Shown: one piece after another, positions 1 to 64,000 of the stretch
Numbering within the stretch: the stretch's first letter is position 1
Layout: every line of letters begins with the position of its first letter
Source: Mizuhopecten yessoensis
Lineage: Eukaryota
Assembly (NCBI RefSeq): GCF_002113885.1
Contig: NW_018408906.1
Location: 1-64,000, forward strand
Direction of reading: 5' to 3'
DNA length: 64,000 nucleotides
Notes under the pieces: generated by a model
The model's database searches: none
Seen by the model: only the letters and a program-made list of their open reading frames with translations
Told to the model about the DNA's origin: nothing
Position numbers and translations under genes: made by a program

Positions 1-88
1 GGTATTGTGATACTTAGGAGGAGGGTACATGTATTGTAAGTACTGATATTGCGATACTTTGGAGGAGGGTACATGTATTGTAAGTACT
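1..88 (+). repeat. Tail of a 44-bp minisatellite array (GTATTGTGATACTTTGGAGGAGGGTACATGTATTGTAAGTACTG)
   Basis: Two units visible, the same unit as the arrays at 14425-15772. Confidence 0.9.
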
Positions 89-884
89 GTCTCATATTGT
101 ATATTTATAATGTATAATTTGCTATCATCTTTGTTGACCTGATTCCAGCGTGATGTTACCTAACCAATAAAACACCAAGTAGATGTGTACATTAATGTGA
201 CCAGGTAGATAAACAGGTTACAGGTTTATCTACCTGTATCTAACCTCTAACTGTACATTGAATTGGGGCGTTTCACCTGATAGGTTGAGAGGGAAAAATA
301 TTGTAGTTGGTTATAGAATAAAACGTATAAATTAATATGCAACGAGAAGGATTTATCGATTCACCTCTATTTCCCCTATTAGGTCACACCCCTCTGCACG
401 CTGGGGAGCCACACACTGTTTATACAAACTTGAGTTCCACTTGCCAAAGGATGTTCTAGACCTAATTTGGTTAAAATCCTTTCAATCACTTGGAAGGTGA
501 AGGATTTAAAATTTTAAAATATTTGTAAATGACCTTGACTCCCGCCCAAAAAATACAAAATAATACAAATATACAAAATTTAGTGATAATTCTCTATTCA
601 CACAGAAAAAAAGCTTTTAAAATATTTCTCTTTATTTCCCCTATTCGGCCCCTTCCTTCTGGCCCTAAGACCAACATACTCTGTTTAAAACTTTATACAA
701 AATCCCCTTTTCCCAAATATGCTCTAGAACAAATTTGATTAAAATCCCTTCCTTGGTAAAAAAGGAGAAAGATTTTTCCTCTATTTCCCTTATTGGGCCT
801 CACATGCACCTTTCTGTCCGAAAGGGGGGCCACAGCATGCATTCATACAACTGGAATCTTTTTACCCTAAGCATATGATCGGCC

Positions 885-1445
885 TTATGGTTATTCAGAA
901 AAAGTCGTTAAAAGGTTTTAAACACATTTGACCCCGTGACCTTCAATATAAGTCAAGGTCATTCATTTGAACAAACTTAATAGCCCCCAGATATCAAAAT
1001 TTTTGGCCTTATCGTTATACATAAATGTCGTTTAAAGGTGTAGAATATTACTGACCCCTGTGACCATGAATATAATTCAAAGTCATTCATTGGAACAAAC
1101 TAACACATTTAACCCATGTGACTTTGAATAAAAGTCAATGTCATTGATTTGAACAAACTAGGTAGCCCTTAATCCCAACATGTTACTGGCCAAATAACAA
1201 CAGCCTGAGCCTTTTGATTATTTAGAAGAAATCGTTTAAAGATTTTTAACATAGTTGACCCCTTTGACCTTGAATGTCAGTCAAGGTCATTCACTTGAAC
1301 AAACTTGGTAGCCCTTTATGCCAGCATGTTACTGCCAAAACATCACTACCCTTGGCTTTTTGGTTAATCACAAGAAATTGTTTGAAAGTTGTTTTAAGAT
1401 ATTTGACCCTGTGGCATTGGATATTAGTCAAGGGCATTGATTTGG
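885..1445. repeat. Degenerate satellite-like internal repeats of a HINE family (TGACCTTGAA...TCAAGGTCATTCATTTGAACAAAC); paralog at ~16850-17410
   Basis: Recurrent motif also forms the internal arrays of the elements at 23851-24939 and 31082-31990. Confidence 0.75.
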
Positions 1446-1562
1446 TATGCAGATGTATTATGGCATTGCGATCCTTTTCTGATGCATCTTTTGCGACTAC
1501 AGGATTAGTTCGGCACTTTATGTAACGGTCCCTGTTACGAGTAGATATTGTTATACTTTATA

Positions 1563-2791
1563 AACAAAAGGCACAATGGCCTAAGCGGTCACCTGAGTTA
1601 TATCATAGGTACTGGTAGCTTTATTTTATTGTTTAGATGTGATGTGGAAATCAGCATGTATACTCAGTGAAATACAATACTAATGTCATGTCATTAAAGG
1701 ATAAGAATTTGAAAATATTGGTAAATGTTCCCTTTGGGGCCCAACCCTAGCCCCTGGGTATGGGGCAGGAATCCCAATTTTACAATGTAATACCCTCATT
1801 ATTTAAAGATGATTCTGACTAACTTTGAGGAATTTTTCTGCTGAAAATGGATAAAATATACCCAAAAGTGTTATTTCCCTATATAAACTATAGTAAATTT
1901 TACCCCCACCCCAAAGGGGAACGGATGGGTCGGGGGTCCTGAAATTGATAATTTCAATAAAGCTCCCGATGATCTTTCTATCCATGCACTGAAATTGACT
2001 GTAGTACCTTCGAATCTGGAGAAGAAGGTTTTTAAAATATTGGTTAATTTTCCCTTTGGGGCCCCAACCTGGCTCAAGGGGTTGGGGTAGGAATCTAAAT
2101 TTTACAATTTAAAACCATCTTCCTCTAAGGATAATTCTCACCTAGTAAAAATAATTTCCTAAAGAAAATTGTCAAAATATACCCAAAAGTGTTATTTCCC
2201 TATATAAACTATAGTAAATTTTACCCCCACCCCAAAGGGGAACGGATGGGTCGGGGGTCCTGAAATTGATAATTTCAATAAAGCTCCCGATGATCTTTCT
2301 ATCCATGCACTGAAATTGACTGTAGTACCTTCGAATCTGGAGAAGAAGGTTTTTAAAATATTGGTTAATTTTCCCTTTGGGGCCCCANTCCTATATAAAC
2401 TATCGTAAATTGTATCCCCTCCCCAAGGGAGAACGGATAGCTCGGGGTCCTGAAATTTACAATTTAAATAAAGCCCATGATCATCTTTCTTTCCATGCAC
2501 TGAAATTGACTGTAGTACCTTCGAGTCTGGAGAAGAAGATTTTTGAAATATTGATTGATTTTCCCTTTGGGGTCCCGCCCTGGTCCCAGGGGTTGGGGTA
2601 GGAATCTCAATTTTACAATGTGTAACTTCATCTACTAAGGATGATTCTGACCAAGTTTGAAAAAATTCCATCCGCTGGTTCTTGAGAAGAAGTTGAAAAT
2701 GTAAAAAGTTTACGCACGACGGACGATGCACAACGACGGACGGAAAACGATTAGAATAGGTCACTTGAGCAAAGCTCAGATGACCTAAAAA
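1563..2791 (-). mobile_element. Non-autonomous Helentron-type element (HINE/DINE-1/pearl-like)
   Basis: One end is AACAA(A/G)AGGC..GGCCT hairpin + sub-TIR GGTCACCTGAG. The other end is GACGGACG microsatellite + AGGTCACTTGAG-CAAAG-CTCAGATGACCT inverted repeat + A-run. Internal tandem repeats. Confidence 0.8.
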
Positions 2792-3053
2792 GAAAGAATT
2801 ATATGTACCCTTCCAGAGCAATGATTTCATGTCGTGTAAAAAGTTCGGGTTCTTTAATTTGTTCCTTTGGCCAAAGAAAGGTGTCCTTTGCTAGATATGG
2901 CTTACATTTTATTTTTATATATATTTCTGACAGCAGTGACCTTCGTTTTTCAGAGGTCATATAACAGAAAGAGTAGTCATACGTGCGTCAATATTCATTA
3001 ATTAATTAAAAATCGAAAAACATCAATATGTATGCAAAGAAGATGTACAGATT

Positions 3054-4740
3054 AACAAGAGGCCCTGTGGCCTGAATAGCTCACTTGCTATGGTTATTAC
3101 CTCCATTATAACTCTGATAGACAGACGGATGATAATTTAGTGAAAGTCTCGTCTTACTTTTTCCCTGTTAACCAATTTTAGGATTTTAAAAGGACATAAG
3201 AACTCTCCAGGTCACCCTTTTGTATATACAAAGATGACCCCCGCTTAGGCAAATATTAGAATTTACCTGTATTTCTACTACTGGGCCATGTCCCTCTGCC
3301 ACCAGGAATGCCACACTCTCCTTTATTTACCTGTATTTCTACTACTGGGCCATGTCCCTCTGCCACCAGAAAGGCCACACTCTCCTTTATTTACCTGTAT
3401 TTCTCCTACAGGACCATGTCCCTTGCCACCAGGAACGCCACACTCTCCTTTATTTACCTGTATTTCTACTCCTGGGCCATGTCCCTCTGCCCCCAGGAAC
3501 GCCACTCTCTCCTTTATTTACCTGTATTTCTACTACTGGGACATGTCCCTCTGCCACCAGGAACGCCACACTCTCCTTTATTTACCTGTATTTCTACTAC
3601 TGGGACATGTCCCTCTGCCACCAGGAACGCCATACTCTCCTTTACTTACCTGTATTTCTACTACTGGGCCATGTCCCTCTGCCACCAGGAACGCCACTCT
3701 CTCCTTTATTTACCTGTATTTCTACTACTGGGCCATGTCCCTCTGCCACCAGGAACGCCACACTCTCCTTTGTTTACCTGTATTTCTGCTACTGGGCCAT
3801 GTCCCTCTGCCACCAGGAACGCCACTCTCTCCTTTATTTACCTGTATTTCTCCTACAGGACCATGTCCCTCTGCCACCAGGAACGCCACTCTCTCCTTTA
3901 TTTACCTGTATTTCTACTACTGGACCATGTCCCTCTGCCACCAGGAACGCCATACTCTCCTTTATTTACCTGTATTTCTACTACTGGGCCATGTCCCTCT
4001 GCCACCAGGAACGCCACTCTCTCTTTTCATACAATGAGTCCCCTTGGACCAAACACGCTCGAGACAGATCCAGCTTAAAATCCCTTTACTCCACTAAAAA
4101 GTAGTATTTCAAACATCTACAATATTTCCCATATAGCATCCCATCCCTCTGCCCCAAGGAACACCACACCCTCCGTTTATAAAACACTGAATCCCTTACG
4201 ACCAAAGGATGCCCTACACCAAATCAGGTTAAAATCCTGTTATCTCTTCTCTCTCTTAGTTCGAATTTTAAAGATGATCCTGTATTTTCTCTACTGGGTT
4301 CAATTCCTCTTACCCCCATGAGGGCTACAAACAAATGCAAATGAGGTTCAAAACAAATTAGATTAAAATACCATAACCTGTACTCAAAGAGTAGGATCTT
4401 ATAGATTAACCTATGTTTCTCCTCCGCTCCAAAGCAGGTTATACCTTATAACTGCTAGAGTCCCCTTGGCCAAAGGATACTTCAGAAAAATTGTGGTAAA
4501 AGTCCCTCTATCCCTACTCAAGAAACAGGATTTAAGATTTTCCTGTATTTCCGCTCTAATGGGCACCACCCGTCTGCCCCCAAAAATGTAACATCCTGCC
4601 AATAAACATTGATAGAGTCCCCTTGACCAAAGGATACTCCAGACTTACTAAGGTGAAAATCCCTATACTCAAGGAATAGGATTCAAAGTGTTTATGTTAT
4701 ATAACCCGTACTGGGCCCCTTCCCTCTGGAGTAAACAATA
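3054..4740 (-). mobile_element. Truncated HINE-like element containing the 64-bp VNTR (paralog from 19646)
   Basis: Terminus AACAAGAGGCCCTGTGGCCTGAATAGCTCACTTG at 3054; degenerate internal repeats; second terminus not found, so the right boundary is approximate. Confidence 0.55.
3263..4027 (+). repeat. 64-bp minisatellite, ~12 copies
   Basis: Unit CCTTTATTTACCTGTATTTCTACTACTGGGCCATGTCCCTCTGCCACCAGGAACGCCACTCTCT, spacing 63-64 bp. Explains the three overlapping 250-aa ORFs. Confidence 0.95.
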
Positions 4741-4988
4741 AATGATATACAGTACGGAACAATGTTTGGGGTTATATAGTATAACTCGGTACGGAACAAT
4801 GTTTGGGGTCTTATAGTATAACTCGTCTGTTTACCTAAACAATTCAAATTTAAGTTTAAACAGTCACATTTTGTAATCAATAGAAAATTTAATTATTATT
4901 TTTTCTTTCACAGGTACACAAAAGAAGACCTCAAGATCCTCCAGAAGTTACTTCCCTGTACACTTTTATTTCTCCCACATCCACAACC

Positions 4989-6644
4989 ATGGCAACCAAA
5001 CACAGCAGCCCCAGTCCACAAATTCCAGTCAGGATCAAAGGCCACACAAAGTGTCCGTACCATAAAGACAATGAGGTGGTTCTCCTCTGTCAGGACTGTG
5101 GAATACTGATCTGTACGACTTGTTCCATAACAACTCACAAAATACATATTGATAGCTTTTGTGAAATTTCGAAAATTACAAATGAACAAAAAAATACACT
5201 ACTGGACTTTATGAATGAAACAGAAAACATTGAAATTCCCAAACTCAAAAATGAAATCCAATCGGCAAGGAACGAAATTTCCACAAGTGAATCTAACTAC
5301 AAAAAACTCTCTGTTAATATCAAAAAACAGCGCGATCAATGTAAACTAGATTTAGATAAAATAACGGAGGATTATTTAGCAATATGTAACAAGATGGAGA
5401 AAGGGACCACAGACCTCCTTCAGATTCACATCACAAACCTGGAGGACAGGTTAGACACTTTAGTGAAACTCTCATCAGAGTGTAAACAGACCCTCCAGAC
5501 AGGCACTGCTGTACTTGTGTATGACTCGGTATCGGAAATCAAGGACATGGACTTAGATATCCGACAGACACCTATCATAGACATGACAGAGTTAACTCCA
5601 GATAACGACAGACAAAGTCACCTGGAGCAGGCCATGGGGAAAATGAAGACTCCTACTGACAATCTCCAGGCAGGATCAGCACCTAGTGGTCACTCCAAAC
5701 AAGGTCCAGTTGGGAGACCTAAACAGTCCAAATCTACAGAGACGGGTCAAGCCTCCACTGGAGCAGTCCTGTACAAACTCTGTGACAGTCCAACTGTCAT
5801 ATCTCAGTTCTTATACCCAGATCCTATCACATCAATCTGTCCTACATCTGATGGACGTGCATGGCTGTGTAATTATAAAACCAACACAGTAAAACTCATC
5901 AACAACAAAGGTAACTTTTTCTCCAACAAACCTAAAGTCATACAGAAGATACAACACAACAGTAACATCAGACACATCAGTCTGGACCCCACCACAGGTC
6001 GTCTGTGGTTCTGTTGTTTGGATGAGAGGACTATTTACGAGGTATCTACATCATCTACACCAGTCACAAGGTTTACTACAGAGGGATACCCAGTTAGTCT
6101 GTGTGTGACTAGGGAAGGTCGGGTATTGGTGGGTACATGGGGTAGACAGGGGTACAAAGGGGTGATGTACACAGCAGACGGCAATGTGTTACACACATCC
6201 ACTTTGGAGGGGTCAGGGGAGGGGGCAGTACAGTCCATCACACAGTGTGGTGTTACAGGTAACATAGCTATAGTGAGTAGTAAACTAATCAGTGGGGACT
6301 ATAGTGATCACAACAACTACAGGCATCACATCATTGTGTACAACGGGACACTCCAGTCCCTGGTCCACTACCGGGGAGAGGGGATACAGGCACGGGAGGC
6401 GATCACACCAGACATGCTTGATCCAGTAACAGTTGTATATGACAGTAAGGGTAATATTGTTATTGCTGACTATAGAAGGAACACAATAGAACTGATAAGT
6501 GGAGCAGGGAAGTACATAAAAACACTTCACACAAACAAAGGACAGGGGCAAGTAGGTATACAGAAGGATGATGTGTTGTGGTCACGCTTAAAGTTAGATA
6601 CAGGAGAGAAGGGACTCAAACTTCTCAAGTATTACAGTGACTGA
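4989..6644 (+). CDS. B-box / coiled-coil / NHL-like beta-propeller protein (RING-less TRIM-like), copy A, 551 aa
   Basis: B-box2 pattern CPYH...CQDC...ICTTC...H..H; heptad-rich helical region; C-terminal propeller blades (e.g. DPVTVVYDSKGNIVIADYRRNTIELI). Splice acceptor TTTTTCTTTCACAG at 4913 lies 75 nt upstream of the ATG. AATAAA at 6688 and 7612. Confidence 0.9.
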   Translation: MATKHSSPSPQIPVRIKGHTKCPYHKDNEVVLLCQDCGILICTTCSITTHKIHIDSFCEISKITNEQKNTLLDFMNETENIEIPKLKNEIQSARNEISTSESNYKKLSVNIKKQRDQCKLDLDKITEDYLAICNKMEKGTTDLLQIHITNLEDRLDTLVKLSSECKQTLQTGTAVLVYDSVSEIKDMDLDIRQTPIIDMTELTPDNDRQSHLEQAMGKMKTPTDNLQAGSAPSGHSKQGPVGRPKQSKSTETGQASTGAVLYKLCDSPTVISQFLYPDPITSICPTSDGRAWLCNYKTNTVKLINNKGNFFSNKPKVIQKIQHNSNIRHISLDPTTGRLWFCCLDERTIYEVSTSSTPVTRFTTEGYPVSLCVTREGRVLVGTWGRQGYKGVMYTADGNVLHTSTLEGSGEGAVQSITQCGVTGNIAIVSSKLISGDYSDHNNYRHHIIVYNGTLQSLVHYRGEGIQAREAITPDMLDPVTVVYDSKGNIVIADYRRNTIELISGAGKYIKTLHTNKGQGQVGIQKDDVLWSRLKLDTGEKGLKLLKYYSD

Positions 6645-7114
6645 GGAATGACTAAACCTGGAGTGATGATACAGACAAATTATACCAAATAAATACAAAA
6701 GGACGTTAATTTTAAAATTAAACGTTGACCTTTGTTATTATGATCTTATACACTTCCAACACTTACACAGACTAACAATATCATGTTTGAAGAATTAATG
6801 TAGACATGTCACAGATTTATTGTTTTGTAAATAGTTTCTGTTACAACTTCTGTTTAGAAGTGTTGTTTCAAAATAATGTCATCATTTATCTAACAAACTG
6901 CCATGCCGGAACATCAGGTTCATTTATTTTGGTGTGAAATATGTTCTTTTCAATCTTCAAGGAAAATGTCATTGATTTCTAAAACCTGCAATGAAATCTG
7001 AAATCAGCGTCTCTGTACTAATGACTTGTTTTCTAGGTGTATATCCTGACTGCCCCTATATTCTCAAGTAGACTGTTCCGAACACCTGATCTACATATAA
7101 AAGGACATCAAAAA

Positions 7115-7203
7115 CAGTAAATCTACCGACTTCCGTCAGTGAGATGAAACCCGTAAGGGCGGATTCATGTAGGCGCTAAACACCTCAACCATCCAGTAAA
7201 TCT
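7115..7203 (+). mobile_element. 69-bp insertion flanked by a 10-bp direct repeat CAGTAAATCT (probable 5'-truncated retroposon tail)
   Basis: Present in copy A and absent at the paralogous site near 23280, which has a single CAGTAAATCT. Its end resembles the microsatellite-tailed module at 12240-12290. Confidence 0.55.
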
Positions 7204-7995
7204 GTTATACTGAACTACCCAGTAGTGAAGTGGGGGTAAACCACTCAAACGAACAGAAACATCACTGATTGTGTCACTAACACAGTTCCAATATACATGT
7301 ATTGTCATCATTCATTGCTTCAAATCTGTTATGTCAGTGTTTGTGCCTCCAGCTGATGCTGACAGCCGGGGTCAAATCTAGCAGGATTTATGGTCAGTTT
7401 AACGTAGTCATATAGGGATCAAATATTTGCAGGATTGTTAGAAGGTTTGAGTGAGAATTAGAAAGTTAGTAATACTATTGGTTTTAGCTTGTAGATCTGT
7501 TTAGTTTTAAAGTTTATAGTTGGAGATAACGTTTGAAGTGCTGTGGAGAGATTGAGTTCACAATGGTGAATACTTTTATATTTTATGACAGATTGAAACA
7601 CTTGTGTTCCAAATAAAGTGTAAATATAATTATAATTATTTTGTTGCTCAAATATTTTGAAGAAATTGAAAACACCAATAATCTTGAAATTACGTTGGTT
7701 ATTCCATAAACATTTAGGTAGGTAAAAATTATTGTGTATCTATTTTACATGAATGATTTTTTTTTTATATTTTGTGTTATTCATACTTTATTAAATCAAT
7801 AACATATTTCTAACATTCATGGTTGTCGGAGGTAATAAGGTGATTTTCCTAACGAGAAAAAAATGAATTATTTGGCCTAAACAGGTTTGCTGCCACAGGC
7901 ACAAAGAGTAACCATAAAGGTATGCGACATGTGATATCAGCAAGTATAAATTGGAGAGGAGGAAAAAATCATGTTTGCATATATACATGTATATA

Positions 7996-8350
7996 TGTCG
8001 CGGAACTGGACTGGGTCGATCGTCAGTAACCTGAGGAGGCTCAATTGGTAGAGCGTACATTTAGAGTTTGTAGGGTCCTGAATTTGAACCTCGGTCTGGC
8101 CATGCATTTTTCCTCTCCTGTGACAGTAGTGCCTGTGATCAACCCTTGTTTAAAGCATTTGGTGTAGGCTTGGTAAGGGTGTCGTCTTCCGGGGGCAAAG
8201 AGTTAGAAAAAGGAGGGAGGAATGTAGTGGAACTGGACTGGGTCGATCGTTGGCAACCAGGTAGCTCAATTGGCAGTGCATCCTTCTAGAGTTTGGAGGG
8301 TCCCATGTTCGAACCCCGTTCTGGCCATGCATTTTTCCTCTCCTGTTACA
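7996..8350 (+). mobile_element. Miniature LTR retrotransposon with tRNA-like LTRs (Helenus-like)
   Basis: Direct repeats 7996-8125 and 8223-8350, both TG...CA. 97-bp interior begins with a decayed PBS-like GTAGTGCCTGTGA and ends in a polypurine tract AGAAAAAGGAGGGAGGAA. A box TAGCTCAATTGG (8262) and B box GTTCGAACC (8307) lie inside the LTR. Flanks TATA/CATA (3 of 4 match). Confidence 0.85.
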
Positions 8351-8588
8351 CATACATACTTAATTAATGTAAACACACTTCTTCTTCCTCTCCGATCTCC
8401 CTCAATCCAAAGTTGCTGGACACACCTATGTGATGTGTACTGAGTATATGCAATATACATATTAGTGTGTCCAGCACCTGTTTCTCAATCTAGTTTTGAT
8501 TATGATAAATGAGTACCTATCACAAAACCCAATGAAAAAATAGGATAGAACTGTATTACCACTATAAACTGTATAATACGACTAATAA

Positions 8589-8675
8589 AATAGGTCCTTT
8601 CGCTCATTCGGTGTAAATCACTACAAGGTTAGCGCGGATAAAGGAGGGAAGCCAAAAGTGCTATATGGACCTATT
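8589..8675. mobile_element. Small MITE-like element
   Basis: Terminal inverted repeat AATAGGTCC...GGACCTATT. Confidence 0.35.
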
Positions 8676-9417
8676 AGTTAGGTAGGAATAACGGGATAAG
8701 GTGAATTCTGAACAAATAATCAATATCTGTTTATCTGACACAGCTAATAGTGTAATAACAACAATATCCAATCAATCAAAATAATAAACAAATTAAACTA
8801 ATTATTCAAACCAAAAAACATTCATTTATTATCCAAAAAACATTTCACATCCGGTTGATATAAGAAAGCTGCAACGTATGTGTTCTGGCCACGTGCGGGT
8901 AGTTCCGTTTTTAAAAGGACGCGTCTTCCACCCCACAGTTATCTTCTATCTAATCAAGTATAATATTATACATATATATATACATGAGTACATACACATG
9001 GATACATATATATGTACCGCCGTGGGGTGATGCACAGTCTGAAGCGGTATGCCGTTTCTTAAATTTTATGAAACATATAACACAGCGATGTTATAACAAA
9101 ATGAAACATAATATATACACAATGTATGTAGACATTAGCACATACACATCAAAGTAAACACACCAACCCCTAAGTATCCTCCCACAACCAACCCATCCCC
9201 CCTCCCCCAAACCATCCCCATCACCACTCCGGTCCATACAACTAGCACTCGACAAAACCCATAAATCCATCGGAACATTTCATTGATACCCAGCACTTCT
9301 TTCAATCTGCAACCCCTCGAGCTCCCATCAATGTTATATCCAAACTATAACACTAACCATCCCCTCCCCACCTCCCCGTTTTCTTCTTTCCCTATACTTA
9401 TAATCACACTATACACT

Positions 9418-9923
9418 AACAAGAGGCCCAGGGGCCTTAATAGCTCACCTGGTATAGCACATCTTCTATTTATAAATATTCAATTCCCTTTGCCCAAAGA
9501 TTCTCTAGAACAAGTTTTGTTAGGTTAAAATCCCTTCAACGGTACAGAAGGAGAAGGATCTTCAATGTTTTCCTCAATTTCCCATTATGGGCCCCACTCA
9601 TCTGCCCCAATAAAGGGGGTCCACACACCTCAGGTTACACAAAATTGATTCTTTTGTCCCTAAGCATGCTTCAGACTGCATTTGGTTTAAATCCCTTCAC
9701 TTGTATAGTAGGAGAGAAAAAAAATCCCCTATTTCCCCTATTGCACCCCNTAACCTATTTTCCCCCTATTTGGCCCCGCCCCTCTGCCCCCAGGGTGACC
9801 ATACCCTCTGTTTATACAAAACTTAGAACCCTTTGGCCAATGATGCTCCAGACTAAATTTGGTCAAAATCCTCTGCGGCATGGGATAAGCTCACTTGGCC
9901 CTTCGGGCTAAGTGAGCTAAAAA
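9418..9923 (-). mobile_element. HINE-like element
   Basis: AACAAGAGGCCCAGGGGCCTTAATAGCTCACCTGG at one end; AGCTCACTTGGCCCTTCGGGCTAAGTGAGCTAAAA hairpin at the other; single N at 9750. Confidence 0.8.
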
Positions 9924-10060
9924 TCATTAATGTCGGAACCATGAAGAATTAAATGAAAGACAAGACGAGGTTTTTCATAAAGATGCCATTGGTAAAAGTA
10001 CAGTCAGCTATATTTTCAGTGACGCATGATGAAGCCAGGATTACATTGAACGGACAACAA

Positions 10061-11645
10061 AACAAGAGGCCCAGAGGGCCTGTATCGCTCACCTGGATAT
10101 CTAAGCAATCATGGCAAAATATTCTCCAAATAAGATCCAAGGGAATATGCCAGACCCAATGCCAATCCTTGTAGCATATCTGTATTAGATTTTTCATGCC
10201 CAGCAATTTAATGTGTGGTTATGGGGTGGGGATCTCAACTGCTTCCAAGCTGTGACTAGGTCTCTAGGGTTGTGGTCAGACCCCAGGATCAATTCTAATA
10301 TCATGACTGCATTTGTCTCTTTATGTCCAACAATTGTATATATAGTTTTTGGGTTGGGATCTTAACCATTTCAAAGTTATGACCCAGGGGTTAAGTATCC
10401 AAGGGTGGGCAGACCCCAAGGCCATACTGGAAGCATATTTGCATTTATCTCTTTATACTCAGCAATTGTATATATGGTTATATGGTGGGGATCTCAACTG
10501 TTTCCAAGCTGTGACTAAGAAACTAGGTCCCAGGGGTTCGGTCAGATCCCGGGGTCTATTCTAATATCATGACTACATTCGTCTCTTTATGCTCAGTATT
10601 TGTATATGTAGTTTTGGGGTGGGGATCTCAACCATTTCAAAGTTATGACCCAGGGACTATGTCTCCAAGGGTGGAGCAGACCCTAGGGCCATCCTGGAAA
10701 CATCCTGGGGGTNCGACCAAATATGATCGATATCCATGGCATAGTTCTACAGAAGAGGTCGTTTATAGCAATATAGCCAAATTTCCCCCTTTTGGACCCG
10801 CGCCTCAGCCCCCTGGGGGGCCAGTCCCACCATTTGTACAATTTTGAATATCCACCACCTAGGGTTGCTTCCTGTCAAATATGGTTGATATCCATCTCTT
10901 AGTTCCAGAGAAGAAGTCGCTTAAAGCAGTATAGCCAAATAATCCTTTTCGGCCCGCCCTTCAGACCCTTGGGGGTCAGCCACACCATTTGTCCAATTAT
11001 GAATCCCTGCCTTCCATCAATACTTTTGATCAAAAATGATTGATATCCAGTGCAGAGTTCTACAGAAGAAGTTGTTTGTAGCAATATAGCCAAATTGCCC
11101 CCTTTAGGCCCCACCCCTCAGCCCCCAGGGGGTTCAGGGTCACAAAAATTACACCAGCAGACCTTCCTCCCCTAACAAGTATTTCTGTGAAATATGAGCA
11201 AACTCCGTTCAAAATTTGAAGATATGGCCTATATTGTATATTTCCTATATAAACTAAAGTTCACCCCCTCACCAGGGGCAAACGGGGGGCCTGGTAGACA
11301 TGAAAATCACAAATTTTATAAACCACCCAAACGCTTTTACAGCTATGGGTAGTATTTGATCCTGGCATTTTTGTAACTAGAGAGGAAGATTTTTGATATT
11401 TTCCCTAAATCCCCCCCCCCTTTCGGCCCCTAACTCAGCAACCAAGGGGGCCACACACCCTTATTTCATTAATCAATTGAGCCCCTGGTCCCAAGGATGC
11501 TTCATATCAAATTTAGTTAAAATCCAATCAGTCGTTCAGGAGATAAAGGCTTTTAAAGGGAAAAGTTGACGACGGACGGACGACGGACGCCGCGGTACGG
11601 CATAATTAATAAGCTTACTTGCTCTTCGGGCAGGTGAGCTAAAAA
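10061..11645 (-). mobile_element. HINE-like element, apparently full length
   Basis: AACAAGAGGCCCAGAGGGCCTGTATCGCTCACCTGG terminus; internal ~160-240 bp repeats; (GACG)n microsatellite and CAGGTGAGCTAAAAA terminus. An inverted relative lies at 25405-26198. Confidence 0.85.
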
Positions 11646-12142
11646 CAGCACCTGCATGACTCTCACCACTAACTACTAACATACAGTCCGTCGGATGGAA
11701 CTATAAATGGTGGCCCGTGTGAGAACTGTCCAATCTCGCACGAAAAAGATCCCTCTGAATTTTTCGAAAAAGAGAAGGCGCGTAAACGCCGACACAGAGA
11801 ATAGTGCAAGCTTTATTCCAAATTTTCGGCCGTTACAACTAGGGTCTCTTAATGAATACATTTAGACGGACTTCAAAATTAAATAAACAAGCCAGTTTTT
11901 TAAAAGTTAGGAGCTGGTGTTAATGTTGGCGGCTTTTCTACCTCACTTCTGGTCCAGACTTGGTGCTGCTATAAGATTAGTGTTAGAGTAGGGCAACATT
12001 AGGCCTAGGAGCCGTCTTACAAAAACTAGACTTATACATTAAATACATATAGGACAGACGGCTCCTTTCTCCTCTGTCTCCCTCTTCAATACCTTCACTC
12101 CATACTTTATCACTTCTACTCATTTTCCTTTCTTTTCTTCGT

Positions 12143-12290
12143 CTGCTGGATAACCGAACTACTCGGTAGTGAAGTGGACGTAAAACCTATCAATCAATCA
12201 ATCAGCTGACCTCGACCGAAAACCGACTTTGTAAGTGAAGTGTAGACGTAAAACCCATCAACCAACCAACCAACCAACCAACTAACCAGA
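12143..12290 (+). repeat. Two stacked retroposon-like 3' tails ending in (TCAA)n and (CCAA)n
   Basis: GTGAAGTGGACGTAAAACC+(TCAA)n followed by GTGAAGTGTAGACGTAAAACCC+(CCAA)n. Confidence 0.45.
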
Positions 12291-12384
12291 TGGCCAGTCA
12301 GATTGATACCGATCACAGTACGCTACAGACCAAGCTATAACAACGGTTGGTTTATATAGGAGCCAACTAAAGCTAGTTAATATA

Positions 12385-13700
12385 TACTGAACAAAAAAAG
12401 AAACGCACAATTAAATTATGCAATCAATAGCCTATGATATTTTGGGAAATTTGTACAAAATTTTATATCAATATGAAGAGACAAGTCTACTCTTTACAAT
12501 ACTGTAGAAGAAAAGTCTGTGTGACGTCACTCGTGTCATCATGTAGTTACTCAAAGTGGGAATCCCGCGAAAAACAAAATGACACTTCAGTACCTGGTGT
12601 GGGCACCTTTTGCACGAATCCCTGCACGGTTTCTCATATTGTCCTATGCTTTGAATTCATGAGAACATTTATTCGCCTTAAGGGAATGTTGTTCCATTTT
12701 TGTGTTAATGCTGCGATCAACTGGGCGCGGTTAGTTGGGGGTTTTGACGTTTCCTAATACGCCTGTCCAGCTCATCACACAGATGCTCAATGGGGGACAT
12801 GTCGGGGCAATATGGGGGCCATTCCAGAGGCTGAACGTTGTTTGCCGTGTGAAAATCACGACAGACTCTGGCAACATGCGCTCGAGCATTGTCTTGCTGG
12901 AAAATTAGGTTATGACGTCTGAGAAGTAGAAGGACATGTGGTTGGAGGATCTGGTCTCTGTATCTAACGGCATTGAGGTTTTGATCCAGGACCGCTAAGG
13001 GGGATTTTACTCCATGGGAGATACCTCCCCAAACCATTACAGAAGCCCCACCCAATCTCTCGCGCTCAACCACGCATGCGTCGGTGAAACGCTAACCACG
13101 ACTGCGATATACCCTTTTTCTTCCGTCTGAGCGATACAGACAGAATCTAGACTCGTCGGTGAACATCACACGCCTCCATCGACGCATCCCAAACATATTC
13201 GGGTCATGCGCAACCAGTCAAGACGCACTTGCCGCCTCCGTGGTGTCAGAGGTGGGCCGACATAAGGTCGGCGCGCAATGATTCTCTCGGCACGCAAGCG
13301 GTTCCTGGCAGTTTGAGGACTAATGGGTCTGCCATGAGTACCTAAGGTATGCGACGCAGTCTCTAAAACAGTCTTGAATCTGTTGTGCAAGTGCAACAAT
13401 CGAATCGCCCTGTTTTGTCGTGCGGTCGTTACACGCGGACGACCGCTCCTGGGACGATCGGAAACTAACCCAGCAGCACGGAAACGTGTACAGAGACGGT
13501 TAATTGTACACGGGCCAACACCAAACTGCCGTGCGACAGCAGTTTGGCTATGACCATCCATCAACATCGCAATTGCTCTACCCCTCTGAATTTGCGTTAA
13601 ACGTGGCATCTTAGTCAATGGCGAAATCAAAATGCCAACGTGGAAAAATAATGTGGCTGAACTTAGAGTATCCGTTGAGATTATTTGTTTGAAAAACTCC
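12385..13700 (-). mobile_element. Tc1/mariner DNA transposon remnant, one TIR retained
   Basis: TA followed by TACTGAACAAAAAAAGAAACGCAC (Tc1-type terminus) at 12385; matching opposite TIR not found; contains a disrupted transposase. Confidence 0.85.
12587..13609 (-). pseudogene. Tc1-family DD34E transposase pseudogene
   Basis: MPRL start and HTH (RSGRPRVTT); VMFTDESRF; VMVWGGIS; FQQDNA-34 aa-SPIEH; C-terminal HTRY-stop. Frameshifts near 13200 and 12730 and an in-frame TAG at 13092-13094. Confidence 0.92.
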
Positions 13701-13829
13701 GGCTTGGCTTGATCACGCCGAGTGATTTAGACTAAAGAAGCTCACAAAGTCACTCAATAACATCGTCACGCTTGGCTGATTTTAGGGTAGATTGTTGAGA
13801 AGAGAGATCGTTCTTGATGTAATACCTGA

Positions 13830-14004
13830 CCAAATATTCCATTATTTCCTTACAGCTAAGGTGAATAGTGTGTAGATCAGTAGGGTTTTAAAGGAAAAGT
13901 TGACGAACGTACAGACGACGGAAGACAGACGATGGATGACGGACGACGGACGCTGCGGTATGACATAAGCTCAACCACCGTCCTTTGGACCAGGTGAGCT
14001 AAAA
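13830..14004 (-). mobile_element. HINE-like terminal fragment
   Basis: GACGGACGACGGACG microsatellite followed by CATAAGCTCA...CAGGTGAGCTAAAA. Confidence 0.65.
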
Positions 14005-14029
14005 GCGATAACATTAAATGTCACATGTA

Positions 14030-15985
14030 AAATTGTTATCATCTTTGTTGACTTCATTCCAGTGTGACATCATCTAACCAATAAAACACCAGGTAGATGT
14101 GTACGTCATTAATGTGACCAGGTAGATAAACAGGTAACAGGTATATCTACCTGTATCTAACCTCTAATTGTACATTGGATGAGGGCGTTTCACCTGATAG
14201 GTTGAGAGGAGAACTGCCAAGAGATTGACTACAAAATCAGCCTACAAATCAACTTATAGTTTTAGTAATTGTTTGCTTACCTTCAAGATAAACAGTCTAC
14301 AAAACAGGCAAGCATACAATTTTCCTCCGTTATAATTGTTTTAATGTGATTTGTAGATATATACTCTACTTAAAGATAATGGAGTTGTAAGGATACAGAA
14401 AAGGGTACTGTTAGCATATAACATTTTGGAGCAGGATACATGTATTGTAAGTATTGGTATTGTGATACTTTGGAGGATACATGTATTGTAAGTATTGGTA
14501 CTGTGATACTTTGGAGGAGGATACATGTATTGCAAGTATTGGTACTGTGATACTTTGGAGGAGGATACATGTACTGTAAGTACTGGTATTGTGATACTTT
14601 GGAGGAGGATCCATGTATTGTAAGTATTGGTACTGTGATACTTTGGAGGAGGATACATGTATTGTTAGTACTGGTATTGTGATACTTTGGAGGAGGGTAC
14701 ATGTATTGTAAGTACTGGCATTGTGATACTTAGGAGGAGGGTACATGTATTGAAAGTACTGGTATTGTGATACTTTAGAGGAGGGGACATGTATTGTAAG
14801 TACTGTCTCATATTGTATATTTATAATGTATAATTTGCTATCATCTTTGTTGACCTGATTCCAGCGTGATGTTACCTAACTAATAAAACACCAGGTAGAT
14901 GTGTACATTACTGTGAACAGGTAGATAAACAGGAAACAGGAATATCTACCTGTATCTAACCTCTAACTGTACATTGGATGGGGGCTTTTCACCTGATAGG
15001 TTGAGAGGGAAACTGAAGGGTACTGTTAGCATATAACATTTTGGAGCAGGATAGATGTATTGTAAGTATTGGTATTGTGATACTTTGGAGGATACATGTA
15101 TTGTAAGTATTGGTACTGTGATACTTTGGAGGAGGATACATGTACTGTAAGTACTGGTATTGTGATACTTTGGAGGAAGATACATGTATTGTAAGTACTG
15201 GTATTGGGATACTTTGGAGGAGGGTACATGTATTGTAAGTACTGTCTCATATTGTATATTTATAATGTATAATTTGCTATCATCTTTGTTGACCTGATTC
15301 CAGCGTGATGTTACCTAACCAATAAAACACCAGGTAGATGTGTACATTAATGTGACCGGGTAGATAAACAGGTAACAGGTATATCTCCCTGTATCTAACC
15401 TCTAACTGTACATTGGATGGGGGCTTTTCACCTGATAGGTTGAGAGGGAAACTGAAGGGTACTGTTAGCATATAACATTTTGGCGCAGGTTACATGTATT
15501 GTAAGTATTGGTATTGTGATACTTTGGAGGAGGATCCATGTATTGTAAGTATTGGTACTGTGATACTTTGGACGAGGATACATGTATTGTAAGTACTGGT
15601 ACTGTGATACTTTGGAGGAGGATACATGTATTGTTAGTACTGGTATTGTGATACTTTGGAGGAGGGTACATGTATTGTAAGTACTGGCATTGTGATACTT
15701 AGGAGGAGGGTACATGTATTGAAAGTACTGGTATTGTGATACTTTAGAGGAGGGGACATGTATTGTAAGTACTGTCTCATATTGTATATTTATAATGTAT
15801 AATTTGCTATCATCTTTGTTGACCTGATTCCAGCGTGATGTTACCTAACCAATAAAACACCAGGTAGATGTGTACATTAATGTGACCAGGTAGATAAACA
15901 GGTAACAGGTATATCTACCTGTATCTAACCTCTAACTGTACATTGGATGGGGGCGTTTCACCTGATAGGTTGAGAGGGAAACTGC
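14030..15985 (+). repeat. Higher-order repeat: ~235-bp spacer alternating with 44-bp minisatellite arrays
   Basis: Arrays at ~14425-14805 (~8-9 units), ~15040-15245 (~4-5) and ~15480-15772 (~6-7). The spacer TCTCATATTG...GATAGGTTGAGAGGGAAACTG recurs after each array, with a diverged copy at 14030-14216. Confidence 0.92.
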
Positions 15986-17531
15986 TCAGACATTTTCTAC
16001 AAAACAAGAGGCCCAGGCATCTTAATAGCTCACCTGGTATTTTATTTTCAATTTTAAACCTGATGAGTACCATACAGGTTTATCAAAGGATTACAAGAAG
16101 TACAAGTTGCAAGAAGAACCACATGTTAATATGTTAGGTGGGTACGTAAGACACCAAGAGAATGAGTTTCCATGTTATGTCCCAATGAGGTAGTCTCCAG
16201 GGGTTGGTCTGGACCTCCGGGCCAATCTTTGTGGCATGCTTTCTTTACCTCCTGTCTAGAAAAATATTGTAGTTGGTTATAGGATAAAACGTATAAATTA
16301 ATATGCAATGAGAAGGATTTATCGATTCACTTCTATTTCCCCTATTATGTCACACCCCTCTGCACGCTGGGGAGCCACACACTGTTTATACAAACTTGAG
16401 TTCCACTTGCCAAAGGATGTTCTAGACCTAATTTGGTTAAAATCCTTTCAATCACTTGGAAGGTGAAGGATTTAAAATTTTAAAATATTTGTAAATGACC
16501 TTGACTCCCGCCCAAATTATATGAAATAATACAAATATACAAAATTTAGTGATAATTCTCTATTCACACAGAATTTTTTTTTTTTTTAAATATTTCTCTT
16601 TATTTCCCCTATTCGACCCCTTCCTTCTGGCCCAAATACCAACATACTCTGTTTAAAACTTTATACAAAATCCCTTTTTCCCAAATATGCTCTAGAACAA
16701 GTTTGGTTAAAATCCCTTCCTTGGTAAAAAAGGAGAAAGATTTTTCCTCTATTTCCCTTATTGGGCCTCACATGCACCTCTCTGCCCCAAAGGGGGGCCA
16801 CAGCATGTATTCATAGAACTGGAATCTTTTTACCCTCAGCATATGATCGGCCTTATGGTTATTCAGAAAAAGTCGGGAACAGATTTTAAACACATTTGAC
16901 CCCGTGACCTTCAATATAAGTCAAGGTCATTCATTTGAACAAACTTAATAGCCCCCAGATATCAAAATTTTGGGCCTTATCGTTATACATAAATGTCGTT
17001 TAAAGGTGTAAAATATATCTGACCCCTGTGACCATGAATATAATTCAAATTCATTCATTGGAATAAACTAACAAATTTAACCCATGTGACCTTGAATATA
17101 AACCAATGTCATTGATTTGAACAAACTAGGTAGCCCTTAATCCCAAAATGTTACTGGCCAAATAACAGCAGCCTGAGCCTTTTGATTATTTAGAAGAAAT
17201 CGTTTAAAGATTTTTAACATAGTTGACCCCTTTGACCTTGAATGTCAGTCAAGGTCATTCACTTAATCAAACTTGGTAGCCCTTTATGCCAGCATGTTAC
17301 TGCCAAAACATCACTACCCTTGGCCTTTTTGTTAATCACAAGAAGTTGTTTAAAAGTTGTTTTAAGATATTAGACCCTGTGGCATTGGATATTAGTCAAG
17401 GTCATTGATTTGGTATGCAGATGTAGTATGGCATTGCGATCCTTTTCTGGTGCATCTTTTGCGACTACAGGATTAGTTTCGGCACTTTATGTAACGGTCC
17501 CTGTTACGAGTAGATATTGTTATACTTTATA

Positions 17532-18547
17532 AACAAGAGGCCCAAGGGGCCTTAGCGGTCACCTGAGTTATATCATAGGTACTGGTAGCTTTATTTTATT
17601 GTTTAGATGTGATGTGGAAATCAGCATGTATACTCAGTGAAATACAATACTAATGTCATGTCATTAAAGGATAAGAATTTGAAAATATTGGTAAATGTTC
17701 CCTTTGGGGACCAACCCTAGCCCCTGGGACTGGGGCAGGAATCCCAATTTTACAATGTAGTACTCTCATTCACCAAAGATGATTCTGACTAAGTTTGAGT
17801 AATTTTCTGCTGAAAATGGATAAAATATACCCAAAAGTGTTATTTCGCTATATAAGTTATAGTAAACTTTACCCCCACCCCAAAGGGGAACAGATGAATC
17901 AGGGGTCCCGAAATTGATAATTTCAATAAAGCTCCGGATGATCTTTCCATCCATGCACTGAAATTTACTATAGTACCTCTGAGTCTGGAGAGGAAGGTTT
18001 TTGAAATATTGGTTAATTTTCCCTTTGGGGACCCGCCCTGGCCCCAGGGGTTGGGGTAGGAATCTCAAATTTACAATTTTAACCATCTTACTCCAAGGAT
18101 AATTCTCACCAAGTAAAAATAATTTCCTACAAAAAAATGTTAAAATATACCCAAAAGTGTTATTTCTCTATATAAACTATTGTAAACTTTACCCCTTTCC
18201 AAGGGAGAACGGATAGCTCGGGGTCCTGCAATTTACAATTTAAATAAAGCCCCTGATGATCTTTCTTGCCATGCAGAGAAAATGACTGTAGTACCTTCGA
18301 GTCTGGAGAAGAAGATTTTTGAAATATTGGTTAATTTTCCCTTTGGGGCCCCGCCCTGGCTACAGGAGTTGTGGTAGGAATCCCAATTTTACAATTTTGT
18401 AGCCTCATCTACCAAGGATGATTCTGACCACTGGTTCTTGAGAAGAAGTTGAAAATGTAAAAAGTTTACGCACGACGGACGACGCACAACGACGGACGGA
18501 AAGCGATTAGAATAGGTCACTTGAGCAAAGCTCAGGTGACCTAAAAA
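17532..18547 (-). mobile_element. HINE-like element (paralog of 1563-2791)
   Basis: AACAAGAGGCCCAAGGGGCCTTAGCGGTCACCTGAG ... AGGTCACTTGAGCAAAGCTCAGGTGACCTAAAAA. Confidence 0.8.
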
Positions 18548-19907
18548 GAAAGAAATATATGTACCCTTCCAGAGCAATGATTTCATATCTGCTTTAGTAA
18601 ATTCATGTTGTGTAAAAAGTTCGGGTCCTTTAATTTGTTCCTTTGGCCAAAGAAAGGTGTTCTTTGTTAGATATGGCTTACATTTTATTTTTATATAGGG
18701 TATATCTCGCACAAATTGTGTTTTGAAAACGTCTCTATGTTTAGAATATATTCAGTGGAATTCCAACAAAATCAGTTCTTCTGATTCAAAAATAAATGAA
18801 TAATAAATAAATACAGGTATTGTCATCAAAAGAAGTGGTAGTATATGTGTTAACTCTCTCACAATTTAGGTGAACAGGATTGCGTTTGAATGTGTTTAAG
18901 AAGCTAGCTGCGCATACGTTGTATGAATCGGGCAACAGTAATTTTTTTTCATCGTCTAATTGAATCTGCGAAGATATTTTTAAAACTTCTGTTGCGTATT
19001 TCAAAAGCAAATGAATAGATTGGTAGATAACTCAATCAATAGCTTCTAGGCATGTTGTACATTGAACTATTAGTCATTTGATATCATGCCATCTCATCTA
19101 TTACATGTACACTTAGGCAAATTTTAAGACGCCATCCCCGATTGAGATGGAGAGTTGGGGTGAGAAATCGTGCCGGGTGAGAAAACGTGTCACTTATGCC
19201 CATATGTTTTGCACAATTTCTCACCCTGAGAAATTGTATTGCAAACGCAGCAATTTTAGCATGATTGTGAAATCGTGTCGGGGTGAGCAATCGTGCCGTA
19301 ACAAGGTGATATCAGAAAAACTGAAAAAAAAAATGTTTTAAATTACAAGTAGTATACATACTGTTTGTATATACCAATACGCGAAAGGACTATATCGTCA
19401 AATGGTGCGATTTCATAATTTCTTTTATCACTAGGAATATAAAATAAATCGTTTACGCTGTAAAAACCAAAAAAAGCATTTATTTAATATGTACGTAAAG
19501 CAGAAATGAAACATATTTCTGACAGCAGTGACCTTCGTTTTTCAGAGGTCATATAACAGAAAGAATAGTCATACGTGCGTCAATATTCATTAATTAATTA
19601 AAAATCGAAAAACATCAATATGTATGCAAAGAAGATGTACAGAATAACAAGAGGTCCTGTGGCCTGAATAGCTCACTTGCTATGGTTTCTTACCTCCATT
19701 ATAACTCTGATAGACAGACGGATGATAATTTACTGAAAGTCTCGTCTTACTTTTTCCCTGTTAACCAATTTTAGGATTTTAAAAGGACATAATAACTCTC
19801 CAGGTCACCCTTTTGTTTATACAAAGATGACCCCGCTTAGGCAAAGGATGCTCTGAATCAAATAGGTAAAAATCCTCATACGCAAATATTAGAATTTTAA
19901 AGATATG

Positions 19908-20156
19908 CCTGTATTTCTACTACTGGGCCATGTCCCTCTGCCACCAGGAACGCCACTCTCTCCTTTATTTACCTGTATTTCTACTACTGGGCCATGCCCT
20001 ATGCCACCAGGAACGCCACTCTCTCCTTTATTTACCTGTATTTCTACTACTGGCCCATGTCCCTCTGCCACCAGGAACGCCACACTCTCCTTTATTTACC
20101 TGTATTTCTACTACTGGGCCATGCCCTCTGCCACCAGGAACGCCACTCTCTCCTTT
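19908..20156 (+). repeat. 64-bp minisatellite, ~4 copies
   Basis: Same unit as 3263-4027. Confidence 0.95.
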
Positions 20157-21117
20157 CATACAATGAGTCCCCTTGGACCAAACACGCTCGAGACAGATCC
20201 AGCTTAAAATCCCTTTACTCCACTAAAAAGTAGTATTTCAAACAACTACAATATTTCCCATATAGCATCCCATCCCTCTGCCCCAAGGAACACCACACCC
20301 TCCGTTTATAAAACACTGAATCCCTTACGACCAAAGGATGCCCTACACCAAATCAGGTTAAAATCCTGTTATCTCTTCTCTCTCTTAGTTCGAATTTTAA
20401 AGATGTTCCTGTATTTTCTCTACAGGGTTTAATTCCTCTTACCCCCATGAGGGCTACAAACAAATGCAAATGAGGTTCAAAACAAATTAGATTAAAATAC
20501 CATAACCTGTACTCAAAGAGTAGGATATTATAGAATAACCTATGTTTCTCCTCCGCTCCAAAGCAGGTTATACCTTATAACTGATAGAGTCCCCTTGGCC
20601 AAAGGATACTTCAGAAAAATTGTGGTAAAAGTCCCTCTATCCCTACTCAAGAAACAGGATTTAAGATTTTCCTGTATTTCCGCTCTAATGGGCACCACCC
20701 GTCTGCCCCCAAAAATGTAACATCCTGCCAATAAACATTGATAGAGTCCCCTTGACCAAAGGATACTCCAGACTTACTAAGGTGAAAATCCCTATACTCA
20801 AGGAATAGGATTCAAAGTGTTTATGTTATATAACCCGTACTGGGCCCCTTCCCTCTGGAGTAAACAATAAATGATATACAGTACGGAACAATGTTTGGGG
20901 TTATATAGTATAACTCGGTACGGAACAATGTTTGGGGTCTTATAGTATAACTCGTCTGTTTACCTAAACAATTCAAATTTAAGTTTAAACAGTCACATTT
21001 TGTAATCAATAGAAAATTTAATTATTATTTTTTCTTTCACAGGTACACAAAAGAAGACCTCAAGATCCTCCAGAAGTTACTTCCCTGTACACTTTTATTT
21101 CTCCCACATCCAAAACC

Positions 21118-22773
21118 ATGGCAACCAAACACAGCAGCCCCAGTCCACAAGTTCCAGTCAGGATCAAAGGCCACACAAAGTGTCTGTACCATAAGGACAA
21201 TGAGGTGGTTCTCCTCTGTCAGGACTGTGGATTACTGATCTGTACGACTTGTTCCATAACAACTCACAAAACACACATTGATAGCTTTTGTGAAATTTCG
21301 AAAATTACAAATGAACAAAAAAATACACTACTAGACTTTATGAATGAAACAGAAAACATTGAAATTCCCAAACTCAAAAATGAAATCCAATCGGCAAGGA
21401 ACGAAATTTCGACAAGTGAATCTAACTACAAAAAACTCTCTGTAAATATTAAAAAACAGCGCGATCAATGTAAACTAGATTTAGATAAAATAACGGAGGA
21501 TCATTTAGCAATATGTAACAAGATGGAGAAGGGGACCACAGACCTCCTTCGGATTCACATCACAAACCTGGAGGACAGGTTAGACACTTTAGTTAAACTC
21601 TCATCAGAGTGTAAACAGACCCTCCAGACAGGCACTGCTGTACTTGTGTATGACTCGGTATCAGAAATCCAGGACATGGACTTAGATATCCCACAGGCAC
21701 CTTACATAGACATGACAGAATTTACTCCAGATAACAACAGACAACGTCACCTGGAGCAGGCCATGGGGAAAATGAAGACTCCTACTGACCATTTTAAGGC
21801 AGGATCAGCACCTAGTGGTCACTCCGAACAAGGTCCAGTTGTGAGACCTAAACTGTCCAAATCTACAGAGACGGGTCAAGCCTCCACTGGAGCAGTCCTG
21901 TACACACTTTGTGACAGTCCAACTGTCATATCCCAGTTCTCATACCCAGGTGGTATCTCATCAATCTGTCCTACATCTAATGGACGTGCATGGCTGTGTC
22001 ATTATAAAACCAACACAGTAAAACTCATCAACAACAAAGGTAACTTTTTCTCCAACAAACCTAAAGTCATACAGAAGATACAACACAACAGTAACATCAC
22101 AGACATCAGTCTGGACCCCACCACAGGTCGTCTGTGGTTCTGTTGTAAGGCTGAGAGGTCTATCTGTGAAGTATCTACATCATCTACACCAGTCACAAGG
22201 TTTACTACAGAGGGGGACCCTAACAGTCTGTGTGTGACCAGGGAAGGTCGGGTAGTGGTGGGTACAGGAGGGAGACAGGGGTACAAGGTGGTGATGTACA
22301 CAGCAGACGGCCAGGTGTTACACACAGCCACTGTGGAGGGGTCAGGGACGGGGTCAGTACTGTCCATCGCACAGTGTGGTGTTACAGGTAACATAGCTAT
22401 AGTGAGTAGTAAACTTATCAGTGGAGACAGTAGTGATCCAAACAACTATAGGCGTCACATCACTGTGTACAACCCAACACTCCAGTTCCTGGTCCACTAC
22501 CGGGGAGAGGGGATACAGGCACGGGAGGCGATCACACCAGACAAGTTTGATCCAGTAACAGTTGTATATGACAGTAAGGGTAATATTGTTATTGCTGACT
22601 ATAGAAGGAACACAATAGAACTGATAAGTGGAGCAGGGAAGTACATAAAAACACTTCACACAAACAAAGGACAGGGACAAGTAGGTATACAGAAGGATGA
22701 TGTGTTGTGGTCATGCTTAGAGTTAGATACAGGAGAGTGGGGACTCAAACTTCTCAAGTATTACAGTGACTGA
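21118..22773 (+). CDS. B-box / coiled-coil / NHL-like beta-propeller protein (RING-less TRIM-like), copy B, 551 aa
   Basis: Ungapped alignment to copy A with ~55 amino-acid differences (~90% identity); acceptor AG at 21041-21042. Confidence 0.9.
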   Translation: MATKHSSPSPQVPVRIKGHTKCLYHKDNEVVLLCQDCGLLICTTCSITTHKTHIDSFCEISKITNEQKNTLLDFMNETENIEIPKLKNEIQSARNEISTSESNYKKLSVNIKKQRDQCKLDLDKITEDHLAICNKMEKGTTDLLRIHITNLEDRLDTLVKLSSECKQTLQTGTAVLVYDSVSEIQDMDLDIPQAPYIDMTEFTPDNNRQRHLEQAMGKMKTPTDHFKAGSAPSGHSEQGPVVRPKLSKSTETGQASTGAVLYTLCDSPTVISQFSYPGGISSICPTSNGRAWLCHYKTNTVKLINNKGNFFSNKPKVIQKIQHNSNITDISLDPTTGRLWFCCKAERSICEVSTSSTPVTRFTTEGDPNSLCVTREGRVVVGTGGRQGYKVVMYTADGQVLHTATVEGSGTGSVLSIAQCGVTGNIAIVSSKLISGDSSDPNNYRRHITVYNPTLQFLVHYRGEGIQAREAITPDKFDPVTVVYDSKGNIVIADYRRNTIELISGAGKYIKTLHTNKGQGQVGIQKDDVLWSCLELDTGEWGLKLLKYYSD

Positions 22774-23850
22774 GGAGTGACTAAACCTGGAGTAATGCTA
22801 CAGACAAATTATACCAAATAAATACAAAAAGACGTTAATTTTAACATTAAACTTTGACCTTTGTTATTATGATCTTATACACTTGATCAACACTTATACA
22901 GACTAACAATATCATGTTTGAGGAATTAATGTGAACATGTCACAGGTTTATTGTTTTTGTAAATAGTTTCTGTTACAACTTCTGTTTAGAAGTGTTGTTT
23001 CAAAATAATGTCATCATTAATTTTAACAAACAGCCATGCCGGAACATCAGGTTCATTTATTTTGGTATGAAATATGTTCTTTTCAACCTTCAAGAAAAAT
23101 GTCATTGATTTCTAAAACCTGCAATGAAATCTGAAATCAGCGTCTCTGTACTAATGACTTGTTTTTTAGGTGTATAACCTGACTTCCCTTATATCCTCAA
23201 GTAGACTGTTCTAAAAACCTGATCTACCCATAAATATTGGGCATGGACCTTGTGTACATATCGAAGGACATCAAAAACAGTAAATCTGCTATGCTGAACT
23301 AGCCAGTAGTGAAGTGGGGATAAACCACTCAAACAAACAGAAACATCACTGATTGTGTCACTAACACAGTTCCAATATACAAGTATTGTCATCATTCATT
23401 GTTACAAATCAGCTCTTCCCAAACATCAGGTCTGTAATATGTTCTTTTCAGTATTCAAAAACAAGGTCATTGATTTCAAAAACCTGCAATGAAATCTGAA
23501 ACCAGCGTCTCTGACTTAAATTGACCTGTTCTCTAGGTGTAAAACCTGACTTCCCTTATACCACACCTAAAGTGACCTAGGATTGAGGTTTTAATTTCGT
23601 TGTTACATGATGAGATGGAGATTTTCATTGGACAGATAAATGAAATGTTTGCTGTGAGTGTGTATGAGTCAGAATCTCTGAACGTGTTGTTAAATGTGTC
23701 ACCTAAGCACTTGGATATGTTTGGTCTGAAAGTTAAGAAGATGTTTGGTCTGAAAGTTAAGAAGATGCCTCACAAATATCAGTAAAGAAATTATTATGTA
23801 TGCCATGCAAGTTGTGTGACAGTGAGTGACCACAAAGATGTTTAATGTTG

Positions 23851-24939
23851 TTTTTAGCTCACCTGGCACGAAGTGAGCTTATGCCGTGGCGCGGCGTCCG
23901 TCGTACCAAGTTTGTTCAAATGAATGACCTTCAATTATATTCAAGGTCACAGGGGTCAATTGTCTTAAAAAAACTTTTAAACAACTTCTTCTGAATAACC
24001 AAAATGCCCAGGGTGATGATATTTGGCCAGTAGCATGCTGAGATGAAGGGCTACAAAGTTTGTTCAAATGAATGACCTTCACCTATATTCAAGGTCACAG
24101 GGGTCAAATATATNNNNNNNNNNNNNNNNNNNNNNNNNNNNNNNNNNNNNNNNNNNNNNNNNNNNNNNNNNNNNNNNNNNNNNNNNNNNNNNNNNNNNNN
24201 NNNNNNNNNNNNNNNNNNNNNNNNNNNNNNNNNNNNNNNNNNNNNNNNNNNNNNNNNNNNNNNNNNNNNNNNNNNNNNNNNNNNNNNNNNNNNNNNNNNN
24301 NNNNNNNNNNNNNNNNNNNNNNNNNNNNNNNNNNNNNNNNNNNNNNNNNNNNNNNNNNNNNNNNNNNNNNNNNNNNNNNCTTCTGAATAACCAAAATGCC
24401 CAGGGTGATGATATTTAGTCAGTAGCATACTAGGATCAAGGGCTACCAAGTTTGTTTAAATGTATGACCTTGAATCATATTCAAGGTCACAAGGAGCAAA
24501 TATGTTCAAAATATTTAAACAACTTGTTCTGAATAACCAAAAGGCTCAGGATGTTGATATTTAGTCAGTAGCATGCTGGGATCAAGGACTACTATGTTTG
24601 TTAAAGTGAATGACTTTGACTTATATTCAAGGTCACAGGGGTCAAATTTGTTTAAAATCTTTAAACAACCTCTTCTGAATAACCATGGGTCCCAGGATGT
24701 TGATACTTTGCAAGTTGCATCCTGAGATGAAAGGCTATAAAATTTGTTCAACATAATGACTTTGTTCGACTTTCAATAATAGGGGTGAAATGTTTTAAAA
24801 AAAATTAACAGGTTCTTTTGAATGAATTTTAATCATAAATACTGATATTTTGCCTGTAGCTTTATTTTAGATCACTTTTAAGGTTACACGTGTGAGATTT
24901 TTACCAGGTGAGCGATGCAGGCCTATTGGGCCTCTTGTT
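23851..24939 (+). mobile_element. HINE-like element with internal satellite-like array (contains assembly gap)
   Basis: TTTTTAGCTCACCTGGCACGAAGTGAGCTT, then CGTCCGTCG, repeats, and CAGGTGAGCGATGCAGGCCTATTGGGCCTCTTGTT. Confidence 0.85.
24114..24379. other. Assembly gap (266 N)
   Basis: Run of N. Confidence 1.
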
Positions 24940-25404
24940 ATTGTTACCATTGTAAATGCTTTGTTCTATTTTACATCAATGTTACTGTAATCCACTGATA
25001 TTTCCTGTGATTCATATTTTCACATTAATTGGTAAGGGGAGGCAATCATGAGTACAAGTATCTAGACTTGTAAATAGTATGTTCATCACACTTAAAGGAC
25101 CCAAGCAACCAAATAATTAAATATACGCGATTACATTTTTCATTTTTTCCAGCAGAACAATGGAATTCATAGCTAACTTTTGTTATCTTAGTGCTGATAT
25201 TTTTTTAAGTTGTTTACCAGTGAATTGTAATTAGTGAACATTTTACTCGCACACTTTAAAGTGTTGTTTTTCACAGTGGAATTGAATTGACCGATAAGAG
25301 AGCAGAATTTAAAGAAAAAATAACAAAATGTAATACAACTGTGATTTTTAAATCAATTAGACTATCAATTCATCTTTTTGTTTGAAACATCATTGAAACT
25401 AAGT

Positions 25405-26198
25405 TCTTTCAAACGACTTATTCTGTAGAACTATGCACTGGATATCAATCATATTTAATCAGAAGCATTCATGGGAGGCAGGGATTCAAAATTGTACAAA
25501 TGGTGTGGCTGACCCCCGTGGCGGCTGACGGGCGGGGCCGAAAAGGGTCATTTAGCTATATTACTTTAAGCGACTTCTTCTCTGGAACTAAGAAATAGAT
25601 ATCAACCATATTTGACTGGAAGCATCCCTAGGTGGTGGGGATTCAAAATTGTACAAATGGCGGGGCTGACCCCCCAGGGGGCTGAGGGCTGGGCCAAAAG
25701 GGGGCAATTTGGCTATATTGCTATAAACGACTTCTTCCGTAGAACTATACCATGGATATTGATCATATTTGGTCAGAAGCAATCATGGGAGGCAGGGATT
25801 CAAAATTGTACAAATGATGGGGCTGACATCCCTCCTCCCTCTGGCCCCACCCTTTGAGACTTAACCCCTGGGTCACAACTTTGAAACGGTTAAGATCCCC
25901 ACCCCAAAACTATATATACAAATGCTGGGCAAAAAGAGACAAATGCAGTCGTGATATTAGAATTGATCCTGGGGTCTGGCCACAACCCTAGGGACCTAGT
26001 TTCTGAGTCACAGCTTGGAAACAGTTGAGATCCCCACCCCATAACCATACATAAAATTGCTGGGCATAAAATATCAAATACAGATATGCTACAAGCCTTG
26101 GGGTCTGGCATATTCCCCGTTGATCTCATTTGGAGAATATTTTGCCATGATTGCTTAGATATCCAGGTGAGCGATACAGGTCCTCTGGGCCTCTTGTT
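25405..26198 (+). mobile_element. 5'-truncated HINE-like element, inverted relative of 10061-11645
   Basis: Reverse-complement similarity to 10061-11080; terminus CAGGTGAGCGATACAGGTCCTCTGGGCCTCTTGTT. Confidence 0.8.
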
Positions 26199-26249
26199 TA
26201 ATTTTGCTTTGGTTTTTATCTCGCCATCATCAGATGGTAGGCTGTTCCA

Positions 26250-27932
26250 ATCGCACCCTCGTCTGTGGTCTATCAACCATCCGCCGTCTATCCTATAGCC
26301 CCCTCGTCTGTGATCCATCAACCGTCCGTCGTCTATCCTATAGCCCCCCCGTCTGTGGTCTCTCAACCGTCCCCCGTCTATCCTATAGCCCCCTCGTCCT
26401 TGGTCTATCCTATAGCCCCCTCGTCTGTGTTCTATCCTATAGCCCCCTCGTCTGTGTTCTATCCTATAGCCCCCTCGTCCGTGGCCTATCCTATAGCCCC
26501 CTCGTCTGTGGTCGATCCTATAGCCCCCTCGTCCGTCGTCTTTCCTATAGCCCCCTCGTCTGTGGTCTATCCCCCATCCGCCGTCTATCCTATAGCCCCC
26601 TCGCCTGTTGTCTATCAAGCATCCGCCGTCTATCCTATAGCCCCCCCGTCTGTGATCCATCAACCGTCCGTCGTCTACCCTATAGCCCCCCCGTCTGTGG
26701 TCTCTCAACCGTCCCCCGTCTATCCTATAGCCCCCTCGTCGCCGTTCTATCAACCATCCGCCGTCTATCTTATAGCCCCCTCGTCTGTGGTCTCTCCTAT
26801 AGCCCCCTCGTCTGTGGTCAATCAACCATCCGCCGTCTATCCTATAGACCCCTCGTCTGTGATCCATCAACCGTCCGTCGTCTACCCTATAGCCCCCCCG
26901 TCTGTGGTCTATCACCCGTCCGCCGTCTATCCTATAGCCCCCTCGCCTGTTGTCTATCAAGCATCCGCCGTCTATCCTATAGCCCCCCCGTCTGTGGTCT
27001 CTCAACCGTCCCCCGTCTATCCTATAGCCCCCTCGTCGCCGTTCTATCAACCATCCGCCGTCTATCTTATAGCCCCCTCGTCTGTGGTCAATCAACCATC
27101 CGCCGTCTATCCTATAGACCCCTCGTCTGTGATCCATCAACCGTCCGCCGTCTATCCTATATCCCCCTCGTCTGTGGTCTATCAACCATCCGTCGTCTAT
27201 CCTATAGCCCCCTCGTCAGTGGTCTATCCTATAGCCCCCTCGTTCGTGGGCTATCCTATAGCCCCCTCGTCCGTCGGCTATCCTATAGCCCCCCCGTCTG
27301 TGATCCATCAACCGTCCGTCGTCTATCATATAGCCCCCTCGTCCGTGGTCTATCAACCATCCGCCGTCTTTCCTATAGCCCCCTCGTCTGTGGTCCATCA
27401 ACCATCCGCCGTCTATCCTATAGACCCCTCGTCTGTGGTCTATCCTATAGACCCCTCGTCTGTGGTCTATCCTATAGACCCCTCGTCTGTGGTCTATCCT
27501 ATAGGCCCCTCGTCCGTGGTCTTTCCTATAGCCCCCTCGTCCGTCGTCTATCATATAGCCCCCTCGTCCGTGGTCTATCAACCATCCGCCGTCTTTCCTA
27601 TAGCCCCCTCGTCTGTGGTCTCTCCTATAGCCCCCTCGTCTGTGGTCCATCAACCATCCGCCGTCTATCCTATAGCCGCCTCGTCTGTGGTCTATCAACC
27701 ATCCGTCGTCTATCCTATAGCCCCCTCGTCCTTGGTCTATCCTATAGCCCCCTCGTCCGACGTCTCTCCTATAGCCCCCCCGTCCGTCGTCTATCCTAAA
27801 GCCCCCCCGTCTGTGGACTATCAACCGTCCGCCGTCTATCCTATAGCCCCCCCGTCTGTGATCCATCAACCGTCCGTCGTCTATCCTATAGCCCCCTCGT
27901 CTGTGGTCTATCCTATAGCCCCCTCGTCTGTG
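26250..27932. repeat. GC-rich composite minisatellite (27-bp core plus optional 18-bp module)
   Basis: Core TCTATCCTATAGCCCCCTCGTCTGTGG with optional TCTATCAACCATCCGCCG. Modules are multiples of 9 bp, which produces the long repetitive ORFs on both strands. Confidence 0.95.
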
Positions 27933-28589
27933 ATGGTTTCTATGAGCGGTAGGTTCCTATTGCTCACATGAAGGAATGTAGCAAACATAGAAGGGTTAAT
28001 GGGAAAGCTATTGAGTGGAAGTGATAGCCGTATGTTCTCGCGCACGTGTTGGAATTATCTCGTGGATAGCTTTACAATTCGTTACAATGTGTCTCACTCG
28101 AATGTGGAGTGCGTACGAACTTTACACAGGGTCATGTTGTACTCTATATTTCACCGAATTGTGGTGGAAACTTAGAAACCCACTTGCCGCCACATGCCGT
28201 GTTATTGTTAAGTTTGAATGTAGTCGTATAATAAAAGTGTAAAGTCTATATCTGCCTAAGTTGTTTTTGTCACAAATCTCTGCTTCCTCTCTACTATTTC
28301 TTACTTTATTTAAAATCCATGGAACCTGCAAGCGAAAGCGTCAGTCGAACCCGAGTGAGTAGATAACGTTTGTTACATTTCTGTGTAGTCTGATATGTTT
28401 AACATTTGATATTTCCAACAAATAATCAAAAGAGCATGTATATGTATTGAGGTATAACTTAACATAAACAAGTCCTTATATTTAGTTCAGAAAAATGTGC
28501 AGAAAAGGTCAAAGGCAACAGGTGGTACATTGTGATAGTCGGTACAGTCTTAGTAGAGTTCTACAGGGTTCGTTAGCAGTCTGAAATGT

Positions 28590-29178
28590 CCAGTACATAC
28601 CTGTCTGGCCTGTCCACACTGACCAGTACCTACCTGACTGGCCTGTCCTCACTGACCTGTACCTGCCTGTCTGGCCTGAGCTGTCCACACTGACCATTAC
28701 CTACTTGTCTGGCCTGAGCCGTCCATACTGACCAGTACCTACCTGTCTAGCCTGAGCTGTCCATACTGACCTGACCAGTACCTAGCTGTCTGGCCTGAGC
28801 ACTCCAGACTGACCAGTACCTACCTGTCAAGCCTGTTCACATTGACCGGTACCTTCATGTCTGGCCTGAGCTGTCCACATTGACCAGTACCTACCTGTCT
28901 GGTCTGATCTGTCCACATTGACCATTACCTACATGTCTTGTCTGATCTGTCCACAATGACCAGTACCTACATGTATGGCCTGAGCTGTCCACACTGACCA
29001 GTACCTACATGTCTGGTCTGATCTGTCCACACTGACCAGTACCTACCTGTCTGTCCTGATCTGTCCACATTGACCAGTACCTACCTGTCTGTCCTGATCT
29101 GTCCACATTGACCAGTACCTACATGTCTGTCCTGAGCTGTCCACATTGACCAGTACCTACATGTCTGGCCTGAGCTGT
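28590..29178 (-). repeat. 38-bp minisatellite (~15-16 copies) spanning the end of the PMS2-like exon and the following GTAGGT
   Basis: Minus-strand unit ACAGCTCAGGCCAGACAG|GTAGGTACTGGTCAGTGTGG; some shorter variants. Confidence 0.9.
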
Positions 29179-30259
29179 CTTCTATGAAATTCTGTCATTG
29201 TGGTCAAACTCCAATTTCGTCCCTACATCTGAACTTGAGTGTCTGGTCACTACAGTCAGTCTACTGTCAGGACACAAAGAAACATCAAACACAACATGTC
29301 ATCTTTAAAGGAAGGGAGACAACTCTGTATTTAGAAAACATTTATCTCCCTTCTCTTACAGTTATATACAGATTTTTAAGGATGAGTTTGATTTTTGTTT
29401 TTATCATTGTCAGAAAATCTCTTTGTTTTATTCTGAAATGATGGTTTTTGGTGACAAACTTAGAGCAGATTTGATAAAAAAAAAATTGGCGCGTGAATGA
29501 CAAGGCTCACGTTGACTAATATCTTCATTATTTCTTAAATTTCCCAACATCATAAAGATACTATTCTATTTATTTTGCTCTTCTAAACTCTGCAAAATAA
29601 AATACACCCAAAAATACATCTTAAGTACAACCCAAATATTCATAACTTAATTTTGAAATATGTAAGTTTTTCATTGATACTTTCCCTGATAGAAACATTA
29701 CCCTACCCACCTTAACGCACACAAAGAGCTCAAAGCTTCTCATCTAAATCCAAAAGTGTCAATGCCTACAAGGTCAGAAAAGTCCTGCAGTTTGGAGGTG
29801 TGATGCTTCAACGCTGGGAACAAGATAAACAAAATATATTATTGTTTCTGTTACATAGGAGTATCAAACATTTCTACAAGAACAGTCTATTTTAGCTGCA
29901 ATATTATTATACAGTTAAAGTATTGTTATGAGGGATATAGTCAGTTTCTGGTTCCCTCGACCAGGGCTATGACCCGAGGCGAAGTCGAGGGAAATAGGCC
30001 TGGTCAAGGGGAACCAGAAACTTGCTATATCCCGAAATAACCATACTTTAACTGTTTTATTATATCGATACAAAAGCATCAATCTGACAATATATAATAA
30101 AAACATGATGAACAGTAAAATAGAATTTGATGACTGTTTTGAACTATTACCCTAAATCTATAGCTAACTTACTGAGTCCTTCAAAATCATTCTCCTCCAC
30201 ACCCAATCCATTGTCAACGACTTCCACCAATTGGCTTCTATAGTCTCGTAATTTTACTT
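29161..30259 (-). pseudogene. PMS2: PMS2 (MutL homolog) unprocessed pseudogene fragment, three exons
   Basis: Exons 30259-30173 (87 nt), 29813-29711 (103 nt) and 29263-29161 (103 nt) with AG/GT boundaries translate as [95 protein letters not shown]. This is the MutL GHKL ATPase (DNGxG, HHTSK, GFRGEAL). Stops at 29740-29742 and 29182-29184; flanking exons not found. Confidence 0.9.
29912..30054. mobile_element. Palindromic (fold-back) MITE-like element in a PMS2-fragment intron
   Basis: CAGTTAAAGTAT...ATACTTTAACTG imperfect inverted arms with centre CCGAGGCGAAGTCGAGG. Confidence 0.75.
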
Positions 30260-30308
30260 CTGAATAAAAAAACATAAGTTAAATATTTAACCTTAAATTC
30301 AAAACTTA

Positions 30309-32013
30309 AACAAGAGGCCCAGAGGGCCTGTATCGTTCACCTGTTTCTTCTGTTACATGCAACTAACATATAGGTAACTTAAGACCAAATTTGGTAACTA
30401 GAACACAAGACATTTTAACATTTCTTAAACAGTTCTGAAGATATTGTTGTTTGAAACTTGAAATTTTTATTTCAAAGCTTTTAACCCATATTGACCTTTG
30501 ACTCCTGACTTGCACTTAAAGTTGACCTTTGACCTCATTACTGTAATAAAAAAAAAAAATCACACAGCTGGTCTACATAACATACCCAAGTATCATGACT
30601 AGTCCAAATGGTTCTTAAGATATTGTTGTTTGAAATTTTCCACATATTTGACCGCTGTTACCTTGAAAGTAGGTCAAGGTCATTTTAATGAGGAAACTTT
30701 ATAGCACTACATCCCAGGTACCTACTGGCAAAATATCATGACCCTGGGTCTTATGGAACTTGAGAAGAAGATTGTTAAAGCTTTTAACCAAAGTTGACAT
30801 TTGACCCCCGACATGCATTTAAAGTTGACCTTTGACCTCATTACTGTAATCTAGAAAAAATATTCGCACTGCTGGTCAACATAACATACCTAAGTATCAT
30901 GACTCTAATACAAAAGGTTCTTAGGATATTATTGTTTGAAATTTTTCACATATTTGACCACTGTGACCTTGAAAGTAGGTCAAGGTCATTTTAATGAGGA
31001 AACTTTATAGCACTCCATACCAGGTACTTACTGGCAAAATATCATGACCCTAGGTCCTACAGTTCTTCAGAAGAAGTCCTGAACAAGAGGCCCAATGGGC
31101 CTGCATCGCTCCCCTGGTATTAATCTCACACTTGTAATCTTAAAAGTGGACTAAAATACAGCTACAGGCAGAATATCAGTGTGACCTTGAATGTCAAACA
31201 ATGACATTAGGTTGAAAGAGGGTCAAGGTCATTCATTTGAACAAATTTGGTAGCCCTGATTGCTACAGGCCAAATATCAGTACCCTGGGCCTTTTGGTTA
31301 TTGAGAAGAAGTTGATTGAAGATTTTAGGACATTTGACACCTGGGACCTTGAAAGTTGGTCAAGGTCATTCATTTGAACAAACTTGGTAGCCCCTCATCC
31401 CAGCATGCTACTGGCCAAATATCATCACCCTGGGCATTTTGGTTATTCAGAAGAAGTTGTTTAAAGGTTTTAAACATATTTGACCCCTGTGACCTTGAAA
31501 ATGGATGAAGCTCATTTATTTGAACAAACTTGGTAGCCCTTCATCCCAGCATGTTACTGGACAAATTTAAGCCCCCTAGGCCTCTTGGTTATTCAGAAGA
31601 TGTTGTTTAAATGTTTTAAACAGATTTGATATCTGTGACCTAGAATATAAGTCAAGGTCATGTATTTGAACAAACTTGGTAGCCCTTCATCCCAGCATGC
31701 TTCTGGCCAAATATCATCACCCTAGGCCTCTTGGTTATTCAGAAGATGTTGTTTAAATGTTTTAAACATATTTGATATCTGTGACCTAGAATATAAGTCA
31801 AGGTCATGTATTTGAACAAACGTGGTAGCCCTTTATCCCTGCATGTTACAGGCCAAATATCATCACCCTAGGCCTTTTGGTTACTGAGAAGAAGTTGTTT
31901 AAAAGTAAAATGTTGACGATGGACCGACGGGTGACGGACGCCGCACCATGCCATAAGCTAACTTGGCCCTTCGGGCCAGTTAAGCTAAAAAGTTGACGGA
32001 CGGACGCAGGACG
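30309..32013 (-). mobile_element. Outer HINE-like element, interrupted by a nested HINE
   Basis: Terminus AACAAGAGGCCCAGAGGGCCTGTATCG at 30309; ~300-bp internal duplication; resumes as AGTTGACGGACGGACG after 31990. Confidence 0.7.
31082..31990 (-). mobile_element. Nested HINE-like element with ~121-bp internal tandem array
   Basis: AACAAGAGGCCCAATGGGCCTGCATCGCTC...; repeats of TCAAGGTCATTCATTTGAACAAACTTGGTAGCCC; ends AGCTAACTTGGCCCTTCGGGCCAGTTAAGCTAAAA. Confidence 0.85.
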
Positions 32014-32132
32014 TCATCGCCTTCAGAAACCTTCAGTAAACCACGGAAGACTTCCCATACCATAACACACACTGTAAATATTTTAATGGGTATATAAAAA
32101 CCACAGAAGACAAAGAAGATTAAATGTACACA

Positions 32133-32138
32133 TTTATT
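32133..32138 (-). promoter_or_regulatory. Candidate distal polyadenylation signal of the GGA gene
   Basis: AATAAA on the minus strand (CACATTTATTGTG), followed downstream by a T/GT-rich stretch; would imply a ~3.8-kb 3' UTR. Confidence 0.3.
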
Positions 32139-33506
32139 GTGAAACAGATGTTTCTTATATCAATAATAACATACATAACTTCACATTCAAATACATCACT
32201 TTCTCACCAAAACACAGTTCTGATTATAAGGTTTTTTTCCTGTTTTGTATCACTGCAGTCTATCACAAATTTTATGAGAATCATTCTTCCATTACATAAT
32301 ACACTGCTAAAGATAGGTAACTATAATTTTTGCTCTTCGTATATTTTATTTTTATAATGATTGAAATACTTGGTTTGGTTTTCGCAGAAAATGCGATCAA
32401 TGAAACTTTCCCCACATGTAATTCACCTGCTTGTATAACAAAAAACTTACAACTTAATGTAGAACTTTTTAATTCAATAATGGCGATATCTAAATGATTA
32501 TCAAAAGCATATATTCTAATGTGTTCAATAAAAAGATGGAAAACCCTCACACTAATACTAGATCAATATACTACATTCCTGTTGCTACAAATTGATTTTT
32601 TGGGTGGTCAGGTGACACAGTGTTTGGAGTACTTTCTTTTCACCAAGATGATCTCAGTATGGGGCAACGACCTCGGTATTGGGTCACTGTCTGACCATGC
32701 CAGTTTTCACCAAGTTCATGTACTTGGGTTTCCTCCCATATGAAATAGTTATAAAATAAATAAGGTTAACTGCTAATCATTTTTACACATATTGCACTTG
32801 AAAACAAAATCTCACTACTTTCGATCCACATCCATTCTTCAATTCCCTCTATGTTTACACAAGGCCTGTTTTCATAATGATCCCTCCAACGGCTTGTGAC
32901 TTATAATGATGATAGATCGACGTTTCTCTAACTTCACTCTGTCCCCAATGACTTTTAAATAACAGATAATACAGCATTATAATACATCTGAGATTAAACA
33001 TCATCAACCAACTCCCTATTTGTTCTCATAAATATATGTACAACTTCTGTCGGCGGCGTAAAACAACATTTCTTACCACTTGGCCAACTACTACCGTTTA
33101 TATTAGTTTTAATCACAGGGGCCCAGACACATCAACATATGATGGTTGTAAAACACTGGTATACACAATAGACCTATATTATTGCAGCCACTTTTGTTCC
33201 CAGCTAACTAGACGACAGATAGCTGTTAATTACTGTATTTTCGCAAGAGATTTATTTTCGTGTTTGTTTGCCTGGAGATGCATTTGCCAATTAAACATCT
33301 CACTAATATTAATACAGTAGATATAGAACTATTAATATTGAAATAGCACCATCTCAATTGCAATGAAAAGCATTTGTTAAACGAAGGGATTTACTGTACA
33401 GAGGTAATTTGGAAAAAAGCAAGAGAATATCCTGAAGTCAAGCTGTAGGTGACTGGATAACCAAAGCTCGACTGCGTACTAATTTATGACCATTATAATG
33501 AGGCAC

Positions 33507-33724
33507 CTGGGCCGCTTTCGTTTATCGCGATCCAAACGTCTGGTCCAGTTGGACACAAGTTATTCGTTTATGAAATAAGGTCGGACCTAGAATCTGATGC
33601 TGCTTTCATTCGAGCCATGACAAAGTCTTGCATAAACATATGCATGTCTGCCCGGATTAATACCAGAAAATGTTACATTTAAAAACAGACAAATCGGTTG
33701 GTCAGCATAAAAGAACAGGCCCCT
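33507..33724 (+). mobile_element. Dispersed MITE-like repeat (related copy at 57237-57433)
   Basis: Shared GG(G/A)CCGCTTTCGTTTATCGCGATC..AAACG and TCGTTTATGAAATAAGGTCG blocks; imperfect terminal inverted repeats. Confidence 0.65.
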
Positions 33725-35707
33725 AGTCTGTGGTTTTGTTCAATACATTTCCTCAAGTCTAGGTGTAGCATATCATTTATCTACAAATACCCAAAATAAA
33801 CCGAATTAATATGAAAATGGGATGAAAAAATCTTATGGAAATATTTTTAGAACTGATGATAAGTTCAAAACCATTAAATATTTCCAATCCAAAGATCCAA
33901 TCCATGGCAAACTGGAAAGGACCATCTGAAATATTTATAATTTTCAAAAATTGTGTTATCCCTGGCCGTGACAGATTCATTCAAGCTGAAAAGGTTATAA
34001 ACACAAACCTAACTCTTCGGACTAGAATCAGCCTGGCTATACAGACAATCTCTAGATCTATAGCTATTACTATTGGTGGACGTTTATAGCAAGGTTTGAA
34101 ATGTAGTTTGAAAATCACAACTATTTTACACTACTTAATAGCAAGTATCACTCCGAAATCAGAAACTTCGGAAAGAAAAACCCTGCAGTATATTACATAT
34201 GGAGTTACAAAGACCAGGAGGCAGGGATGTCTTCTTGGTTAAACCATCACTGCAGTACGAAGAGTGACACTTTGGTGGTCGTGACAGCTTTTTACCTCAG
34301 ACATTTATTTTCAACTTTTTTTTAAGTTGGATAGTTTAGTTTTAACTTTAGTTGTCCTTTTCCATCTATTTTCAGTTTAATGCCAGTTATTTTCAAATCA
34401 AAACTACCTGCCATTATATGATCCAGTTTTTCTCCAGAAATAACTAAATGGAAAATATTTTCATAAAATATTTCCTTATACTCTGTATGATGTAAAGAAC
34501 TGCTGAGGTCTTCAGCTTGTTCTCAAATAAAGGCAAAATATTCGCCAACAGATTAGGACAGAAAAATTCTCTCGAATACATGCTGTTATCATTACCAGCA
34601 ATCTCACGGATGGACAAGAATTTCAACAAAGTATTTTGCTTTCCTTCTATAGGTTAAGAAATTTAATCTAGGCACAACAGGAAATTAAAGAAAAGCCATC
34701 CTTCTAAAGCAGTATTATGTTTATAAACTACATTTTGTAAATGAGAAAATGGGGCTTTTCACAAAGAAACAAGCTTGTAGACTATCATTAAAAAAATCTA
34801 CCTCTGGACCAAAACCAAAAAACAAAATCCACATTTGTATTGTGATTATGTTAAAAAAAACTTCCACAACAAGTTGTGATACTTTCACCAAGCCATGTTT
34901 TCACCTTCAGTTTTTTTTTAAACATATTTGCCCAATTTTGGAATTGTTCATGTATGCTTAATATCTAGAACTGCTAACTATTTAAAATTTACCGTCTTGT
35001 TGAAGGATGAAAAGGAGGTGGAAATAAATTGTGGGAAAAAATATGCCAGTTTCTGTAGTCTTGAGCGGTACAGAAGAATTCATTCAATTGTTAAAAACTA
35101 GCGAAGATTTATCATGTAATGGTGTATTACCATAAACAAACTATTGGGATTTCACCGATAAACTAGCACTTTTTATTTACACAGAACAGCACATGCAAAC
35201 AGTACTGTCTAATACCACATTCAGCGGGGTGGTTTGTTTGATCTGAGCAAGCACTGGTTTCACCCTTCCATACCCCCCCCCCCTCTCTCCCCAAACGACT
35301 CATTTTTCATAATGTACATATATATTCCAAGCCGTACTTTGGTCTGTGACCAATCAAATGTAATTCTGTTCAATTTGACCGGTCAGATTCACTGACCAAT
35401 CAAATGTAATTCTGTTCAATTTGACTGGTCAGATTCACAACTTACAGTTGCGTTAATATTTATTTTATCCATTCACATTCAATCAGTACATTGTCCACTT
35501 CAGTTTCCTGATGGGCTGAACAGGCCACGGGCCGCATTGCTTTATCGTCAAATTCTTGTCTGTTCGACCAATTATAGCAAGTGCATACAGTAACCAATTG
35601 GGATGTAGTTGAATCAGCCATACACTATACGTATTAAAGCGAAACGGATGACAAGTTCAGTTCGGTTTGCATCTTTTCTAGATTGTTAATTAGTTGTTGT
35701 GTTCAGA

Positions 35708-35962
35708 CTGCAGTGTGTCCTTTCCAGCCTGGCCTACTAGTGTAGTAATTTATTGTCGCGGCCACACTGACATCATACAATCGAGACAACTGTAGTGTTT
35801 CCTTTCCAGCCTGGCCTGCTAGTGTAGTAATTTATTGTCGCGGACACACTGACATCATACAATCTAGACACCTGTAGTGTTTCCTTTCCAGCCTGGCCTT
35901 CTAGTGTAGTAATTTATTGTCGCGGCCACACTGACATCATACAATCTAGACGGCTGTAGTGG
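35708..35962. repeat. 82-bp tandem repeat, 3 copies, just downstream of the GGA stop codon
   Basis: CCTTTCCAGCCTGGCCT.CTAGTGTAGTAATTTATTGTCGCGG.CACACTGACATCATACAATC recurs at 82-bp spacing. Confidence 0.9.
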
Positions 35963-35984
35963 TCTTCATTGCCTTACATTATTC

Positions 35985-38900
35985 TCACTGGATTGGAAAC
36001 GTGTCCACCTCCCCTACGTCAGAATGTGTCTCCACGCCTGCCACATACGTTATCTTGAATTTTAACCGAATATTTTCCTGAAAAATGAGAGTTATTGAGA
36101 AGATGAAGGATCTATAGGTAAAGCAGTGGAAGGTTTTTTTAACTGTAGTAAAATGTGGTTTATTTTTTAAGTCAAGTGCCCTTGAAATATTTTTGCCCAT
36201 AAGAAATATTTTATCCGTTGCAAAATGCCTTTATTCACATCTTCACCCCATCTTTGACTGACCTTTGACCTAGAAATACAGAATTTGTATGATGAAGAAT
36301 TAAAAGCTGTCAGAAGATAAAATACAAATTGGAGTCCAGGACATAAATACATCTGCTTGCATTATTAACCGATTAACAGAACAATGTGTGATATATCAAA
36401 CAAAATTGAATCATTACCTTGTGTGGATTTGCAAAGAGCATGACTTGAGTAATGGCTGCCGGGGGCAGGATAGGGTTGTAGGCTGGAAGGTCAGTGGCCG
36501 AGGGTGGCTGCAGTTTTACTTTCATCACCTGTTGGTCAAAATTAATATTTTCATAATATTTAATCATCTGCATGATTGATTTACCAGCTGTTTTAATTAT
36601 TACGGTAGTATATTGCACATTACAACCATGAAGTGTGGAAAATGTTAAATCTGTTTCTGCATAATGTGGTGAAATTTGCGAACAGGCATAAAAAAAATTG
36701 CGAACAGGCGTAATAAAAGTACTAGTTCTGACCTTGGTACAGCTGTAATAAAAGTACTAGTTCTGACCTTTGGTACAGCTGTAATAAAAGCACTTGTTCT
36801 GACCGTTGGTACAGCTGTAATAAAAGTACTAGTTCTGACCTTTCGTACAGTTGTAATAAAAGTACTAGTTCTGATCTTTCGTACAGCTGTAATAAAAGTA
36901 CTGGTTCTGACCTTTGGTACAGCTGTAATGAAAGTAATAGTTCTGACCTGTGGTACAGCTGTAAATAAAAGTACTAGTTCTGACCTTTGGTACAGCTGTA
37001 ATGAAAGTACTAGTTCTGACCTGTGGTACAGCTGTAAATAAAAGTACTAGTTCTGACCTTTGGTACAGCTGTAATAAAAGTACTATTTCTGACCTTTGGT
37101 ACAGCTGTAATGAAAGTAATAGTTCTGACCTGTGGTACAGCTGTAATAAAAGTTCTAGTTCTGGCCTTTGGTACAGCTGTAATGAAAGTACTAGTTCTGA
37201 CCTTTGGTACATCTGTAATGAAAGTACTAGTTCTGACCTTTGGTACATCTGTAATGAAAGTACTAGTTCTGACCTGTGGTACAGCTGTAATAAAAGTTCT
37301 AGTTCTGGCCTTTGGTACAGCTGTAATAAAAGTTCTAGTTCTGGCCTTTGGTACAGCTGTAATGAAAGTACTAGTTCTGACCTGTGGTACAGCTGTAATA
37401 AAAGTACTAGTTCTGACCTTTGGTACGGCTGTAATAAAAGTACTAGTCCTGACCTTTGGTACAGCTGTAATAAAAGTATGAGTCCTGACCTGTGGTACAG
37501 CTGTAATAAAAGTACTAGTTCTGACCTTTCGTACAGCTGTAATAAAAGTACTAGTTCTGACCTTTGGTACGGCTGTAATAAAAGTACTAGTCCTGACCTT
37601 TGGTACAGCTGTAGTAAAAGTATGAGTCCTGACCTGTGGTACAGCTGTAATAAAAGTACTAGTTCTGACCTTTGGTACGGCTGTAATAAAAGTACTAGTC
37701 CTGACCTTTGGTACAGCTGTAATAAAAGTACTAGTTCTGACCTTTGGTACAGCTGTAATGAAAGTACTAGTCCTGACCTTTGGTACAGCTGTAATAAAAG
37801 TGCTAGTTCTGACCTTTGGTACAGCTGCTTGGAAGCTGAAGTTTTTCACCGGGTTTGTATTGGTACTGATAACAGACACCACCATCACAGATACATCATC
37901 CCGCGGGCGATCCTTCCCGCAGTGTATCACCATCTTCAGGCCGTTTTTATCGTACGCATTCACAGGAGCCAATGAACCTATAATAACAATTAATATGAAC
38001 TGAGAGAAAGTTTCACAAAGCTGATCTTCACATCAACATATACACATGACCCTTGTTCTATTGAAATTAAAGGCAAAATTAGAGGAAAAATGATGTCTTT
38101 GTTAAAACCGCTGGAATATAATGAAAGTCCCCAGACATGTACGACCATATAAGTATATTTATCACTTACTTGGCTGTATCTTCTCCAAAGGTACAAATAT
38201 ATCGGCTAGAGAGAGTATTTCCTGGGAGGTAATTTTGGCAGGGGACACCTGGGGGACTGGGGGAAAGGTTGGAATGGTTGCCGTGGTGTTGACGGAGGCT
38301 GGTTGGCTGGATAACCCGAACTGGCTGTAGTTAGCCGCGGTATTGTTTGTCCCAGTTGTACCTTTGGATGCTATTTGGTTTAATGTCAACTTTGGTTGAG
38401 GTCTGTCAAAAATATTAAAAATACAGATAATACAGTCATAGTTCTTCATACATGAAATCTTTAACAACTAGAAAAGATTTGTGAATCATACATATGCTAC
38501 TCCCATTTTGATGAAAATGGAGCTAAACTTAACCAAAATCAGTGAAGCAGAAATATATAGGTCACAGTGACCTATATTTGAGATATTGGGGCAGTACTTC
38601 TCAAGATGTCTTAGTACGTGTATATATATATATCCACACATGAAATTTCATGACTAGACTTTCAGTAATAGAGTGTGAAAATACCCACATGAAATTTCGT
38701 GACTGACTTCCAGTAGCGGAGTAATGGTGCTAAATGCTAGATCTAACCAAGATGTGCTATGGATAGATGGATTGACCGTGGGAGAAGGCAAACAAATGGT
38801 CCTTCCACTAAGTTACAAAGCATATAAAACAGTCCTAATTCTGCTGGTATTGTGTAACACATTAACGACAACAAAATGAAATAAAAGCACCAAAACATTA

Positions 38901-41900
38901 ACATTATTATCTAGCCGAGGTCAACTTGTGTGTAAAGGGGGTGACATACACAACTTCTTGTGGTATAATTTTAGCCTCTTTAGGTAGACTCTGCTGCATC
39001 AGATCTTGTCCGAGCAGGTCCAGGTCGGCCATTCCTTTGGAGGCGAGAGTGTTCAAAACCTGGGCTGAGGCGTTCACATTTACAGCTGGTAAAGTACCTA
39101 TACAAAACAACACGGTTTTATTAACACAATTTCTATTATGTTCATAGTATTGTTTCTAACTCACTGCCAATGTAATTCAATGTCCTGTTCTTCCCTTTAT
39201 TCTTCACCATTCTTTTATATGGTACCCTACATATAAAGCCAAATCCCTTTATTATGCCAATGTTCATGGATAATCAGTGGCAGTATACAGAAACAGTTTT
39301 ACTGCACATGGTCAGTGAGCACAGGTGTGGCGAGAACTGTTAATTACAATTACAGTAATCCCTTAAAAAAATTGCTCTTCTTAAAATTACACTATTTACA
39401 ATGAAATGGTGTATTTACACACATTTCTCTCCCCTTAATGAAATTTTCCTTAAAAATATACTTAAATAGTTATAGAGTGGATATTAAACTCGGGAGGATG
39501 AAAATTACAACTTCAATGGAAACTGGAAATGAAGTCCTCTTTTTCTTAAGAACAATAGTTTATAAGCATCTCCAGACCAAGAAGTGGGTTAAGATTTCTT
39601 ATGCTGATCTGCCACCATGGTGACACCTAACCCAATGCCATACATTATGTAGGTGAAGAGATAACCTTGACCTGCAGCTGCTGCCATGGGAACCCATTTA
39701 GCCAAATCCTTAGGGTGTTGAGACATAACGTACCATGATATTCACCTGTGGTGATCCCCTAACCTAATCCTACGAACGAAGAGATTATCCTGACAAGATG
39801 TTGCTACCATACAAACCTTCTTCATAAATCCAAAAGAATGAAGACGCATAACCTGAACTGCACCTAAGGTAGATACTCAACATCCATAGGTGTCAAAACT
39901 TGGCCTGACTTGCCCTCATTGTGATATCCCGTGTCAATCCCTCCAGATAAGAAACTAACCCTGACTGACACCATGGCAAATCTGAAGAGCAAATCTACAG
40001 GGGGAGCAACTTACCTTGACCTGCCCCCATGGTCATGGGACTTGTCATCTGTGAGGGGTGCTGAGATAGCAGGGAGGGAGAGGAGAACATGCTGGTCGTG
40101 GCCTGATTAGCCTGCAGCACGGCCGGTCCCTGTGGCTGTGTCGGTAGTTGTGCCATGACGGGGCCTTGGGGGTTAGTCAGCATCATCCCTGGGCCCCCCA
40201 TCTGGAGGCCCGGATTTACAGGCTGGCTCATGTTACTGGTGGGTAACGCCATACCAGATGTCTGTTGCAAGAAGAAAGAAGTTATCATTTCAGGTAATCT
40301 CATTCCGTTAAAAACTTCATACGATCAAAACTGAAATTTTCAGCAACCATCAGATATATATTGTGAGTATGTCCTTCAGGCTCCCATCAAACTTGTGTTA
40401 CTTCTGTGTACCTGTGTCTTTTGGACCTATATCCTTATGGATAATGATCCCGTGTTATTCCCAAACCTCTCTAGATCTGCTCCGAGCAGAAATATCAGTC
40501 TACAAAATGTTTGGTTTAGACAAGTTTAATTCTGATAACATACTATATACCGGCATGTGTTTGCCCAGTTAAAGATGCATCCTTGATAGGTTAATAGTGA
40601 TGATAGCGTCCTTCATAGTGGGGAAAACCTTGAATCATAAATTGTATCAAATTATTTGCCACCCCGATAAATTCAGCCTCATTACAGAGGGCAAAAAGAG
40701 CAAAAGTGTGGTAAATACCATACAGTATATATATACAGTATGGCAAAACCAACGACTGTTTTCTCAATCTATGTTAAATGAATACATGAATGTGTAGGTT
40801 TAATCTTAGTTTTGTGCATCTACTTACCACACTAGATGTTTGAGATGTTGCTCCAAATATGTCGTTAAGATCTGCCAGTAATGAGTCAGATCTGTCAGAC
40901 GGCTGAGGATCTTGTAAACCTGTAAATGACATCCAGTTCTCATAACATTAAATGGGTTCAAAATGACCATCACAATGCGCAAGTTCTCCCATCTACAGTG
41001 CCGGAGTATTTAGACTTTGGAAAAAGGTTTTTTTAACCAAACACCAAACTAAACCATTAAAACCCTGTTCCATTTAGCAAACTGCATTTGCTTATACCAG
41101 CACCTCGAAGACATGCATAATTGTTACGAGAAAATATTTCATTATCAATGTTCACCTAAATCCATTAGTGTATGTTCCTGCTAAGTATCCAAAACAGGTG
41201 ATTTTCAAAAGTAGTTGTTGGTCGACTGTTGACAGATAACAGTATCATAAACAATTTATTCTGATTAAAATAGCTTAACCCTTTCACCCCTATGTAACTT
41301 GAGTCAACTCTACCACACATTTATCTGGGCGAGTCCATTATGATCTGCAGTGGCGAAAGGGTTAAAAGTTAAAGAAAAGCAGGCTCCTTTTTGCCAATGT
41401 GCAACTAGCTTTTAACAATGTCAAGAACACTAGACATGATCAAATTTGACTGAGACACTTTCAATGCTATAAGCATAATGAATCCAAGGGCAAATCTCAC
41501 TCCTTCAATTCCTGGAGATTTGATCATTACCAACTATTTCTGATTTAGGACAATTTTTTGGCATATAATAACAAAAAATCAAGTATTTTACAGGAAAATC
41601 GGTACCAAAGATAAAAAAACCCTGCAAAAACTTAAAAGAGAAATTTGTGTTTAAAAAATTTCCAAGAAATCTTTTTGACGTTATTTAATCCCTGCAACTT
41701 CCTGTAGTAATATTTGACTGTAAAACACTGATAGTTTATATCCCTGACCAAAAAATTAAAGCAGTACCCGATAAATATTGACAGGATCCTGCTTCAGTGA
41801 TAAAGAGATATTTACCTTTCAGAAAACCATGACCAATATAGGTGCATAATTAGTATACGAACATTGTTTAAACCTTGCCATCGTGATACTTGTCTTCCAG

Positions 41901-44900
41901 ACAACCATGATCAACAGGAATGCTGCTAAATGTCGACCATAACTTAATGCTAAATTGACTGTGTGAGACATTTGTCAATGACCAGTGAGTTACCTAGAGA
42001 CTGAAACTGGCCATCCAATATGAGGGAAATGTCTGCATTGCCTTCGGACTGACTGGTCATCGGCTGGGATGGACTGGACTGGTCCAGTGCAAGATCAAGC
42101 AGGGCTGATGTATTGGCTAAAATGGGTGCATGGGGATAGGTCAAGGTAAAAAGGTGCTAAAGTATCATCATCTATATTTATAACACACTAAAGAGAAACG
42201 CTATAAGTACAACACAGGTTACATAAAATGGTGGAAAACTAGCTGTACTGATTAAAATGCAGTTGCTTATATTCAAGAACTACTTGACATTTCAAAATAA
42301 TATATATATATTTCATTAATTTAAGGAAAATTGTCTGGACTAATGAAATTTGTCAATTGCATTTGGGAGTAAGATTATTTTGGAAACTGTCTGGACTAAC
42401 AAGGTTCATTTTTTATACCTGAAATATTGTAATTAAGTAATCACCCTTTATATCTATTGTCTTTGCGTATTGCAGAGTTATCTTCTCTTGGGAGCAGGTA
42501 TTGATTGTTACGTCATTGGTTTGTGTGAGAAAATTACGTCGTTTTCTCAAAAATTGATGACGTTACTCTCACAAACAAGTGACGTAACAATGAATACCTG
42601 CTCCCAAGAGAAGATAACTCTGCAATACGCAAAGACGGAATAGACATCTGTTCGGACTATCTGAAAGGTCTATACATGTACCAGGTACATTTAAAATGTC
42701 ACAATTTCGCTGCATGCATTCATAAACATTGTTGTCCTATGCAAAGTACAGGCCACTAAAGTGTTAGAGCACACTAAAACTACAAACTATCTAAGTTCAG
42801 ACAGTAGATCTTACACTGCAATGCATTACCTTGACATGTTTCATTCATTCAAGTTCTTCATTACTTTAAGTCAGTTGACTTATCAGTCAGAACATATATA
42901 CAAAACAATACAGAGACAACAAACCCATATACCATAAGCATCTGAATAATTATATGAAGCTGTTAGTCAGAATATATATATATATATGCAACAGTAATAT
43001 TATCTATAGTTACAGATGAAAAACATAAAACCTGGACCTCCAAGGTACACCTTATCTTGTAATCAATACTGTGAAACCATGTATTTTATAGCACCTTATT
43101 TTCATGACTTTCAAAAACCCCTTCTGAAGAGGGACATGTATTAATTTTATGATGCATTTTCCTTTTTTCTCTTTCAAAATGAATGTAATTCATTTGATTT
43201 TCCATGATGAACCATATTAAATAACTGAAAGCAACATCTGGTGTGACAATAAATTATAATACAGCGATTATCAATCAGTAATTTAATACCTTGTAATGTT
43301 TATCCTGAATTCTACTGACAATCATACTTTCACAAAAGTTTGTTATAAAATCCCTTGATTAACTCATTCACCCCTGAAGACACAGTCGGACTCTTCCAAT
43401 TCAAAGGTTGGAATAGTTCATTATGAAATTTCAGGGGTGAATGAGTTAAAACCATTCAACATTCATGATATGATACAAAAAATGCCACCAAAAACAAATG
43501 ATTTCACAATACATGTATTTTTTTTTTTTCACAATTTGCTTGACAATACATATGATAAACTAACAATTTACCAGAAAAATTTCTTCCAAAATAACAAATG
43601 GTATTGTATGTCATTCCTTTTTAATACAAGTAAAACTAACATCAACTATTCTTGTTATAGATATAAGTTACAGTGGTATATGGCTATACATGGTTAATAC
43701 AGCCTTTTAAGAAAAAAATCACGTTTTTCCTAAATTTTTAAAACAAAATACAAGATTTTAAGCAATCAATGATCTTTTTACAATCAAGTGCTTTCAACAC
43801 AAAGCTTTGAAACAGTCCTCCAAAACAAATATATAGTCAGTCTCCCAATATATAATACAGCTCTTTTCCAGGGATATTGAGTAAATTCCAGTACAATGTA
43901 CTTGTACAGGATAATTTTATTTTCCAGTACACATTTTGGGAACTAACCTCAATACCAGCCCATTTCACTGCTGTACGAACCATGACCAAACCACAAAGCC
44001 AGAAACATAAAAATATGAACTTTTCTACACGACTACAAAAACTAATGTTAATACAAAGCTGTATGCTTTGTTGACGGAAGCACAATCACGAAAATACATT
44101 CAGTGTCATTTCATATTAAGATTATTGATCCCAATGACATGTGCATTTCAGGGTTTATGAATCAAAGTTAATCTTGCTATAAATCTGAAAGGGGTCTATT
44201 AGGGTATGTCCTGTTTTAATTATTAAGACAAACAATTTTGCTTCAGATTTTCCACCTTACTTTAAGGGACTGGGGGGGAAGTATAATGACATTTGTTAAT
44301 CTAATATAAGCAAGTGGTCTTAAGATAACGAAATAGTTCTTGGTAACAAGGGTGTAGTCTCACCTTTAGCTGTTTCACTATTGTCTTCTGACACACCCTC
44401 CACCGTCTTCTTATACTCGCCCATAGCCTTCATTACTTCATCATTACAACTCAATATCTCCGCTAGAAAATAAAACAATGAGCAATATTATTTAATCTTT
44501 AAAAGTAAAGAAAACCATGATTTTTTTCTCTCTACATAAGGCAGTTATTTCGGCCCCATTCCCAATTAGATTTTAATCGTTTCCCAATCACAAAATTGTG
44601 AATACAACATACCGTACTTTTCGGATTGAAACTTTTTTTAATTACTTACAGATTCCATCATTATCTTTCTCATCAGCATCACTAGCTAGTCTGAAAAGGT
44701 TCGGGCGTAGCTTCTCTAAAGATTCATACAGCTCCTGTAACCAGAAAGAACACTCACTTCAGCCATCAAGCACAGTGTATGATTAAATCGTCACGGTAAC
44801 AAAGAGTCGAGCTTTACAAACAGATGACATCTAACTGATAGGAAGCGCACAAATCTGCACTTGAAATATTTTAGTTTTTACCTCAGGTATTCTTCAGTGT

Positions 44901-47900
44901 TTAAAAGGTAGAAAAAATTGTCTTTGTATTTAAGAATCTTGAGCATTTGTATTTCATCAACCCATTATTGTGATTCTGTTGTCCTGTACATGTTCTTATG
45001 AACTAAATCTAAATTTTTTTTTAACATTTTTACTCACCTTCATCATATCTCTATCGGACTGTGACGATGCCTCAGGTTTAAAATGAGACACCATTTCATT
45101 TAATAATTTTACATTGATGGTGATAGTTTTCAATTCGTTAATACGCCTCGAAACTTTCTCCATTCTTGATTCATCCTGCAAAGAACATGCCATAAATTAG
45201 CATATGAGGAATCTTGAAGCGATTAACAGAACTTTTGAAGCTTCAAACTTTTATACGTGTATTTTTAAAATTGCACCTTCAGTAAAACGTTTTGACAGGT
45301 TTTTCAAAATTCAACAAATCTGAATAAGCTAAATCTCAGTGTTTACATTTTCTTCCAAAACAAAATTTTTACAGTTTCAAGCCCAACCTGATTATTAAAA
45401 TTACTGTTGTTTGTTTGGCTGATATAAAGTAATTATCATATAATCGGGGCCAGAAAGGCATTTTTTTGTAACTGAATGTAAATATCTTTTTCAGATGTAA
45501 AAAAAAAGATTTTAGAGCCCACCACTCTTACACATAAAATCATAATACCTATATTACACATTTTTATCTGGAACAGCCCTGATGAAAATGATCTGACAGG
45601 TGTTCCCATTTCAGAACATTAAGATGCAATAGGACTTTGTTTTAAGGTCCTGTATATTTCAGATTGTAACAGACCAATAATGATACTGACGTTTACAAAA
45701 TATTACTTACTTGTTTTACCATATTCTTGATCAGTCTGTTAGCAGCCTGAAGATCGTTAGGATTTTTACTCTTCAATAACTTGGATAATAACTGCAAATA
45801 AAATGACATAACATTAATTCAACATACAGCTGAGCCTAGATAATCCAGCCATCTTTGTTCCCAGTAAATAATGCAGCCAGCTTCAAACATTGAACCAAAA
45901 AGGGACCACTTTTTTTAATGCAAATCAATGGAATTTTATTTTCTAAATGGATAGAAAAGGGTTCTGTTAAGATACCTTTTCTTTGGCTTTTCACATATAA
46001 TGTAATTTTTTGCAAAGTTGTTGTAAGATCTTTCCGCATCTGAATTTTTGTGTATTTATCTGCATGCTTATCATAAAAGTTTGTGTTCTATTTTATTATG
46101 AATTTATCCTTCTTTTGCGAATAAAACGAAATTTAATAAGAAACAGGCAAATAAATACCTTATACATATGTGTATATGATATTTTATGCAAATACCTGAA
46201 TTTTGCATTTGTCCATTAATAGCGGATAAAGTGAAAACTACCGGAAATTAAAATCAACATCACATTTTCTAATTATTATAATATCTAGATTTAATACCTT
46301 AGATTTCTCCTCATCTTCAAATGATGCTGTTCTGGCTTTTGATGGGACCACAGCATCAGCAGCCTGAAAATTCATTCAAAAAAATCACTTGTAAAGCTGG
46401 TTATAATTACAACTATAGCACAAAATTTCTTTCGGACAACAAAAAGAAACACGAAACAAATTTCCATTCTGAATGTTCCTATGGCTGGTTTTTCTGATGT
46501 TTCCCCAACCATTTTTACCCCTGACCAAATCAACACAGAAAATTGTCTCCGCACATTTTCCGTACCTTATCCAGATATGTTGGATCTTCCTTGACGATAC
46601 CTTGCTGTTTCAACATTTGGTAAGCTTCTAAAACCTTGGATTCATGTGGCAATCCCCTGCTCCAGCTGTATATTAGCTCTATACATCTTTTCTTCACTTT
46701 CATTGTGGTTCTGTTACCTAAATACTGACAGGAAAAACACAAACATTACTGGTGATAAGATAAAGATAAAGATACATTAACTTGGATAAAACGACCATCC
46801 GTTCAACTTACCAGGGTAAGTTAACCCTTTCACCCCTAGGTAACTTTAGTAGACTCTACCATGCATTAATGGGGAGGAGTCCATTATGGTCTACGATGGT
46901 GAAAGGGTCAAGTTAGTTGATGGATTCAAGCAAATTTTGCCACCATGCCCAAATCTAAGATACATTATTGAAACTGATGTAAATATTCCAGATATAAGTT
47001 TCCTTAATACGTTAAGTTTATTAAAATTTTTATAGAAAAAAACTTTACAAATTATGCAACAGAATCTTACAAGTCTAATTACCTTAGAATAAAATTGCAA
47101 TAAATGATAGATTTGATTTAATGCAGGGTGTATTTCAAAATTGTATACAAGGATTGAACGAATTAGATCAATGTCATACTGGTATAAAAGAAAAAAGGGT
47201 AACTTACATATTCCATGAAGGGCTTCATGGTAAATATGTACGTAACCGATTTGCATTCATACCAGCATGAACATTGAAAACTGCCGTTCAATCCTTATAT
47301 TTACATTCTGAATTTTTATTTATTATTGACCTGAATACAAATATTCCCTTATATTTCTGATATTTAAGTGTTTATGTCGTCAATGCAAACAGAATTACTT
47401 GAACAGCCTAACGTCATCTAAATGTTTGCTTTTAGTGGTTGTCTCGATGTTTCGAGGTGGGAGGAGAAGCTTCAAAATGACGCTGATCCAATTGAGCTCA
47501 TAGCCCTATAAATGCAAATTCTTAGGTAGAGGAACTTGCAGTGGAAATGTAAATATACTTCTACTGTACTGAACATTGTGTTTGAGCTTATTAGGGAGTG
47601 GCTGTACAGAGTTGTAAAACACTGTATCCAATCCCTTAGACGGATTAACGTCGAAATATTAATATTTATCATTAAATCTCAACTGCAAAATAATTAAGTT
47701 TTACATAATATGATTTACTTACTTTTGGTGATACAACTTTAATCATTTCATTTAAAAATCGAAACTTTCCCAGTTCTTGATGAAACAATTTGCCACAATT
47801 TTTTACACAGGCTTCAACAGTCTGGAAGAAAAAAAGGATCATTAAGATGATATTCAATGAAATCTTATACCACATGCAGTTATGATTAAGGTCAGTTTTG

Positions 47901-50426
47901 GAGCAACTCTGTGAACACTTTAAGTCAAACACCTATAATTGTAGATATCTTACATTTCAATTACTTCATGCAACCCTTTGTATTGAAATGTTGAGTCAAT
48001 TTGCAAGGAGAGTTTTCAGTTAATTCAAATATGTAGTGCAATTATTCAGGCCCATATGGTATGTGTTTCTCACTAAATTCTTTGTTTTCCGACTTTGCAT
48101 GAAGAATCCCTGTGTCAAGGGAATTCAATGTTTATTTTGACCCACGACTATAAATATTTATCAGGCTTTTTTTCATGAAAAGATCGACGATTCTGGCAGA
48201 CCGCCATCTTGGACACAAGATAATCTCCCTTGGTACACGGAACTCAAAGACAAACGACGATCAACACATTTATTCATGTCAAACATCATTAAAAGATACA
48301 ATTGATACATACTGTGTTGTTACCTGAGTTTGTGTGAAAAGTATTATTAAATAGGTAACTGTAACAAAGAAAATTTAGCCAAATTCTTCCTGTTCCAAAG
48401 AATCGCCGATCAACTTACATTTCGACATATCGGCGAGTTTCCCCCATACTATTACGTAAATGTAGTTTTCAATTTTAAGCTCCGTTCCATGTAAGTTCTG
48501 TTAGTTTTTTTCTTTCAAATCGCATATGCTTACTGTTCAGCATGTTTTTTCCCCGGCTCACTTTCACATGTTGATCTTGCGTCTAACACTACGTAAACAC
48601 GTGATTGATAATAACCTCGTGAATTATTTCAATATTTATTAAATGAAGCATCGTAAAAAAATAGTCTGCTTTGATTTTTTCCCCCCTGGGCTCTTTTTCT
48701 AACTTTACCGTCAATGCCAGCAGTGCTTCTTGCTCCTGTGGGGACTGTATTTTGTGAGCCAGTAAGGGCAGAGAGATCTGTGGCCCCTCCAGTTCCTTGT
48801 TGATCTGGTCACAGAACGCCATGATATGGTCCCAATCTTCATCTCGGCTAGCAGGGTTGGTCGCTTTGTCTGAATAATGAAAATTATAAATATATTATAT
48901 AGCCAACGACAATTAATCATTATTTCCATTGTTAATTGTCACTTCTTCACTGTCACTTGCATTTTCGTGTTCAGAACATTTGAAATAATCAATACATGCG
49001 ATATTGTCTGCAACTATATAGATAAAGGACTATTGACAATCAAAGGTATTGCCCAAAATTGAAACCCTTTGAATTTGTTACAGTTATTACACCATGGAAA
49101 TTTCATCCCTCAAAATTAAAAGCAGGGGTCCACACTAACACTAGCCCGCTAGTCCTGGACTATTAGATTTCAGCAAGGACTAGTGAATCACCTAACCTAA
49201 CTGGTCCTTTGGACTTGTGATTTTTTTTTTTTTATAAAATAAGAATATTTCTTTTTTTAAATTTAGAAAATAGCTTAAAATAAGATATATTGCATGATAA
49301 CTGTCCAAATTTTCCTAAAACTTTACCATATTTTTATGGCAGTAAGTTATTTTAGGTCCCCTACAGTCGATTACTTTTGATGTTTCGTGCTGGAGATCAC
49401 GATGTTTCACTATCAGGAAATCTTGGACTAGTTACATTGACGAAGGACTAGTAAATAATCTATTCAACTAGTCCTGTGGACTACTAAGCAAAAAAAGTTA
49501 GTGTCTAACCCTGAAAAGAGATTAAATTCAGTATACATGAAGAAGTCAACTTGATGAGACTGATGACATAAAATAGAATAGGTTTATAACATTAACACAA
49601 GGCTACAAGGAAAGTGGATGGAGTTCATAACATGTTTATATATGGCCGTTTTGCATCATGCATGAAACTATAGAAGATGAAAATGTTTAGATATTAAACA
49701 GTGAACCTAACATTACACTTACAGACATGCTATTTGCACTGACGATAGAGACATTGTAAAAACAGGACATATTTGGGAATATCTATATTTGAACACTAAT
49801 ATGTATCTATAAATGTTCAATCCCTATTCGATCATTTATGAAATAATTTAAATAACACGGTCACGTTATTGTGATTTAATCTCAAACCTGTGATGACAAA
49901 CAACACAATTTGTGACATGAACGTCTAATGAAACAAGACCCAAATTTGGCTTTTCTAAGTGATAATTTATCGATGCAATCAGCGTTTTTTGGTGTAGGCC
50001 CTATTATTTATTCTGTTGATAATATCCAAAACCAGTGCAATTCTGGTTGCTTGCATACTTGTTAATGTATAAAAGGTGGTTACATTAATTTTACACGTGA
50101 TCTAAATAAGTATTTGTTAACTTAGATTAAACAAGCAAACATTTAACAGATATAACTATTCAGTGCTGGGCATGTTCATTTGCTACAACTTGATTTTGAG
50201 ACCCTCCCCCACCCGACCCACCGGCACATGCACACGTCATAATATGCTGACATGTGCGTACGGTTTGCCGACTGATGATCTTTCATTGACAAAATCATCA
50301 TCGACGAGTTACTAATGATCCCGCCCAAATAAAAATTGAAATGTAATCGATCATAAAGCGGCAATCTTCGACAACAGGAAGCAACTTACTAAGAAGCGAC
50401 TCGAGGCTTTCGCCTTCGACGGCCAT
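35985..50426 (-). CDS. GGA: ADP-ribosylation factor-binding protein GGA (VHS-GAT-hinge-GAE), 17 coding exons, 711 aa predicted
   Basis: Exons: 50426-50390, 48869-48709, 47821-47723, 46724-46566, 46363-46298, 45791-45711, 45175-45038, 44734-44650, 44462-44364, 42116-41994, 40919-40828, 40261-40015, 39097-38950, 38402-38170, 37977-37814, 36528-36418, 36077-35985. All GT-AG with compatible phases, total 2136 nt. VHS (KATNP..DW..FCDQINKELEGPQ, GKFRFLNEMIKVVSPKYLG), GAT (FEDEEKSKLLSKLLKSKNPNDLQAANRLIKNMV), GAE (FQAAVPKVMKVKLQPPS.TDLPAYNPILPPAAITQVML). Confidence 0.95.
36711..37826 (-). repeat. 36-bp minisatellite (~31 copies) spanning the GGA exon 15 splice donor
   Basis: Minus-strand unit CAGCTGTACCAAAG|GTCAGAACTAGTACTTTTATTA; the first copy overlaps the coding end (AVPK) of exon 15. 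Confidence 0.95.
41279..41361. mobile_element. 83-bp piggyBac-like MITE
   Basis: TTAA|CCCTTTC...GAAAGGG|TTAA. Confidence 0.75.
42453..42644. mobile_element. Fold-back MITE (~190 bp) in a GGA intron
   Basis: Long near-perfect inverted arms GTCTTTGCGTATTGCAGAGTTATCTTCTCTTGGGAGCAGGTATT / AATACCTGCTCCCAAGAGAAGATAACTCTGCAATACGCAAAGAC. Confidence 0.85.
43363..43445. mobile_element. 83-bp piggyBac-like MITE
   Basis: TTAA|CTCATTCACCCCTGAA...TTCAGGGGTGAATGAG|TTAA, perfect 16-bp TIR. Confidence 0.8.
46825..46907. mobile_element. 83-bp piggyBac-like MITE (same family as 41279)
   Basis: TTAA|CCCTTTCACC...GGTGAAAGGG|TCAA; interior alignable with 41279-41361. Confidence 0.75.
49123..49513. mobile_element. 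hAT-like MITE in GGA intron 1
   Basis: CAGGGGTCCACACTAAC...GTTAGTGTCTAACCCTG imperfect TIRs; subterminal CTAGTCC/GGACTAG repeats; no clean TSD. Confidence 0.55.
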
Positions 50427-52324
50427 CTTGAAAACAAACCAGTCACGGGATTTCCCGAAGTTTTCCGTCGTCTGCTTGCTACATCTCGTTTCAAAAAAGT
50501 TGAAGTCCCGGCAACATCAATTTTGATAGCTTAATTTTAAGATTTTCTGTCTAATTACCCTTTGTCAGAATGACAATATATGTGTCTGATTGGGGGACTT
50601 TTCTTTAATTAAGAGTCATTATTCTCACAGAGAATCTATATTTTTACGAGCACAATGTGCGAGCGTACAACGTAACCTCATTTGATAATATTTTAATGAC
50701 ATTTAACTGTAATAGGCCTAATAATAATAATAATATCTTTATTTAAGGAGGGTTACATATTTAGTACAAGACTAATCTTCCATATGGCCCTAACAAACAT
50801 CATACAAACATGTAAACTGACATTAAAACAGATTATTATGCTAACTACAAAATCATGGACAAAATAAACATTATGTAAGATTACAGAAAGCTACTATTGT
50901 TTATGAATAGTTGGTAATCAGACTAACCTGCTGACTAGATATCTGAACGAACGTATCGTGAATAATATCAAATTATTATACAGATAAAAACAATAAACAA
51001 ACTATTTGACACATAAACTCTTTGCTCATTCGTACACACAGCATTCTTTCCCTGAGGAATACAGTTTTAATATAATTGAGCATATATATATGTACAAAAA
51101 TTACATCAAAGTACAAGGTTACAACACGTTCACAAAAACTTTGTAGTTTTTGACAGTTACCTGTGTGAATAACATTACTCATTTAAATATAGAGATAGCA
51201 GATGCTGCCTAAGGTGTTTCTTGACTACTGATTATCGTGACATGGACAATATGAAGATTAGAATAATTTACTCCCCAAAAAATCCTGATTTACGTGCCGT
51301 GCCGTGCGACGCTATTTATTATTTGTATTATAACTATTTTATCAAAACTAAACATGCTAGCTATGAAAAGAAATTTAATCAGAACCCTCGTTGACTATTT
51401 CAACTATGCATATTTTCTGCCGATATTGATCGTTTATCCCCAAATATTCGCCCAAATAACAGAAGTGTCCCTTTCAGGCCCTTTAATTCAGGGTACATTA
51501 ACGCCGATTCAAGGGCCAGATACGTAACTGTGATGGTATTTCGCGTTCTTTTTATAGAACCTCGCGCCCGAAATATCAAATTGTGATGATAGAAATGAAA
51601 AGTGGATAGTATCTATTAATGAAAAATGAACAAACATTTTTCGAACTGATAGTATGGTATAAAGAACATTGATATTTATCTAAAAAGTGTTCCGATTTCG
51701 GTACAGTGGCGTTAACTTAGGTGAGACAGGGACATAGAATTGTCCGAATAACTGCAATACCTAGTAGCACACCTAGCCAAGTGTTGATTTAAAGAAACAG
51801 ATCACTGTATTAGCTGATATGTGGATTTTTTTAAAATTATTTGCTCTGTTTGGACACGGACATATATGAGCTTTAAAGTTTGTTTTTGTCAAATTAACTT
51901 CTTATGGTTAGAACTATCATAAAAGGATAATTATATATAAAAGTTACCAACAGAAGTGCTGGGGAAAATTCTGGATGTGAGCCGAATTTTGTAAGAATGT
52001 AACGGAAAACGAAGTCAGGAAAACATTAAAAGTTCAGCAAAGAAATTAATTAGAACCAACGAGGGAAAATAATGTAACGTAAAAGATTTCACTGCTAGTG
52101 CTTATAACGATTACAGAATCTAAACACGCAAACATCAGCAGATAGCATATGGAATTATGACGTTTTCTACATGTATCAAATGCATTGTATATAAATAAGT
52201 TCAACAAAGCAAAACTACCACATTAGATGAACAAAATGTCACACACAACAAACACGTTGTAAATGAATCAAGAGGACACAACTCTTACTTTGTTTTACAA
52301 CAAAAATACTCATTATTGCAATTG

Positions 52325-52376
52325 TGACGTCATAATACATCCAGCTGAAGACGTCATTAAAACATGCCATGACAAC
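52325..52376 (+). promoter_or_regulatory. Proximal promoter motifs: CRE (TGACGTCA), CRE-like (GACGTCA) and RFX X-box-like (CATGCCATGACAAC)
   Basis: TGACGTCA 52325-52332, GACGTCA 52350-52356 and X-box-like 52363-52376, all within 110 bp of the WD40 gene ATG. Confidence 0.55.
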
Positions 52377-52434
52377 AGACAAAATGGAGACGTTGAACAG
52401 GGAACACGCTAGTCACCGGATGTAAGGAAACGCG

Positions 52435-55400
52435 ATGGAGTCAGTTCTTCCACCAGAGCTGAATCCGAAACGTAGAAGAGAGTCGAGGTTCTACGCTAGA
52501 CAAAGCATCGTACCGCATACAAACTCCAAGAGTGGTCTGAAGTTGCCACGAATTCAATCGGCAAAAGGATCATCTTCACGACGACTTACGGCCGACGACA
52601 GTGCATATTCACTGTTGGAGAAATCAAAAAAGAATTCAAAACACAGTAGGGAAGATTTTAATCCGGATAAAATCGCGGCCGAGATTAAATATGCGCGATT
52701 ACAAGAAATATTTGAGAAGGCTGATACAGATCAAGAACCTGGGCTGGAGCCTCATGAGTTCAGAGCAGCCATCAAGAAAACAGTGGGAGGCCATCTTACT
52801 GATAACGAGATAGAAACTCTGTTCATGAAAGTGGATGCTAACTGTGACGGAGTTGTAGATTGGGAAGAGTATGTCACGTACAATCTCATGGAATATCAGG
52901 AGAAAAACCAAATGATAGAAATGATGAGGGAAAAACCGTTTCCAACGGAAACCCGGGACGTTCCGTCAAGACATCGCGACATCATAGTGAGGGTCGCGCT
53001 TCTCCCGTCGATTCAGAAACGTACTGTGCCCCTAGCTAAACTGGACTATTCTAACGGTAGATATGTTACTCTCAGTAAGGAAGGCACCCTCATATTTTGG
53101 ACTTTAAAGATGAAACGCATCCGAAGTTTCAATACTCATTCTAGTTTGGACCGCGCCACCCAGCCTTGGCTGACGGATATGGCATGCATGTATAATGTCA
53201 ACATGTTAGCAGTCACATCCACTGACAGGGATATCATCATTTTCGACCTTCAGGCCAATAAATTCATCAAACGTTATCATATAGTCGGTATTGAGAATTG
53301 CATAACGACAATGTACTTCTGGGCTAACCTGCGGGACATGAATTATGCCGTTCTTTTGTGGGGCGATACAGATGGTAACACGTTTGCCATCAAGTTTGAC
53401 TCATCGCTGCGCGGGGGGCCGTTCGGAGCAGTTGGTAGCAAAGACGCATACAAGAAAGTGAATTTGCCGGAAGTCGTTCGAGGATTTTTCATTGGTGCTA
53501 AAGCATACAAATTTAGCAGGGTTCATGATGACTGGGTATCTCAGATTGGTTATATTCCAGAATTGGATTGTGTAGTGTCATGTTGCCAGAGCACGAACAA
53601 TTCATTATACCTGGCAGACATAGAAAAGAAAAAGATTTCCACGGTGTTCAAGGTAAGCAAAGGCATTCTAAGCTTTGATTATTGTCAATACAACAACATA
53701 ATAGTCACTGGCGGGATGGATTATCTTGTGCGGGTGTGGAATCCGTATGTCAATAGCAAGGCTATTGTCGTATTAAAGGGACACTCCAAACCAATAACCC
53801 ATATAATCATCAACTCTTCCAAGAACCAAATTATCAGTATTGACAAGGGAAAAAGCATCCGTGTTTTCGACATGAAGGACCAAACTTGTATCCAACAACT
53901 CAGTGGACGCGTGATAAAGCTAGGTCCCTTCCCGATTTCCACCGTCTGCTTTAACCCCGGAACGCAGACATTGGTACTGGGTACGAACCAGTTAGCGTTT
54001 CTGGAGAAGCATTTTGAGGAGGAGAACACAATAGAAGTCACATCCCACAATAAGCCAATCTTCGCAGCGCTCTACAACAAGACCTTCCGATTCGTTGTCA
54101 GCGCCTGTTATGATTCAGTTGTCAGTGTTTGGGACGTGCGGAATGGTGAAAAGGTCATGCAATTTATAAATGCCCATACACACACTGAAGGAGGTGTGGA
54201 CATACCTGTCGAAATTTCAGCAATCACGTTTGACGGACCAGAAAGACGCCTTATCACGGGTGCGCGAGACGGCAGCGTTAAAGTCTGGAACTTCAACAAC
54301 GGTGCGTGCCTACAAACATTCAACACTCCCGGCGGCCTGGATGTGACAGGTCTTGTGAGCACGCGACATCGGATCTACGTCACCGGATGGAGTCGCACCG
54401 TGCACATATACTTGGATGGGGGTGGAGAGGAATACCGGAAAGAGTGGAAGGCCAAACACAACGAGGACATCATCTGCATGTCATACATGGGACCAAACAT
54501 CATTGCGACAGGTTCTTATGACGGGGACATCGTCATATGGTCAAGGGACACTGGCCAAGCCTACTGCACGCTGAATGCATTCAAGGGCACAAAACCTTCC
54601 ACGGAAAACAATACGAAATTCAAGTCAATGAAGGACGAAGAGGACGAGAGAAGATATTCACTGATAGAGGAAGATGTAATGGCATTAGATGATGCTGCTG
54701 GAAAAATGAAATCGAGTAAACGAAGCTCTTTGAAAGGTATCAGAGTGGGAGTTGGACTTCTAAGCAAGGTACGCGAAACTAATAGTCGAAATGGGAGCAG
54801 ACTTTCGAAACAATTCTGTAGGATGGAGACACCATGTGAGCATCCTCTTATGCCTCTGTTTGATGAGCAAGTCTACACTCCAACACCGACCTCTGAGCAG
54901 CCGAGCAGCCGACATGGTTACGATGAAATCTGTAAAAATTACGAGGCGTCTGTAGAAAAAATGATTTTCTTAGAAAATCGAGATAACTTGGATAAACAAA
55001 CTGCTGTTCTTTTTACCAGTGGTGCAGAGGGCTGGGTAAGAGCCTGGTCAATGCATCATGAAGGAGGTCTCTTGGGCCAGTTCAATGCTTCACACAAAGT
55101 CGGCGAGGGCGTCCATGCTATTGCATCCGATTCAGAAAACAAATATTTGTTCACTGCAGACACGGCAGGGTATCTAAAAACTTGGGACATCACAGAATAC
55201 TGCATCAGAGAGAAACACACCAGCAGCAAGCGAGCGACACGATGGAAAGAGTTATTTGAAATCTTCATGTTTATGTTGGTAGATGGACATGATTCGCGAG
55301 AACCCCCGCTTAGCTTTAACACTAAAGATCCCAGGCCAGACGGAATCCTTAATCGACCGCCACCATTGAACAGTAACCCAAGGAGGACCATACAATGGCC

Positions 55401-56699
55401 TTTACTTGTGAACTCTTTTAAAGTCCATACAAAAGTAGTTAATAGTATCGTCTTCATTGACGAATTTAAGTTTGTCTGTACCTGCAGTGCCGACTGTTCA
55501 ATTCGACTGTGGACACTTGGTGGCCAATACATAGGAACCTTTGGAGAAAGGTGGGACCCGATCAAACCACCTTATAAGCCAAAGAAGTTCGATGAAGATG
55601 CTCGGATACCGAGAGATTTGAAGCGAATTGGATCTGCGAGAACACTAAAAGTATTGAACCAAAGCAAAGCACCGAAATGGAAGAATCTTCTAGCGAAAAT
55701 GAAGAAAGTTGGCATCCCTAGAGTAGAAACGCAGGTAGAACAAGAGGCTGTCCAAGAGGAAGTGCAATTCCAAGACGATTTGATGGAAAAGAAGCTGAAC
55801 TCAAGTGCCATACTCGGCCAATCATACAAGCGGAAAATACGTCATAAGCTTCCGCCGTCTCTTCCCAAAATGATTGAAACGTCTGTATCGGTTAGTAGGC
55901 TATGCTTTTCGTTTAAATTTAAATCTATCTTTTATAATGTATTTACACGAATGATTATGCAAAGAAATGAAATGGCACATAATTTTATGTCAGAAGTTAC
56001 AGTATAGAACTATTTACCCCCGTTGAGATCTGGCTTTACTAGAATTAGATTAACCAGGGATTTAATAAATTGATTCATCAACACAAGGAAGATTGTATGT
56101 ATCGTCGCTGGAGACCATACCGATGGATATTTCATTATTAAAGTTATATATCAAGGTCAACAAAGCATAATTTTAGGTCAGCAAAGCAGTTTTCAGCCGA
56201 TGGGATTGCATGAAATTCCTAAGTCAGTAATAGATAACTTTTAATGTAGTGTTGCAGCAAATGGTGTTTTCTTAACTATACAGTTTGAATATATATATAG
56301 TAAATATGCTAAGTACATGTGATGTGTAATGTGTTGTAGATGGCCGTTTTCCATTCAATGCCTTTCGTCGAGTTAGCACCCGTTGACCAGTACTCACTGT
56401 CAGACGACATGAAAATCCGGAAGTACGGAGCGAATCTACGTGACAAATTCCGCGGTGTGAAGCGGAAGGACACAGTAGTTCCCGCTATTGCCATGGCGGT
56501 GAAAAAGATAGCGAACCGCGGAACCAAGGTCCCTTCCGCTAGATATCACGTCAAGCCAAGTCGTGTTAAGAAACTCTATCAGCAAATGCAAGGGAAGTCG
56601 TTCGACCCTGACGCAAAGTTCAGCATTGACAGTCCTGTGATGTCAGATACCAAACTCGAACAATCGAAATATTCGTTGGTTTCAGACGCAAGTTACTAA
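52435..56699 (+). CDS. EF-hand and WD40-repeat protein (WDR49/WDR64/WDY-like), two exons 52435-55890 and 56340-56699, 1271 aa predicted
   Basis: N-terminal EF-hand pair (FEKADTDQEPGL..EF; LFMKVDANCDGVVDWEEY) and many WD repeats (VTGGMDYLVRVWN, LITGARDGSVKVWN, ATGSYDGDIVIWS, CSADCSIRLWT). Phase-0 donor TCG|GTTAGT at 55891 and acceptor TTGTAG at 56339 join the two ORFs in frame. Confidence 0.9.
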
Positions 56700-57236
56700 A
56701 GAGATGGATTCCTTCAAATTGATGACAATACACCGTTGTTTTTCGGTCTGGCAAACATTTCCAACATTGAAGAGATACACATTTTCCGGTCTATGTGTCT
56801 GGTCGTATATTAACAATACGCGTTGCAAAAGGGGTTGGGGGATTGAGGCGTCACTTACTTAACAGTTAAATGTGTTAAAACCTCTTCAATAGGAATCAAA
56901 TAGCCATTTAGCCATTTTCCTAAGCAAACATACAGAGCATCAAAACGCTTTTAGCAAATGAAGTGCTAGTACATAACTTATATTTTACATTAACATACTG
57001 ATTATTTTCAACCTTGTTTGACTTTTTATATATATATTTTGGAAGATATATATATTTTGCCTACAATTCTACATTATTATTAATGACTTTTTGAAATTTT
57101 TGTATATAATTTATATTTATATGTTTATATGTATCTTTGAAAAAATATACAAATTCTTTTCATATTCAATTGTTTGTGTAAACTTTCGACATCATTTTTA
57201 CAACGATAACTACCTTTGACCAGAAAGCTCGTTATC

Positions 57237-57433
57237 CGGACCGCTTTCGTTTATCGCGATCAAAACGCTTGAACCGGTTCGACCAGAGTTGATCGTTTAT
57301 GAAATAAGGTCGACCCTAGTAATCCAATGTTGTTTTCACAAAGCCTTACAGGGCATGCATAAACTTTTGACAGAAAATGTAACATTCAAGAACAGCCGAA
57401 TCGGTTGTTCCGCATTAACGAACACGTCCTTGG
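57237..57433 (+). mobile_element. Dispersed MITE-like repeat (related to 33507-33724)
   Basis: Colinear similarity to 33507-33724. Confidence 0.6.
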
Positions 57434-58645
57434 TTCGTTCTACCGCCCGTCTGTCAAGAGTTCGGAGGCCCTATGGGTAGTATTCACTAAAACTGTCTCA
57501 TACTTAAACGCAGGTTCTGTGCTTAAACCAACTTTTTAGGTCCTTCGATAAACTAATGGAAAATCAGATTTTGTCAACGGTTTTGAAGATTTTTTAAGCC
57601 GAATATCGTTTTCAATTCTTAAACTGATATTTTGAACGTTCCACATGATTTGAGTGACAAAAAAAGCTGGGTTGAACACAGAATCCTTGCATGAGCATGA
57701 TAACGGTTTCATGAATACGGGCCCTGGGTTCGAATTCCAGTTTGACCCCATTGCATCTGACCTCTCCTGTTACAGCGTTGACTGCAAACAAACCTTGTTT
57801 AATGCGCTGTGTGTGTGCGCTTGGCACGGCCATACTCGAACGTTGGTTTCAAATAGTGTTGTCTTTGGTCAATTACTAATATCTGGATTGATTTAATTTA
57901 ACCAAATTTATTTTTTCAGACATTTCAGTATGATGGACCATAACATGAATTCTGTGAAAATGGCTGGTAGTTATAAGGATGAAAGGCCCGTTAGATAAAA
58001 CGATATATATAATAATTTATGTAATTTCTTTCCTTCTAAAAAGGAACGTTAACTGACTCGGGCAATTTTGAAAATACACACTGATCTACATGCTTAATTG
58101 CAAATAGAAAACAAAAATTGAACTGAATAAGTATGTTGATAATGTTCTTGGTTAATGCAGCACATTGTTACCAGTTTTATGAAGCAGACTATATTCTATA
58201 TATTTTGCAAGGATATAAGCAACAGCGAGTTATTTTCTTTTTCAACAACATAAGCGGCACACCCTGGGAACAAAATAATAAACAATATCGATTGGTTCAC
58301 ATTATCGGTGAACATTCTTGCCGGACGCTTCAGGAACACGTAAGTTTGTTTACCATTAGTGGCATGTTTTTTTCAAATGTTGATGTCATAATCTGAACTT
58401 AAAAACAGTTTCCGAAGTGCGTCACTACTTGGTTTAGAGTTAAATTATGTGAACGCTATAATGCGAACACGAGTTCCCACCTGTGCAACACACCTGTCCT
58501 ATACCGGCAGGTAACCCGTTATATAGAACACATCTACTAATTCAGAGTCTGATCTCAGGTATTTGCGACGACCTTGATGGAATAATAAAATGTATCCTTT
58601 TCTCACTTGCTATCTTTAGCAATTTCATAAATAGTGGTTGAAACT

Positions 58646-59029
58646 TGTAAGAGAATAGTGTGCTTCCACCGGGGATCGGACCCTAGATCTCCAGATTCCT
58701 TGTCGGAGCTCTACCACTGAGCTAAAGGGAAATTCCCTCTAGTTCAAAGCAAGAAAGCGACCTTAATCCTATGTACAGTTAAAACCTGCCACACTACTCC
58801 CCCCTTTTTAAATGTGTTCGCCCTCGAACACCACAACCCAGGTTATAACTCCTTGTCACCACAGGGAGGGCAACGGACACCATTTTTAACAGAAAAAGAG
58901 AATAGTGTGCTGCCACCGGGGATCGAATCCTCCATCTCCAGGTTCCTAGTCCGACGCTCTACCACTGAGCTAAAGAGAAATTTCCCTCTAGCTGGACCGT
59001 AATCCTATTTACAATTAAAACCTGCCACA
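58646..59029 (-). mobile_element. Second miniature LTR retrotransposon with tRNA-like LTRs (Helenus-like, different family)
   Basis: Direct repeats 58646-58793 and ~58885-59029, starting TGTGGCAGG on the minus strand. PBS-like TGGTGTCCGTTG just inside the 5' LTR; PPT AAAAAGGGGGGAGTAG before the 3' LTR. A box TAGCTCAGTGG and B box GATTCGATCC within the LTR. No TSD evident. Confidence 0.85.
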
Positions 59030-60117
59030 TACATATCATAATTGTGGTTACTGTTGTGTATTATATATAATTACCAACGTTAGTGCAGGCAAATTTGCAA
59101 TGCACCCAAATTCTCGATCCCTATGACGAAAATGACATATTATGTCATAATAAATAAGATGTGATTTAAATAACATCACCAGAGTCTTCAACACAGTTAA
59201 AGTGTTCAAATTTCGGAAAAGAAGAGGTATAAGAAGGGAAAAGTTGTATTATTATTTTAATGTAGCAGTGTACAGAAGCGTACGGTGGCCATGGGTGATA
59301 TCTATGTACAATGAATAACCCATGTAATATTACACGTATCAAAGTTAAAGAAACAAACCAGCACTGAAATTGGCGTATATACATGATGAAGTGGAGGACT
59401 ATGTGGGCTTCACATTTAAAAAAAAAAAAAAAACGAATTTGGTTTGAAACTACATTTTTGGCCATTTACAAATCTGTGTCTACACAACAAAAGCTAACTT
59501 TTCGTGTAGTCTATTTTTGTACTCAGCACATGTGTAAATATTGTGAAAAATCCAGTTGAATGACCTATGCTAAAACGTGAAACTGTTACCGAGTAGGTGA
59601 TATTCAATTTAAGACAGGTTTTAAGAAAAAAAATACTGCTTGAGTGGGGAAATCACTTTGAAAAAAAAAAAAATGTATTCCAAATGTAGTTTGTAAATAT
59701 TGCAAATATTATTTTGGCTTCCATCTTGCTGGAGAAACACTAGCTGCGACAACATAGCTTATGCATGATTCTTAAAAGAAAATGCCTTACTAAAATTACT
59801 AACAAAATAAAATAACGAAATTAGCAAAGTCCGTCTTGGGGAGAGAAAAAAGAAACGACCGCCAATTGGCAGATTGTGATGTTATCTAAATTATCCGTTT
59901 GTAAATATGGCTTGCATGGGTTGGGGCCAATTATAGTATTACTACTGATGCCACCATGTTAACTACGAATTCCATATTTGGTCATGGCACCCATATATAT
60001 ATAGATGTCTGCCCTATATCGGAAGAGAGACGAAGTGTCCATCATGGCGGTCAAATCAGATTTTGATTGCCCTTTTGATTGTCCTCGCTATGTAAACTTG
60101 ATCATTTAACGTCATTC

Positions 60118-60414
60118 TTGGCAGGGTTTAACTTCAAGTTACGTACATAGGAGATCAACAGAAATGGTTAATATTACAAACAAGGGTATGGATGCTGACC
60201 CACATGCTGTCAATTAATGCTAAAATCGCCCTTTTGTGGTTCACACAGGGGCTAGCTCCATTACAGTTGGCAGGGTTTAACTTCAAGTTACGTACATAGG
60301 AGATCAACGGAAATGGTTAATATTACAAACCAGGGTATGGATGCTGACCCACATGCTGTCAATTAATGCTAAAATCGCCCTTTTGTGGTTCACACCGGGG
60401 CTTGTTCCATTACA
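60118..60414. repeat. 149-bp tandem duplication
   Basis: TTGGCAGGGTTTAACTTCAAG...CCATTACA occurs twice with a few mismatches. Confidence 0.92.
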
Positions 60415-62483
60415 AGACATGGGATTGATTTAAAACCCGGCTGCGGCAGAGGAGCCCGGGTATTAATATTAGTACTAGAGGAACACATGTACATTTATGT
60501 GATACAAGGGAAGTAGTGAAAAGAATATGTAATCCCAGACTTTTCTATCAAAGCTAGTAAGGTCACTTTGACACAATTTACAATTAGGGTTTAATTCAAG
60601 AGTAGAAAGTTAGTAGCTTTTTTTCAAATAGGGGAAAATATGGAGGGAGGCATGGATGATATCTTTAATTTTTGTTCATCTCTGTTTATTATGGACGCTT
60701 CTAGTTATAATCCCCCACCAGATATGAATTAAAGTGCTTGTTGTGACTGTTATAATATTGTATTACAACACGAACACAGGGAAATTGAAATAAATTGCTC
60801 GGTCGTCAAACTGATGGAAAATAAAAACAATAATGAACCAAGACAGATATTCATGTGGTAGTATTTTGGTTAGAAGTGGGGGGATTTTTAACTGAAATAG
60901 AGGGAAATGAAGCTGAAATAGGGGGAAAATAATGCCAAAATTGGAGAGGGCAATTAACCCATATTCGTTAAAAAAAATAGGCCTGTATACATCCATGACA
61001 ATTAATGCACCTATTTTTACACTACCCCCTACCCCCGGTCCCTTTTCTATGTCTTCAGCCTCAAAGACATGCATCCACATGTACAGCCTAGGTAGGTTGA
61101 CCGTTCTTTACTCCCCCAAGGGTACTAATCTGCTTCTGCATAAATACATAAATATTCACATGTATATTAATGATAGATAGATTACTCATGCTAGTGGCAT
61201 GACAAAAGGGAGATTGCCTTGAAAATTTGACATCCAGTGTCTAGCTTTCGTGTCACTATCACTTCTTAGCTTATAATAGTGTTCAATGTATAAGCTAGAC
61301 GTCCATCTAGCTCTCTTTGTTTGTATTCTTCAATTAAATTGGATCATAATGCCATTCCATTCAAAACATGTATTTGGATGGAATGGCTTCTTGCCAGCAT
61401 ATTTGATAGCCTTGACATTTTGTGCCATAAAATCAAATACAAACCAAACATAAATACAATTTAGACTATTGAGGTTATATATATATATATCAACAGTATG
61501 TATATAAATTATACCTGTTACTCGGTATATAGAAAGGTAAGACCACTTCATAGGTAAACACATTCTTATGTAATGGGTAATAAACATAATTTGGGCTGGA
61601 AGGGTACCACACTTATTCATATACATGTACATATTATACACATTTTAGTCAATTGTGATAAAACATACCGTTACTGCATAATTTAGATACAGTAGAACAA
61701 ACACGACACATTTATATTAAAATTTGGCCAAACACAATATTTGTTGTGTTTCCACAAAAAACTGGCAAAGGTAGACAGGAAAAAGTTTTTATTATTGAAA
61801 AGATTTTCATATAAGTTTTATAGAGACAATTTTTAAGACCTTAATATAGTGCTTGTTTAAATTCAGGGAAGAAATAAAAAAATCTCGAGGTTAGGAAGTT
61901 AAGAGAAACCTGAAACACAGAACAAATGTTTGGCATTAAGGCCAAACTGATGCACTCAGCTATACAGGCCAAACATAATGCTATTGTTACATGTGCAGGT
62001 AAATATTTTACAAGAGAAAATGAGATCGAACGCCCGCTAGTGGATGTTCAGTTGAGGTCTGCTTACCCCATCTGATGGATTCCTAAATGGTATTCACTCT
62101 TCTGGCCATAAGAGTGATAGAAATTCAAAAAAAAGAGATGCCCAGGCAACATCAAACAGGGAGTGTCAGCAAATTTAATGCAGTAATGTAAACATTTTGT
62201 TTAAGCTTTTGTCAATTCTGTTGTAACAAATATTGATTATGTATGATGAATAGACAAAATTATGATAGCAGATATAATATTATCATATTTCCACAGTCAA
62301 TTTTACATTGGGGTATTTGTTATCAATTGGGAAAATCAATTATACGATACTGTTACAACACAGGCTGACAATGAAACCATATATATTATGTAGTACATAT
62401 ACAATGAATTAATGTTCTTTTATTGCAAAACGGGTTTGGACAAATTTGAAAAACAGTATGGATTACTAGATTTGCTTGTAAAG

Positions 62484-62577
62484 GTTATTGCATGGTTTTC
62501 GAGTAACAAGGGATTTATTACCCCCGAGCGAAGCGAGGGTGTAATAAGTCCCGAGTGACGAGAAATCATGCAATAAC
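62484..62577. mobile_element. Palindromic MITE-like element
   Basis: GTTATTGCATG...CATGCAATAAC arms with centre CCCGAGCGAAGCGAGGG. Confidence 0.7.
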
Positions 62578-64000
62578 TGGCTTACTGCATGCTTCCCAAC
62601 TCGAACAAAACAGAAAAGTTGAGGAAAAAGTGTTCACCTGGACAATCTTTTTACCTACCCTACACTGCAGATAATTTACATGTACCTATGTGAGTGAGTA
62701 CTTATCATAACCAGGTAAGATTCTCAATAGCCCAGTCTGAGTGTATCCTTCATAATGGATACAAGTGTTTTTGGATTACTATCCAGGTTCAGTGTCAGGG
62801 AAGGTAAGGAGTGTCTGTTCAAAATATGGGAAACAATGTTGAATTTCTGACTACATTTTCAGTTTAATTTTCAAGATGTGGCAAAGGTACAGGATATTGA
62901 AACCATTTTCATATATACAATGTAAGGGTTTATCAATCCCTAAGGAATTCCAGTTCTTTCAATGAATGGTATATTTGAATGTGCAATTTTGTATAAAGGA
63001 ACAGCTCCTTAAGATTATAACTTTTCCGGGAAATGCTTATCCTCTCACGTGATAAGGAAATCTGTTTGTGTTTTTCAATCATGAAATTACCATTTTTAAC
63101 TTTCATTTTTTCCCCTTATTTGAAATGTGTCAACTAAGTTTATCCTCTACTGTATTGACTTCATCGTTACTCACTGATTGATTATCTCCCTTTCTTACAG
63201 CATTTGTGGCCACAGTCCACTGGGCACACCCCCTTTCATGGTCATGTAATCATGATTGGCCTTGAAAGGGGATTACGTGTGCAGTGGACTGTGGTAGCAA
63301 GTGATTTATTGCCCACACTTTTCCATTGTGAGAGGTGGGAAGTATGCAGTAAGTAGTTGTGTGTGTTTTTTGGCTTGCTTCAGTGAACGCTAATTGCTTA
63401 TGAAATATATTTGCATATTCTAACAGGTATTTTTAGCTCATCTGGACCCACTTGTATAAAACGGTTTGTTCTCCTTTCTCCCACTTTTTTCTGATCAAAG
63501 GAATTATATAAACACTGGAAACCAATAGAGGTGTCATTATAGTCTGTTCTGTTACAGTACAGGTAGATTATTTACCTGTATTTACCTGTTCACCAATAGG
63601 AAATACTGTGTTAGTTATAGGAATATTTAACAAATATATTTCCTGATTTTTCGTAATATTTACTGGAATTATGAATAAACATATACAAGATTCCAGTTAT
63701 TACTTAATAAAAACACATCAAAATACGTTAACTGAAAACCTGCTTTTATTAATTTCATATAAAATCAATTTTATACATTTTTACTACATATACATTTACA
63801 TGTATGTAATATATATATTTCATAAATTAGAACTAAATTTAGCAAGCAATTTATGACAAATATAATCAGTAAAGACAGAGATCATGTATTGCATTATTAA
63901 ATATGCAAAAACAGATGCAAAGCTGGGAATGAAAATAAATAAAACAAAATTGATTACATGTACACATGAAATACTGAGCACTGGTTGGTCAAATCAATCA

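What the first reader, a model, noticed from the sequence alone, without database searches (positions are those of the whole stretch)
5800..6644. Hypervariable beta-propeller face in twin B-box/NHL genes, more divergent than the neighbouring intron
Seen (manual count): ~6 amino-acid differences in the first 184 residues, ~14 in the linker and ~35 in the propeller, whereas the ~880 bp of intron just upstream differs at only ~7 positions. Changes are radical, often multi-nucleotide, and recur at equivalent blade positions: YPDPIT/YPGGIS, NIRHI/NITDI, CLDER/CKAER, GYPVSL/GDPNSL, TWGR/TGGR, EGAVQSI/TGSVLSI, DMLDP/DKFDP. Established: NHL propellers (Brat, LIN-41/TRIM71) bind ligands on the top face formed by these loops. 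Inference: a diversifying intracellular recognition system, driven by positive selection or patchwork gene conversion among paralogs, possibly innate immune.
Basis: partly seen in the sequence, partly recalled or inferred. Interest (0 to 1): 0.75.

Follow-up and report, generated by a model that had tools for sequence, protein, structure and literature searches.

The report
Scallop B-box/NHL twins, hypervariable propeller face
Two neighbouring scallop genes from a very large family encode proteins whose six-bladed propeller changes amino acids unusually fast at about two positions per blade on one face, the pattern expected of a germline-encoded set of recognition proteins.

Summary
Gene A (4989-6644) and gene B (21118-22773) are single-exon 551-codon twins with 55 amino-acid differences: 6 in residues 1-184, 14 in the linker, 35 in the propeller. 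The 889 bp upstream differ at 8 positions.

They are RING-less B-box/coiled-coil/NHL-propeller genes of Mizuhopecten yessoensis, from a family with hundreds of candidate copies.

I defined 29 hypervariable propeller codons from proteins of other scallop species. In 12 M. yessoensis paralogs these codons give omega about 4.5 (LRT 27.7) and dN>dS in 52 of 55 pairs. The rest of the propeller gives 0.67 and the B-box/coiled coil 0.5.

The hypervariable codons lie in or beside the beta-d/beta-a and beta-b/beta-c loops, which define the ligand-binding "top" face of NHL propellers. None lies in bottom-face loops.

Paralogs are mosaics of exchanged tracts.

The intron is a poor yardstick. It is a recently homogenised stretch (0.9%), against 4.6% in low-copy flank and 6.6% in the 3'UTR.

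An immune or recognition function is inferred, not shown. The scan had already noted the same family pattern on five other pieces of this genome. My eight paper searches found no report of it.

The parts
4989..6644 (+). Gene A: single-exon CDS of 551 codons plus stop (B-box, coiled coil, linker, NHL propeller)
   Evidence: ORF; Pfam B-box and NHL; AF2 model
21118..22773 (+). Gene B: tandem twin, 551 codons, 90% amino-acid identity to A
5043..5147 (+). B-box zinc finger (residues 19-53); no RING precedes it
   Evidence: PF00643 E=6e-8. Cys/His ligands are invariant in 35 sequences. NCBI models of the paralogs start at the same ATG
5238..5555 (+). Long predicted helices (residues 84-189), read as a coiled coil
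   Evidence: DSSP of the AF2 model
5556..5774 (+). Low-confidence, probably disordered linker (residues 190-262); omega about 1 for the slightly wider tested class 185-262
5775..6641 (+). Six-bladed NHL propeller (residues 263-551; 24 strands; the N-terminal strand closes blade 6)
   Evidence: AF2 pLDDT about 90. Foldseek top hits are NHL domains of TRIM2, TRIM3, LIN-41/TRIM71, Thin and Brat, with target-normalised TM about 0.7
5823..5825 (+). Codon 279, the most variable site: 9 amino acids in 12 paralogs; beta-d6/beta-a1 loop
5871..5879 (+). Codons 295-297, hypervariable; beta-b1/beta-c1 loop
5970..5975 (+). Codons 328-329, hypervariable; start of beta-a2
6018..6023 (+). Codons 344-345, hypervariable; beta-b2/beta-c2 loop
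6087..6095 (+). Codons 367-369; 367 and 369 are hypervariable, at the start of beta-a3
6138..6140 (+). Codon 384, hypervariable; end of beta-b3
6219..6233 (+). Codons 411-415; 411, 413 and 415 are hypervariable, in the beta-d3/beta-a4 loop and the start of beta-a4
6300..6302 (+). Codon 438, in the beta-b4/beta-c4 loop
6471..6473 (+). Codon 495, hypervariable; beta-b5/beta-c5 loop
6585..6611 (+). Codons 533-541; 533, 535 and 541 are variable, from the end of beta-b6 to the start of beta-c6
4100..4913 (+). Last part of the upstream intron. A and B are nearly identical here: 8 mismatches in the 889 bp of 4100-4988, which also takes in the 75-bp 5'UTR
4914..4988 (+). 5'UTR part of the coding exon, after the ttcacag|GT acceptor
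   Evidence: sequence; 45 spliced reads end at 4918
6645..7101 (+). 3'UTR/downstream segment shared with dispersed paralogs; homology ends at about 7101
4994..5463 (+). Tract identical to paralog L008 on another contig (271 consecutive polymorphic sites)
5888..6263 (+). Tract of A whose nearest relative is paralog L006 (95-98%), although L006 is only 55-64% identical to A at the 5' end
22317..22542 (+). Tract of B whose nearest relative is paralog L003 (97%)

Best explanation
A and B are tandem paralogs of a very large, lineage-specific scallop family of RING-less B-box/coiled-coil/NHL-propeller proteins. About two positions per blade change amino acid under positive diversifying selection: the first residues of strand beta-a with the preceding beta-d/beta-a loop, and the end of strand beta-b with the beta-b/beta-c loop. 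All lie on the propeller's top face. The surrounding framework stays nearly invariant even at the nucleotide level, because paralogs frequently exchange tracts by gene conversion. The exon therefore looks more divergent than the intron for three reasons. (i) The intron stretch just upstream is a recently homogenised A-B tract. (ii) Most dispersed paralogs share homology only from about the splice acceptor to the end of the 3'UTR, so they can import divergence into the exon but not into most of this intron. (iii) Selection keeps different residues at the hypervariable codons. By inference, the B-box and coiled coil assemble the protein into dimers or higher-order arrays, as in TRIM proteins. 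The variable top face would then give each paralog a different ligand specificity (RNA or protein), making a germline-encoded intracellular recognition repertoire, most plausibly for innate defence. What is shown: the architecture, the fold, the position of the variable sites, selection and conversion. What is inferred: assembly, the ligand and an immune role.
For: Architecture: Pfam finds a B-box and NHL. The AF2 model has a confident propeller of 24 strands. Foldseek's best hits are TRIM2, TRIM3, LIN-41, TRIM71, Thin and Brat NHL domains. No RING is found, and the NCBI models have the same length as my ORFs.

Family size: 700 first-look candidates (79 scored) and 91 matches at E<=1e-10 in the same genome. 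Close relatives were found only in scallops.

Position of variable sites: 18 propeller codons have 5 or more amino acids among 12 paralogs. Of these, 13 fall in my top-loop class, 5 sit 1-3 residues inside adjoining strands, and 0 fall in bottom loops. The same positions are the most variable in 27 proteins not labelled M. yessoensis; of the top 29, 20 are top, 7 core and 2 bottom. [quoted passage not shown]

Selection: the 29 independently defined codons give omega 4.5, with LRT 27.7 on segment trees and 30.0 on one tree. NG86 dN is 0.548 against dS 0.285, and dN>dS in 52 of 55 pairs. The bootstrap CI of pN-pS is 0.071-0.239.

Controls: equally high-entropy sites in the B-box/coiled coil give omega 0.5 and in the linker 1.0. 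None of 1000 random 29-codon classes reaches the LRT. Codon positions 1 and 2 are more diverse than position 3 only at these codons. For A against B, 14 of the 36 propeller amino-acid differences fall on the 29 codons (Fisher 3.8e-7).

Conversion: the nearest paralog changes along the gene. L006 sits in a deep clade at 100% support for codons 1-125, but is sister to A at 88% and 99% support for codons 263-350 and 351-440. At 64 of the 93 A-B differences both states occur in other paralogs. The PHI-like statistic is 0.371 against 0.435 +/- 0.0075, reached by 0 of 1000 permutations. The run test gives p<=0.01 in 11 of 55 pairs.

Intron yardstick: 8/889 in the intron against 55/1200 in low-copy flank (Fisher 3.7e-7) and 30/457 in the 3'UTR.

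Generality: in 5 of 6 tandem pairs from subfamilies only 33-39% identical to A, differences are enriched at the homologous positions.
Against: A against B alone does not prove selection. Over the whole propeller omega is 0.77, and at the 29 codons dN is 0.37 against dS 0.117 with Fisher p=0.079.

Synonymous divergence is also somewhat higher at the hypervariable codons (dS 0.285 against 0.164; alpha 1.0 against 0.75). Several synonymous changes sit next to non-synonymous ones, as short imported patches would produce.

Site-by-site tests are weak with 12 sequences. Only 11 sites reach p<0.05 in my FEL-like test, close to what multiple testing alone could give.

The codon-model code is my own and uses a coarse grid. 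Recombination violates its tree assumption; segment trees and tree-free pairwise counts mitigate this but do not remove it.

I had no 3D coordinates, so 'top face' rests on strand order, not on measured exposure.

Transcription of A or B themselves is not shown. The raw RNA reads carry paralog-specific letters, and the contig runs are only guessed to be RNA.

Nothing here tests ligand binding or an immune role.
Confidence: 0.75

Rival explanations
1. There is relaxed constraint plus gene conversion only. The variable codons are simply unconstrained loop positions, and the patchwork of imported tracts makes them look hypervariable without any selection for change.
For: Whole-propeller omega is below 1 for A against B (0.77). 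The linker evolves at omega about 1. Synonymous changes cluster with non-synonymous ones. A-B at the 29 codons is not significant by itself (p=0.079).
Against: Relaxation cannot raise omega above 1, yet the independently defined class gives 4.5 with LRT 27.7-30.0 and dN>dS in 52 of 55 pairs. Equally variable sites in the B-box/coiled coil give 0.5. Codon positions 1 and 2 exceed position 3 only at these codons.
Confidence: 0.08
2. This is an assembly artefact. A and B are two haplotypes of one locus placed in tandem, so the differences are allelic polymorphism, not paralog divergence.
For: Bivalve assemblies often keep both haplotypes (recalled, from no call). A third copy (L008, contig C76708) is collinear with unit B and its downstream flank at 91-95%, so some copies in this set could be haplotigs. 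Read depth over A and B could not be checked because read laying was already used.
Against: A and B lie in one stretch with no assembly gap between them; there are only three single Ns before 24114. The roughly 9 kb after A is not collinear with what follows B. The selection and position results rest on 12 loci on 11 contigs and on other species. Even if true, this rival would turn the finding into extreme allelic diversity at the same sites.
Confidence: 0.05
3. The evolutionary mechanism is the same but the purpose is not immune. The repertoire could diversify RNA-target specificity for post-transcriptional control (for example of transposons or germline transcripts), or serve self/non-self or gamete recognition.
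For: Known TRIM-NHL proteins (Brat, LIN-41/TRIM71, NHL-2) are RNA regulators that use the same face (PMC4015489 passages; PMC5908797 and PMC6351104 abstracts in listings). No infection data were examined for these genes.
Against: Known regulatory TRIM-NHLs are few per genome and conserved (3 in flies, 4 in C. elegans, 5 in mammals; PMC4015489 passage). Hundreds of fast-evolving lineage-specific copies fit conflict-driven families better. Oyster TRIM-like genes are associated with OsHV-1 survival and Perkinsus tolerance (PMC9437489 and PMC9892467, passages), but these are different genes in different species.
Confidence: 0.25

Closest known systems
TRIM-NHL proteins (Brat, LIN-41/TRIM71, TRIM2, TRIM3, Thin)
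   Same: They share a B-box, a coiled coil and a six-bladed NHL propeller, and are the best structural matches. [quoted passage not shown]
   Different: The scallop genes have no RING and no filamin domain. They are single coding exons with hundreds of lineage-specific copies rather than 3-5 conserved genes. Their top face is hypervariable instead of conserved.
Diversified TRIM families of vertebrates (TRIM5alpha, fish finTRIM) with positively selected B30.2/SPRY loops
   Same: Both have a TRIM-type B-box/coiled-coil scaffold, lineage-specific tandem expansion, and positive selection concentrated in the loops of the C-terminal recognition domain. The B30.2 detail is recalled; PMC3137616 and PMC3845644 were seen only as listing abstracts.
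   Different: The variable module here is an NHL propeller, not B30.2. There is no RING, so no intrinsic E3 ligase activity is expected.
Podospora anserina HNWD (het-d/e/r) WD40-repeat allorecognition genes
   Same: Both use a beta-propeller as the recognition module. [quoted passage not shown]
   Different: HNWD proteins are STAND NTPases, and their WD repeats are near-identical units that shuffle within a gene. Here the blades are not nucleotide-level repeats of each other, exchange is between genes, and the N-terminus is a B-box/coiled coil.
Bivalve B-box/TRIM-like gene expansions
   Same: A B-box-type zinc-finger orthogroup is expanded in bivalves: 8.9 copies per bivalve against 0.1 in outgroups (table row in PMC8382680). 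TRIM-like genes are associated with disease outcomes in oysters (PMC9437489, PMC9892467).
   Different: The passages I read describe copy number or expression. None describes site-specific hypervariability of an NHL face.

Membership tests
TRIM-NHL (class VII TRIM) | N-terminal RING finger | tested here: not met
   No RING family appears in the Pfam scan at E<=1. The protein starts 18 residues before the B-box. The NCBI models of paralogs have the same lengths as my ORFs, and their precomputed domains include none I recognise as a RING family (accession identities recalled).
TRIM-NHL (class VII TRIM) | B-box zinc finger | tested here: met
   PF00643 scores 33.1 bits against a cutoff of 24.1. 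The Cys/His ligands are invariant in 35 sequences.
TRIM-NHL (class VII TRIM) | Coiled coil after the B-box | tested here: met
   AF2 predicts helices 84-171 and 174-189. This is a prediction only.
TRIM-NHL (class VII TRIM) | Six-bladed NHL propeller at the C-terminus | tested here: met
   Pfam NHL scores 20.7 bits against a cutoff of 20. The model has 24 strands. Foldseek E is 6e-14 to 2e-11 to NHL domains, with target-normalised TM about 0.7.
TRIM-NHL (class VII TRIM) | RNA binding by an electropositive top face | not testable with these tools
   No coordinates or electrostatics were available, and no binding data exist.
Diversified innate recognition gene family (works-like class, e.g. TRIM5/finTRIM) | Large lineage-specific expansion in tandem arrays | tested here: met
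   There are 700 first-look candidates and 91 matches at E<=1e-10, several sharing a contig. Close homologs were found only in Pectinidae.
Diversified innate recognition gene family (works-like class, e.g. TRIM5/finTRIM) | Positive selection focused on the ligand-binding surface | tested here: met
   Omega is 4.5 at 29 independently defined codons, 20 in top loops and 2 in bottom loops.
Diversified innate recognition gene family (works-like class, e.g. TRIM5/finTRIM) | Response to, or binding of, pathogens | not tested
   No infection data set was examined. The RNA runs laid have unknown conditions.
HNWD-type propeller diversification | Highly similar tandem repeat units within one gene that shuffle | tested here: not met
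   Only one 20-nt chance-level direct repeat is found in 5750-6644.
HNWD-type propeller diversification | Recombination or concerted evolution between family members | tested here: met

The most novel reading that the evidence does not exclude
Scallops, and probably other bivalves, may carry a germline-encoded repertoire of hundreds of RING-less TRIM-like sensors. In these, the NHL propeller's RNA-binding face would be the variable, antigen-receptor-like module. Each paralog would recognise a different foreign RNA or protein. Inter-paralog gene conversion would keep a common scaffold while shuffling a small alphabet of about 12 contact patches. That would be an NHL-based counterpart of TRIM5/finTRIM or of plant and fungal NLR repertoires.
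Probability: 0.35. Interest if true: 0.8.

Novelty: new variant of a known kind. Interest (0 to 1): 0.6.

Why it matters
Bivalves lack adaptive immunity and suffer mass mortalities from viruses and parasites, and their genomes hold huge unexplained expansions of TRIM-like genes. If the expansion concentrates adaptive change on the one propeller face that binds ligands in Brat and LIN-41, these 'uncharacterized' genes become testable candidate specificity determinants. It also gives a short list of residues to swap in binding assays. For genome annotation, it is a caution against using a neighbouring intron as a neutral yardstick in multigene families that undergo conversion.

Tried and rejected
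Whole-domain dN/dS for A against B gave omega 0.17 (B-box/coiled coil), 1.49 (linker) and 0.77 (propeller). None is significantly above 1, so the twin comparison alone cannot show selection.

My first topological classes (loops plus or minus 2 residues) were too broad. Top gave omega 1.0-1.5 and was not significant. 'Core' gave 1.5, because five hot codons sit just inside strands.

The site-by-site FEL-like test has little power with 12 sequences: 11 sites at p<0.05.

The first run test counted gaps as matches and produced false signals for L011 and L014. I repeated it on ungapped columns.

The 5' exon was not found in the window with up to 2 mismatches. BLAST of the L004 exon-1 region against the window gave no hit. 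The first exon of A and B therefore stays unknown, and contig C5579 begins only 4.9 kb upstream of A.

Eight paper searches found no report of a hypervariable NHL face in molluscs. Subscription journals and supplementary files were not seen and may hold one.

I considered retroposition as the origin of the exon-only homology. I rejected it because homology starts 25-40 bp upstream of the acceptor and the intron is retained.
Full report
WHAT IS THERE. The window holds two uninterrupted 551-codon ORFs on the + strand: A at 4989-6644 and B at 21118-22773. They have the same length and no indels. They differ at 93 bases in 78 codons, of which 55 change the amino acid and 23 are synonymous only.

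A and B sit in a duplicated unit of about 7 kb: 293-7101 matches 16259-23234. What follows each unit is not collinear, and there is no assembly gap between them.

WHAT THE GENES ARE. Pfam finds a B-box (residues 19-53, 33 bits) and marginal NHL and other propeller matches. It finds no RING. Homologs carrying names come from Mizuhopecten yessoensis, Pecten maximus, Ylistrum balloti and Argopecten irradians, and are labelled 'uncharacterized' or 'TRIM2-like' (46 proteins at E<=1e-20 among 5951 candidates). The NCBI models of the M. yessoensis paralogs have the same lengths as my ORFs, so no upstream coding exon adds a RING.

An AlphaFold2 model built on 35 sequences has a mean pLDDT of 75. It shows a B-box, long helices at 84-189, a low-confidence linker and a confident propeller (pLDDT about 90) of 24 strands, that is six blades of four. 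Foldseek against the PDB puts NHL domains first: TRIM2, TRIM3, LIN-41/TRIM71, Thin and Brat (E 6e-14 to 2e-11, target-normalised TM about 0.7).

The same genome has 700 first-look candidates, of which 79 were scored, and 91 matches at E<=1e-10. These are lower bounds.

THE INTRON YARDSTICK. The 889 bp before the ATG differ at 8 positions, or 0.9%. A ttcacag|GT acceptor lies at 4913/4914. In four runs there is no RNA depth from 2883 to 4814. In run X24, 45 reads break at 4918 and continue into sequence not present in the window. That sequence maps about 3 kb upstream of paralog L004, next to a GT donor, and its surroundings have no counterpart in the window. So the acceptor is used in the family, and the upstream stretch is intronic by homology. 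The first exon of A and B was not found.

This stretch is not a neutral baseline. The low-copy part of the duplicated flank (293-1492) differs at 55 of 1200 positions, or 4.6% (Fisher against the intron 3.7e-7). The 3'UTR differs at 30 of 457, or 6.6%. Synonymous sites of the B-box/coiled coil give 9 of 114. The stretch is poorly conserved in L003, L004 and L008, so constraint does not explain its identity. A recent A-B homogenising tract does. Against the 4.6-6.6% baseline, the propeller's 62 differences in about 867 bp (about 7%) are only moderately raised.

MOSAIC STRUCTURE. I extracted 12 close paralogs from 11 contigs. Their nearest-neighbour relations change along the gene:
- A is 100% identical to L008 over CDS bases 1-450.
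- A is closest to L006 (95-98%) over bases 900-1275, although L006 is only 55-64% identical to A at the 5' end.
- B is closest to L003 (97%) over bases 1200-1425 and to L008 (99%) at the 3' end.

Segment trees conflict with high support. L006 lies in a deep clade (100%) for codons 1-125, but is sister to A at 88% and 99% for codons 263-350 and 351-440. At 64 of the 93 A-B differences both states occur in other paralogs; 16 are private to B, 13 private to A, and none has neither state elsewhere. A four-gamete PHI-like statistic is 0.371 against 0.435 +/- 0.0075 in permutations, reached by 0 of 1000. A longest-run test gives p<=0.01 for 11 of 55 pairs.

Most dispersed paralogs share homology only from about 4750-5110 to 7101. 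They can therefore donate to the exon and UTR but not to the intron.

WHERE THE VARIATION SITS. Among the 12 paralogs, 18 propeller codons carry five or more amino acids: 278, 279, 295-297, 328, 329, 344, 345, 367, 369, 384, 413, 415, 495, 521, 533 and 541. They recur twice per blade. One spot is the beta-d/beta-a loop with the first residues of beta-a. The other is the end of beta-b with the beta-b/beta-c loop.

I defined classes from the model's strands (loops plus or minus 2 residues). Thirteen of the 18 fall in 'top', five fall 1-3 residues inside the adjoining strands, and none falls in 'bottom'. [quoted passage not shown] TRIM2, TRIM3 and TRIM71 have the same six-blade build, with the termini in blade 6 (PMC9634614 passages).

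At the nucleotide level these are single codons that vary within an almost invariant frame. Codon 279, for example, reads CCT/GGT/GTT/GAA/ACT/GAT/CGT/AGT/CTT between constant GAT and ATC.

SELECTION. To avoid circularity I defined the hypervariable class from the 27 aligned proteins not labelled M. yessoensis; one of them, P0031, carries no label. The class is the 29 propeller columns (10%) of highest entropy. They coincide with the M. yessoensis hot spots: 20 top, 7 core, 2 bottom.

I then tested this class on the M. yessoensis coding sequences. A codon model of my own (MG-type, F3x4, a 15x15 grid of synonymous and non-synonymous rates, iqtree branch lengths) gave the following:

| Class | Omega | LRT |
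|---|---|---|
| 29 hypervariable codons, five segment trees | 4.5 | 27.7 (p 1.4e-7) |
| 29 hypervariable codons, one tree | 4.5 | 30.0 |
| Rest of the propeller | 0.67 | |
| B-box/coiled coil | 0.5 | |
| Linker | 1.0 | |

(all).

Tree-free Nei-Gojobori counts agree. For the class, dN is 0.548 against dS 0.285, and dN>dS in 52 of 55 pairs. The bootstrap CI of pN-pS is 0.071-0.239. For the rest of the propeller, dN is 0.091 against dS 0.164, and dN>dS in 8 of 55 pairs.

Controls also agree. The top-10% entropy sites of the B-box/coiled coil, with the same entropy range, give omega 0.5, and those of the linker give 1.0. None of 1000 random 29-codon classes reaches the LRT; the maximum is 13.0. 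Diversity at codon positions 1, 2 and 3 is 0.42, 0.39 and 0.23 in the class. It is 0.10, 0.07 and 0.11 in the rest of the propeller and 0.18, 0.13 and 0.26 in the B-box/coiled coil.

For the twins themselves, 14 of the 36 amino-acid differences in residues 263-551 fall on the 29 codons (Fisher 3.8e-7). There dN is 0.37 against dS 0.117, which alone is not significant (p=0.079). Elsewhere in the propeller dN is 0.042 against dS 0.092.

RESULTS AGAINST, OR WEAKER.
- Whole-propeller omega for A-B is 0.77.
- dS is about 1.3-1.7 times higher at the hot codons, and synonymous changes often sit beside non-synonymous ones. This fits short imported patches.
- Site-wise tests give only 11 sites at p<0.05, and 28 sites with posterior above 0.9, of which 22 are in the propeller.
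- My code is uncalibrated apart from the controls above, and conversion violates tree models.
- Transcription of A itself is only suggested. Contigs of runs X1 and X5 match A's exon with 0-3 differences over 64-226 bases and show no depth in the intron, but their RNA status is a guess. The raw RNA reads carry letters of other paralogs.

GENERALITY. In six tandem pairs from subfamilies only 33-39% identical to A (loci L020-L030), differences are enriched at the positions homologous to the 29 codons in five pairs (Fisher p from 8.8e-5 to 0.042; the sixth gives 0.14). Top-loop differences exceed bottom-loop differences in all six.

The scan had already noted the same pattern on five other pieces of this genome. 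Four follow-ups reached the same reading, and one found no positive selection in its array. I looked these up after my own tests.

HOW IT MOST LIKELY WORKS. Shown: a RING-less B-box/coiled-coil/NHL protein family, adaptive change confined to one propeller face, and frequent exchange of tracts between paralogs that keeps the scaffold uniform. Inferred: the B-box and coiled coil mediate self-assembly as in TRIM proteins, the variable face sets ligand specificity, and the family acts as an intracellular recognition repertoire, most plausibly in defence. Without a RING the proteins are unlikely to be E3 ligases themselves.

Support for an immune role is indirect. A B-box orthogroup is expanded in bivalves (PMC8382680, table row). 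TRIM-like genes are associated with OsHV-1 survival and Perkinsus tolerance in oysters (PMC9437489 and PMC9892467, passages).

COMPARISON AND NOVELTY. The fold and face match the TRIM-NHL proteins. The evolutionary mode matches TRIM5/finTRIM (recalled for the B30.2 detail) and the Podospora HNWD propeller genes (PMC2873952 abstract). Unlike HNWD, the blades here are not nucleotide-level repeats. None of my eight searches found a description of a hypervariable NHL face in molluscs. Supplements and subscription journals were not seen. I rate it a new variant of a known kind, with interest 0.6.

Noticed in passing
window 3288-4100 and 19908-20156: A 64-bp tandem repeat lies inside the upstream intron. 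It has about 13 copies before gene A but only about 4 before gene B, and gives long ORFs in three frames. A related array lies before paralog L008.
   Followed up: partly
window 1563-2380 (and 17529-18346): A high-copy repeat of about 820 bp gives 11,860 first-look candidates in the genome at 88-90% identity. The adjoining stretch 2400-2882 (partly the same repeat) has high depth in the RNA-like runs, and reads break at 2756/2757 and 2790/2791.
   Followed up: partly
window 12717-13630 (-): Two adjacent ORFs look like a Tc1/mariner-type transposase split in two: a helix-turn-helix part and a DDE-like part. They lie between the twin genes.
   Followed up: no
window 25890-27971: A GC-rich (55%) tandem repeat gives long ORFs on both strands with GGYRIDHRR-like units. 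A diverged copy (about 80%) follows L008 on contig C76708.
   Followed up: no
window 52435-56007 (+): A single ORF of 1190 aa has what looks like an EF-hand-like segment and WD40-like repeats. It is apparently an intronless gene unrelated to the finding.
   Followed up: no
L008 (G000:C76708:537877-539583): This paralog carries an in-frame 18-residue internal duplication in blade 3 (SLCVTRE..TRFTTEG repeated). It sits in a region collinear with unit B at 91-95%, so it is either a haplotig or a further segmental duplicate.
   Followed up: partly
L037 (G000:C3396:587029-587051, -) and L004: RNA reads of run X24 join a 5'UTR exon about 3 kb upstream of paralog L004 to the acceptor homologous to window 4914. 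This exon has no counterpart in the window.
   Followed up: yes
L011, L014 (G000:C5562, C5391): Two otherwise intact paralogs have in-frame deletions of about 27-28 residues in the disordered linker, consistent with the linker being under little constraint.
   Followed up: no
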